A stretch of DNA of 29,726 nucleotides from a virus (Duplodnaviria > Heunggongvirae > Uroviricota > Caudoviricetes), in the IMG/VR virus record IMGVR_UViG_3300020059_000001, positions 78,679-108,404 of that record; one strand, given 5' to 3'. Positions 1 to 29,726 of the stretch are shown piece after piece (within the stretch, counting starts at the first letter, position 1; the number at the start of each line of letters is the position of its first letter). The translations under genes and the position numbers were made by a program. The notes under the pieces are model-generated. The model made no database searches. It worked only from the letters and a program-made list of their open reading frames with translations, and had not been told where the DNA came from.

Positions 1-372
1 GCCCCGCGGCGTAACGGCGGCAGCCGTGTCGTAGAGGAGGCAGCCGAAGGTGCCGGCGACGGTGGTGTTGGCTGGTGACGCGGTGTCGTTCGCGTCGAAC
101 ACGACCCGCAGCGAGTTAGCGACGGAGATGGTTTGGCCCGCCAGGGCCACACCGCCGGCTGACCAGTTGGTGCCAGTAATTTCGTTACCGGCCCACGTCG
201 AGCCAGCGCCAGCGTAAGACTGGAGTGCATCTGTAGCCGCATCGGCATCTGGAACGACGGTGTTGTTGTACAACGCCACTTTGCAGGCGTCCACATCGAA
301 GTCCCATGCCTGGGTATTGCTGAACAACTCCGACAACGTACGCCGAAACATCTTACTAACGCTCCAGGACAT
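1..372 (-). CDS. Probable virion structural protein (5' part only; runs off the window)
   Basis: Manual translation gives MSWSVSKMFRRTLSELFSNTQAWDFDVDACKVALYNN...EITGTNWSAGGVAL..., open to position 1. Not in the ORF track. Lies downstream of the head-tail genes. Confidence 0.65.
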   Translation of the reverse strand, partial: MSWSVSKMFRRTLSELFSNTQAWDFDVDACKVALYNNTVVPDADAATDALQSYAGAGSTWAGNEITGTNWSAGGVALAGQTISVANSLRVVFDANDTASPANTTVAGTFGCLLYDTAAAVTPRG

Positions 373-387
373 TTACTCACCACCCTT

Positions 388-870
388 CTAGTTGGCTGTT
401 ACACAAATTGCGTAGGCCGTAACACCATCCGTGAAATCATTGTCATTCGTAACGACAACGTCCCACTCCCAAGTGGTGCCATTTGCGAACGGCCAACTAA
501 CCCACACTTTGGTATTTAGTCCAGCAGGTGGAGAACTCAGATGGTAACCGCCACCGGTCACAACCTTCCCGGCCGGACAAAACGCTGAGGCCTGACCATT
601 TTCGTGAGCCGGCACATTGACCGCCACTGTCACTACTTCATGTCCGGACACACCAGCCGGACCCTGTGGTCCAGTCTGGTTCCAGTTCAGTGCGGTCCAG
701 CCACTCGGACATGTGGCCGCCGAGTCGATTGCCCGTAGGGTGCCGTCGGTATTCTTTCGACAGGCGTGGATTACACCATCTGGGCCAGGAATCGACGCAT
801 AGGCAACGCCGGTAACGGCAAGGATGCCGATCGTAGCGGCGCCGATGATCGCCATCGTCTTTTTGCGCAT
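388..870 (-). CDS. Secreted Cys-rich protein with signal peptide and short Gly-X-Y (GPQGPAG) motif
   Basis: Start re-called at MRKKTMAIIGAATIGILAVTGVAYA, an ATGA overlap with the upstream stop. Contains IHAC..LRAID..C..LNWNQTGPQGPAG and CPAGKVVTGGGY..AYAIC. Confidence 0.7.
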   Translation of the reverse strand: MRKKTMAIIGAATIGILAVTGVAYASIPGPDGVIHACRKNTDGTLRAIDSAATCPSGWTALNWNQTGPQGPAGVSGHEVVTVAVNVPAHENGQASAFCPAGKVVTGGGYHLSSPPAGLNTKVWVSWPFANGTTWEWDVVVTNDNDFTDGVTAYAICVTAN

Positions 871-1187
871 CAGCCGGCTCCTGTTCCGATTCCTGCGGCG
901 GGTGCGAGCACTGCGCAGTCCTGCCCGTCGTCTCTGGTGGTGATGACCGACATCATGGGTCGGCCATCGTTGTTGGTTTGGACTTGCTCGTCGCCGACGT
1001 AGTCTTCGCGTTCTTTGGCTTCGACTTTGGCTTTGGTACCGGCCGGGACCATCGGTGCGGTCAGTCCCTTCAGGCCGCGGCAAGGGTGCATTCGGCTGTG
1101 GGGTTCGGCTTCATGGGTGACGTCTTCGAAGTCGCAGTTGGGGCATTCCCAGCGGCGTTCCGGGAAGGTCAGGATCGGCACTGCCAC
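870..1187 (-). CDS. Phage hypothetical protein with Zn-ribbon-like CPNC...HPC motif
   Basis: ORF track; coupled to its neighbour; WECPNC and HPC motifs. Confidence 0.7.
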   Translation of the reverse strand: MAVPILTFPERRWECPNCDFEDVTHEAEPHSRMHPCRGLKGLTAPMVPAGTKAKVEAKEREDYVGDEQVQTNNDGRPMMSVITTRDDGQDCAVLAPAAGIGTGAG

Positions 1188-1198
1188 GGTCGGCCTCC

Positions 1199-1771
1199 TT
1201 AGGCGTAGTAGCCGGAGCCGACGTAGCTGGCGGCGATCTTTTGGGCGTAGCTGGTGAGTTGGACACCGCCGATGTGGGCCGCGTACGACACTTTGTAGTC
1301 GTCGATTGCTTCGGCGATGACTGCGCCGGTGGGTTGGTGGTATGCCTGCGCCGCGGTTTCCAGCACTGATGCCTTGACGTCATCGGGTGGTGTGGCGTAG
1401 CCGTAGGTCAGGTCGACTTCGACGTTTTGGGGTGGGAAGCCGATCCAGTCCTGGAGGTTGAGCCAGTATCCGAATCCGTTGTTTCGGTAGAGTTTGGCGT
1501 ACCAGATCCGTGATGTGACGACGGTGTAGTCGGTGACTGTGACGTTGTTGATGCGTACCGCGTTGATGCTGATGATTGGTTTGAATGGTGGGATGAGTAC
1601 TCGGCTGCCGTTGCCGACTTCGGAATGCGTCACCGTTGTTGGTGTGAATGTGGTGTCGGCTTCGTTGTCGAATTCGGCGCTGGCCAGCTGTAGTAGCAGG
1701 GTGGCGGTTGATGTGTCGACGTCTTGTTGTAGGTAGGAGGCCAGTTCGGCGGCGGTTGCGTACTGAACCAT
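1199..1771 (-). CDS. Head-to-tail adaptor/connector-like protein
   Basis: N-terminal YATAAELASYL, C-terminal VEVDLTYGY...PDDVKASVLE...EAIDDYKVSY pattern, position downstream of the capsid gene, and a GGGAGG RBS. Confidence 0.75.
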   Translation of the reverse strand: MVQYATAAELASYLQQDVDTSTATLLLQLASAEFDNEADTTFTPTTVTHSEVGNGSRVLIPPFKPIISINAVRINNVTVTDYTVVTSRIWYAKLYRNNGFGYWLNLQDWIGFPPQNVEVDLTYGYATPPDDVKASVLETAAQAYHQPTGAVIAEAIDDYKVSYAAHIGGVQLTSYAQKIAASYVGSGYYA

Positions 1772-1787
1772 GTTGGTGCCCTCCCGG

Positions 1788-2010
1788 CCCGAGCTATAGT
1801 GGCGAGCAATTCGTCGGAAGGCGAAGGGCAGCGGTGCGGTAGGGCTGGGCGGGGCATGGCAGGGCTACGCGTGGCGCGGCAGCAGCGGTAAGGCGTGGCT
1901 GGGTTAGGCATGGCCGGGCATGGCTAGGCAGCAGAGGCATGGCGAGACGTGGCGAGGCTAGGCGAGGGCCGGCCTGGCGTGGCAGGCGAACCGGATCCTG
2001 GGGAGGACCG
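1788..2010 (+). repeat. GGY-NN pentamer array 1 (3 units) with leader; putative guide ncRNA
   Basis: TATAGT at 1795-1800; hairpin tcgtc-GGAA-ggcga at 1811-1824; GGCAGC followed by 9 pentamers; linkers at 1878 and 1927. Intergenic. Confidence 0.9.
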
Positions 2011-2012
2011 TC

Positions 2013-2873
2013 CTAGCTGTTGACCTTCAACGCCCGTTCGACGCCTTCCTCGATCGTGATCTTCGGTGTGTAGATTTCGGTCATCCGAGTAGGGTCACCG
2101 ACCCGGTAGTACACGCCAGTGGGCATGTCCGGCTCGTATTCCACTCGGACGTCAGGCCGGCCGGCGGCCAGCCGCATCAGGTCCCCGAACTCGACACCGT
2201 GACCGGTACACAAGTTGACCGGGCGACGTTCGTCAGCGTCGACAACTGCTAACGCGCCGGCCACAACATCGTCGATATGAATGAAGTCGCGGACCTGACC
2301 CGGCGGTCCCCACACGCTGAAATCGCCCCTACGGGCCCGTTCGATGATGCTAGGGAACGGATAATCCAGCGGCTGGTCTTCGGCGTAACCGGAAAACGGG
2401 CGTACTACGTGTACAGCTAAACCGGTTTCGGTGGCGGCGCGGGCGAGCTGCTCGCCGCATAGTTTGGCCCAGCCGTAGCGGGAATCGGGTTGGGCCACAT
2501 CGTCGAGATCGATGTCTTCTTCAGTAAGTCTGGTTTCGAACTCGCCGGTCTGTAACGCCGCCGGGTAGGCGGCGCTGGAGCTGAAGTACAACACCCGCAG
2601 CTGGGTTTGGATGGCCCATTCGAACATTGCCGCGTCGAGGTGGGCATTCCTGGTCAGTAACCGGAATTTGCTGTCGATCGAGGCCCGGCCACCGATGTGG
2701 TAGGCGAGGTGGATTACCAGGTCGTAGACGGGACACCCGCCGTGGAACAGGTCGTGGGCGTTGCGGTCGGCGACCAGGTCCCACGGGTCAACATCCCAGC
2801 CGCGGTCCACCAGCTCCTGGGCCATGTGACGACCCACGAAACCCGCAGCACCGGTTATTAGACATCGCCTCAT
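2013..2873 (-). CDS. NAD-dependent epimerase/dehydratase (extended SDR)
   Basis: TGAAGFVG Rossmann motif, SSSAAY, catalytic YGWAK (YxxxK), RDFIHIDD. Confidence 0.93.
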   Translation of the reverse strand: MRRCLITGAAGFVGRHMAQELVDRGWDVDPWDLVADRNAHDLFHGGCPVYDLVIHLAYHIGGRASIDSKFRLLTRNAHLDAAMFEWAIQTQLRVLYFSSSAAYPAALQTGEFETRLTEEDIDLDDVAQPDSRYGWAKLCGEQLARAATETGLAVHVVRPFSGYAEDQPLDYPFPSIIERARRGDFSVWGPPGQVRDFIHIDDVVAGALAVVDADERRPVNLCTGHGVEFGDLMRLAAGRPDVRVEYEPDMPTGVYYRVGDPTRMTEIYTPKITIEEGVERALKVNS

Positions 2874-3475
2874 ATGCGCATCCCCATGATGACTTGGAAC
2901 CGGCCGACCATTTCGTGGCGCAGGATTCGGTAGCTACCCAGGCCGATCAGGTCTCGGTAGCCTTGGACGTCCCAGGCCCAGGCGTGGCATTCGTCGTATC
3001 CCCAAGGGCCTTCGTCCCAGGGGGACGAGGCGACGATGAACCGGGATTTGGAACCGATCCATTTGACGGCGGCGGCTGGGTCGGTGAGATGTTCGAGAAC
3101 CTCGGTGACCGCGGTGACGATGCCGAACCGGATGTGGTCGGCATCGTCACCGAACACATCCAAGGCTTCGGCGTTGACGTCACGTTCCGACCAGCCCACC
3201 GCGTTGTTCGGGGTGAAGTCGTATCCCCAGGCGTCGTTCACGTAGCTGCGGATAAGTGACAGCAGGCCACCGTCGCCGCAGCCCAGGTCCGACACCGACG
3301 TGTAGCCGCGTTCTATCGTGGCGGCAGCCCGGATGAAGTCGGCGGCCCGTTGCAGCCGTTCCCGCTGGCCAGGTTCTTCGAGATGCCGGGCCCGTTCCCG
3401 GTCCTTGTGAAACTCGTAGGTACTGACCTTAGCTACGTCGCCGTCGAACAGTTTCCAGGCGGTCACCGGGCGCAC
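2870..3475 (-). CDS. Class I SAM-dependent methyltransferase
   Basis: Motif I VSDLGCGDGG; EVLEHL. Confidence 0.85.
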   Translation of the reverse strand: MRPVTAWKLFDGDVAKVSTYEFHKDRERARHLEEPGQRERLQRAADFIRAAATIERGYTSVSDLGCGDGGLLSLIRSYVNDAWGYDFTPNNAVGWSERDVNAEALDVFGDDADHIRFGIVTAVTEVLEHLTDPAAAVKWIGSKSRFIVASSPWDEGPWGYDECHAWAWDVQGYRDLIGLGSYRILRHEMVGRFQVIMGMRI

Positions 3476-4029
3476 CAGATTTGGTACGCGTAGGTGAATC
3501 CGGCTGGCCGCAGATCGAGTTCCGTAAAGATCAACGGTATGAAGCCGGCGGTAACCAACATCTGTTCAACGGCCTCGGAGTCGAATCCCCAAACGTGTTC
3601 TGGGTTGTTGTCGTCGTCTTCACCGTCCGGTGTGGACAGGATCAGATTAGCCGTCTTGCTCCGGATCGCTTTCAACACCGCGTCGGGGTCATCGACGTGT
3701 TCAATGGTTTCGCTACAGATGAAAAGGTTGATCGGGTCGGTCAGTTGGTGGATGGTTTCTTCGATCGGCCCGGTGTACTCGTAGCCTGGTGCGATGTCGC
3801 CGAGGATCGTCTTCACGCCGCAACTCGCGGCGAGGCGGCGGGCGATCGTCGCGTCCCCGCAGGACAGGTCGGCAACGGTGCTTCCTGGTTGGATCATGTG
3901 TTGGGCTAGGGCGGTGGTGACGTCGACCCGGACCCGGTGGTCGGCCCAGGCGCTGTGCTGGTGCGGTTTGGCGTAGAGCGCGGCTAGCTCTGTCTGGCTG
4001 GGTGTCGGCCGTAGCCGGCGGCGCATCAT
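3463..4029 (-). CDS. Class I SAM-dependent methyltransferase
   Basis: VADLSCGDA and CSETIEHVDDP motifs. Start re-called at 4029 (ATGA overlap with the upstream stop). Confidence 0.8.
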   Translation of the reverse strand: MMRRRLRPTPSQTELAALYAKPHQHSAWADHRVRVDVTTALAQHMIQPGSTVADLSCGDATIARRLAASCGVKTILGDIAPGYEYTGPIEETIHQLTDPINLFICSETIEHVDDPDAVLKAIRSKTANLILSTPDGEDDDNNPEHVWGFDSEAVEQMLVTAGFIPLIFTELDLRPAGFTYAYQIWCAR

Positions 4030-4730
4030 CGGTCTACTCGTTTGCGCAGCGCCTGTACCGCCCGTACATCCGTCCACATTCGTGTGTGCAGATAGGTTTG
4101 GTAGGCGCGGGCGTCGGCGCTGTACACATCGGCGTTGTTGACCCGACGGTAGCCTGGGTCCCAATCCGCTTTACCGGCAACTGGATGCACATGTTCGACG
4201 ATGACGTCGGGCAGGTAGGTAAGGCAGCCGGCGTGCTTACCGAGGTCCCGCCAAAAGTTGTCGACAAACAAGTGAGTCAGCCGCGGCGGTGACATGTAGC
4301 CCAACGCCCGAACGATATCGGTGGTCATCGCGACCTGCGTCGGTAGGTTCTCGCCCTGCAACAGGTCGTTACCGTAGACGATGCCGGTACCGAGCCCGTG
4401 CAGCTCGTCGAGGTACTGCCTGTCCCAGCCCTCAGTGCGGGGCCGGTGGTCATCGCCGAGGAACCCGATCGCGAACCCGCCCTGCTCGACAACGTAGGCA
4501 GCGGCCAGGTTCAACGCCGACACCATCGTGCCCCGTTCCTGCTCGATGATCGACGTAACCCTGTTGATGCCGACCATCGACTCGTAGTAGACGGACCGAC
4601 GCTCATCGTCAGCGTCCAGCGCCAACACGATCTGGGTATCGGCAGCACAGGTCGCGTTGAATGCTTCGGCCAGTTCAGCGACCGCAGCAGGCCGGCCACG
4701 GGACGGCACGATCACCACAAGATCAGTCAT
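4026..4730 (-). CDS. GT-A fold (family 2-like) glycosyltransferase
   Basis: Start re-called at MTDLVVIVPSRGRP; DxD-like LGDDH; HLFVDN; VEHVHP. Confidence 0.85.
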   Translation of the reverse strand: MTDLVVIVPSRGRPAAVAELAEAFNATCAADTQIVLALDADDERRSVYYESMVGINRVTSIIEQERGTMVSALNLAAAYVVEQGGFAIGFLGDDHRPRTEGWDRQYLDELHGLGTGIVYGNDLLQGENLPTQVAMTTDIVRALGYMSPPRLTHLFVDNFWRDLGKHAGCLTYLPDVIVEHVHPVAGKADWDPGYRRVNNADVYSADARAYQTYLHTRMWTDVRAVQALRKRVDR

Positions 4731-5592
4731 CGGCGTCTGTCTTTGATTCGGGTGGCACGTCGTAGGGCGGTGGATTGACGGCGCGTTCCCGCCAGTAGTC
4801 CTCCTCACCCAACCAGATTTCCTTGTGGTGGGTAGTTTGCACGCCGGTGTGGACGTACAGCGGGATGTCCAACGCTCCAGCGCGCATACAGAAGGAAAGG
4901 TCTTCGGATACGACCTGACCGGTCGTAGTGTTCGGCACCCGGTTGTACCAGATCGGCCCGAACTTCTCCTCGATCTGTTCGAACACCGACCGGTGGATGA
5001 GGATGCAAGCACTACCGGTACCGGCGCAACGGGTTATCTGGTTGATTGGATAGTCCCAACGGACCGAGAAACCCATCTGCTCGCCGGTCATTGTCCGCTG
5101 ATGTTCGCCGTGGACAATCGTCTCATCCGAGACGCCGATCTTGGCCCAGTCGAAGACCGTCGGAACTGCGGTACACCGCCAGCCGCCATGCTCATCGGCG
5201 GTCATCTCCCGCTGGCTAAAACAGAGCCCACCGACGATAGGACGTTCAACCGGGTCGGCAGCATCCATCAACCGGTCAAGGGTATCGGCAGCAAAACCCA
5301 TATCGGTATCCAACCAAAACAGCCAGTCGGCCTGATCCTCTTTCAAGAACGTAACAACAGACTTGTTACGTGCATCGATCAACCCGGCCGTACCATACTT
5401 GAGCGCAATGTAACCGCCGCGCATAACCCTAGCTTCATGGGTTATGTCCCAACCGATCATCTCAACCATCGAATGGTGCCACGAATACGACACATTCGTA
5501 TCGTGAACGTACGCTAAGACAACTGCACCATCACGTTCGTTGTCAGTGGCAGCTACCACCGGCACCGGCTCTGTTACTTCTTCCGTAAGCAA
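4723..5592 (-). CDS. GT-A fold (family 2-like) glycosyltransferase
   Basis: RN..V..FL, WLDTDMGF (DxD), GTGSACILIHR, SEDLSFC. TTG start after a GGAGG RBS is inferred. Confidence 0.82.
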   Translation of the reverse strand: MLTEEVTEPVPVVAATDNERDGAVVLAYVHDTNVSYSWHHSMVEMIGWDITHEARVMRGGYIALKYGTAGLIDARNKSVVTFLKEDQADWLFWLDTDMGFAADTLDRLMDAADPVERPIVGGLCFSQREMTADEHGGWRCTAVPTVFDWAKIGVSDETIVHGEHQRTMTGEQMGFSVRWDYPINQITRCAGTGSACILIHRSVFEQIEEKFGPIWYNRVPNTTTGQVVSEDLSFCMRAGALDIPLYVHTGVQTTHHKEIWLGEEDYWRERAVNPPPYDVPPESKTDADD

Positions 5593-5631
5593 AATTCTAT
5601 TCCTCCACAAGGGTGGCATTAGGATGGCTGG

Positions 5632-5672
5632 TCCTGCGGTCGGCCGGCCATCCCAAGCAGCCGACCGCAGGA
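5632..5672. terminator. Inverted repeat, probable terminator or RNA hairpin
   Basis: 13-bp arms tcctgcggtcggc / gccgaccgcagga, intergenic. Confidence 0.55.
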
Positions 5673-5682
5673 GACATAGAGT

Positions 5683-5964
5683 TTAGAAATCGCCGTTACG
5701 TGAGCGTCGGGTAGTACGCCGCTCACCCGGATTCGCGGTAGCCTGCTCAACCGGAACCTCATCATCAGGAATGTGTTCGCCAGGCGCATACGCCATCTCC
5801 CGTGGCGGCATGTTCGGCGAAAACGTCAACCCGAAACGGGGATCCGTAGAAAACAAGTCAGGATGATCACGGACCACCGGATCGTCAGCCGGCCAATGCT
5901 GGCCCTTATGAATAGTGAGACCATTACTGACCTGCGCGGTAGTCGTCGCATACACAATGTCCAC
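5683..5964 (-). CDS. Small conserved head-module protein of actinophages
   Basis: ADDPVVRDHPDLF and PVEQATANPGERR motifs; GGAG RBS; position downstream of the capsid gene. Confidence 0.75.
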   Translation of the reverse strand: MDIVYATTTAQVSNGLTIHKGQHWPADDPVVRDHPDLFSTDPRFGLTFSPNMPPREMAYAPGEHIPDDEVPVEQATANPGERRTTRRSRNGDF

Positions 5965-5995
5965 AAATAACTCCTGGAATGGCTAAGGTGAAGAC

Positions 5996-6045
5996 ACACG
6001 TAACCCCCAGGGCGGGGTTGGAGCTGCCCCCTGGGGGTTACGTGT
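5996..6045. terminator. Long inverted repeat, probable terminator
   Basis: 17-bp perfect arms acacgtaacccccaggg / ccctgggggttacgtgt. Confidence 0.65.
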
Positions 6046-6058
6046 CTAACAAAGGGAC

Positions 6059-6484
6059 TTACTTTGCGGTGTAGCCATACGTAGCAAGCAGCGCATCGAT
6101 CTCCGCGACCTGCGCACGAGCCACATCCCGCTGAAGCTTCCGGACCTCCTCAGCCTCAGGATCCAGCTCCAAATCGGCACTCGAAACAATGCCCTGCCGC
6201 TCAGCAAGCAACCTATGCACCGTCGGATCGCTGGACTCAGCCGCCGGACGTAGCTCCCCAGACCAGGTACCGACCGGGGTACGTTCCGCGCGGCGCTGAA
6301 CCTCGACCAACTTCGCCTCAGCCTCAGCACGCTGCTTACCGGCCTTCACCTCAGCGTCAGACCGCTCACCGGCCTTCTTCGCCACATCCCCGCCAGGACC
6401 CCTCTTATCGTCAACCCTATCGGCCGACACATCACGAGTAGTAACCGGAGGCCTATCAGTCTCCGGACCAGTCTTCAACGTCAT
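6059..6484 (-). CDS. Phage hypothetical protein (head module)
   Basis: ORF track; AAGGAG RBS. Confidence 0.7.
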
Positions 6485-7199
6485 CTGATTTCTCCTTGTT
6501 CAAAACTTCCCGCACAAGATCCGGATAGTGGTGAACCACTAACATCACGGCAAGGTCCGGATAATGTTCAACGAACCAAGCCCCGAGATCCTCCGGTCGG
6601 CGCCCACATGGCTGAGGCTTCGTCCACAACTCAAGGTTCTCAGGACGGTTATCCAGCCCCATCCCGTTTTTGTGGTGAACATTCTCGAAGGGCTCCAATG
6701 GGCGACCAAGAACCTGTTCCATCACCTGACGATGTTCGGAGACACTCCGTCGCTTACCGGCTTCGTACCAGGCAAAGCGACGATAGCCATTATCGATTGA
6801 AACCGTGCCTTCGCCATTAGCTCGCTTCACTGTTCCGACCGCACCCGGACTACCAAACTGCTGCATCCGGTTGTAATGCAATGCACACATGCCCTTGGCG
6901 AAATACCTCCGAGCACAACCACCGACTGAGCAAGGCGCTACACCAAACCGTCCACCACGTACGACACCGGCCGGTCCGACGTCACCAGTACGGCGTAGTC
7001 GCTGGTAATGCATCGAACAATGAAGCTTGTCCAACGCCGACCGGGAACAACCAACAACCGCACAAGGGCGACGGACGTTACGAACCCGCTGCGCCGCCGC
7101 ATGGGTCCGATCCTTGCAAGACCGGGAACAATATGCCTGATTACTACGTCGGGGCTCAAACTCGGTCGAACAACCACGACAGGCCTTAGACTCAACCAT
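6456..7199 (-). CDS. Free-standing HNH homing endonuclease with N-terminal Cys/His zinc-binding repeats
   Basis: EHRQVME..LGRPL...VHHKNG...[10 protein letters not shown]; two CxxxGC...CxxHY repeats. Start re-called at [10 protein letters not shown]. Its 3' end overlaps the start of the next gene. Confidence 0.88.
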
Positions 7200-7359
7200 T
7201 GCTGAGGGCCACCTCTTGGGTAGGTGTTCTTCGGCCGGCGCCGGAGAGTACACGCTCTCCGGCGCCAACCTGTGATTACCCCAGCTTAACGTACTTTCCC
7301 CAGCTCAGGCGTCAATCGGCGACGTAACCAACTCCAGGACCGAGACTAATCGGACATAC

Positions 7360-8844
7360 CTAGGCATTTACGAGCAAACGGAACCCTAGGTCGTTGATCG
7401 AATTCCCACCGATCCTGGCGTACGCGAACCATCCGCGCTGGCCAGTAGGCATGCCGACACCAGTACCCGCTGTCGCCTGGTTGAATAGCTGTGGCACCAG
7501 CTCGACGCTCATTCCGCCACGGCGGGCTATAAGGTAATTCGAGAAATCGCCAACGATGGCAAGTCCGTCAGTACCGGTGGTTACCGCAGTAACGTCGGGC
7601 ATGTACGGCGACTCGTAGACGCCCTTCGCGAACAGCGAGTCTGTCCACTCTTCGGGCAGGTTGATCGTGTAGGCGTGGTAGACGTTCGAGGTGCCGAGCT
7701 GCCGGATCGCGTTGTTCACGCCGACGGACATGAGCCAGGACGCCTTGCGGCGGAACTTCTGCGGCAGCGCCTTCCATACCTTGTATGGGTCGGCGGAGCC
7801 GATGGTCGGTGCGGCGGTAACCACGACGCGAACGTTGGTGTTTGCCGATAGGGCGGTGAGGATGCCGCGGGGTTCGTTGGTGCCGGTGCCGCGGGTGAAC
7901 TTGTCGACGAGTAGTTCGTCGTAGCCCTGTGTTAGCAGGGTTGCCATCTCGTCGGCGAATGCTGGGTAGTCCTGCTGGACTTCGATGGTGAACGGGATGA
8001 AACCGCGGGCCATGTTGACGGTGACCGACGGCTGCGCCAGTACCGGTGACGCGTCGCCGACGGTGGAACCTTCCGTCTGGAACGTCCAGGTGACACCGGC
8101 GGAGGTGACACCCTTCCAGGCGTTGGTGTTGACCGTGACCTGCTTGGCGAGCTGGAGGAACGGATTACCCGACTCCTGCGCGGTCAAGATGATCGACGGG
8201 TCGATGAAGACCGGGATTCCGAAGCCACCGGCGGTGGTGGTGCCTTCGGCCATGATCCGGTATTCCTCCCATGCCTGCACTGCCCGTTGTTCTTCGGGCG
8301 TCAGGATGGGGTGGTTGCGGGTGGTCAGCTTCAGCCACGCCTCGCGGTAGTCGTCGTTTTCGGTGACGAGGATCCGGCGGGCGATGTCGGTGTCACGGCG
8401 GATCTGCCGTTCGACGTGGGTCTTCTGCTCGTCGGACAGGTGCATGGTGGTGGTGCGGTCACCGATGCGGCGTAGTGCCCGGTCCCGGGCTTCGTTGACC
8501 GACAGCCGGCGGACGTCGCCGTAGGGGTCGTCGGGCTGGGCACCGAGACGGCTGTACTCGATGGCCGACGGCCGCTTGCGGAGTACTTCGTTGACGGCGC
8601 GGTGTTCTTCGTACATTTCCAGGGCCCGCTCGTGGACTTCGAGCAGGATCTTCATGGCCTTCTTCTCCGGGTCGGAGAGCTGGCGCAGTTCGGCGGTCAC
8701 CGGGTCCTGGTGCAGATCCTGGATCTGCGCTTTGGTGACATCAATGATTTCGGAAATTTCGTCGGGGGTGCGGCCCCGGAGGTCTTCGAGAGTGAAGGTG
8801 CGCTTCTCGAAACGCTCCTCGGTGCCGGTCCGGTCCTCAGGCAT
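7360..8844 (-). CDS. Major capsid protein (HK97 fold) with N-terminal scaffold-like domain
   Basis: TTTAGGFGIPVFID, DKFTRGTGTNEPRGIL, AIVGDFSNYLI..R and WFAYARIGG; helical N-terminus; follows the protease gene. Confidence 0.93.
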   Translation of the reverse strand: MPEDRTGTEERFEKRTFTLEDLRGRTPDEISEIIDVTKAQIQDLHQDPVTAELRQLSDPEKKAMKILLEVHERALEMYEEHRAVNEVLRKRPSAIEYSRLGAQPDDPYGDVRRLSVNEARDRALRRIGDRTTTMHLSDEQKTHVERQIRRDTDIARRILVTENDDYREAWLKLTTRNHPILTPEEQRAVQAWEEYRIMAEGTTTAGGFGIPVFIDPSIILTAQESGNPFLQLAKQVTVNTNAWKGVTSAGVTWTFQTEGSTVGDASPVLAQPSVTVNMARGFIPFTIEVQQDYPAFADEMATLLTQGYDELLVDKFTRGTGTNEPRGILTALSANTNVRVVVTAAPTIGSADPYKVWKALPQKFRRKASWLMSVGVNNAIRQLGTSNVYHAYTINLPEEWTDSLFAKGVYESPYMPDVTAVTTGTDGLAIVGDFSNYLIARRGGMSVELVPQLFNQATAGTGVGMPTGQRGWFAYARIGGNSINDLGFRLLVNA

Positions 8845-10378
8845 TCTGTGTTTTCACTTCCTCATTGGCTCCGTCGCGGTAGTACGCGTCGCGGTGGCGC
8901 AGCACCCGTTCTCGTTGTTGGAGTCGGGTGATCTGCTCATAAAATTCGTCGTCGGTCGAGCCGCGGTCACTGCTGGACTCGGTCTCGGAATCACCGCCGG
9001 CCGCGCCATCGGCATCGGACTGCCCGGTGAGGTCTGTTCTGAAGCTGGCTTCGGCTTCTTCTTCGAAGTTGTCGAGGCCAAGAATGGGTATTCCGCGGTT
9101 TTGTAGCTCGTCGGCAAGGTCGCGGACGAACTCGCGGCAGAGTGCGTTGCGTTCTTCGGGGTCGAGTTGGGCCATCAATGCCCGGACCCCGACGGTGGTG
9201 TCGTCGTAGGCGGGGAAAACGACCGGGCCGCATTCGCGGGTGTCGGTGTGCAGGATTTCCCGGAAGTCAGCGTCGCCTACGCCGTCGGATCGTTCTCGGG
9301 CGTTAGTCCATTTGTCGCCGCCTTGGGGGACAGCGAAACGGAAACTCATGCCACTGATTGATTTGCCTTCAATGGCCTGCCGGACTGGTTCCACGACCGG
9401 GTTGTCGAAGAGTCGGGCCCGGACGTAGAGACCCCTGTTGTCTTCGTGGATATCTTCGATTGATCCGATTGGCACGCTACCGACGCGTGGATCCCGGCCG
9501 TGATCGTATTGGAGTACCGGTGTCCGTTCGGTGAGTGACCGGCTGAAGGCACCGGGGCGGATGACTTCATCGAAGTCGCCGTTCCAGTCAGAGATTCGGC
9601 TTACCGAGTCGAATACTGCGGCATAGCCTTCGAGGGTCCGACCGTCACCGGCCACTTCGGATTCGAAGTTGAAGGACCGCACCTGGAAGGCGTTAGGGTT
9701 TCGGGACTTCGAATCGGAGCCGACTTTGATGCCGAATTTTTTGGCCGCAGCCATGACCTTGGCTTTCGCTTTCGGCCCGAACGGGCTTTGACTCAGTCGG
9801 GCAAGGGCGTTCTGGGTATGCGCTTTGTCGTGGATCAGGAAGTGCCGTTTCGACCGGGGCGTTGTCTTACCTGAGGCGTCTTTTGTGCCGCCGGGTTCGA
9901 TGAAGGCGAAGGCCGAATCCGGAAGGTCGTTGATGGGTCCAGTCGACATGGCTTTACGGGCAGTCAGGGTTGCTGATCGTGCTTCGCTGTTGCCGGTGTC
10001 CGAGTTGGACTGGCTGCCGCCCTGGCCGTAGGCGTTGCCGCCGCCCTGGCCGTGTCCCGACGTACCTGTTGTTGCCCCTGCGGTAATGCTGGTACCGATC
10101 GAGGTCCCGATCCGGCGGCCGAGGTTGGTGATAGAGGTCATGTCATGGCCGCGGGTTGCGAGGACGTTGGCCGCAAGGGCGGCGACTTCCGGATGTATTC
10201 CTTTGGCTTGTACTGCCTTGGCGGCGCCGAGTGACCCGACGATGTGCCCGGCTACGTCGTGGAGGAACTGGACGTCGTGATCGTTGTGTGCCGAAGCGTG
10301 GATGTCGGTAGGTGAGTCGGCCCGGGTTCCGTTATCGCTGGTGTTTGAGTCTGCAACGGCCCAGTCAGGAATGGCCAT
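8837..10378 (-). CDS. HK97-family prohead protease with long N-terminal extension
   Basis: LEGYAAVFD, PGAF, YDHG (His), PIG, GLYV, SGMSF (Ser), VVFPAY. Confidence 0.9.
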   Translation of the reverse strand: MAIPDWAVADSNTSDNGTRADSPTDIHASAHNDHDVQFLHDVAGHIVGSLGAAKAVQAKGIHPEVAALAANVLATRGHDMTSITNLGRRIGTSIGTSITAGATTGTSGHGQGGGNAYGQGGSQSNSDTGNSEARSATLTARKAMSTGPINDLPDSAFAFIEPGGTKDASGKTTPRSKRHFLIHDKAHTQNALARLSQSPFGPKAKAKVMAAAKKFGIKVGSDSKSRNPNAFQVRSFNFESEVAGDGRTLEGYAAVFDSVSRISDWNGDFDEVIRPGAFSRSLTERTPVLQYDHGRDPRVGSVPIGSIEDIHEDNRGLYVRARLFDNPVVEPVRQAIEGKSISGMSFRFAVPQGGDKWTNARERSDGVGDADFREILHTDTRECGPVVFPAYDDTTVGVRALMAQLDPEERNALCREFVRDLADELQNRGIPILGLDNFEEEAEASFRTDLTGQSDADGAAGGDSETESSSDRGSTDDEFYEQITRLQQRERVLRHRDAYYRDGANEEVKTQNA

Positions 10379-10461
10379 TGATAGTCCTTTCTGGGCAGCG
10401 TATTTACGGTGGGGCTATGGTTGGGTAATTTCGCTGTAGAAACCGGTGGGTGTCCCCGGTT

Positions 10462-13092
10462 TTACTTCTTCAGCGGTGGCCTCGGCTTAGGCGTTGCCTT
10501 ATTTGATGTGCTGCCACCAGCCGGATACGGCTTAGCCGTAGGACTGTCGTTAGCCGCACCAGGCGTCGGATTGTCCGACGACGGTGCCGGTGCATGCCCG
10601 GTCCCAGGTGCATTACCTCCGGGCAATGCGGGTTTGCCGCCACCGCCACCAACGGGTAGCACCGGCTGGCCACCGATTTCGTAAAGCTGAACGCTGACAA
10701 GCCCGGAGTGCTCCAACAAGCTGACGTCTTGGCCGATGACCGCGGCAACCGACGACTTCGGTGTGAATCCGTCTTTGACGTAGCCGGTGATGGTACTCAT
10801 TTTGATTTGTTCGATTTCGGCTGCGTCACGGGCGTCTTCACGCAGGATCGGCATGTCGGCGACGTCGAACCACAGTTCCGCATCGCGTGGCACGTTGATG
10901 ACGGGGGCTAGCGCCGCGCATAGGTCTTGCAGTGTCGGATAGACCCAGGAATCAGCGAAGATACGGCGGGCCATGCCGAAGTTACCGGCATTCAGTGAGC
11001 TACCGGCGAGACCTTCAGAAATACCCAACAATGGGGCCGGAACTCGTGACAAGAAGGCAATTCTGGTTTCCCCAGCTCCCTGGGTATTTTTGAAGTCGAG
11101 CTGCTTCAGGTCGCTACCGACGACTTTCGCGTCGGCGCCAGCAGTAAGATACAGGCTGCGATACGCATTCTTTACGCCAGCGTGTCGGTTCTCCATGGCA
11201 TCAACCATGGCGTCGAACTGTTCCCGCGATGCGGCGGTCAGTCCGTTGACGACCATGTTCGGGGTATTGTGGGTCAGAATAAAATCGTCGGTGACGTACA
11301 GGTGGTTGTCGGAGTCGACACCGATGCACTGTGCCGGCTTCCGGCCGACGTGTTCGACGCCCTGGATGTAGCGCCACCGGCCACCATGGAAGGTGGGTGA
11401 ATACATCGCTGCCTTGCGGGCTAGCCGGCAGGGGGTAATCCATTCCGGTAGTCGACTGATCAGTACCCGCCACTGGGCACGTGCCCGGTCTGTAGCTAGC
11501 CGGCTTGGCCGGGCCGACGCGATACCACCGAGGCCACCGACTAGTTCGGCAACCTGCTCGGCCAACATTTGACTGGTGCTGTCAAACCGGACCGTATTCG
11601 GCTGCCGCCGATCTACGGATCCGTCAGTGTCGATCAACCCCTGGAGCAGGGCAACTCGCTGTGTCACCGATGCACGTAGATACGGCTCCGGAATCGACTT
11701 TTCGTAGCCCAACTTGTCGAACAGGCCCAGTTCGCGGATCTGTTGGGTCAGCGGATTTGGGCGCGAGGCGCCAGGGCCCCGGAAGTAGAACTCGGCCCAC
11801 CCGCCACGGTTACGGCGGACGATCGTTACTCCGGCCGGCAGGAGCGTGGCGAGAACCTGCTGCTGTTCGTCAGCGTCACCAGTATGCGCGGCCATTGAAA
11901 CCCCGCCGCTACCCTTGCCGTTGTTGCGGAAACTACCGTCGCCGAGCAGCGATCCGAGCAGGTAGGGATCCAGTGGCAAATCGCCGGGGTCATCGAACTC
12001 GACCGGATCGACCAGCGGCACCGACCACTTGTAAGGGCCGCTGTCGTACTGGACGCCGTTGGCCACGAGCTGGGCCAGGGTACGGGTCCGGGTAACGCCG
12101 AGTTTGCGGTCATAGGCACTAGCGACGGTCCACAGGTGGTCGGCGGTGCACTCAGTTGATGTACCGCTGGAGAATGTCACCCGGTAGATGTCCTGGACAC
12201 CCTGCGGGTACACCGCGACGACCATCTTGGGCTTACCGTCGGAACCGATAACCCGATCACCAACGACAACCTCACCCATCGTCGTCCAACCGGCCGGCGT
12301 CAGAATCCCCGCGTCCAAGGGCATCGGTGCGCCGTTTTCGAAGAAGCGAAGCTTGTGTTCGGTGGCGGCTTTGTCGCCTTGGATTTCGCGGAGTGCTGGG
12401 GTGAGCCAGGACATGCCGATGCCGGCGGCTTCCGGGTCTGGTAGTGGGCTCCAGTGGGCCATTTCGCCGGGCAGGATGGTGTGCATCGGGTGTTGTGATG
12501 TGCGGAGGCCACCGTTTTGGTAGACGTAGCCGAGTAGTTCACCGTCGAGGGCGTGGGCGGCGTCGTCGGGTTCCTGGTGGGATCCGTAGACGAGGGCAAC
12601 CCAGTCGGGGCGTAGTACGCGTAGCCGGTCTGGTTGGCGGTAGACGTAGGCGTTGCCGGCGATGCCGGCGTGCCATTCCATTCGGGCGATCAGTTCACCG
12701 GTGGTGGCGTTTGTCCACGGCTTCTCTAGTGGGGCTAGCCGGGGGGTGCCGAACATGTGGCGGGGTTTCGACGATGACGGCAAGTTTCGGAATGTGAATC
12801 GGGCTTGGCTCAAAACTAGTGCGCGGACTAGTTGGGCGGCGAAGGCTGGTGGGCAGCTCCGTAGCGCGGCTGAGTAGCCGGGGAGGGTGCCGGCTATTTC
12901 GGATGATTTTGTGCCGTCGAGGGTTTGGATTAGCCCGTACGTACCAGGTCCGGTCACATATTGCGATCCGTTGTAGCCGAACGTTGTGGGGAGTAGGTAG
13001 TTGGAAATCCAATCGTCGGCGGAGAATCGCTCCTCTGTCTCAGTGCCCCTACGGCGAGCTAACTCCTTAGTGACGGCATCCAGTAGCCCCAA
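10462..13092 (-). CDS. Portal protein (HK97-like), intein-interrupted
   Basis: GNAYVY, G(M)SWL, FFENGA|TPNMVV extein junction, IAFLSRVPAPLLG; low-complexity C-terminal tail. Confidence 0.92.
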   Translation of the reverse strand: MGLLDAVTKELARRRGTETEERFSADDWISNYLLPTTFGYNGSQYVTGPGTYGLIQTLDGTKSSEIAGTLPGYSAALRSCPPAFAAQLVRALVLSQARFTFRNLPSSSKPRHMFGTPRLAPLEKPWTNATTGELIARMEWHAGIAGNAYVYRQPDRLRVLRPDWVALVYGSHQEPDDAAHALDGELLGYVYQNGGLRTSQHPMHTILPGEMAHWSPLPDPEAAGIGMSWLTPALREIQGDKAATEHKLRFFENGAPMPLDAGILTPAGWTTMGEVVVGDRVIGSDGKPKMVVAVYPQGVQDIYRVTFSSGTSTECTADHLWTVASAYDRKLGVTRTRTLAQLVANGVQYDSGPYKWSVPLVDPVEFDDPGDLPLDPYLLGSLLGDGSFRNNGKGSGGVSMAAHTGDADEQQQVLATLLPAGVTIVRRNRGGWAEFYFRGPGASRPNPLTQQIRELGLFDKLGYEKSIPEPYLRASVTQRVALLQGLIDTDGSVDRRQPNTVRFDSTSQMLAEQVAELVGGLGGIASARPSRLATDRARAQWRVLISRLPEWITPCRLARKAAMYSPTFHGGRWRYIQGVEHVGRKPAQCIGVDSDNHLYVTDDFILTHNTPNMVVNGLTAASREQFDAMVDAMENRHAGVKNAYRSLYLTAGADAKVVGSDLKQLDFKNTQGAGETRIAFLSRVPAPLLGISEGLAGSSLNAGNFGMARRIFADSWVYPTLQDLCAALAPVINVPRDAELWFDVADMPILREDARDAAEIEQIKMSTITGYVKDGFTPKSSVAAVIGQDVSLLEHSGLVSVQLYEIGGQPVLPVGGGGGKPALPGGNAPGTGHAPAPSSDNPTPGAANDSPTAKPYPAGGSTSNKATPKPRPPLKK
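11266..12327 (-). mobile_element. Class-3 intein with LAGLIDADG endonuclease in the portal (354 aa)
   Basis: Starts PMPLDAGILTP and ends ILTHN/T; WCT motif (DHLW, AQCI, THN); motifs LGSLLGDGS and LQGLIDTDG. Confidence 0.9.
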
Positions 13093-13105
13093 CGTGTGTC
13101 ACCGC

Positions 13106-13301
13106 CCCGAGCTATCGTTTGTGGCAATCCGCCGGAAGGCGGAGGGCAGTGGCGGGGCGTGACAAGGCTCGGCGCGGCACGCGAAGGCGCGGCAGCAGCG
13201 GCGTGGCTGGGCTTGCGAGGGCGAGGCACGGCAAGGCCAGGCAGCAGTGGCGGGGCAAGGTTAGGCCTGGCACGGCAAGGCCAGGCGAGGCAAGGCCGGC
13301 T
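13106..13301 (+). repeat. GGY-NN pentamer array 2 (3 units) with leader; putative guide ncRNA
   Basis: TATCGT at 13113-13118; hairpin ccgcc-GGAA-ggcgg at 13129-13142; linkers at 13191 and 13240; ends GGCCGGCT. Confidence 0.9.
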
Positions 13302-13314
13302 AGGAGTGAGTAAG

Positions 13315-13635
13315 TCAGGCAGCGGTTCGGGTTTCCCGGGCCGCTGTTTTGTCGTAGCCGGCCCGCCAGCCGACAAGGACGGCGGCTACACACCAGGCGT
13401 TGCCAGCCCGGCAGGCGGTGACTGTCTTCGCGGCGAGGTAGCCGCCGGCGATCAGGGCGGCTGCGATTGTGGAGATCACGGCCCGGAGCACCTTGGCCGC
13501 GGTGAAGCCGACGGCGACCAGGACGGCGGCGAGGACGACGAGGGCACTGCGGCGGAAGTTGACCTGTTTGGCTTCGGTGGCGATCCGGTCGAGGGGCAGG
13601 GTGCGGTCGAAGATGTCGAAGCCGGCGTCTGTCAA
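13315..13635 (-). CDS. Small membrane protein between terminase and portal
   Basis: Hydrophobic segments; WCVAAVLVGWRAG; TTG start. Confidence 0.7.
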   Translation of the reverse strand: MTDAGFDIFDRTLPLDRIATEAKQVNFRRSALVVLAAVLVAVGFTAAKVLRAVISTIAAALIAGGYLAAKTVTACRAGNAWCVAAVLVGWRAGYDKTAARETRTAA

Positions 13636-13877
13636 GGAACCTGCCCTTTCTCGTATGGGGACACAGTGGACATAACAGGGCGTCGGGCTGAGAATTACGC
13701 TGTGAGCGTAATGAGATATGTGCGATCCACTGGCATATGTGGATCCGGCATGTTTATGTTCTTCTTTAGAGCGGCAGGCCCCAAGGTTCCTTAGTCAGCT
13801 TCAGAAAGCATCCTGGAGTGCCCATGCCAGCTGTTGCCCTGAGGATCTGGGCCTCACCGTTCTCGTTCCTCAGTAGA

Positions 13878-14194
13878 GGTTCGGCAGCAGCGGCTAGGCG
13901 AGGCTAGACGGGGCGTGGCTAGGCGGGGCGAGGCAAGGCAGGGCAGCAAAGGCGAGGCACGGCAGGGCAGGGCAGGGTATGGCAGGGCACGGCTCGGCAG
14001 CAGCGGCGGGGCAAGGCAGGGCGTGGTCTGGCGTGGCGCGGCAGCACCGGCGAGGCAAGGCAAGGCGAGGCCGGGCGCGGCGTGGCAGCAGAGGCGCGGC
14101 ACGGCAGGGCGAGGCTTGCGACGGCACGGCATGGCAGCAGAGGCAGGGCGAGGTAAGCCGAGGCGAGGCATGTCCAGGCAAGGCACGGCCGGCT
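13878..14194 (+). repeat. GGY-NN pentamer array 3 (6 units), directly upstream of the RAMP gene; putative guide ncRNA
   Basis: Linkers at 13883, 13942, 13996, 14040, 14084 and 14133, followed by 10, 9, 7, 7, 8 and 9 pentamers; ends GGCCGGCT. Confidence 0.93.
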
Positions 14195-14208
14195 CCGGAA
14201 ACGAAAGA

Positions 14209-14243
14209 TGCCCCGGAAGATCCCCCAAGACCCCTCCGGGGCA
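14209..14243 (+). other. Stem-loop between array 3 and the RAMP gene
   Basis: 9-bp arms tgccccgga / tccggggca. Confidence 0.55.
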
Positions 14244-14273
14244 CACCCCAAGTGAGAGGTTACATCAAGCAAA

Positions 14274-14888
14274 ATGGCTGAAAAGTTAGTTACTTTGGAA
14301 CGGCTTCAGCGCGTTGAGCTGGAGTTTGTGATTGTTGGTACGTCCCCGTTGATCGTCAATCGCTGGTCTGAGAAGGCGAAGGCGATGATGTTGGAAAAGC
14401 AGACGACGTCGGCGCGGGCAAAGAAAGACCCCAAGGACCCGGTCGCTAACTTCGAGGCGTCGAAGTACAAGTTCGACGACGGGCGGGACGGCTTCCCGGC
14501 TGTTTCGTTCAAGGCCTCGATCGTGCATGCCGCCCGGTTGTTCGAGGGCATTACGCAGGTACAGATCAAGCAGACCGTGGTGGTGCGCGGTGAGGGTGAA
14601 CACCAGTTGGTGCCGCTCGAATATGGTGCGGTAACGATGCGCGAGGACACGCCGCGGAACGCGTCCGGGGTGGCGGATCTGCGGTACCGGGCCCAGTATT
14701 GGCCGTGGTCTGCGACGTTGTATGTGCGGACCATCGCTGGGCAGCTCGACGAGGGGTCGCTGTTGGCTCTGGTCGACGCGGCGGGTATCGGCGGGGTTGG
14801 TGAGTGGCGTCCGACGTCGCCGAAGTCGGCGACCGGGACGTACGGCACGTTCCAGATCGATGATGCGTCTGCGGTGGAGCTGCGGTGA
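14274..14888 (+). CDS. Solo RAMP/Cas7-like protein (Vipr-like RNA-binding effector candidate)
   Basis: First strand FVIVGTSPLIV, FPAVSFKAS (cf. the RAMP PGSSLKG motif) and C-terminal Gly-rich loop GIGGVGEWRP...GTYGTF. GAGAGG RBS. Flanked by pentamer arrays. Confidence 0.8.
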   Translation: MAEKLVTLERLQRVELEFVIVGTSPLIVNRWSEKAKAMMLEKQTTSARAKKDPKDPVANFEASKYKFDDGRDGFPAVSFKASIVHAARLFEGITQVQIKQTVVVRGEGEHQLVPLEYGAVTMREDTPRNASGVADLRYRAQYWPWSATLYVRTIAGQLDEGSLLALVDAAGIGGVGEWRPTSPKSATGTYGTFQIDDASAVELR

Positions 14889-15580
14889 CGGTTGAGAAGG
14901 TCAACATCGCGGAGCTGGTCGAGGATATGGATTTCTACCCGCGACACAGTGTCGACGGCGCCCATGTGTTGGATCTGATGCGGGCTATCGCCGCCAATGA
15001 GACGCTTCCACCGCCGGTGGCTGACCGGAAGTCGATGCGGATCGTGGATGGGTGGCATCGGATCCGGGCCTACGCCAAGTTGCATGGCCCGTCGGTACTC
15101 ATCGACGTTGATCTGCGGAGCTACCGCAGCGACACGGAGATACTCAAAGACGCGATCCGGCTGAACGCGAGTCACGGCCGGAAACTCGACCAGCAGGACC
15201 GGACCCGTAGCGTGTTGCTGTTGCAGCGACGCAACGTTGACGTAAAGACGATTGCGGTGGTCTTACACACCACGCAGCAGCGGGTCGAGCAGCTGAAGTT
15301 GCGGTTCGCGTTGGTGAAGAACAACGGCAGCAGCGAGCAGCTACCGGTCAAACCGAACCTGTATCCGAAGCCGGGGGAGGAACCGCGGACATTGACGCCG
15401 GAGCAGTACGCGGTAGCGCAGGCGTCGTCTGGTCATCGGACTACACAGATCCTGACGCAGTTGGCCAACGAGTTGGAGGCCGAGTTGTGGAATGTCGACG
15501 ACGAGCTGATCCGTGAACGGGCCTGGCGGTTGGCTGACCTGATCGCGCAGCGGATCCCGCAGCCCGAGCCGGCGGCGTAG
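14885..15580 (+). CDS. ParB/Srx N-terminal-domain protein
   Basis: LPPPVAD...IVDGWHRIRAY signature, then AIRLNASHG and an HTH-like segment; GTGA overlap with the RAMP gene. Confidence 0.85.
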   Translation: MTVEKVNIAELVEDMDFYPRHSVDGAHVLDLMRAIAANETLPPPVADRKSMRIVDGWHRIRAYAKLHGPSVLIDVDLRSYRSDTEILKDAIRLNASHGRKLDQQDRTRSVLLLQRRNVDVKTIAVVLHTTQQRVEQLKLRFALVKNNGSSEQLPVKPNLYPKPGEEPRTLTPEQYAVAQASSGHRTTQILTQLANELEAELWNVDDELIRERAWRLADLIAQRIPQPEPAA

Positions 15581-15601
15581 TTCTGGTTCTGGGGAGGATC
15601 C

Positions 15602-15870
15602 GGTTCGGCAGCAGCGGTTGGGCACGGCAAGGCGAGGCTGGGCGCGGCACGGCGTGGCTCGGCAGCAGGGGCGAGGCGTGGCATGGCGCGGTAAGGCGTG
15701 GGATGGCAGCAGTGGCTGGGTCTGGCATGGCCTGGGTAGGCAAGGCAAGGCAAGGCAGCAGCGGCACGGCATGGCGGGGCAAGGCAGGGCGTGGCTCGGC
15801 GAGGTACGGCAGCAGCGGAGGGCATGGCTGGGCGAGGCATGGGCCGGCCCGGCGCGGCAAGGCGCGGCCA
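15602..15870 (+). repeat. GGY-NN pentamer array 4 (5 units), downstream of the ParB-like gene; putative guide ncRNA
   Basis: Linkers at 15607, 15661, 15705, 15754 and 15808, followed by 9, 7, 8, 9 and ~11 pentamers. Confidence 0.93.
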
Positions 15871-15875
15871 ACCGG

Positions 15876-15911
15876 GGCGGTGATGAACGGATGGTTCCGT
15901 TCATCACCGCC
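15876..15911. terminator. Perfect hairpin at the convergence of array 4 and terL; probable bidirectional terminator
   Basis: 16-bp arms ggcggtgatgaacgga / tccgttcatcaccgcc with a 4-nt loop; overlaps the terL stop codon. Confidence 0.75.
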
Positions 15912-18900
15912 AACTGCCGAAGAACTGCTGCGGCGGCGCCTCTGGCAGCCCCTTTTCGGTGGCGGTACCACGAGCCTCGTGGGCCAGAACAGCAGCTACC
16001 GCGGCGTCGATACGTAGCCCGTCACCGCGTTTCGCTAACTTCAGGTAGTGGGTGGCGATGCTGTTTTCGTCACCCGGTCGTGGCTTCTTCCGGGATCCCT
16101 TGACCAACACCGCGTTTTTGCAGTGTCGGGTAAGTATTTCGGAGTTGGCGTGGCTGATGTCGCCGGCAGCGAACGAGGTGTTGAACCGTTCGATCGCCTT
16201 GTCGAACCGTTGTTCGACGTTGGTTGGGAATTCGATGATCTGTTTCGGCCAGAGCGCCGACCACACATCCAAATAGTCTTGCCACCGGTACGGGTCGGCG
16301 AACATGAGGGTTACTTGGTAGGCGCCGAATACTTCCCGGACGGTTTGGTCGACTTCAACCGAGGGAACTTTCCAGTCTTCGTCGGCGTCTTTGGGTCGTT
16401 CCCAGGTTTTGAGGTTGAACAGTCGGCCGTCGGACATGCGGGAGGCGATCAGTGAGGTCGCGTCGCGGAGTTTGGAACCGTCGAAGCCGATCGCGATCGG
16501 CGTCTTCGGGGCCAGCAGGTCGTCGTAGGCGGCCAGGTCCCAGCGGATCGGGTCGACGAACACGGACTCGCCGACGACGATTTCGTTGAGGAAGAACCGG
16601 CGCCGGTCGGCTTCCAAATGTCGACTGGACCGGACTTCGTGCATGATGCGGCCTTTGATGTTGACCCAGCCGCCCTGTTCACGAGCCGAGTCACCGTATT
16701 GGCGTAGCAGCTCGGCGTACAGTTCGTCGTCGTCGGTGAGGTCGTCGACTCGATGTGAGTCGACGGTGTCGAGGAGGACCCGTTTCGTACCGGTGTTCTT
16801 CGACAGTGCCGGGTCGGCGCCGTCGCGTGGCACACGGACGGAGTCGTCGGAATCGGCGGTGACCTGGGCTTCGGAACCCTCGGTGGGATCCCAGGCGTTT
16901 GTTAGTTCAAGCCACCGGCCGTCCATGCCGGCGACGTTCCGTTTGACCGCGCCGCAGACCCGCCGGTATCCACCCTGGAGGGTAAAGAGGTGGGAATTGT
17001 GGGTAGGAATCCAACCTTCACCGGCAAGGAAGAGGCTGTCGACTGCATCGACGGTAATACAGCGAACGGGTACCGAGTCCACCGGCTCGATCGAGTCAAC
17101 TGTCAACCAGTCATGTCGATCAGCCGCGACAGGTACCCGGAATTCGCGGCCGTCGGCGACCATCTCTCCCGTTGTACGAACTTTCGGCAGTGCCGCGGAA
17201 CCGTTGACGCGGGTTTCCCAAAGGTGTCCGTCGCTGGCAACGATGCTCGTTCCGTCGGCGAAGGTAAGCCGGTAACAAGTACGGTCGTTCTGAACCTCGG
17301 TAGCACCGATTACACAGACTATGGAGCCGTCGCGACCAAAGATTCGGTCGCCGACCGAGATGTCGCCCATCGTGGTCCAGCCCGTCGGCGTCGGCACCGG
17401 CGTATCAAGGGCAAGGGCTTCCGTGATGGTGACAAAACTCAATGGAGCGCCGAGCCGGGCCTTGGCGCTGGTGGTAACAGGTTCGATGGTGCCGCCGGCC
17501 GGCAGGTTGATACGGGTTTGGCCACAGTCCATTCCATCGACGTTGATGAGTGGTCCGAGGCGGATCATGTCGAGGAGCGGGCGCCAGGTGTTGGAGGTGT
17601 TGTGCGTTGGGACAGCGCGACGGCCAGCTAGGAACAAGTGGTCGGTGGTGTTGATGCCGACGCACTTGACCGGTACTGATTCGACGGACTCGACCGAAAC
17701 GATCTGCCGGTAGTCGCCCAATCGACGCTGCGGGCGGGTGGACTGCCTGCTGGCCTTGTGGGTCAGCTGGAACACGGGTTCTTCGCGGGGAACGAAGAAG
17801 ATCCGCCAGGCGGCGGCCGTGCGGTCGAACCGCATGTTCCAGCGGTACCCGAGTGAGGTCAGCAGCTCGCCGAGGCCGTCGATGATGGCCCGGTTGATGT
17901 TCGTAAAGCCGGCACGGCCGTTGACTTCGATGTGGCCGTCGGAATCCATCAGCCCCTGCAACAGGGCCAGGCGTTGCTTGTGACCGGCTCGCAGGTAGGC
18001 GGCAGGGATGTGCTTGCTTCCCAGCACGTCCAGGTCGCGTAGCCGCTCCCGGAGTGTGCGCAGCCGCTCCGGCGCCGGCCGGTCTGGGCCGCCGGTGCGG
18101 TCCTTGGTACGCCGGCACGGGCCGCACGCCTGGCCGACCATGTCGATTCCGTATTCGTGACCCCAGGGGCATAGGCCCTGCCGGCGGCGGATGCGGAGAA
18201 GCCCCGTATTGCCAACACCTTGGCCCCAGGCGATGTCTTCGAACGGCAGGGTAAGGGGAGCAATGATGGCTTCCACCTCGGCCTTGAGGCGGAGGTCGAA
18301 GGTGATGGACGCATCGCTGGCCGAGCCGTCACCCAGCCAAAGTCCGAGAATGTATGGGTCAACTGGCAGGTCGTCCCCGTCGGGAAGATCCCATACGACA
18401 CCCGCGGGTACCCGGTACCGTGCTCGGAATCCCTTGTCCGATGGAACGCGGTATGTGGCGGCTAGCTGTTCGGTCGTCAGCGTGACCGTACGGGTCCGTG
18501 TCCGGTTCCGGTCGTCGCGGTGGGTAACGTCTTCGACGGTCCAGCTGTGTGCTGCGGACGCCGTTATCCGCTCGCCGTCAGAAAACGTCACGGCATAGCA
18601 GCGTTCACCGAGTAACACCGGGGTTTCATGGACGACGTATGCGGTGCTGCCGTCCGCGGCGAAGATGCGGTCTCCGCGGCGGAGGTCACCCATTGTCGTC
18701 CAGCCGTCAGGTGTGGGCACCGGTGTATCGAGTGCCAACGGCTGTTCTTCTGAGGTGCCGAGGCAGACGATCAGCGGTGTTGGGTAGGGGGCGCCGACTG
18801 GTTCGCCGGTTTCGTCCCAGCCGTCGAAGCGGGTCGGGCCGAGCGCTTCGGCGAGGATGATCGCGGCTGCTAGTGGGTCTTTGCCGTGTTTCTGGGCCCG

Positions 18901-19128
18901 CCGGAATTGGCCGCCGGTGTAGATGAGCGCGTCGGGGGCTGGCCACGGCGCGGCGTACGGGTACAACCGATAGTAATGAAGAAGAAACAAGTATTGTTCG
19001 TCGGTCAGTTTGTACTGCTGGCCGCGGCGGTAACCGTCGGGGATGACGACGTGATTCTCGATCCATTCGGCTACCCGGTAGCCGAGGGTTGGGATTTCGC
19101 CTTCATATTGGGGGCCACGCCAGGGCAT
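15904..19128 (-). CDS. terL: Terminase large subunit with two inteins
   Basis: Walker A variant RRAQKHGKDP; SEEQ|TSN and VTITE|SHL junctions; nuclease motifs IGFDGSK..D, ADPYRW and IDAAVA. Confidence 0.93.
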   Translation of the reverse strand: MPWRGPQYEGEIPTLGYRVAEWIENHVVIPDGYRRGQQYKLTDEQYLFLLHYYRLYPYAAPWPAPDALIYTGGQFRRAQKHGKDPLAAAIILAEALGPTRFDGWDETGEPVGAPYPTPLIVCLGTSEEQPLALDTPVPTPDGWTTMGDLRRGDRIFAADGSTAYVVHETPVLLGERCYAVTFSDGERITASAAHSWTVEDVTHRDDRNRTRTRTVTLTTEQLAATYRVPSDKGFRARYRVPAGVVWDLPDGDDLPVDPYILGLWLGDGSASDASITFDLRLKAEVEAIIAPLTLPFEDIAWGQGVGNTGLLRIRRRQGLCPWGHEYGIDMVGQACGPCRRTKDRTGGPDRPAPERLRTLRERLRDLDVLGSKHIPAAYLRAGHKQRLALLQGLMDSDGHIEVNGRAGFTNINRAIIDGLGELLTSLGYRWNMRFDRTAAAWRIFFVPREEPVFQLTHKASRQSTRPQRRLGDYRQIVSVESVESVPVKCVGINTTDHLFLAGRRAVPTHNTSNTWRPLLDMIRLGPLINVDGMDCGQTRINLPAGGTIEPVTTSAKARLGAPLSFVTITEALALDTPVPTPTGWTTMGDISVGDRIFGRDGSIVCVIGATEVQNDRTCYRLTFADGTSIVASDGHLWETRVNGSAALPKVRTTGEMVADGREFRVPVAADRHDWLTVDSIEPVDSVPVRCITVDAVDSLFLAGEGWIPTHNSHLFTLQGGYRRVCGAVKRNVAGMDGRWLELTNAWDPTEGSEAQVTADSDDSVRVPRDGADPALSKNTGTKRVLLDTVDSHRVDDLTDDDELYAELLRQYGDSAREQGGWVNIKGRIMHEVRSSRHLEADRRRFFLNEIVVGESVFVDPIRWDLAAYDDLLAPKTPIAIGFDGSKLRDATSLIASRMSDGRLFNLKTWERPKDADEDWKVPSVEVDQTVREVFGAYQVTLMFADPYRWQDYLDVWSALWPKQIIEFPTNVEQRFDKAIERFNTSFAAGDISHANSEILTRHCKNAVLVKGSRKKPRPGDENSIATHYLKLAKRGDGLRIDAAVAAVLAHEARGTATEKGLPEAPPQQFFGSWR
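16996..17418 (-). mobile_element. Class-3 mini-intein in TerL (141 aa)
   Basis: Starts ALALDTPVPTP and ends IPTHN/S; GHLW, VRCI and THN (WCT); no endonuclease. Confidence 0.9.
17599..18741 (-). mobile_element. Class-3 intein with LAGLIDADG endonuclease in TerL (381 aa)
   Basis: Starts PLALDTPVPTP and ends VPTHN/T; AHSW, VKCV and THN; LGLWLGDGS and LQGLMDSDG. Confidence 0.9.
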
Positions 19129-19150
19129 AGAACCCTCCCTGACCGCTGTT

Positions 19151-19400
19151 GTCTATCCGATAGAAGGGGGTCTTTGGCCTCTGGGCAGCGGCATGGCACG
19201 GCACGGGTCGCGAAGGCACGGCAGGGCAGCAGCGGAGAGGCGCGGGCTGGCAAAGCGAGCGATGGCGAGGCGAGGCGAGGCGAGGGACGGCGGCATCGGC
19301 GTGGCTAGGTTAGGCATGGCTGGGCACGGTAGGCATGGCAGCAGCGGCGAGGCTGGGGTTGGGGTTGGGGTTGGCTGGGCCAGGCAGGGCGCGGCCGGCT
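19151..19400 (+). repeat. GGY-NN pentamer array 5 (4 units, more degenerate); putative guide ncRNA
   Basis: Hairpin at 19167-19181, then GGCAGC; linkers at 19225, 19289 (ggcggcatc) and 19337; ends GGCCGGCT followed by a T-run. Confidence 0.87.
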
Positions 19401-19479
19401 TTTTCTCGCTGTCGGTGGCGGCTCCCGGAGGGGGGTCGCCACCGACGACATCCATGGCAACCTGTGCTATACACATATC

Positions 19480-19938
19480 ATGGGTGTTTCCACAGATGCG
19501 GTATTGGCATACGGATATGATCTCGGCAGCGACGGCGATCTCCTGATCAAGGAGACTGGCCGGCTACAGCCGGCCTGGTTCGACCCGCGAGGCGCGTCCT
19601 TCGCCGTCCAAGCGGAAGAACGACTCCTCCTCGGGGCTGGGTTCGCAGAAACGGACCGCCGCGCCGGGGGCTACTACGAGCGGCGCCGGAAGGCGCAGTG
19701 GCAGGTCGGTGTCGAGGTCCGCCGGTACGGCTCAGATGGGACACCGGGATACATCCTGTCCGCGAAGACGATTATCGTGCCGCGTGGGTACGTGCACCCA
19801 CTCGACCTGACCGGTCTGGCCGCTGGACCAACCGGCCGAGGTTTCGACGAGAAGCTCAGCGGCGCGTTGCGCGCATTGGGGATCACCCCGAAGCAGGACA
19901 AGCCGGCCTGGTTGCTCTGCTCCTACTGGAACGGCTGA
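19480..19938 (+). CDS. Hypothetical protein, paralog A
   Basis: MGVSTDAVLAYGYDLG...LGITPKQDKPAWLLCSYW. Confidence 0.8.
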   Translation: MGVSTDAVLAYGYDLGSDGDLLIKETGRLQPAWFDPRGASFAVQAEERLLLGAGFAETDRRAGGYYERRRKAQWQVGVEVRRYGSDGTPGYILSAKTIIVPRGYVHPLDLTGLAAGPTGRGFDEKLSGALRALGITPKQDKPAWLLCSYWNG

Positions 19939-19940
19939 CC

Positions 19941-20423
19941 GTGGGCACTAGCACCAATGCCATCCTGGCCTACGGCTACAACCTCGGCGGACCCGAAGAA
20001 GGCTGGGCTGTCCGAGAAGCTGACGGCGACGGTCTTCTTCGGACCGACTGGTACGACGAAGATAACGACGATGATGACGGGGCCGACTTCGTCGCCGCCG
20101 CTGAGAAACGACTGTTGACCGCGGTCGGGTTCACCGAAACTGACTACAAGGCGCCAGGCTACTCGGACCGGAGGAAGATAGCCGAGGCGCAGATCGGGGT
20201 GGTGTTCGACGCGTATTGCCACATCGACTTCCCGCTGTACATCATGGCCACGAACGTCATCACCGTACGTCGTGGCAACATGGAATACCTTGATCTACAT
20301 GCCCTGGCCGGGGAACCGGCACATCATAACTGGGACGAGCAACTCACCGTGGCCCTGCGGATCTTAGGTATTACCCCAATTCAGCCGCAGCCCGACTGGC
20401 TGCTCTGCTCCTACTGGGGCTAA
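19941..20423 (+). CDS. Hypothetical protein, paralog B
   Basis: GTG start re-called; VGTSTNAILAYGYNLG...LGITPIQPQPDWLLCSYW. Confidence 0.8.
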   Translation: MGTSTNAILAYGYNLGGPEEGWAVREADGDGLLRTDWYDEDNDDDDGADFVAAAEKRLLTAVGFTETDYKAPGYSDRRKIAEAQIGVVFDAYCHIDFPLYIMATNVITVRRGNMEYLDLHALAGEPAHHNWDEQLTVALRILGITPIQPQPDWLLCSYWG

Positions 20424-20426
20424 CCG

Positions 20427-20639
20427 ATGACGAACTCCGTATGGCGTAACGATTCTACCGACGGAACCATCCGAATCAGCCTACCCGACCCCGATCACAT
20501 TCTGATCGTTGCCAGTAATAGCGAATTCTTTACCGTCATACCAACTACTCGTGACTTCTCAGGAACGGAAATTCTTCAACGTATCGACGATGGATACGCC
20601 CGAGCTAGCAACCTCTTGTTGCCTGATGAACGTACCTGA
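20427..20639 (+). CDS. Hypothetical protein
   Basis: ORF track; tightly packed in the operon. Confidence 0.55.
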   Translation: MTNSVWRNDSTDGTIRISLPDPDHILIVASNSEFFTVIPTTRDFSGTEILQRIDDGYARASNLLLPDERT

Positions 20640-20650
20640 TTGGCAATTCC

Positions 20651-20866
20651 GTGATTCTTACCTGGTGTCAGTACAACCGCGACGACAAGAAGGCAACCAC
20701 ACCGGAAACTGATTGGCTGGTGTGGATTGTGGAAGACCTTCATGGCGAGGTATCCGTTGGCTACTTCGACGGCACCGTATGGCGAACATGGGAAGGCTCC
20801 GGTGACTGTTCGGTGTCGTGGTGGGCGCCGATTACCTACCCGAGTATGCCGAAAGCAACGTCATGA
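20651..20866 (+). CDS. DUF551-like small phage protein
   Basis: PE...VW...GYFDG..W...VSWWAPI.YP pattern. Confidence 0.6.
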   Translation: MILTWCQYNRDDKKATTPETDWLVWIVEDLHGEVSVGYFDGTVWRTWEGSGDCSVSWWAPITYPSMPKATS

Positions 20867-21147
20867 GGGCACCGAAGCAAGGCGAGCAGTTCGTATGGGT
20901 TCCCGGTAAGGGTTACTTCCGGATGCCGCTTGACGTCACAGTAACCCCGGAAAATGCCCAGAAGTTCGGTGAGCAGGTTCCGTTGCCGACGGACCCGCCT
21001 TCCGTAACCCGCGGCTACCAGTTACTGAACTTACTGCGACAGGAAGTTCAGCGGTTGTATCAGGTCGACGAAGACGCCGCCCGGGAAGTAATGAGCGAAG
21101 TGTCGACATTCGAAACGGATTGGTGGGGCAGCAATGGAGCACTTTAA
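20863..21147 (+). CDS. Hypothetical protein
   Basis: Start re-called at an ATGA overlap (MRAPKQGE). Confidence 0.6.
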   Translation: MRAPKQGEQFVWVPGKGYFRMPLDVTVTPENAQKFGEQVPLPTDPPSVTRGYQLLNLLRQEVQRLYQVDEDAAREVMSEVSTFETDWWGSNGAL

Positions 21148-21628
21148 ACAGCCCCGGGAGGGGATCGTCGGTACCGACCGCAGCGACAGCGACCTGCTCT
21201 CCCTGGACATGGTGGCGGTGGCGCACCGCGACGCCCTGATCGCTATGGCTTGGCACCTCAACGCCACGACCATGGACGGTCACCGGGCGCCGATCGCCGC
21301 GCAGATCTACCAGCGGCTTAAGTCACCGCGGCCCGGGGACCTCGTTGTCGAACCGGTCGCGTCTAGGTATTCGAAAGACCTGGACACCAGGATCAAGGCC
21401 CTCGGCTATCTGATCGAGAAACGTGAAGAGTGGTGGCTGACCGATGAGGACTGGGAAACGGCGAAGGTCGAGGATGGTGGCCTAACCGACGAGGACCGGC
21501 AGACTGACGTCGCCTGGTACATCCAGTACGGGCCGGACCCGGTCGACATCTGCCGATGGGTCAACTGTACTTTCATCACAGTCCCGATCCGGTCGGACGA
21601 GTTCCGGTCACCGAACTCCGGTGGCTAG
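21134..21628 (+). CDS. Hypothetical protein
   Basis: ORF track; overlaps both neighbours. Confidence 0.7.
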   Translation: MEHFKQPREGIVGTDRSDSDLLSLDMVAVAHRDALIAMAWHLNATTMDGHRAPIAAQIYQRLKSPRPGDLVVEPVASRYSKDLDTRIKALGYLIEKREEWWLTDEDWETAKVEDGGLTDEDRQTDVAWYIQYGPDPVDICRWVNCTFITVPIRSDEFRSPNSGG

Positions 21629-21830
21629 CAAGGAATGCCGCTGCGATAGCCGGTACCTCGGCTGCCAGCACGGCCTGCCGTGTCCCGGCGGACCGATCTA
21701 CAGCGGCAACGGCGGTCTCTGCCCGGACTGCGCTGAACGGGTAGCTGAAGACATGACCCGCAGGTTTGTCGCCGGACTGCGCCGCAACGGCGTCCAGGTC
21801 GACAACGTCACCCGAAGGGAACCACGTTGA
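21621..21830 (+). CDS. Small Cys-rich hypothetical protein
   Basis: CRC...C...C...CPDC. Confidence 0.6.
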   Translation: MASKECRCDSRYLGCQHGLPCPGGPIYSGNGGLCPDCAERVAEDMTRRFVAGLRRNGVQVDNVTRREPR

Positions 21831-22174
21831 AAAAATGGCAGACCATCCCTATTGGTGCCGGCCTCGGCCTTAGTGCGTTCGGCCTTGTTATGCTCGTCGG
21901 CTGCGGAGCCAGCGAACGGAACCAGAACGTTGACAAAAAGTCGGCCCGTGACATCGGCCCGGCGCTGATTATCAACATGCCACGAGGTTTCCGTAACGTG
22001 GCGTTCAAGTGCTACGGCCCCAACGGCGTCTACGTCACCAGCCGCGGTGACGCGTTTTCGTCTGGTGACCAGGGCCCGGAGTTGCCGTCGTCGGTGTATG
22101 TGGTGGCCGGCGACGAGAATTGCAAGAACCCCGGCGCGCCGACGGATCAGCCGACCGGGACACCGACGCGGTGA
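21827..22174 (+). CDS. Putative lipoprotein
   Basis: Basic N-terminus, hydrophobic stretch and lipobox LVGC. Confidence 0.7.
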   Translation: MKKWQTIPIGAGLGLSAFGLVMLVGCGASERNQNVDKKSARDIGPALIINMPRGFRNVAFKCYGPNGVYVTSRGDAFSSGDQGPELPSSVYVVAGDENCKNPGAPTDQPTGTPTR

Positions 22175-22362
22175 TGGCTGAAACGCGGCGTCAACTCATC
22201 CTTGACACAGTAACTGACCTTGTGTCGGGCTTCCTGTACTACGACCGGAAGGAAGACGAAGACCTGCCGCGGGGCGCAATCGAGGAGGCCGTCGAAAACG
22301 GGGAAATCTCGTGGCAGGACGTTATCGATGAGTTTAGCCGCGAACTTCTGGATGAATCATGA
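22174..22362 (+). CDS. Hypothetical protein
   Basis: Start re-called at MAETRRQLIL; FLYYDRKEDEDL. Confidence 0.65.
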   Translation: MAETRRQLILDTVTDLVSGFLYYDRKEDEDLPRGAIEEAVENGEISWQDVIDEFSRELLDES

Positions 22363-22535
22363 CTGAGGTCAGGGCTGCGTCGCCGGAGGAGTTGGTTGCC
22401 GAGTTGCAGCGCCGTGGGCTGCTGCCGCGCTGCCGGTGTAAACGCTGGCAGACCTACCTCGGTGTGTGGGACCGGGATGGTTACACGTTCCGGTGCCATG
22501 GCTGCCGGAAGTCGATTTGGGGATGTACCTGCTGA
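22359..22535 (+). CDS. Small Cys-rich hypothetical protein (58 aa; not in the ORF track)
   Basis: Manual translation MTEVRAASPEELVAELQRRGLLPRCRC...CHGC...CTC; overlaps the stop and start codons of both neighbours. Confidence 0.65.
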   Translation: MTEVRAASPEELVAELQRRGLLPRCRCKRWQTYLGVWDRDGYTFRCHGCRKSIWGCTC

Positions 22536-22786
22536 TGGCTGAGGAACAGTTCGTTGATGATGGTGGGCCTGAGGTTGTTGTTGTGGAAGCCGGCTCCGAG
22601 CCGCAGGCGTTGTGGGTCCGGGTGGGTCCGGTGTTCGACAGCTCCGGTGAACGTCCAGAACCAGGTGTGTGGGTTGAGTATCAGCCGCGGTACATGGCTA
22701 GCGATCTGGTCGGACCCGTCTTGTTGACACCGGAGTTGTGGGACCGCCTCGACCGGGCCGTCCGGGCACGCCTTGAGGGGACCTGA
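22535..22786 (+). CDS. Hypothetical protein
   Basis: Start re-called at a TGATG overlap (MAEEQFV). Confidence 0.6.
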   Translation: MAEEQFVDDGGPEVVVVEAGSEPQALWVRVGPVFDSSGERPEPGVWVEYQPRYMASDLVGPVLLTPELWDRLDRAVRARLEGT

Positions 22787-22977
22787 TGGAGGATCAGATT
22801 CAGGAGTTGCTGGAACAGATCCGGCGGGCCGGGTTGGTGTTGGGTACGGAGGCGTCGAAACGGACCGGGAACTGGGCCCGCATCGTCGAATCCGAAGGTC
22901 TCGGTATTGCCCATCTGGCTAGCGAGGCTCTGGAGGTTCGTTCACGAGAGGTGCCGTGGGTAGCGGATGAACAGTAG
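22786..22977 (+). CDS. Hypothetical protein
   Basis: TGATG coupling. Confidence 0.55.
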   Translation: MEDQIQELLEQIRRAGLVLGTEASKRTGNWARIVESEGLGIAHLASEALEVRSREVPWVADEQ

Positions 22978-23179
22978 CGAGCGGGATGCGTTGGCTGAGG
23001 CGATCTTCCAGGCGGCGGATGAGAAGCATTTTGGTGTGATGGGCGCGGTGCTGAAGGTCTGCGGCCAAGGTGAAGTTTTCAACGATGAGTTGGCTGCCCA
23101 ATATGTCATCGAGGCGTCTGAGGCGCATGGCATGGTCCGCGCCGCCCGGATTGTCCAGCAGTGGCCGGTGACGGATTGA
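22967..23179 (+). CDS. Hypothetical protein
   Basis: ORF track; coupled to neighbours. Confidence 0.55.
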   Translation: MNSSERDALAEAIFQAADEKHFGVMGAVLKVCGQGEVFNDELAAQYVIEASEAHGMVRAARIVQQWPVTD

Positions 23180-23436
23180 TGGCCGGCGACGACGGCTGGG
23201 TCGAGATTGACGGTGCCCGGTGGTCGCCCGGTGACGGTAATCCGATGCCGCTCGACGACCTCGACGAGGCGTCGGGGGTTCGCTATCCGCATCCGTGGGA
23301 TTGGGTCGAGGTGTTGCTGTGCCGGACGGTCGGCTGCACCGGACCACTGTCGCAGTGGTTTATGTGGCCGCATCGGTACGTCTGTACCCCGGTCGCGATG
23401 CGGATGTGGCGGAAAGACCAACAGGAGAATCGATGA
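23179..23436 (+). CDS. Hypothetical protein
   Basis: TGATG coupling (MAGDDGWVE). Confidence 0.55.
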   Translation: MAGDDGWVEIDGARWSPGDGNPMPLDDLDEASGVRYPHPWDWVEVLLCRTVGCTGPLSQWFMWPHRYVCTPVAMRMWRKDQQENR

Positions 23437-23909
23437 TTCCGATCAGCTATGTCACTGGTGATGCGACGGATCCGCAGGTACCAGGACCGAAGATCATTAC
23501 CCACGTGTGTAATGACGTCGGCGGATGGGGGGCCGGTTTCGTGTTGGCCCTGTCGCGGCGTTGGCCGAAGCCCGAGCACCAGTACCGGTCGTGGCACCGG
23601 TTTCGGGGTTCGGTGCCGTTCGAGTTGGGCCTGGTGCAGTTCGTTGACGTGGGACCCGAGCTGCTGGTCGCGAACATGATTGCCCAGGCCGGCTACGTCA
23701 AGAGCTTCACGCCGCCGATCCGTTACGACGCGGTCGAGATGTGCCTGTTGAAGGTGGCATCGGTGGCGGCGCCGTGGCCAGCGTCGGTGCACATGCCACG
23801 GATCGGCTGCGGGCTCGGAGGAGCGACCTGGGAAAGGATTGAACCCATCATCGAACGCACACTATGTGCAGCCGACATCCCGGTCTACGTCTACGACTTG
23901 GCGCAGTGA
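23433..23909 (+). CDS. Macro domain protein (Poa1p/TARG1-like ADP-ribose-processing fold)
   Basis: YVTGDAT, HVCNDVGGWGAGF and HMPRIGCGLGG motifs; start re-called at MIPISY. Confidence 0.9.
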   Translation: MIPISYVTGDATDPQVPGPKIITHVCNDVGGWGAGFVLALSRRWPKPEHQYRSWHRFRGSVPFELGLVQFVDVGPELLVANMIAQAGYVKSFTPPIRYDAVEMCLLKVASVAAPWPASVHMPRIGCGLGGATWERIEPIIERTLCAADIPVYVYDLAQ

Positions 23910-24409
23910 TGGACGTAACCGATGACCTAGTCGAGTGGCTAAGAGCACAACTAGAAGAAGATGAGCGGGTAGCACGGGCGACGCTGGCCGACAACGTCAC
24001 TGGCAGGTGGCATCCGCAGATGGCGGCTGGATACCTGCACGAGGCGGTAACGGACGAGAGCGGCGTTCGGCTGGCGACTGGACCTCAGCGCATCAACGAG
24101 CACATCGCTCTTCATGACCCTGTCCGGGTACTCCGAGACGTAGCCGCCGGCCTCAAGTTGATCGCCGTGTACGAGGAAGCGAAGGCGTACTACGACGCTC
24201 ACCGCGAAGCGCCGGCCGGGGAGGTGACCGGGCTGCGCACCGCCATCCAACTTCTCGCTGCTGGGTCTTTCGGGGATCGTCCTGGCCTCCGGGAGGAGTG
24301 GCTCTACGACGTTGGCGATCAGCTGGAGACGCCCGAGGGAACGCCGAAGGCCGCGTCTGAGATGTACCGCCCGATGACCAGCGACAGCGACCCGTGGTGG
24401 GAAAGATGA
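23909..24409 (+). CDS. DUF6221-like actinophage protein
   Basis: LVEWLRAQLEEDERVA...HIALHDPVRVLRDV...DRPGLREEW. Confidence 0.75.
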   Translation: MDVTDDLVEWLRAQLEEDERVARATLADNVTGRWHPQMAAGYLHEAVTDESGVRLATGPQRINEHIALHDPVRVLRDVAAGLKLIAVYEEAKAYYDAHREAPAGEVTGLRTAIQLLAAGSFGDRPGLREEWLYDVGDQLETPEGTPKAASEMYRPMTSDSDPWWER

Positions 24410-24425
24410 TCGGCGAGTTGTGTAG

Positions 24426-25031
24426 CTAGCCGACAGGTCGTTGGGTGGCCGGTGCTGGCATCGACGGGGACTGAGACGGGGGTGCTGGGGACTGGGATGG
24501 GAGTGCTGGGCCCCAGTCGGCGAGGATTTTCGTGCGGGCCGCGTCGAGGGTGGTGATGCCGGCGCAGACCTGGGTATGGAGAACGTTTTCGGCGACGTCT
24601 TTGTGGGTGGCTTGTTCGTGTAGTTCGGGCCACAGGTTTTTGAGGTCGCTGGGGGCGCCGCCGAGTTCGAGGGGGATGAGGTGGTCGTACTCGTAGGACT
24701 CGGGGCGGGTGTCGGTGTAGCCGTAGGCGACGATCGCGGCGGTTTTCAGTGGGCTGGTGTAGGACGTGGGTGGGCGGATGGTGCCGGTCCAGCCGACGAC
24801 GCAGATCGTCTTACTGATGGTGGCTTGGGTGACGTCGGGGTTGGTGGCGCCGGGGGTGCAGGTCGGGTCGGGCCGGTTACTGGGGCCGAGGTGGCAGGCG
24901 CTGTCGGCGGCGACACTGACGGAGGGGGTGTTCGGGGTGGGTAGTGGGTAGTCGTGTCCGGTGCCGGCGGAGCAGCCGGCGAGCATCAGGACTCCTCCTG
25001 CTGCTGCGGCGGCTCGGCGGGTGCGGGTCAT
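24426..25031 (-). CDS. Putative lipoprotein with HNH-like nuclease motif
   Basis: Start re-called at MTRTRR; lipobox LAGC; YEYDHLIPLELGGAP...NLWPE; paired Cys residues. Confidence 0.78.
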   Translation of the reverse strand: MTRTRRAAAAAGGVLMLAGCSAGTGHDYPLPTPNTPSVSVAADSACHLGPSNRPDPTCTPGATNPDVTQATISKTICVVGWTGTIRPPTSYTSPLKTAAIVAYGYTDTRPESYEYDHLIPLELGGAPSDLKNLWPELHEQATHKDVAENVLHTQVCAGITTLDAARTKILADWGPALPSQSPAPPSQSPSMPAPATQRPVG

Positions 25032-25044
25032 GTTTGGTCGGGCC

Positions 25045-25263
25045 TCATGCTTGTTGTTGTTCGCGGGCGGCGAGGAGTAGGCCGGCGAGGCTGGCCCAGT
25101 TTGCGGCGAGGGAGATGAATCGGTCCATGGCGGGTGCTTCGCCGTCAACGGCGGCTTCGAGTTCGGCGGCGCGTAGGAGTCGGGCTGCTTCACCGATGGC
25201 TACTTCAACGGTCAGGGCTTCAGACACAGTTGATCTCGTCTCCGGCCGGTGAGGAAAGGGCAC
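25045..25263 (-). CDS. Hypothetical protein
   Basis: ORF track; start uncertain. Confidence 0.55.
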   Translation of the reverse strand: MPFPHRPETRSTVSEALTVEVAIGEAARLLRAAELEAAVDGEAPAMDRFISLAANWASLAGLLLAAREQQQA

Positions 25264-25322
25264 TTGTACTTGTCAGTAACTTACGTTTTAGCAGGTCAGC
25301 GGACTCTGTTAGCGTATACGCC

Positions 25323-25559
25323 ATGATCGCTATTCCGGAGCCTCCTGAGACCCCCGATGACGGCCAGGCGGTCGTCGTCAGTACCCGGATCAAGCCGAAA
25401 GGAGTGGCGGCGATCGATTGGCTGGCCGAGCAGGATGGTGTTGATCGCTCCGAGGAGGTTCGTCGGTTGTTGTCTGAGGCGGTCTTGGCGCGTAAGCGGC
25501 TTATCGCGGCTCGTCACCTTGATGCCCAGGTCAGGGCCCCGTTGCCGAAGAAACGCTGA
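25323..25559 (+). CDS. Ribbon-helix-helix (CopG/Arc-like) regulator
   Basis: VVVSTRI beta-strand, then AAIDWLAEQDGVDRSEEVRRLL. Confidence 0.75.
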   Translation: MIAIPEPPETPDDGQAVVVSTRIKPKGVAAIDWLAEQDGVDRSEEVRRLLSEAVLARKRLIAARHLDAQVRAPLPKKR

Positions 25560-25564
25560 CCAAG

Positions 25565-25604
25565 ATCCCGTGGATATCCCATGATGACATGGGATTCACG
25601 GGAT
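25565..25604. other. Nested inverted repeat (terminator or operator)
   Basis: atcccgtg...atcccatg-atga-catgggat...cacgggat. Confidence 0.6.
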
Positions 25605-25831
25605 GCTAGGTTTGCTGTATGACGTCGCTCATTGAGGGCCGTTTCAGGACGCCGAAATCAGCACTAAAACGCCCGGAAACCGCCCAAAGCGATCCCTGAT
25701 TTGGTTGAGACTGTTCAATTTCGCCACAGTCCCGAGAGCAGCCCGCCGTAGACGCTGTCAGCGGCCTAACGGGCCGTTTCTGGGGGTATTCGGTAGGCAC
25801 AACAAGATCTTGGCGCAGGAGGCGGCTCAGG

Positions 25832-26083
25832 GTGGCTAACGGGAACATCGCCTTCGCGGCCATCGCCGCCCCACTGGATCCGCGGCTGTCCGAACTCGAC
25901 CGGCGCATCCTCCACACCATCGCCGACTGGCCCGGCATCAGCAGCATCGACGAAGCCGTCCAGGCCGGCGTCATCAGCCTCCGTGACCTGTGCCAGCGGA
26001 CCCGCATCGACAAACCGCACGTGTTCTACGCCATCGCCCGGCTCGAAGAGTTCGGCTACCTACCCGACCCGAGCATCCGCTAG
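25832..26083 (+). CDS. Winged-HTH (MarR-like) DNA-binding protein
   Basis: LSELDRRIL...SLRDLCQRTRIDKPHVFYAIARLEEFGYL. Confidence 0.7.
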   Translation: MANGNIAFAAIAAPLDPRLSELDRRILHTIADWPGISSIDEAVQAGVISLRDLCQRTRIDKPHVFYAIARLEEFGYLPDPSIR

Positions 26084-26095
26084 AAAGGACCGTCC

Positions 26096-26329
26096 TTGAA
26101 AACGACGATCACCACACTGAGCGCAGAGCTGGTCGTAGTCGCAGCCGACGAGGAGTACTTCGACTCGTTCGACCACCAGATCGTGCTGCGTTGGGGCGAC
26201 ATCGAAGTCCAACGCTGGCCAGTCAACTCCGGCTTCGCCGCGGTCGTCGACCAGAAGGGCTACACCCACATGATCGACCAGTTCGTCGCCGACAAACTCG
26301 CCGACCTGTTCAAAGGAACCACACCATGA
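26096..26329 (+). CDS. Hypothetical protein
   Basis: AAAGGA RBS; TTG start. Confidence 0.6.
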   Translation: MKTTITTLSAELVVVAADEEYFDSFDHQIVLRWGDIEVQRWPVNSGFAAVVDQKGYTHMIDQFVADKLADLFKGTTP

Positions 26330-26538
26330 CCGACCACGAGGTAATCGTTAAGACGATCCGCGAGTTCGACTGGCTCGACTACGGCATCGTCGAGGTCATC
26401 GACATCCCAGCTGAGGACGGCGACTTCGCCATCGACCTCGCTGACCAAATCCTTGAGGCTCTCCACTGCGCCGGTACGGCCCGGGTCACCGCGGCAGCGA
26501 AAGAATGGGCCCTCCGGCAACACCCAAGGGAAAGCTGA
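26326..26538 (+). CDS. Hypothetical protein
   Basis: Start re-called at an ATGA overlap (MTDHEVIV). Confidence 0.6.
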   Translation: MTDHEVIVKTIREFDWLDYGIVEVIDIPAEDGDFAIDLADQILEALHCAGTARVTAAAKEWALRQHPRES

Positions 26539-26826
26539 ATGACCACCGACACCGACCTCGCCGCCGCCGACGTATGCGGGGCGGTAGCCAGAGTCCTACG
26601 GGAAGTATACGAGGCCGGAACAGAAGCAGAGGTTCGAGTGGCCCGACGCTGCTGGTTCGCCGCCCTAGAAGCCGCCGGGCTGATCCCGCCGCTCGACCGC
26701 CAACACGCCTGCACCTGCCCGGACGTTGACGTCACCTGCTTCACCGAACGCCCCAACAGCCACACGGTCAGAGGCCTCGACACGAACTGCCGCATCCACG
26801 GGCACCTAAGTCAGGAACCCCAATGA
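26539..26826 (+). CDS. Hypothetical protein
   Basis: Abuts the upstream stop; CTCPDVDVT..GLD..CRIHG. Confidence 0.6.
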   Translation: MTTDTDLAAADVCGAVARVLREVYEAGTEAEVRVARRCWFAALEAAGLIPPLDRQHACTCPDVDVTCFTERPNSHTVRGLDTNCRIHGHLSQEPQ

Positions 26827-27026
26827 CAACGACGAACCCGCTCACCGACCGGGAAACGCAGGTACTCCAGGGTATCGCCAACGGGTTGACGTACTTCGAC
26901 ATAGCGGAACAGCTGCACGTTTCCCGCGAAACCGTCGCAAAACACGCAGCGAACCTCATCCGAAAACTGGAGGCCGGCAACCGCACCCACGCAGTGGTCA
27001 TAGCACTCCGAGCAGGACTGCTCTAG
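26823..27026 (+). CDS. Stand-alone LuxR-type HTH protein
   Basis: LTDRETQVLQGIANGLTYFDIAEQLHVSRETV.KH..NLIRKL. Confidence 0.92.
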   Translation: MTTTNPLTDRETQVLQGIANGLTYFDIAEQLHVSRETVAKHAANLIRKLEAGNRTHAVVIALRAGLL

Positions 27027-27301
27027 ATCACCATCTCGTACGATTCAAGGAACACAGCATGCCGAACCGGATAAAACTCGCCCTGTATACCGCGAATGAT
27101 CCAATCCCCGGTATACAGCAAAACCCACGTGGAATGCAGAGCGTCGAACACCTGCGCCGTGGCCTGCGAATCCTCCGGCACCGGCTCGTCGAGCACCTCA
27201 AAGTCCAGGCCGGCGAACGACTCGACTTCCTTAGTGTTCCGACCGGTCCACCGCACCGCCTGCACCTCAATAGGCCGCTTCCGATAGACATGCACCGGCA
27301 T
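27023..27301 (-). CDS. Conserved phage hypothetical protein
   Basis: YRKRPIEVQAVRWTG...GDWIIRGIQGEFYP family pattern. Confidence 0.8.
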   Translation of the reverse strand: MPVHVYRKRPIEVQAVRWTGRNTKEVESFAGLDFEVLDEPVPEDSQATAQVFDALHSTWVLLYTGDWIIRGIQGEFYPVRHAVFLESYEMVI

Positions 27302-27478
27302 CTACTCAACCGCCTCCTCGACCGCCTCGACCTGGGTCGCCAACCAGTCGTGGTACCGGTCACGCCAACGCACCGCAGCCTCATGCCACTCCGGCGACGT
27401 TGAATCCCAATCACCCTGCGGCACACCAGCATTCGCGATGATGCCCCACGCCGCTTCGAGGAGAAACGCTTCTTCCAT
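27302..27478 (-). CDS. Hypothetical protein
   Basis: Start re-called at a TGATG overlap (MEEAFLLEAAWGIIANAG). Confidence 0.65.
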   Translation of the reverse strand: MEEAFLLEAAWGIIANAGVPQGDWDSTSPEWHEAAVRWRDRYHDWLATQVEAVEEAVE

Positions 27479-27903
27479 CAGCCAACCGCCCTGATCCGAG
27501 GCCGGGAAACCTCGTTCGAGATCGTCTTGTCGTCCCGCTTCTCGGCCAGCTCGTCCGCCGAGATCACCCAGAGAAGCATGCGCATCGCCTTCGGGGTCAG
27601 CCCCAGCTTGTCCTCGATCTGCCGCGCCTCCGCCAATGCGTCCTTGTTCATCGCCTCGGCGGAGTGCAGCAGCCGACAGTAGCGGGCCACGACCCGCACA
27701 CAGCCGGCGCCGAACGTTTCCCAAGCCACCGCCTGCGGCGTCGCCCACAACTCAGCCCAGGTAATCTTCTCCGCCGCGGTGTGTCGACCCGCTAGCGGCC
27801 AGCTCGGGGGGGCACCCTTGCGGCCTTCTGCCGGCAGGATCGTCGGACCCACCCGAGCGTTACGGCGAACCGGATTCGCCTTCGGCGGCGTCGTCTGAGA
27901 CAT
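27478..27903 (-). CDS. terS: Terminase small subunit (actinophage type)
   Basis: PPKANPVRRN, PPSWPL, WAELWATPQAVAW and EARQIEDKLGLTPKAMRML; follows the HNH gene. Confidence 0.8.
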   Translation of the reverse strand: MSQTTPPKANPVRRNARVGPTILPAEGRKGAPPSWPLAGRHTAAEKITWAELWATPQAVAWETFGAGCVRVVARYCRLLHSAEAMNKDALAEARQIEDKLGLTPKAMRMLLWVISADELAEKRDDKTISNEVSRPRIRAVG

Positions 27904-27907
27904 GGTC

Positions 27908-28246
27908 TTACTCCTGACCGCGACCGCCGCGCGACATTCGGCCGCCGGCCGCGAGATTGCAGCTCAGGTGGGCAGGCTTCAGGTTCTCGATCCTGTTCGA
28001 CCCGCCCCGCGAGCGTGGGATGACATGATCAGCACTGTCCGCGCCGCCGAGGCCACAGATGTGACAGATCTTGGACTTCATCAAAATGAACTGCTTGTTC
28101 GCTTCGTACTCGGCGTCGTAGCCGCGCTCGCGCGCCGACCCGAACCGCTGGTTCCACGCCCTAGTGCAGGCCGCGCACCGCGGACCCCGGGACGTCAACT
28201 CCGAACAGCTCCGGCCAGGCAAGCCAAGGCACAGCTTCTGACCCAC
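27908..28246 (-). CDS. Packaging-associated HNH endonuclease (gp74-like)
   Basis: RGYD.EY, CHICG, DHVIPRSRGG, NL.PAH..CN; directly upstream of terS. Confidence 0.9.
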   Translation of the reverse strand: MGQKLCLGLPGRSCSELTSRGPRCAACTRAWNQRFGSARERGYDAEYEANKQFILMKSKICHICGLGGADSADHVIPRSRGGSNRIENLKPAHLSCNLAAGGRMSRGGRGQE

Positions 28247-28252
28247 GTCAGT

Positions 28253-28441
28253 TCATTCCCTTGCCCAGCCACCGCGAAGCTTCTTCTTGATCTGCTCGAT
28301 CTCTACGTTCGCCTGACGCTCGGCGTCCTTGGCCGCCGTACCGCCGGCCATCCTTGCAGCGTCGAGCTTCCGCTGCGCCGTTTCAAGCTGGACGTACTGC
28401 CAGGACCGCTCGGCTAGCCAACCCGCTGCCATCACCATCAC
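28253..28441 (-). CDS. Hypothetical protein
   Basis: ORF track; fits the operon. Confidence 0.5.
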   Translation of the reverse strand: MMVMAAGWLAERSWQYVQLETAQRKLDAARMAGGTAAKDAERQANVEIEQIKKKLRGGWARE

Positions 28442-28567
28442 CCCAGATCTTGTCAGGGATGGCCACTAAGCTGTGGATAGCACAGGATCCTGTGCATGTA
28501 CGGCGGGCCGGACGGTGCGACAACACCGCTCCCCGGCCCTAACCCCTACCAGGAGGGGCTGGGCTTG

Positions 28568-29635
28568 ATGCTAAAGCTGGTCAAATTCAAGACCATCTCG
28601 GGTACCGAGTGGCACGAATACGTTGAGACAAGGTCCGTCAAGCCCCAACCCTCGCCTAAGCCTGTGACGCCACCACGACTACCAGTAGCCCACGACCCGC
28701 GATCCTGCCAGCGATGCGGCGTGGAGCTACCACCACGAAGGCCAGGACAACCTGGCGCCAACCGTAAATGGTGCTCACGGCAATGCGCCCGACCAACCCG
28801 ACCATCCACGCCAATCGCTACCCCTGAGCAGCGCCGACAACAAGCTCTGCGCACCGCTCAAGCTCGCTGGGGCCCGTTGGCCACGACGTGCGCAGGCTGC
28901 GGAAACCCACTGCCACCCCTCGAATACCGGGGAAACGCCCGAAAATGGTGCTCAGATGCCTGCCGGCTGAGAACGCTTCGGGGACCCAGGAACTGCCGAG
29001 AATGCGGCAAGCTCCTGGCGGCGGAGAGAACGCGTCGCGACTACTGCTCCGAAGACTGCCAGAGGCCGACGATCACGAAGATCTGCCGCCGTTGCGGAAA
29101 GTCATTCACCACGAAACGGCTTCAAACGGCCGGCAAGAACAACACCCGTGTCACCTGCTCCAATGCCTGCGCCAGAGCGCTCATCGCCGCCGCCGGCCGA
29201 CTTAGTGGTGGTGTACGGCCGGTGCCACCGCAACCCTGCATCGACTGCGGCGCCACTACCACGAGGCAACGCAGTCCACACGACCGTAGTGTCCGCTGCC
29301 CTGACTGCGCCCTCGAACGCAAGCGGGCACGCTCACGGCGCAACTGCTCAGCACGACGAGCTGCCCGCCGCGCCAACAACCCCGGCCAACACATCGGGCT
29401 CCCGTTGATCACCATCAAGGAGCTTGGCGACCGCGACGACTGGCGCTGTCACCTTTGCAAACGCAAGGTCAACCCCAAGCTTAAGACGCCAGACGACCGT
29501 TCCCCGAGCTTCGACCACCTGGTACCGATCAGCGATGGCGGCGACGACTCTCCGGCAAACCTCCGGCTAGCCCACCGCGGCTGCAATCTTCAGCGAGGCG
29601 TCGGCGGAACGGTCCAGCTCATGTTGTTCGGGTAA
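28568..29635 (+). CDS. HNH endonuclease with tandem CxxC...CS..C zinc-binding repeats
   Basis: Five CxxCG-type repeats, then DDWRCHLC...DHLVPISDGG...NLRLAHRGCN. Start re-called after AGGAGG. Confidence 0.88.
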   Translation: MLKLVKFKTISGTEWHEYVETRSVKPQPSPKPVTPPRLPVAHDPRSCQRCGVELPPRRPGQPGANRKWCSRQCARPTRPSTPIATPEQRRQQALRTAQARWGPLATTCAGCGNPLPPLEYRGNARKWCSDACRLRTLRGPRNCRECGKLLAAERTRRDYCSEDCQRPTITKICRRCGKSFTTKRLQTAGKNNTRVTCSNACARALIAAAGRLSGGVRPVPPQPCIDCGATTTRQRSPHDRSVRCPDCALERKRARSRRNCSARRAARRANNPGQHIGLPLITIKELGDRDDWRCHLCKRKVNPKLKTPDDRSPSFDHLVPISDGGDDSPANLRLAHRGCNLQRGVGGTVQLMLFG

Positions 29636-29726
29636 CCATCGATGCCGATAAGATCGTTACGATCTGTTAGTCCACATTGGACAGCCTAACCGCGAAGCTG
29701 GTAGGCGGTACATCCAGCGCCAACGA

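Follow-up and report, generated by a model that had tools for sequence, protein, structure and literature searches.

A putative remote vrRNA array with a hairpin-bearing leader in a phage that encodes Vipr

What is a tract of guide-like repeats doing on the plus strand of a phage genome, in the midst of a minus-strand module of late structural genes, and how could it be expressed and used so far from the protein expected to bind it? The tract in question (array 1) occupies positions 1788-2010 of the window, i.e. of the whole stretch of 29,726 bp analysed here, and comprises three units within ~220 bp. Its repeats are those of VIPR, a CRISPR-like DNA silencer made of the protein Vipr and of vrRNAs and described in preprints of 2026 (bioRxiv 10.64898/2026.04.26.720920; structures in bioRxiv 10.64898/2026.04.26.720927). 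In these systems, Vipr is a minimal RAMP protein of which one protomer covers each pentamer of a GGY-NN tract, and the NN bases of the vrRNA read double-stranded DNA, one base being skipped between dinucleotides. We argue that array 1 probably belongs, as a remote vrRNA array, to the VIPR system of the phage itself, on a path that would lead from a promoter of its own to the silencing of a competitor, and we weigh this reading against alternatives that seem less probable.

Guide arrays and the vipr operon of the genome

The window covers bases 78679-108404 of a 108,404-bp IMG/VR virus record that has 62% G+C and an estimated completeness of 94% (Table 1). The closest annotated relatives of its large terminase are from actinobacteriophages (~37% identity), and megablast searches of window positions 1-12000 against phage records returned no match. 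No Rfam family was found in the entire window at the gathering threshold. Inteins with Hint and LAGLIDADG domains split two of the genes, those of the portal and of the large terminase.

Table 1. Features of the locus and of the guide arrays (window positions, unless marked as genome positions)
Feature	Position	Strand	Details
Head-tail adaptor gene	1199-1771	minus	
Array 1, leader start	1788-1800	plus	CCCGAGC (1788-1794) and -10-like hexamer TATAGT (1795-1800)
Array 1, spacer	1801-1809	plus	ggcgagcaa
Array 1, leader hairpin	1810-1825	plus	stem UUCGUC 1810-1815, loop GGAA 1816-1819, stem GGCGAA 1820-1825
Array 1, leader end	1826-1834	plus	GGGCAGCGG
Array 1, first head and vrRNA unit 1	1826-1877	plus	head (G)GGCAGC; 9 GGY-NN pentamers: gc-ag-tg-gg-at-ag-ta-gt-gc
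Array 1, linker and vrRNA unit 2	1878-1926	plus	linker GGCAGCAGC; 8 pentamers: aa-gt-tg-ta-at-cg-at-ta
Array 1, linker and vrRNA unit 3	1927-1985	plus	linker GGCAGCAGA; 9 or 10 pentamers: at-ga-gt-ga-ta-ga-cc-ct-gt-(ag)
Array 1, small 3' hairpin	1992-2010	plus	CGGAUCCUGGGGAGGACCG; 7 bp, weak, without U run
Nucleotide-sugar epimerase gene	2013-2873	minus	stop codon 2013-2015
Major capsid protein gene	7360-8844	minus	
Prohead protease gene	8837-10378	minus	
Portal gene, with intein	10462-13092	minus	
Array 2	13106-13345	plus	paralogous leader, 3 vrRNA units, 15-bp stem with UUUU (terminator-like)
Array 2, leader start	13106-13118		CCCGAGC 13106-13112, TATCGT 13113-13118, then 9 nt ending CAA
Array 2, leader hairpin	13128-13143		stem UCCGCC 13128-13133, loop GGAA 13134-13137, stem GGCGGA 13138-13143
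Array 2, leader end	13144-13152		GGGCAGTGG
Array 3	13880-14195		one flank of the vipr and ParB-like gene pair
vipr	14274-14888	plus	204-aa minimal RAMP; predicted binder of the array guides
ParB-like accessory gene	14885-15580	plus	overlaps vipr
Array 4	15605-15870		other flank of the vipr and ParB-like gene pair
Large terminase gene, with intein	15904-19128	minus	
Array B	genome 17870-18095		type I leader at genome 17819-17870
Ninth guide element	genome 7680-7784 (outside window)	minus	single vrRNA, ~9 pentamers, type I leader

Nine tracts of one and the same grammar are spread over ~90 kb of the genome, which has a single vipr gene. Across the genome, a unit is built from a head followed by 7-10 pentamers, each of GGY plus two variable bases; the head is GGCAG(C/T) at the first unit of an array and a 9-nt GGCAGCAGN at internal units, and the latter brings in four extra bases that break the pentamer register. 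For comparison, the vrRNA caller of the VIPR authors works with at least four pentamer units, and vrRNAs of the SUSP1 clade have 9-16. In array 1, GGY is kept in 24 of 27 triplets (89%), much as in the operon-linked arrays, and the length of the units agrees with that in arrays 3 and 4. The NN strings are all distinct among the 24 well-parsed guides of the genome. Those that the first-pass annotation had read in array 1 were recovered exactly, with the addition that unit 3 may include a tenth dinucleotide, AG. Its identification of the tract as a guide array also stands, given the vrRNA grammar and a Vipr-type RAMP gene in the same genome, and the ~12 kb that it placed between the two come to 12.3 kb from the array end at 2010 to the gene start at 14274, a stretch in which lie the structural genes from the epimerase through the portal. 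We dropped a protein-coding reading of the tract: a grammar with 9-nt heads is no codon pattern, and all frames are open for the sole reason that GGCNN seldom yields stop codons.

Several of the other loci have peculiarities of their own. The ninth guide element, found with a covariance model of the leader, converges with a gene on the plus strand, the product of which has a helix-turn-helix-like C-terminus. Array B is embedded among tRNA genes, at least 14 of which are clustered on the plus strand (genome 17095-19945); it lies between a tRNA gene at genome 17254-17330 and one for tRNA-Gln at 18148-18222, and because of this position it may also be co-transcribed with the tRNAs and cut out alongside them. 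Unit 3 of array 5 (window 19354-19374) contains (TGGGGT) x 3.5, a telomere-like repeat of G runs whose 6-nt period violates the 5-nt guide grammar. Finally, TGGGGAGGA is common to the 3' flank of array 1 (window 1989-2008, GAACCGGATCC-TGGGGAGGA) and to the 5' flank of array 4 (window 15581-15604, TGGGGAGGA-TCCGGTTC), and an inverted copy of GGATCCGGTTC is also common to these two flanks.

The RAMP gene between arrays 3 and 4 has nine relatives in IMG/VR (41-77% identity at the protein level) and 30 more in bacterial genome contigs. Its G-loop, GGVG(E/D)WRP, is invariant among the nine IMG/VR relatives apart from one E-to-D change. The protein sequence had no match in the PDB; the AlphaFold2 model (mean pLDDT 77) had Csm3/Cas7 chains as its top PDB structure matches (E 2e-5) and, at rank 2 among AlphaFold DB clusters, X1U2U4 (E 2e-10, TM 0.64/0.73), the reference Vipr of bioRxiv 10.64898/2026.10.21.760802. 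Given the invariant G-loop and the structure matches to Csm3/Cas7 and X1U2U4, this gene is vipr, with a predicted Vipr/Cas7-type fold. The WR pair of the loop recalls, by motif and without alignment, the residues W178 and R179 for which contacts have been reported in the Vipr of SUSP1. Two operator-like inverted repeats lie in a region of lower G+C upstream of array 3 and vipr, one at window 13694-13712 (ATTACGCT-gtg-AGCGTAAT) and the other at 13724-13745 (GATCCAC-N8-GTGGATC); they might serve to control the VIPR operon.

The leader and its hairpin

Arrays 1 and 2 had been proposed to share a leader, and we found every one of its elements in place. The two leaders are identical at 37 of 47 positions (79%), and the likeness ends right at the start of the first guide. 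That of array 1 begins next to the ribosome-binding site of the adaptor gene, which is divergent from it. Array B has a third copy in front of it, with TAGGGT as its hexamer and the hairpin UCCGUC-GAGA-GACGGA, and a covariance model built from these three copies led to a fourth at genome 7728-7784 on the minus strand (score 27 bits, E 6e-4), which consists of TACGGT, tgttgtCAAT, the stem UGCGCC/GGUGCA and AGGGCAGCGG and has a GGY-NN tract of its own behind it. The genome contains the string CCGAGYTANNGT at array leaders and nowhere else, three times in all, for 0.4 occurrences expected. Fixed among the four copies are TA..GT, CAAT, AGGGCAG and the purine-rich nature of the loop, which is of GNRA type in three of them; the spacer from the -10 hexamer to CAAT varies, as do the stem positions, which are compensated. 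We call this form, CAAT-hairpin-AGGGCAG, the type I leader. Arrays A and C have a type II leader (a -10 box, ..GGA and an 8-bp stem GCCG(G/C)ATC), and the leader of array 5 is of a third form.

A number of observations suggest that the hairpin matters as RNA. First, it is stable: the GGAA loop had been noted on a 5-bp stem, and the loop is as described, on a stem of 6 bp once the flanking U-A pair is counted. With its one G.U pair and GNRA loop, the hairpin reaches -11.7 kcal/mol (z -3.7), a value equalled by none of 200 shuffles. Second, the stems differ among copies and keep their pairing, as had been claimed from two arrays: all 24 stem cells pair across the four paralogous copies, and two pairs are altered on both sides. 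Pair 2 is C-G, U-A or G-C, pair 5 is C-G, U-A or U.G, and pair 4 is G-C or G.U. The covariation score of the four copies was attained by 16 of 500 shuffles, and slid registers pair at 42-75%; with three copies, 104 of 500 shuffles reached the score, a control without power. The copies are paralogs of one genome, and the model that aligned the fourth presupposes the stem, so that the covariation in these sequences is real yet statistically light. Third, the array 1 hairpin has -6.7 kcal/mol in sense versus -1.6 kcal/mol in antisense, and all seven leader hairpins of the genome are more stable in the array sense, by 0.9-6.5 kcal/mol, owing to their G.U pairs and GNRA or UUCG loops. This asymmetry points to RNA read in the direction of the arrays and, with the covariation, supports the earlier proposal that RNA structure is under selection: the hairpin behaves like an RNA element of the array-sense strand.

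What such a hairpin could do may be seen by comparison with the type II vrRNAs of the SUSP1 clade, in which an invariable structured 3' tail (a pseudoknot) follows the repeats. Unlike these characterised vrRNAs, the units of our phage are joined by GGCAGCAGN and have no such tail, and since only the weak 7-bp hairpin comes after its last unit, array 1 is not of type II architecture, other types among the seven published being variable in this respect. One could imagine that the leader is a portable module able to seed new arrays at gene junctions, and that its 5' hairpin replaces the type II 3' pseudoknot tail as the structured cap, either to set the register or to nucleate the Vipr filament, which would make a distinct, 5'-anchored VIPR architecture; we see this as possible, if unlikely.

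It is rather improbable that the element acts mainly at the level of DNA or in cis, damping or timing the late operon through its G-rich, 5-bp-periodic DNA or through convergent transcription ahead of the adaptor, portal and terminase genes, or offering loading sites to the ParB-like protein. Such roles would agree with the coupling of the ParB-like gene to vipr and with arrays 1, 2 and 5, which start a few tens of nt from the starts of minus-strand structural genes, in the opposite direction; they agree less well with array B in its tRNA cluster and with the solo element at 7.7 kb beside a convergent gene, as neither lies at a late-gene start. Moreover, the predicted transcript of array 1 heads away from the ribosome-binding site of the adaptor, the identical grammar flanks vipr, which is the published form of the guides, and the G.U pairs, GNRA or UUCG loops and strand asymmetry of the leaders favour RNA over DNA.

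Transcription, insertion and targets

If array 1 is a remote vrRNA array, where would its RNA come from? The array is opposite in direction to both of its neighbours and to every upstream gene in the window, so an array-sense RNA needs a local start. It is not alone in this: A, C, 2 and 5, which are also remote, have all their flanking genes on the opposite strand as well. The -10 element postulated in the first-pass annotation has a candidate: TANNNT, the form of actinobacterial -10 boxes, is found 8-10 nt 5' of the hairpin in six of the seven leaders (TATAGT, TATCGT, TAGGGT, TACGGT, TATAAT and TACAGT). A consensus scan, on the other hand, detected a two-hexamer promoter neither at array 1 nor at array 2, and no -35 partner at array 1. 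From the TANNNT boxes, RNA is predicted to start 0-5 nt before the stem, and for array 1 we infer a start at ~1805-1809. At the other end, the consensus scan found no canonical terminator or terminator-like site at array 1. Its 3' hairpin stops 2 nt short of the epimerase stop codon, and the folding of this region is not significant (z-score +0.7). Arrays 2, 4 and 5 end in strong stems and array 1 only in this weak one.

The history of the junction can be read from relatives. The gap between the epimerase and adaptor genes is 241 nt here versus ~13 nt in a syntenic relative (L070), whose epimerase homolog is 48% identical, and seven other relatives of the adaptor have no array at that site either. 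Judging by this comparison, the array 1 cassette is an insertion between genes that are adjacent in L070. Because the array opposes all its neighbours and L070 is without the extra sequence, a promoter of its own and action in trans make up the most economical reading of array 1.

This reading can be spelled out as a chain of steps. TATAGT would serve as a -10-type promoter of the array's own, and given the start at ~1805-1809 the RNA would begin with the GNRA-capped hairpin. Stem-loops at the 5' end protect RNA from 5'-end-dependent decay, and the one at array 1 would most likely guard against this or exonucleolytic decay, as well as demarcate the first guide. The 4-nt break of register in the GGCAGCAGN heads may then separate successive guides, either by processing or as a filament end. 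Vipr made from the distant operon would load in trans and coat the GGY-NN runs, one protomer per pentamer as in SUSP1, and the Vipr-guide complexes, following the NN-skip-NN rule, would bind a competitor's double-stranded DNA and in this way silence it. We infer the action in trans by analogy with the solo vrRNAs of the SUSP1 system, for which it was shown experimentally according to the text of bioRxiv 10.64898/2026.10.15.759431.

Natural VIPR targets follow the 1-nt skip rule, with the skipped base on codon wobble positions. Under any skip rule, self-targeting by guides in their own genome was not above chance, and exact NN-skip-NN scans of IMG/VR gave no match for unit 1 of array 1 or unit 1 of array 3. 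Unit 3 of array 1 gave one match (19 of 20 informative bases), a 29-nt site at positions 7140-7168 of L079 (IMGVR_UViG_3300047576_000008), a phage contig of 68% G+C unrelated to this phage. The site lies in a 753-aa ORF with tail-fibre-like matches, and all skipped bases fall on third (wobble) positions of codons. A reversed unit 3 pattern, run as a control, also gave one exact match (in a contig of 37% G+C, not wobble-aligned), so that the number of matches is at chance level, and it is the context alone that is suggestive. No other guides converge on the candidate contig.

The lack of a significant target, together with the three triplets off GGY and the want of a clear terminator and of a two-hexamer promoter, would also be expected if array 1 had been copied from the main arrays to a gene junction and had since begun to decay or become inert, being neither expressed nor used any more. 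We find this quite doubtful, since the guides of array 1 are unique and no copies of other units, GGY conservation is comparable to that of the operon-linked arrays, and four loci keep TA..GT and, by compensatory changes, the pairing of the leader. Least probable of all is that the remote arrays are counter-measures, with guides against rival VIPR loci or vrRNAs or decoys that occupy a rival Vipr: vrRNAs that target vrRNAs and vipr have been reported on VIPR-positive and VIPR-null phages, but in 770 kb of related loci no guide of array 1 reached an NN match of 85% with any vipr gene or array, and matches under the 1-nt skip rule were no commoner there than under other skip rules.

The array among VIPR and other systems

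The leader was expected to recur in related arrays. It is kept in four arrays of this genome and was not found outside it: the covariance model found no leader in 74 related loci (606 kb), a longer leader pattern had no match in metagenome contigs, and among arrays of the GGCAGCAG type in IMG/VR (6 stretches) and metagenomes (31 stretches) none has the leader of array 1. A strict leader pattern gave ten matches in IMG/VR, which we rejected as chance, being without an array behind and without stem pairing, and the sole covariance-model match in the related loci, a hairpin in a Rhizobium prophage, was non-significant and had no array behind it either. Most of the related arrays recovered follow immediately on the accessory gene's stop codon and need no leader. 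As far as these searches go, the leader is a feature of the phage's own arrays and not of the wider family. Remote guides as such have a counterpart in the 104-kb phage IMGVR_UViG_3300047089_000152, whose Vipr is 43% identical: its vipr locus is at 43-46 kb, far from single vrRNAs at 33.4, 79.5 and 86.6 kb, each behind a TATAAT-like or TATGAT-like box and without this hairpin. In that phage, the constant triplet alternates between GGC and GGA.

Our system has in common with VIPR the pentamers in tandem, of which GGY is fixed and NN hypervariable, a phage-encoded locus of two genes (vipr and an accessory gene of DNA-binding type) flanked by arrays, and a minimal RAMP protein with a G-loop. It departs from published VIPR in having nine loci over ~90 kb, the remote ones with a leader of -10 box and 5' hairpin. 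The text of bioRxiv 10.64898/2026.04.26.720920 and 10.64898/2026.10.15.759431 does not contain the word "leader" and uses "hairpin" for the 3' tail only; neither promoter-plus-hairpin leaders, nor tail-less units with 9-nt heads, nor antisense, moron-like remote arrays are mentioned in the VIPR preprint text. Like the solo or orphan vrRNAs of SUSP1-like vipr-null phages and satellites, array 1 is not adjacent to vipr and would need Vipr in trans. Unlike them, it shares its genome with a Vipr gene, so that the arrays would add to the guides of the phage itself and borrow no protein, and they are multi-unit arrays instead of single vrRNAs with pseudoknot tails.

Two other kinds of element invite comparison. 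In CRISPR arrays, as here, a conserved sequence (here a putative promoter) lies 5' of the first unit of several arrays whose guides are wholly different, although the leader of our phage is not AT-rich and carries a hairpin that is predicted to be transcribed. The proteins of the window that were scanned include none for adaptation, so a part in the acquisition of units cannot be assumed. Phage morons and the promoter-plus-stem-loop cassettes (PeSLs) of T4-type phages, reportedly the subjects of Juhala et al. 2000 and Arbiol et al. 2010, are likewise small cassettes at junctions of conserved genes, with a promoter and stem-loop module repeated at several sites of a genome; array 1 differs from them in that its payload is guide RNA and no protein gene, and in having no clear terminator.

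Array 1 is thus another example of a kind already known (VIPR, 2026), with a leader that is absent from the VIPR preprint text, and the known principle of VIPR is unchanged by it. What it adds concerns 1) expression, because the same two preprints say little in their text about the transcription, the boundaries and the stability of vrRNAs beyond the SUSP1 clade, and this genome is a compact natural case, with one vipr, nine guide loci, four of them with a common leader, and 9-nt heads in place of folded tails; 2) architecture, as the 5'-anchored reading, if true, would mean a form of VIPR array with its own way of spreading; and 3) the guide repertoire, since a leader that is both promoter and stabiliser would be a minimal cassette from which multiplexed vrRNAs could be expressed in high-GC hosts, and its confirmation would mean that a phage can enlarge its set of guides by moron-like insertions.

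Follow-up and report, generated by a model that had tools for sequence, protein, structure and literature searches.

The stretch of DNA analysed here (the window, 29,726 nt) comes from a virus with a 108-kb high-GC genome that is estimated to be 94% complete. Between its terL (15904-19128) and portal (10462-13092) genes, which are both on the minus strand and both carry LAGLIDADG/Hint intein signals, lie two plus-strand open reading frames (ORFs) that overlap in GTGA. The first (14274-14888, phrog_4652) encodes a 204-aa protein and the second (14885-15580, GTG start) a protein of 231 aa; they are named vipr and vap below. The vap start overlaps the vipr stop codon, and vap is translationally coupled to vipr. 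The two genes are flanked by arrays of six and five GGYNN guide units (array A, 13883-14191, and array B, 15607-15870, both plus strand), and the locus ends in a hairpin with a perfect 16-bp stem and a 4-nt loop (15876-15911). The ORF, array and fold analyses thus reproduced what a sequence-only reading of the window had described, a two-gene plus-strand operon in the terL-portal interval with 6- and 5-unit arrays and a 16-bp hairpin. The overall layout of that reading stood, but it had omitted a 106-aa minus-strand ORF (13315-13635), also between the portal gene and the vipr locus, a further array (13151-13298), and a second plus-strand hairpin between array A and vipr (14209-14243, 9-bp stem and 17-nt loop), which is possibly a terminator, an attenuator or the end of the array. 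The hairpin at 15876-15911 both overlaps the terL stop codon and closes array B, and is therefore probably a two-way terminator; the 70 nt after array B have a fold energy of -43 kcal/mol. Upstream of array A, a consensus scan returned a putative plus-strand promoter-like site (TGGACA-17-GAGAAT, 13667-13695; 2 sites against 0.3 expected), and a palindrome search returned two small palindromes after it (13694-13712 and 13724-13745).

No CRISPR-like repeat family and no Rfam family was found in the window. Neither the cas gene set nor the repeat-spacer array of a class 1 CRISPR-Cas system was present and the neighbours were phage structural genes, in agreement with the earlier statement that a canonical CRISPR array is absent nearby. 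The capsid of the virus was ~37% identical to capsids of Gordonia and Mycobacterium phages. We regard it as probably an uncultured, high-GC, actinophage-like virus with an actinobacterial host. A host look-up in a genome collection returned two metagenome-assembled contigs only.

The 204-aa protein had been proposed to be RAMP/Cas7-like, and structure prediction agreed. In the AF2 model (pLDDT 94.8), a beta-alpha-beta core is accompanied by a long beta-hairpin (112-154) and, towards the C terminus, by a G-loop, which together make up the minimal RAMP fold. Strand beta-1 reads GTSPLIVN (22-29), the hairpin E112-125/E137-154, with R137/R139, forms the thumb, and AAGIGGVGEWRP (169-180) forms the G-loop. 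Foldseek of the model against the PDB matched Cas7 and Csm3 RAMPs at E values of about 1e-6 and TM of about 0.5. Among AFDB clusters, the top structural match was A0A0F9A1L0 (E 3e-16, TM 0.77), followed by X1U2U4, A0A661D0E2, A0A1F4YLN4 and A0A2D6XG06. These top five are exactly the five seed proteins given in the methods of the discovery preprint for VIPR (Viral Interference Programmable Repeat), a CRISPR-like RNA-guided DNA silencer of viruses (bioRxiv 10.64898/2026.04.26.720920,.720927, 10.64898/2026.10.15.759431). Below the seed proteins, the fold matches were Cas7, Csm3 and Cmr RAMPs. The structural search over 14274-14888 therefore both found the RAMP fold and placed the Vipr seeds on top.

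Sequence comparison led to the same family. Pfam gave no match for the Vipr or the Vap protein alone. In a single-sequence search of the PDB, the Vipr of Escherichia phage SUSP1 was the sole match of the 204-aa protein, and a 109-sequence family profile searched against the PDB likewise had one match, "SUSP1 Vipr protein", at E 5e-13. Direct comparison with SUSP1 YP_009199429 by hhalign gave a probability of 98%. In the cryo-EM preprint, the SUSP1 residues that contact GGY are H17, R138, D177, W178 and R179. By alignment, the last four correspond to R139, E177, W178 and R179 here, so that 4 of the 5 GGY readers are kept, while H17 aligns to N29, a position at which 80 of the 109 relatives have H. 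The product of the first gene is a RAMP of the Vipr family, homologous in sequence and fold to the characterised Vipr.

The flanking arrays followed a unit grammar. Array A was parsed into units at 13883-13941, 13942-13995, 13996-14039, 14040-14083, 14084-14132 and 14133-14191, and array B into units at 15607-15660, 15661-15704, 15705-15753, 15754-15807 and 15808-15870, by GGYNN spacing and unit structure. In both arrays, each unit consists of a GGCAGCA(G/A/C)N junction followed by 7-10 GGYNN pentamers. GGY starts were nearly everywhere 5 nt apart, except at the unit junctions, where the step was 9 nt. Within the arrays GGY is fixed and NN variable, and the arrays are on the vipr strand. In the window, four or more perfect GGYNN followed one another in 19 runs, 128 pentamers in all, while in 100 dinucleotide-preserving shuffles the means were 0.21 runs and 0.8 pentamers. 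GGCAG was the last pentamer in 61 of 101 perfect runs but made up 7% of internal pentamers. The 4 nt that follow it read CA(G/A/C/T)N in this phage as in its nearest relatives, and the 5-nt register is broken there. The guides have no long or conserved 3' tail.

The same arrangement recurred in relatives. Of the 15 relatives examined, 14 (10 among 11 phage or viral loci, where the arrays flank vipr, and 4 of 4 further contigs) had GGYNN arrays on the vipr strand, over Vipr identities of 41-84%; the co-occurrence of homologues and arrays expected from the sequence-only reading was thus observed. The closest relative, with a Vipr 84% identical, shares none of the guides of this genome. Related Vipr proteins, 38-57% identical, are encoded by cluster F mycobacteriophages (Saal gp51, Donkeykong gp49 and others) and Gordonia phages (Ecliptus gp19); in these phages, too, GGYNN arrays that end in GGCAG lie beside vipr on its strand. 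Their loci lie in the immunity/early region or in the tail-gene block rather than between terL and portal, and all the genes in them are annotated as hypothetical proteins. Spurious ORFs cross such tracts, and several mycobacteriophage records annotate them as hypothetical proteins, as would be seen if the tracts were functionless slippage microsatellites or low-complexity coding sequence. However, a reading frame cannot be maintained with a 5-nt period, GGY is constant but NN changes from unit to unit, and fixed punctuation, leaders and terminators are present. This grammar and the co-occurrence of tracts with vipr across the 41-84% range contradict the functionless reading, to which we give practically no credence.

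Across the genome we counted about 29 guides, all distinct, at nine sites, with lengths of 7-11 NN. Most array sites have their own leader and terminator hairpins. A remote plus-strand array of three units (1833-1882, 1887-1931 and 1936-1985) lies at 1788-1985, and its leader has a -10-like TATAGT followed by CAAT, a GGAA-loop hairpin and AGGGCAGC. A second three-unit array (13106-13298, plus strand) has a leader of the same type and is followed by a canonical hairpin-plus-T-run terminator. A third plus-strand array (19184-19397), more degenerate and with ~3-4 units, lies just beyond the terL start and has a 17-bp hairpin 3' of it. Solo vrRNAs away from vipr have been named before (bioRxiv 10.64898/2026.10.15.759431).

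Guides were scanned as NNx patterns with skips of 0-3 against the own 108-kb genome, using shuffled guides as controls. Apart from the arrays themselves, no self-target above the shuffled guides was found in this genome; the guides of the VIPR discovery preprint likewise had no self-targets. When 81 guides from the phage and its relatives were compared with the examined loci, three matches came out just above control. All three were from 7-NN guides and were rejected as targets. Exact scans of IMG/VR and JGI metagenomes took in seven guides altogether. Six guides had 0, 0, 2, 0, 1 and 0 exact NNx matches in IMG/VR, and the three matches, on contigs of 52%, 27% and 42% GC, were about as many as expected by chance; two guides had 0 and 0 exact matches in JGI metagenomes. 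The first NN position was purine-rich (A 40%, G 33%). Among codon-frame and genome models, sense codon positions 1-2 fitted NN best, yet no better than a uniform model did.

These searches bear on two other roles for the arrays. One is that the system belongs to the VIPR family, with the arrays, at least the remote ones, regulating the late genes of the virus itself or acting on RNA. The three remote arrays begin just beyond the start codons of the minus-strand gene at 1199-1771, the portal gene and terL and read away from them, and the nearest solved folds to Vipr are the RNA-targeting Cas7 and Csm3. Against this, guide matches in the own genome were no better than shuffled under any skip rule, bar the trivial self-match of the arrays. 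The likeness to Csm3 is that of the general RAMP fold, the closest folds are the Vipr seeds, and SUSP1 Vipr binds dsDNA (VIPR preprints). We consider own-gene or RNA regulation improbable.

The other is that some remote arrays are decoy or anti-VIPR guides that redirect or target the VIPR of a competitor. Such a decoy or anti-VIPR role has been described for the solo vrRNAs of satellites and VIPR-null phages (10.64898/2026.10.15.759431), and the guides here are spread over nine sites that are mostly far from vipr. However, the remote units share the GGCAG junction with the vipr-flanking arrays and therefore fit the resident Vipr. Guides compared with the vipr and vap genes of the phage and 14 relatives also gave no match above shuffled controls (best p 0.22). 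A decoy role for any of these arrays seems very improbable.

The second gene of the operon, vap, encodes a protein with ParB-N/Srx-like and HTH domains (231 aa; phrog_1033, E 4e-12). Its AF2 model (pLDDT 94.2) matched ParB, Noc and KorB in Foldseek at about E 1e-6, and it resembles these proteins in having an N-terminal ParB/Srx fold followed by an HTH domain, with Box-II-like motifs (DG.HR..A / G.HR.RA) and an N...GR motif invariant in the Vap family. Only 3 of 34 family members reached Pfam ParB_N, and the C-terminal half (about 140-231) had no match. Four other contigs (L013-L016; Vipr identity 43-84%) also paired a ParB-like Vap with vipr. The structural model points to Vap as a DNA-binding accessory protein.

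The ParB fold of the second gene, and the resemblance of arrays beside a ParB-like gene to parS clusters, would also suit a partition-like cassette in which the GGCNN repeats are a DNA site (centromere or iteron) for the ParB-like protein, with the small protein as adaptor. A ParABS system was not found here, since the ParB-like fold is present without ParA and without a recognisable parS, unlike in ParB/Noc/KorB systems. No ParA-type ATPase (PF13614) was matched in the 94%-complete genome, whereas 14 of 14 control genomes had a match. Moreover, most relatives have vipr and arrays with a different partner of ~140 aa and lack the ParB-like gene, the arrays are strictly on the vipr strand, and the first protein is Vipr. 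We find a partition-like cassette hardly credible.

We compared the locus with the VIPR type II system of SUSP1 (vipr YP_009199429, vap1 YP_009199428, four vrRNAs). The two share a homologous Vipr of similar size (204 aa here and 195 aa in SUSP1) with the same thumb and G-loop residues, although the similarity to SUSP1 Vipr is detectable only by profile. They also share a phage-borne two-gene vipr-vap operon with GGY-NN guides on both sides and on the same strand, and an absence of self-targets. The differences lie in the guides, in the partner protein and in the host, here probably an actinobacterium. SUSP1 and the published type II guides have 9-16 repeats, but those here have 7-11; SUSP1 vrRNAs have a 40-60-nt pseudoknot tail, but the guides here abut via GGCAG and 4 nt; and SUSP1 has four guides at one locus, but this genome has about 29 at nine sites. 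SUSP1 Vap1 is a 146-aa protein to which the 231-aa ParB-N and HTH Vap showed no similarity, and the cluster F and Gordonia phages have a ~140-150-aa Vap of another family again. With these joints, and with a Vap unrelated to Vap1, the locus is VIPR but, judged by its organisation, lies outside the type II layout, which is that of SUSP1 and P. fulva. The guides are short and without a conserved 3' tail, and on these sequence features their maturation and filament capping must differ from those of the sole characterised system.

The joints themselves resemble a published arrangement. In the fig. S18 legend of the VIPR preprint, vrRNAs that abut one another are called 'staggered' arrays, and as far as that legend goes the guides here are alike in having neither tails nor ribozymes between them, each guide starting where the one before it ends. 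In cluster F phages such as Saal, and also in loci L009 and L011, GGCAG is followed by GCNN, so that two pentamers share 1 nt, in keeping with the wording of the legend. Here GGCAG is followed by CA(G/A/C/T)N, which, set against the legend text only, is unlike the truncated pentamer of 'staggered' arrays. Of the features that the sequence-only reading had offered as possibly new, the multi-guide layout and the dispersed arrays have thus already been named in those parts of the preprints, as 'staggered' arrays and solo vrRNAs, and its novelty holds in part. The word ParB is absent from the main text of those VIPR preprints that were searched for it. Class 1 CRISPR backbone RAMPs (Cas7, Csm3, Cmr4 and type VII Cas7) share the RRM core, thumb hairpin and glycine-rich loop with Vipr, but the present system has no cas genes or repeat-spacer array, its period is 5 nt instead of 6, and two of every five guide bases are used.

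Taken together, the Vipr homology (profile E 5e-13, hhalign 98%, folds of the seed proteins) and the arrays found with homologues uphold the match to VIPR that the earlier reading had proposed. We conclude, with a probability of about 0.88, that the locus is a VIPR system of a high-GC actinophage-like virus and that its guides act as in SUSP1. That reading had also assigned one protomer to each GGY-NN with NN as the targeting letters, which is what the SUSP1 cryo-EM preprint shows for SUSP1 and what would apply here by analogy. By the same analogy, the arrays would be transcribed into guide RNAs, and one Vipr protomer would grip the GGY of each pentamer via beta-1, the thumb arginine and the E-W-R of the G-loop, leaving NN exposed. 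The 7-11 NN pairs would then read dsDNA as NNxNNx, skipping every third base, and the outcome would be a transcription block in a competitor sharing the host, be it a phage, a prophage or a satellite.

Other steps are suggested by the features of this locus. Every array seems to form a separate transcription unit, with promoter, leader hairpin, guide units and terminator hairpin. Since each guide closes with a fixed GGCAG and the mere 4 nt behind it displace the register by one base, the junction is probably where one filament stops, or where the RNA is cut, and where the next filament begins; it would replace the 40-60-nt pseudoknot tail of SUSP1 in function. The ParB-like Vap probably makes silencing on DNA stronger or extends it. 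ParB, Noc and KorB are CTP-dependent DNA clamps, and KorB on RK2 spreads from its site to give long-range silencing. A bolder proposal, which we hold tentatively and think rather unlikely, is that in this branch Vap is a nucleotide-gated DNA clamp loaded or retained at the target opened by a Vipr filament, and that the break of GGCAG and 4 nt lets one unprocessed transcript carry several independent filaments. If so, recognition of 20-30 bp would spread through the Vap clamp into long-range silencing like that of KorB on RK2, and either the clamp or the register break would amount to a mechanism new to VIPR.

The locus is a genuine VIPR example; systems of its kind have been described before, and it reveals no new one. 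It adds a well-resolved case in which an actinophage-like virus of high GC content carries about 29 guides, punctuated compactly and without tails. The repeated finding of a ParB-like partner gives a concrete handle on the unexplained role of Vap. Laboratory strains (M. smegmatis mc2 155 and G. terrae) support the growth of cluster F mycobacteriophages and Gordonia phages with the same Vipr branch, and these phages offer a tractable Gram-positive model for tail-less guide maturation, the role of Vap and the elements that are silenced.

The virus record was 108,404 bp long with 62% G+C, and the window formed its final 29.7 kb. The late module of the window was encoded on the minus strand and included terL (15904-19128, 1074 aa), portal (10462-13092, 876 aa), prohead protease (8837-10378) and capsid (7360-8844) genes, the capsid having distant relatives among the capsids of Gordonia, Mycobacterium and Rhodococcus phages. 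The interval between terL and portal carried, in plus-strand order, array A (13883-14191, 6 units), a hairpin (14209-14243), the 204-aa gene vipr (14274-14888), the 231-aa gene vap (14885-15580, with a GTG start overlapping the vipr stop codon), array B (15607-15870, 5 units) and a perfect 16-bp hairpin (15876-15911) closing the series. The sequence-only reading had described a plus-strand two-gene operon here, with arrays of 6 and 5 units and a 16-bp hairpin, and all of these were present where it had placed them.

The portal and terL genes were both enlarged by intein-like LAGLIDADG/Hint inserts, and terL may contain two or more, as its PHROG terminase matches fell into three stretches. Two small perfect palindromes (13694-13712 and 13724-13745; ATTACGCT/AGCGTAAT and GATCCAC/GTGGATC) lay just downstream of a promoter-like site preceding array A and could be candidate operator sites governing the locus. 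Two further minus-strand genes of the late region, one methyltransferase- or glycosyltransferase-like (4026-5012) and one for a nucleotide-sugar epimerase (2013-2873), suggest modification of DNA or of virion glycans.

The 204-aa protein had no Pfam match. Its sole PDB sequence match was the "SUSP1 Vipr protein" (36pp) of Escherichia phage SUSP1, which was weak with the single sequence and rose to E 5e-13 once a profile built from 109 diverse relatives was used; hhalign against the SUSP1 Vipr gene product gave 98% probability. With the AlphaFold model (pLDDT 94.8), the best five AlphaFold DB cluster matches were A0A0F9A1L0 (E 3e-16, TM 0.77), X1U2U4, A0A661D0E2, A0A1F4YLN4 and A0A2D6XG06; these five accessions are also the first Vipr hits named in the VIPR discovery preprint. 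The RAMPs Cas7, Csm3 and Cmr ranked next and were found throughout the PDB structure search. Both the proposed RAMP/Cas7-like fold and the suggested match to VIPR were borne out. SUSP1 Vipr holds GGY through H17, R138, D177, W178 and R179 according to the cryo-EM preprint, and these residues aligned with N29, R139, E177, W178 and R179 here. Position 29 was H in 80 of the 109 relatives, among which the arginines and G-loop glycines were invariant or nearly so. By its profile and predicted structure, the protein is a Vipr, belonging to a family of 2,632 clusters at 50% identity that corresponds to phrog_4652, where its function is unassigned.

In every unit of arrays A and B, 7-10 GGYNN pentamers came after GGCAGCA(G/A/C)N. 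The window contained 19 runs of at least 4 perfect GGYNN (128 pentamers), far above chance, the mean for dinucleotide shuffles being 0.21 runs. Taking this phage together with 14 related loci, GGCAG was the final pentamer in 61 of 101 perfect runs, compared with 7% of internal pentamers. The 4 nt after the terminal GGCAG took one of two forms, GC-N-N in Mycobacterium phage Saal and two related loci (L009 and L011) and CA-N-N in this phage and those closest to it. The GC-N-N junction equals two pentamers overlapping by 1 nt, consistent with the figure legend on "staggered arrays" in the VIPR preprint, and both junctions moved the register by one base. SUSP1 vrRNAs, the guide RNAs, carry a 40-60-nt pseudoknot tail, whereas the junctions here leave no space for one; an Rfam search found no hammerhead ribozyme or other family. 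We infer that GGCAG with its 4-nt junction would end the preceding Vipr filament, or mark a cleavage site, and begin the next filament.

Homologues of 38-57% identity, annotated as hypothetical throughout, were found in cluster F mycobacteriophages and Gordonia phages. Same-strand GGYNN arrays adjoined vipr in 10 of 11 phage or IMG/VR loci (the contig of the eleventh stops directly after the vipr homologue) and likewise in all four additional contigs found through the second gene, which agrees with the proposed pairing of protein and array. In Saal (NC_023580, 36.5-37.6 kb), Donkeykong, BobaPhett, Gorge, Philus and other cluster F mycobacteriophages, the Vipr homologue and its arrays lay between the antirepressor and excisionase genes. 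Several mycobacteriophage records annotate the array itself as a "hypothetical protein" gene, and the annotated start of Saal gp51 falls within the array.

The 231-aa protein matched phrog_1033 (ParB-like) at E 4e-12, and its model (pLDDT 94.2) resembled the N-terminal and HTH structures of ParB, Noc and KorB at about E 1e-6, in line with the earlier ParB-like call; just 3 of 34 family members reached Pfam ParB_N. The invariant motifs of the family were DG.HR..A, which aligned with the ParB arginine patch, and N...GR. The protein was unrelated to SUSP1 Vap1 and to the ~140-aa partner of most actinophage relatives. The gene lay directly 3' of vipr in four other contigs with differing neighbours, the stop and start codons overlapping or abutting, and by this recurrence it is a stable alternative Vap. 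No ParA was found in the 108,404-bp record, and the word ParB is absent from the main text of two VIPR preprints, the discovery one and 10.64898/2026.10.15.759431.

The whole genome held about 29 guide units over nine sites, 27 of them on the plus strand, with three sites in the window beyond A and B (1833-1985, 13151-13298 and 19184-19397). Four remote arrays shared a leader, at window 1788-1832 and 13106-13150 and also at genome position 17.85 kb and at 7.75 kb (minus strand), made of a -10-like TAnnnT, CAAT, a tetraloop hairpin (6-8 bp), AGGGCAGY and the first pentamer. The hairpin stem varied among copies with pairing kept, including compensating changes at one pair (U-G, C-G, U-A), and the leader could be a 5' cap or assembly start of the first filament. 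A strong G+C-rich hairpin followed most arrays within ~25 nt; from these signals, each array looks like a separate transcription unit.

All guides differed from one another. Two guide pairs shared four consecutive NN, the presumed targeting letters, against 0.29 pairs expected (14005-14044 with 15763-15812, and 13951-14000 with genome position 17962); the strings common to these pairs from different arrays, GG-AA-AG-GT and AG-AG-AG-AT, hint at guide duplication or at variants directed at related sites. No guide was shared with the closest relative (L013, Vipr 84% identical), the longest common stretch being 3 NN. Such turnover of NN against lasting GGY and proteins is as expected of targeting information.

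Guides matched the phage's own genome no better than shuffled guides, in agreement with the absence of self-matches in the VIPR preprint, and none matched relatives, or their vipr and vap genes, above shuffled controls. Eight exact scans of seven guides against IMG/VR and JGI metagenomes gave no match, or chance-level matches in low-GC contigs. Guide B-1 had a single exact match, at 2085-2110 of an IMG/VR contig (L021, 42% GC), in frame within a long ORF that stayed open for 957 nt and encoded a Cys-rich product; the skipped base fell on the wobble position. We treated it as chance, as one match is expected for 18 specified bases and the G+C of the contig is unfitting.

The locus is a VIPR system, a kind known since April 2026 from at least four preprints, and the sequence-only reading was right in both observation and interpretation. 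The linker layout, ParB partner and dispersed arrays that it had put forward as possibly new are new only in part. Particular to this locus are the ParB-like Vap, the tail-less CA-N-N junction and how many self-contained guide cassettes there are and how widely they are spread; these are sub-type details. The 1-nt skip code and the silencing of competitors are described in the VIPR preprints (bioRxiv 10.64898/2026.04.26.720920,.720927 and 10.64898/2026.10.15.759431). By homology to VIPR, the locus most likely uses guide RNAs and this code to silence a competing mobile element.

Follow-up and report, generated by a model that had tools for sequence, protein, structure and literature searches.

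What does a ParB-like protein do in a phage that encodes no ParA, when its gene directly follows that of a putative RAMP protein and lies between two repeat arrays? The window analyzed here comprises the terminal 29,726 nucleotides of a viral contig of 108 kb that is 94% complete. A tyrosine integrase is encoded in this genome, and the phage is therefore taken to be temperate. Because the closest annotated relatives of its RAMP protein occur in Mycobacterium and Gordonia phages, its host appears to be actinobacterial.

A VIPR locus with a ParB-like gene

The gene upstream of the ParB-like gene (14274..14888, + strand) is predicted to encode a single-RRM RAMP protein of 204 amino acids, which matches PHROG 4652. 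A profile built from the family of this protein matched the Vipr chain of SUSP1 (PDB 36pp) with an E-value of 1.6e-21, which identifies the RAMP protein as Vipr, and an HMM of close homologs also matched Vipr (E 2e-8). According to the accessible text of bioRxiv 10.64898/2026.04.26.720920, a VIPR system consists of vipr, one vap gene, and vrRNA arrays, and DNA is silenced by a gapped code; expressed vrRNAs that Vipr binds and target recognition by a 1-nt skip rule are further marks of the class. Upstream of vipr in the window, a vrRNA array (13883..14191, + strand) contains six GGY/NN tracts with a GGCAGCAGN-type linker between tracts; downstream of the ParB-like gene, a second array (15607..15870, + strand) contains five GGY/NN tracts. 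A 16-bp perfect hairpin (15876..15911, + strand), which is a candidate terminator or RNA tail, closes the locus. Based on these sequence features (the Vipr homolog, the GGY/NN vrRNA tracts, and a gene in the vap slot adjoining vipr), the locus is a VIPR system.

The VIPR cassette is oriented opposite to, and lies between, a portal-like gene with an intein/homing endonuclease insert (10462-13092, - strand) and a terminase-like gene with two intein-like inserts (15904-19128, - strand). The hairpin abuts the end of the convergent terminase-like gene, and the portal neighbor is also present in the loci of close relatives. At least six further solo GGY/NN arrays occur at scattered sites in the phage genome, at a distance from vipr. 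Three are at 1828-1985, 13146-13298, and 19185-19397 of the window, and the first two of these have a common leader; others are at 11709, 17899-18100, and 73350-73480 of the genome (C1).

The ParB-like gene (14885..15580, + strand) occupies the vap slot and encodes a protein of 231 amino acids that belongs to the TasParB family, as described below. Its GTG start codon (14885-14887) overlaps the TGA stop codon of vipr (14886-14888), and the resulting GTGA overlap (14885..14888, + strand) suggests translational coupling. GGAG is located 5 nt ahead of the GTG, homologs use the same start position, and the two closest relatives have an identical 4-nt overlap between vipr and the ParB-like gene. 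An earlier, sequence-only reading of this DNA had described the GTGA overlap, the position of the gene between two arrays, and the lack of an adjacent parA, and our analysis agrees with it on all three; indeed, ParA (PF13614) had no match anywhere in the 108-kb, 94%-complete genome. The parS consensus was likewise absent from that genome, and the guides had no self-targets in the phage's own genome above shuffles.

RNA-guided partners of the ParB-like family

The ParB-like protein matches PHROG 1033, annotated as "ParB-like" (E 4e-12). The window protein itself matched no Pfam family, and Pfam ParB_N was matched by just 17 of 147 family members. With E below 1e-30, the family comprises 863 clusters at 50% identity; it is large and essentially unannotated, and no homolog was detectable in GenBank cultured phages.

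We drew homolog loci from viral, metagenome, and genome collections. In the window-seeded set of 41 dereplicated loci, each with at least 1.2 kb on both sides, an RNA-guided effector gene was found within 1 kb of the ParB-like gene in 40 loci, and an effector or array was found in all 41. The partners were vipr (31 loci), a TIGR Tas gene (TasA; six loci), a Cas12f-like gene (two loci), a divergent RAMP gene (one locus), and a GGY array alone (one locus). When loci from a TIGR-seeded search were added, giving a pool that over-represents TIGR, an effector gene was present in 61 of 64 loci and an effector or array in 63; VIPR-linked members are the majority in the samples taken. Seen from the ParB side, the rare linkage that the sequence-only reading had named as evidence against its proposal was not what we found. 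The same reading had cast the protein as a candidate partner of the RAMP protein. An RNA-guided effector does accompany nearly every homolog, but the ParB-like gene is optional for Vipr (present in 5 of 59 loci; see below) and is not specific to RAMP proteins, as it also accompanies TIGR-TasA and dCas12f-like effectors.

Coupling between vipr and the ParB-like gene is common but not required. Among 94 VIPR-linked loci, the two genes overlap by 4 nt in 19, abut in another way in 22, and are separated by a gap in 43 (filled by guide tracts in 32 cases), whereas vipr lies downstream in the remaining 10. In locus L052, the ParB gene (3663-4373) precedes a divergent Cas7-like RAMP gene that was missed by the Vipr profile, and a short ACC/ATC-NN pentamer tract is found upstream of the ParB gene. 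Locus L170 (IMGVR 3300031518_000060) has Tas-like genes on both sides of a vipr-ParB pair, within 1.3 kb, and is a possible setting for an accessory swap between VIPR and TIGR. The ParB gene is directly followed by a TIGR array in L157 (1605-2590) and by a GGY array in L134 (3986-4900), with no effector gene within 3-4 kb; these may be solo cassettes of ParB and guides that use an effector supplied in trans.

For the view from the Vipr side, we took the clade to which the Vipr of the window belongs (59 viral loci after dereplication). A ParB-like gene was present in 5 of these loci, an unrelated 140-aa gene in 48, neither in 6, and both in none. Viprs that are 79-80% identical to that of the window have the 140-aa gene, whereas those at 82-84% have the ParB-like gene. 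Because the two genes alternate even among close Viprs, we interpret the ParB-like gene as an exchangeable occupant of the vap slot. SUSP1 Vap1 is not homologous to the ParB-like protein, and HHalign detected no homology of the C-terminal half of the ParB-like protein to either the 140-aa vap product or SUSP1 Vap1. The family of roughly 140 aa, which has an LHxxFEWDD motif and supplies most accessories in this Vipr clade (48/59), showed no homology to SUSP1 Vap1 by HMM or HHalign analysis; its members are in loci L002-L007, L215-L220, and L221-L300 (e.g., L227:3621-4043). Over 76 pairs, Vipr distances correlated with ParB distances (rho 0.36, Mantel p 5e-4), a correlation that fits long co-travel and that shared phage ancestry alone could also give.

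In the TIGR loci that lack vipr, a Nop/IS110-like gene of roughly 260 aa scored above the NCBIfam TIGR-Tas cut-off (NF052498), and the arrays have 35-36-nt dual repeats. The ParB proteins operonic with TasA scored 168-247 bits over the whole family profile (positions about 2-222) and are 24-30% identical to the window protein. By their gene content and motifs, these loci are the TasA-TasParB arrangement of PMC12045711, in which we identified TasParB from motif and context and not against the sequences of those authors. TasParB of TIGR-TasA (Faure et al., Science 2025, PMC12045711, fig. S14) has a DGFHR motif and full-length homology to the window protein. However, TasParB loci pair the protein with TasA and a TIGR array, whereas the window locus has Vipr and pentamer guides, with no tasA or TIGR array in the operon; as judged from these comparisons, the window protein is a homolog of TasParB and not a TIGR component. 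The same publication draws no link from TasParB to other RNA-guided systems.

In two loci, the ParB gene directly follows a Cas12f-like gene and has a CRISPR array with repeats of roughly 36 nt on its downstream side. We identified six more distant Cas12f-like homologs (41-53% identity), and in three of the six a full-length ParB family member (213-255 bits) overlaps the stop codon. Altogether, a ParB gene is coupled downstream in five of the eight Cas12f-like loci examined (L022:1764-4255, L023:1776-4009, L301, L302, and L304). Three canonical parS-like sites are located 700 bp upstream of the dCas12f-ParB operon in L023 (1066-1129). The Cas12f-like family, encoded beside CRISPR arrays, has about 99 clusters; its proteins are 400 aa long and carry a Zn finger at the N terminus. 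For this family, we take the RuvC-I and RuvC-III positions to be those given by known TnpB motifs. In 72 aligned members, the position of the RuvC-I Asp is mostly occupied by Arg or Thr, and the protein ends before RuvC-III, so the Cas12f-like partner is probably nuclease-dead.

No recognizable nuclease was found in the Vipr, TasA, or Cas12f-like partners. Vipr represses, according to the accessible text of bioRxiv 10.64898/2026.04.26.720920, and TasA has been described as non-cleaving (PMC12045711). Judged by profile matches, one full-length ParB family spans three RNA-guided platforms that appear to be non-cleaving: VIPR, TIGR-TasA, and dead Cas12f. We give almost no credence to the explanation that the window gene is an orphan phage ParB that came to lie next to vipr by chance. 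Orphan ParB genes are common in phages, and most Vipr relatives are without a ParB gene (5/59 have one); however, every one of the 41 homolog loci has an effector or array, and the position, strand, and overlap of the ParB gene recur across three effector classes. This co-occurrence largely refutes chance adjacency.

In the ParB tree, most TIGR-linked ParBs form one clade (100/100). One TIGR lineage and two Cas12 groups are placed elsewhere, among VIPR-linked ParBs, and most bootstrap trees divide the TIGR members into two groups and do the same with the Cas12 members. The topology suggests repeated swaps of ParB between platforms, in a tree that is unrooted, has a weak backbone, and does not reject VIPR-only monophyly (AU p 0.34); for these reasons, we make no call on the direction of transfer.

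Predicted fold and nucleotide pocket of the ParB-like protein

AlphaFold2 modeled the ParB-like protein with a mean pLDDT of 94, and the best Foldseek match of the model was ParB-CDP (6sdk, E 7e-7). VIA-align identified residues 1-100 (14885..15184, + strand) as a ParB-N domain, with matches to PadC (Z 11.2, rmsd 2.3, 92 residues aligned) and KorB (Z 10.7); sulfiredoxin (Srx) also matched these residues (Z 10.4). This predicted ParB-N/Srx nucleotide-binding domain contains D14, YPR20, DG(W/F)HR59, and N94-x-x-HG. Residues 100-141 (15182..15307, + strand) were identified by VIA-align as a helix-turn-helix (HTH) domain, with LsrR as the match (Z 7.6, rmsd 0.8, 42 residues aligned). The fold comparison thus corroborates the ParB/Srx-domain assignment and the HTH-like segment proposed from sequence, and the IVDGWHR motif reported with them is at residues 53-59. 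The C-terminal domain (residues 138-231; 15296..15577, + strand) is predicted to consist of a beta-hairpin and three helices. Alone, this domain reached a top Z of 4.3 against solved structures and had no Foldseek match with E below 1, and all leads from Atlas features were under 0.9. From the TasParB model in PMC12045711, we infer that it may be a dimerization region. A complex prediction for Vipr and the ParB-like protein gave a score of 0.00 and is uninformative either way.

The ParB fold raises the possibility of a role related to partition, in which the system would either give the phage's DNA a centromere programmed by RNA or interfere with the ParABS of a rival. We consider this very improbable. 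It would fit the parS-like sites near 5 of 107 family loci, with three copies in one Cas12f locus; however, the phage's own genome lacks ParA, no ParA Walker-A motif occurs in the 107 loci, the phage encodes an integrase, and its guides have no match in the phage genome. In addition, the ParB-N domain begins at the start of the protein, with no LG(R/K)GL ParA-binding arm. Canonical ParB/Spo0J proteins (ParABS) have the fold and the phosphate-binding R/R/N triad in common with the window protein, but the latter has no ParA, parS, or ParA-binding arm, and canonical GERR, QPR, and ENLQR are replaced by GWHR, YPR, and LNASH, respectively.

We mapped pocket residues by HMM alignment to M. xanthus ParB (MxParB), with residue roles from PMC13229309. 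Conservation was read from an HMM-selected alignment of 147 members (A4), because DGxHR invariance in the locus-derived sets is partly circular, the search patterns having contained DGxHR. The phosphate contacts R54, R95, and N127 of MxParB correspond to R20, R59, and N94, which are invariant or >90% conserved among the 147 members. Both hydrolysis residues of MxParB are replaced, Q52 by Y18 and E93 by W57; across the family, Tyr is found at the Q52 position and Phe or Trp at the E93 position. The cytosine contact S68 of MxParB corresponds to A34. In 86 VIPR-linked members, the DG(F/W)HR motif has F in 63 and W in 22, and the window protein has DGWHR. Residues D14, D55, and H58 are invariant in the family and H97 is near-invariant; none of the four is a canonical ParB residue.

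Based on this mapping, the ParB-like protein probably binds an NTP. CTP specificity or CTPase activity does not follow from the residues, and the term "CTPase" is unproven because the substitutions affect one cytosine contact as well as the two canonical hydrolysis positions. The CTP binding and CTPase activity that the sequence-only reading had put forward for examination, on the strength of ParB-N domains in general, are therefore not established by these residues: the phosphate contacts are kept, but the hydrolysis residues and the cytosine contact are not. Nucleotide specificity is unpredictable from sequence, and several orphan proteins bind ATP or GTP (PMC12704722). Mutations of the NTP site in a phage ParB that activates 5mYOX had no effect (PMC13229309).

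The same pocket bears on a second explanation, that of a DndB/SerK/Srx-like enzyme that would use an NTP at the guide-bound site and modify, or sense modification of, DNA or protein. The DG(F/W)HR motif matches DGQHR of DndB, as the TIGR supplement said of TasParB, and those authors read the motif as an alternative enzymatic function (PMC12045711 supplement). Consistent with an enzyme, D14, D55, H58, and H97 are not canonical ParB residues, other residues stand in for the canonical hydrolysis pair, and the top structural matches for residues 1-95 include Srx, SerK, and SbnI. The DndB/SerK/SbnI/sulfiredoxin branch shares a DGxHR-type motif with the window protein, with structural matches of Z 7.7-10.4 for Srx, SerK, and SbnI; however, the window protein keeps HTH and C-terminal domains, which are missing from SerK, SbnI, and Srx, and no member of the branch is linked to RNA guides. 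Moreover, the loci inspected have no substrate-supply or transferase gene as a constant neighbor, and the gene is readily exchanged for a 140-aa vap that is small and apparently non-enzymatic. On balance, we regard an enzymatic effector as unlikely, although it is the most probable of the rival explanations.

The HTH domain at residues 100-141 is also what an autoregulator would need, namely an NTP-sensing, DndB-like repressor of the guide/effector operon that would tie silencing to the lysis/lysogeny state, and DndB itself is an ATP-dependent repressor of its own operon (PMC12704722). Upstream of the locus, a palindrome (13694-13712) overlaps a sigma70-like promoter match, and upstream palindromes are somewhat more common in ParB-type loci (13/59 vs. 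4/51). However, the two closest relatives do not keep this palindrome, and the comparison yielded no shared operator, so the palindrome was dropped as a candidate operator. Autoregulation, which the sequence-only reading had offered as one of two roles, therefore found no support in its guide-directed form, as the guides lack self-targets above shuffles, and in its protein-based form is left with a palindrome that is not conserved. It also offers no reason for the restriction of the family to RNA-guided binders that do not cleave, and we judge it improbable. Within 13694-13760, a TGGCATATGTGGAT segment adjoining the palindrome is kept in the closest relative (L212), whereas the palindrome is not.

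Proposed action at guide-bound DNA

The genomic data show that the ParB-like gene accompanies the gene for Vipr, for TasA, or for a nuclease-dead Cas12f-like protein, and that it takes the place of other vap genes. Our preferred reading, which we hold with slightly less than even confidence, is that the protein is an interchangeable Vap-slot accessory of phage RNA-guided DNA-binding systems and may act as a long-lived, NTP-gated clamp that, once loaded or stalled where a guide is bound to DNA, widens silencing. This takes up one of the two roles suggested in the sequence-only reading, in which the protein may be placed at sites chosen by the guide and thereby extend silencing. In a ParB-type dimer, the N-domains would close on binding of an NTP, which is not certain to be CTP, and the role of parS would fall to DNA that is guide-bound and distorted, or to a brief contact with the RNP. 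The clamp would either load at guide-bound DNA and slide, or slide and stall there; the stalling alternative is modeled on KorB stalled by KorA. Because the canonical hydrolysis residues are absent, such a clamp should be long-lived. On a rival element, the guide footprint of roughly 25-30 bp would thereby grow into a wider, steadier obstacle for RNA polymerase or recombinases. We advance a bolder version only as a speculation that we find rather doubtful: phages may have plugged a portable NTP-gated clamp, for which the RNA-guided complex replaces parS, into three evolutionarily unrelated non-cleaving guide systems, turning point binding into spreading, heterochromatin-like silencing of rivals.

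The layout of ParB-N, HTH, and C-terminal domains matches the clamp class, whereas SerK and Srx are without the HTH and C-terminal domains (PMC12704722). Long-range silencing by KorB and KorA is a precedent (PMC11790492), and MxParB with Q52A or E93A mutations closes without parS and spreads farther (bioRxiv 10.1101/2021.05.05.442810). Based on the accessible VIPR preprint texts, SUSP1 Vap1 strengthens the protection given by VIPR and is required against the satellite. Because one family is common to three unrelated platforms, its function is probably platform-independent and would act on bound DNA and not on one protein surface; the unrelated folds of the partners favor recognition of a DNA state or a weak contact, and the model of the TIGR authors has only weak contact between TasA and TasParB (PMC12045711). 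Several points weigh against a clamp. A shared protein interface is hard to picture for three partners without a common fold, and DG(F/W)HR with the invariant D14, D55, and H58 resembles DndB/SerK/Srx more than canonical ParB. The enzymatic reading of the motif by the TIGR authors, the ineffective NTP-site mutations in the 5mYOX-activating ParB, the unpredictable nucleotide specificity, and the possibility that shared ancestry explains the Vipr-ParB correlation count on the same side.

KorB (RK2), VirB, BisD, and Noc also combine ParB-N, HTH, and C-terminal domains and need no ParA for a regulatory role. Each of them is loaded at a DNA site of its own, and their CTP pocket is canonical or near-canonical, whereas the window protein has no cognate site that we could find, has replaced hydrolysis residues, and is proposed to be targeted by an RNA guide. 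The VIPR systems of three preprints (bioRxiv 10.64898/2026.04.26.720920,.720927, and 2026.10.15.759431) have, in their accessible texts and like the window locus, vipr, one accessory gene in the vap position, and GGY/NN arrays in a temperate phage. In the first of these, as far as its accessible text goes, six vap genes encode DNA-binding proteins, nucleases, or helicases. The Vaps named in the preprint texts are WH-like, HTH-like, HNH, helicase, and nuclease proteins; ParB is unmentioned in those texts, and the ParB-like protein may still correspond to one of the vap2-6 products presented in the VIPR paper (Fig. 5A/S21 or data S4).

The VIPR class is already published, as is the ParB-like family in one context, that of TasParB; a ParB-type vap is not described in the accessible VIPR preprint texts. 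Within the literature covered, which was incomplete, we found no published link of ParB with VIPR or with inactivated Cas12/TnpB beyond the TIGR paper. What appears to be new is a single ParB family common to three RNA-guided platforms and alternating with another accessory in VIPR. Both discovery papers, in their accessible texts, pose the role of the accessory proteins in VIPR and TIGR-TasA as a question. The ParB-like family may be a plug-in booster for RNA-guided silencing and, if the protein is a clamp, would offer ParB loading that is programmed by RNA and, at 231 aa, a compact means to widen CRISPRi-type repression. Sharing across platforms makes swap experiments possible. Cultured mycobacteriophages with vipr and the 140-aa gene, such as Saal, whose gp52 (L145:3103-3558) is a member of the 140-aa family, are ready test systems.

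What the first reader, a model, noticed from the sequence alone, without database searches (positions are those of the whole stretch)
15602..15870. NN strings may encode codon positions 1-2, making targeting blind to the wobble base
Inference, assuming the target is read as NN-skip-NN-skip. Several units then read like plausible peptides: array 4 unit 4 ac-at-gg-aa-ag-gt-tc-ga-ac = T-I/M-G-K/N-R/S-V-S-E/D-T; array 3 unit 3 = G-K/N-R/S-V-L-V-A; array 5 unit 2 begins E/D-A-L-K/N-E/D-I/M-E/D. Skipping every third base would stop targets escaping by synonymous mutation. TA-rich units (array 1 unit 2, array 5 unit 3) look more like AT-rich promoter DNA. This could be pareidolia, and I found no match in this window by eye.
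Basis: inference. Interest (0 to 1): 0.7.

Follow-up and report, generated by a model that had tools for sequence, protein, structure and literature searches.

The report
VIPR guides; wobble skip already published
This repeat tract is one of the guide-RNA arrays of a soil phage's VIPR system (a CRISPR-related DNA silencer described in 2026); its "pair two bases, skip the third" code is already published, and no real target of these particular guides could be found to confirm the wobble alignment here.

Summary
The array is real: five GGY-NN units at 15607-15870, beside a Vipr gene (14274-14888; same PHROG family as SUSP1 Vipr, hhalign 96.5%, Cas7-like fold) and a ParB-like gene. The interpretation (1-nt skip that lands on the wobble base and blocks synonymous escape) is the published VIPR rule (bioRxiv 2026.04.26.720920 fig. 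S10; 2026.10.15.759431). This scan has also noted it on at least 20 other genomes. For this locus it stays unproven. No target above shuffle level turned up in the phage's own genome, in 2.5 Mb of related phage DNA, in exact scans of IMG/VR (3 guides) and metagenomes (1 guide), or in 160-200 Micromonosporaceae genomes (5 guides). The peptide readings carry no weight, because any NN string translates. The proposed test also has the wrong null: 38 of 56 chance hits in GC-rich host genomes already skip the wobble base, not one third. NN composition fits codon positions 1-2 far better than 2-3 or 3-1, but no better than uniform. The promoter-like claim for TA-rich units is not supported. Verdict: new member of a known system, low interest.

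The parts
15607..15870 (+). vrRNA array 4: five GGY-NN guide units in staggered layout, joined by GGCAG-CA-NN linkers
15616..15660 (+). unit 4.1, 9 pentamers; no target found
15670..15704 (+). unit 4.2, 7 pentamers
15714..15753 (+). unit 4.3, 8 pentamers; the most AT-rich NN string (13 of 16)
15817..15870 (+). unit 4.5, irregular 4-nt first repeat then 10 pentamers
15876..15911 (.). 16-bp perfect hairpin closing the array, overlapping the terL stop; possible terminator or 3' tail (inference)
   Evidence: sequence
14274..14888 (+). vipr gene, 204 aa RAMP-fold guide-binding protein
14885..15580 (+). ParB-like accessory (vap-slot) gene, 231 aa, overlapping the vipr stop
   Evidence: phrog_1033 E 4e-12
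13151..13298 (+). vrRNA array 2, three units, upstream of and antisense to the portal gene

Best explanation
The tract encodes VIPR guide RNAs (vrRNAs) of a soil actinobacterial phage, probably of Micromonosporaceae. Shown here: the GGY-NN grammar, the staggered linkers, the adjacent Vipr homolog with the GGY-binding residues, and no self-target. Inferred from the SUSP1 system: Vipr protomers coat each RNA, one per pentamer, flip out GGY, and pair the NN bases with double-stranded DNA while skipping one target base per repeat, which silences transcription. The 3-nt target period comes from protein geometry. When a target lies in a gene, guides whose skip falls on codon position 3 last longer because synonymous changes do not break them, so many, not all, guides are expected to be wobble-aligned, on either strand. 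Which genes these guides hit is unknown; the most likely targets are rival phages, prophages or satellites of the same host.
For: Vipr identity: same PHROG family (phrog_4652) as SUSP1 Vipr, E 3.6e-30 for this protein and 1.4e-96 for SUSP1. The profile hits PDB 36pp at E 2.7e-6. hhalign 96.5%, E 8e-10, aligning SUSP1 R138/D177/W178/R179 to R139/E177/W178/R179 (roles). Foldseek top hits are Csm3/Cas7-type RAMPs. The rule is published with in vitro, in vivo and structural support. NN composition fits a sense/antisense codon 1-2 model much better than 2-3 or 3-1: log-likelihood -711 vs -761 and -823 for this genome's 30 guides, and -1802 vs -1909 and -2029 for 61 guides of relatives. The true base labelling ties for first among 32 GC-preserving relabellings. 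No skip-1 self-target, as published.
Against: No real target found anywhere: summed best scores over 2.5 Mb of related phage DNA were 395 vs 398.9 +/- 3.4 for shuffled guides. The codon 1-2 model barely beats a uniform model (-711.2 vs -712.6). The guides are not a random draw of codon 1-2 sites: first NN base C 11% vs 23 +/- 3% expected, A 42% vs 23%, GC 45% vs 58%. The neighbour-order test shows no dicodon signal (pooled z -1.2, where true codon 1-2 strings give +2.4 +/- 0.8). The strand-mixture signal weakens after collapsing repeated NN (p about 0.04, similar for other phases). The skip length has been tested directly only for SUSP1 (type II), 21% identical.
Confidence: 0.7

Rival explanations
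1. Same VIPR system with a 1-nt skip, but most of these guides are not tracings of coding DNA. They are a repertoire reshuffled by pentamer duplication, deletion and recombination, shaped by RNA constraints (C avoided after GGC because GCC pairs with GGC), or aimed at non-coding DNA. The peptides are then pareidolia.
For: C is depleted at the first NN base in all 19 loci of very different GC (0-21%). No dicodon order signal. Mycobacteriophage F1 arrays differ by single-pentamer duplications and swapped ends. No hits above shuffles. Array 4 folds slightly worse than its shuffles (z +1.45), consistent with selection against structure. Solo vrRNAs of satellites target non-coding REP elements.
Against: Adjacent identical NN are not clearly in excess here (23 vs 17.7, p 0.12). 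A 9-NN core is kept across four F1 phages, which suggests selection on a fixed target. Failure to find targets is expected for an uncultured soil phage with exact-match scans only. Natural targets in other clades are mostly coding and wobble-aligned.
Confidence: 0.2
2. This Vipr clade (staggered arrays, ParB-like partner) reads targets with another gap (0, 2 or 3 nt), so the codon argument does not apply.
For: Only about 21% identity to SUSP1 Vipr; SUSP1 H17 aligns to N29 here and the equivalent of K33 is unclear. One guide (14049-14083) matches the phage's own genome 14/14 with a 2-nt skip.
Against: That single match has a rough chance expectation of about 0.07 over all guides and skips (my estimate). 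No skip length is enriched over others in the own genome or related phages. Thumb and G-loop residues are conserved. The paper's 1-nt-skip target searches also found hits for types III and V.
Confidence: 0.07
3. The tracts are non-functional low-complexity repeats or spurious ORFs unrelated to the neighbouring gene.
For: Long alternative ORFs run through them. There is no expression data here.
Against: A fixed scaffold with variable NN, the same linker grammar in nine arrays, and arrays beside most Vipr homologs in unrelated hosts.
Confidence: 0.03

Closest known systems
VIPR systems; type II of Escherichia phage SUSP1 (Vipr AVU07_agp039, PDB 36pp; bioRxiv 10.64898/2026.04.26.720920 and 10.64898/2026.04.26.720927)
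   Different: Units are joined by 1-nt-staggered linkers rather than each having a pseudoknot tail; the accessory gene is ParB-like; nine arrays are spread over a 108-kb genome; the host is an actinobacterium; targets are unknown.
SUSP1 VIPR versus F5 satellites (bioRxiv 10.64898/2026.10.15.759431)
   Different: There the target (a satellite recombinase) is identified and tested; here none was found.
Staggered vrRNA arrays (fig. S18 of 10.64898/2026.04.26.720920); VIPR loci of mycobacteriophage cluster F1 (Gorge, ByChance, Quico, Brocalys; Vipr 57% identical) and Gordonia phages ODay and Pipp
   Same: Last repeat GGCAG overlaps the first base of the next unit.
   Different: Here the first repeat of each unit is GCA-NN rather than GGC-NN. 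I could not see the figure, so the VIPR type number (I-VII) is not assigned.
Class 1 CRISPR Cas7/Csm3 backbones
   Same: RAMP fold and thumb-mediated periodic interruption of guide-target pairing.
   Different: CRISPR skips every sixth base of a contiguous spacer. There is no cas1/cas2 or CRISPR array in this locus.

Membership tests
VIPR system | Stand-alone RAMP protein of the Vipr family (RRM core, thumb, G-loop) | tested here: met
VIPR system | Minimal locus: vipr plus one accessory (vap) gene, no CRISPR array or cas1/2 | tested here: met
   two-gene insert between portal and terL; ParB-like partner
VIPR system | Flanking YNNGG (GGY-NN) tandem repeats with variable NN | tested here: met
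   7-12 repeats per unit, partly below the 9-16 given for type II
VIPR system | Conserved GGY-binding residues (SUSP1 H17, R138, D177, W178, R179) and skip-pocket K33 | tested here: inconclusive
   R139, E177, W178, R179 match; H17 aligns to N29 and K33 has no reliable partner
VIPR system | No self-targeting under the 1-nt skip rule | tested here: met
   best own-genome matches are at chance level; highest 15/18 and 12/14, same range as skip 0 and 2
VIPR system | Natural targets match with a 1-nt skip | tested here: inconclusive
   no match above shuffles
VIPR system | Skip base at codon position 3 in natural coding targets | tested here: inconclusive
   no validated target; composition favours positions 1-2 over other phases but not over uniform
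VIPR system | vrRNAs are expressed, bind Vipr and silence targets | not testable with these tools
VIPR staggered-array architecture | Successive vrRNAs overlap by 1 nt | tested here: met
   9-nt linker shifts the 5-nt register by one base; its last two letters vary; processing sites not shown
CRISPR-Cas class 1 | CRISPR array of repeats with contiguous spacers and several cas genes | tested here: not met
   only pentamer arrays and one RAMP gene in the locus

The most novel reading that the evidence does not exclude
In this actinophage clade the staggered arrays work as a combinatorial guide repertoire made by pentamer slippage and recombination, under an RNA-level ban on C after GGC, with an extra targeting dinucleotide hidden in the linker. 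Many guides would then not be copies of any gene, which would bear on the open question of how vrRNAs are acquired.
Probability: 0.15. Interest if true: 0.5.

Novelty: new member of a known kind. Interest (0 to 1): 0.15.

Why it matters
If true for this locus, it extends a published rule (1-nt skip aligned to the wobble base) to a soil actinophage with nine dispersed arrays; that is confirmation, not discovery. The useful by-product is a caution on method: in GC-rich hosts, A-rich gapped patterns land on codon positions 1-2 by chance about two times in three, so wobble alignment of predicted VIPR targets needs a composition-matched null, not one third.

Tried and rejected
Own genome, skip 0/1/2, both strands: nothing above chance; near each array: nothing. 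Exact IMG/VR scans: unit 4.4 gave 0 hits; array 2 unit 3 gave 2 hits in 31-34% GC phages, both with the skip off the wobble position; unit 4.1 (8 NN) gave 11 hits, about the chance number, with no convergence of other guides. Metagenome scan of unit 4.4: 14 hits, mostly 37-55% GC, mixed frames, none extended by the linker NN. Micromonosporaceae genomes (host guessed from an IS transposase 80% identical to a Micromonospora protein): unit 4.4 gave 11 hits at 2 mismatches and none better; array 5 unit 2 hit housekeeping-type genes (read by eye as exonuclease VII large subunit and response regulators; not scanned against Pfam); unit 4.1 gave one hit; array 1 unit 2, tested as a possible serine-recombinase motif, gave 23 hits against more than twice as many controls; array 1 unit 3 gave two 17/18 hits in what reads like a molybdopterin oxidoreductase. 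Neighbouring-gene idea (lead from other genomes): 108 terL and portal loci plus capsid and vipr loci gave no excess. The best candidate, array 2 unit 3 versus a terL variant (17/22; own copy 13/22), has p about 0.5. Protein-level scans: nothing. Proxy test with 61 guides of related VIPR loci against 1.5 Mb of actinophage DNA, plus one mycobacteriophage Gorge guide against IMG/VR, 251 genomes of a PPE-positive genus (taken to be Mycobacterium) and 26 phage records: no enrichment. Shared 4-NN runs between guides: 2 pairs vs 0.4 expected, p 0.07.

Full report
Observation. The window is the last 29.7 kb of a 108,404-base phage contig of 62% GC. The stretch 15602-15870 is an array of five units of GGY-NN pentamers joined by a 9-nt linker, GGCAG-CA-NN, and closed by a 16-bp hairpin at 15876-15911. 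The genome has nine such arrays with about 30 guides; four lie outside the window, two of them on the minus strand. The stretch holding arrays 2-5 is the same in three independent assemblies (one base differs in 20.6 kb). The last two linker letters vary, so each unit probably starts with a degenerate GCA-NN repeat that overlaps the previous unit by one base. Mycobacteriophage relatives show the same one-base overlap with GGC-NN.

What it is. The 204-aa gene at 14274-14888 is a Vipr. It falls in the same PHROG family as SUSP1 Vipr. A profile of its relatives hits the SUSP1 Vipr structure 36pp at E 2.7e-6. hhalign gives 96.5% and pairs the GGY-binding residues R138, D177, W178 and R179 with R139, E177, W178 and R179. 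Its predicted model (pLDDT 76.5) matches Csm3/Cas7 RAMPs. The next gene is ParB-like. Most close Vipr relatives carry similar arrays, including cluster F1 mycobacteriophages at 57% identity. The host is probably a Micromonosporaceae member; this is an inference from an IS transposase in the genome whose named relatives, at about 80%, are Micromonospora.

What is known. Yoon et al. (10.64898/2026.04.26.720920) tested 0-3-nt gaps and confirmed the 1-nt skip by binding and GFP repression. They report skip bases overwhelmingly at the wobble position, on both strands, and argue that this defeats synonymous escape. Cryo-EM shows a one-base pocket for the skipped nucleotide (10.64898/2026.04.26.720927). 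A later preprint (10.64898/2026.10.15.759431) quantifies it across 119 satellites. Earlier notes of this scan report the same idea on at least 20 other genomes; I treated those as leads only.

Testing it on this locus: targets. I looked for gapped matches in the phage's own genome, in 2.5 Mb of related phage DNA gathered through vipr, capsid, terL and portal, by exact scans of IMG/VR (three guides) and metagenomes (one guide), and in 160-200 Micromonosporaceae genomes (five guides). Nothing exceeded shuffled controls: summed best scores were 395 against 398.9 +/- 3.4. The exact hits were mostly in low-GC, unrelated contigs, with mixed frames and no second guide converging. Both exact hits of array 2 unit 3 read as a tidy peptide in a frame that is closed, while the real gene uses another frame, which shows directly how the pareidolia arises. 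The best-looking candidate, that same guide against a terminase variant of sister phages (17/22, own copy 13/22), has p about 0.5. A proxy test with 61 guides from related loci also found nothing. These negatives do not refute the rule: the phage is uncultured, most guides could not be scanned in the large collections, and those scans need exact matches.

Testing it on this locus: composition. NN pairs fit codon positions 1-2 (sense or antisense, chosen per guide) much better than 2-3 or 3-1: log-likelihood -711, -761 and -823, with the same order in relatives. They fit a uniform model about as well (-712.6), so this may reflect only that NN are AT-richer (45% GC) than any codon position. The first NN base is C in 11% and A in 42% of repeats, against 23% and 23% for simulated wobble-skipping guides. 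The C deficit recurs in all 19 loci examined whatever their GC, which points to an RNA-level constraint (inference: GGC followed by C creates GCC, which pairs with any other repeat). The per-guide strand signal (z 3.1) falls to p about 0.04 once repeated NN are collapsed, and other phases behave similarly. An order test finds no dicodon signal (pooled z -1.2 against +2.4 +/- 0.8 expected; little power for this genome alone), though phase 1-2 is the least negative of the three in the pooled set. Composition is therefore compatible with the wobble reading but does not establish it.

From codon-position models, 65% of chance coding hits of these guides should already skip position 3. Among 56 chance-level hits in Micromonosporaceae genomes, 38 (68%) do so, judged by flanking GC periodicity. 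An excess over one third would prove nothing. The remark that TA-rich units look like promoters is also unsupported: their AT content is within the spread of all guides, and array 1 unit 2 has fewer host-genome hits than its reversed control.

Mechanism and verdict. Most likely these are vrRNAs that load Vipr and silence rival mobile elements by gapped pairing with a 1-nt skip. My estimates: VIPR membership about 0.95; 1-nt skip for this clade about 0.9; most coding targets wobble-aligned about 0.7. The skip length is set by the protein, and wobble alignment is a selected property of individual guides, not an encoded peptide. The locus is a new member of a known system, the idea is already published, and I could add no target. 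Interest 0.15.

Noticed in passing
window 15607-15615 and the other linkers: The last two letters of the GGCAG-CA-NN linker vary (8 different pairs among 22 linkers in this genome), so they may be the first read dinucleotide of the next guide.
   Followed up: partly
all arrays; loci L002-L041: C is rare at the first NN base (0-21%) in all 19 VIPR loci examined, from 50% to 71% GC; codon usage does not explain it.
   Followed up: partly
window 5558-5583, minus strand: Array 3 unit 4 (14049-14083) matches the phage's own DNA 14/14 with a 2-nt skip; probably chance (rough expectation 0.07).
   Followed up: no
window 13249-13298 versus terL at 16207-16239 (minus): Array 2 unit 3 matches a terL variant of sister phages 17/22 in sense, wobble-aligned, and the phage's own copy 13/22; not above shuffles.
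   Followed up: yes
L040:3607-3853, L126, L127, L128: Cluster F1 mycobacteriophages carry VIPR arrays, partly under genes annotated as hypothetical proteins. They share a 9-NN core and differ by single-pentamer duplications and swapped ends; no target found.
   Followed up: partly
L040:4001-4580 (Mycobacterium phage Gorge gene 54): Gorge vipr shifts frame after about residue 128 (tblastn match in two pieces), and its annotated gene runs into the next ORF.
   Followed up: no
G000 59574-60395 (L060:175-993), outside the window: DDE transposase gene inside the phage genome; named relatives at about 80% are Micromonospora or Micromonosporaceae, a host hint.
   Followed up: partly
window 15904-19128 and 10462-13092: terL appears to hold two inteins and the portal gene one (LAGLIDADG hits; intein-like ends seen by eye).
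   Followed up: no
G000 7689-7733 and 11675-11768, minus strand (outside the window): Two further short vrRNA-like arrays on the minus strand, about 80 kb from vipr.
   Followed up: partly
window 14358-14360 (Vipr residue 29): Asn where SUSP1 Vipr has the G1-binding His17; closest relatives share Asn, more distant ones have His.
   Followed up: no
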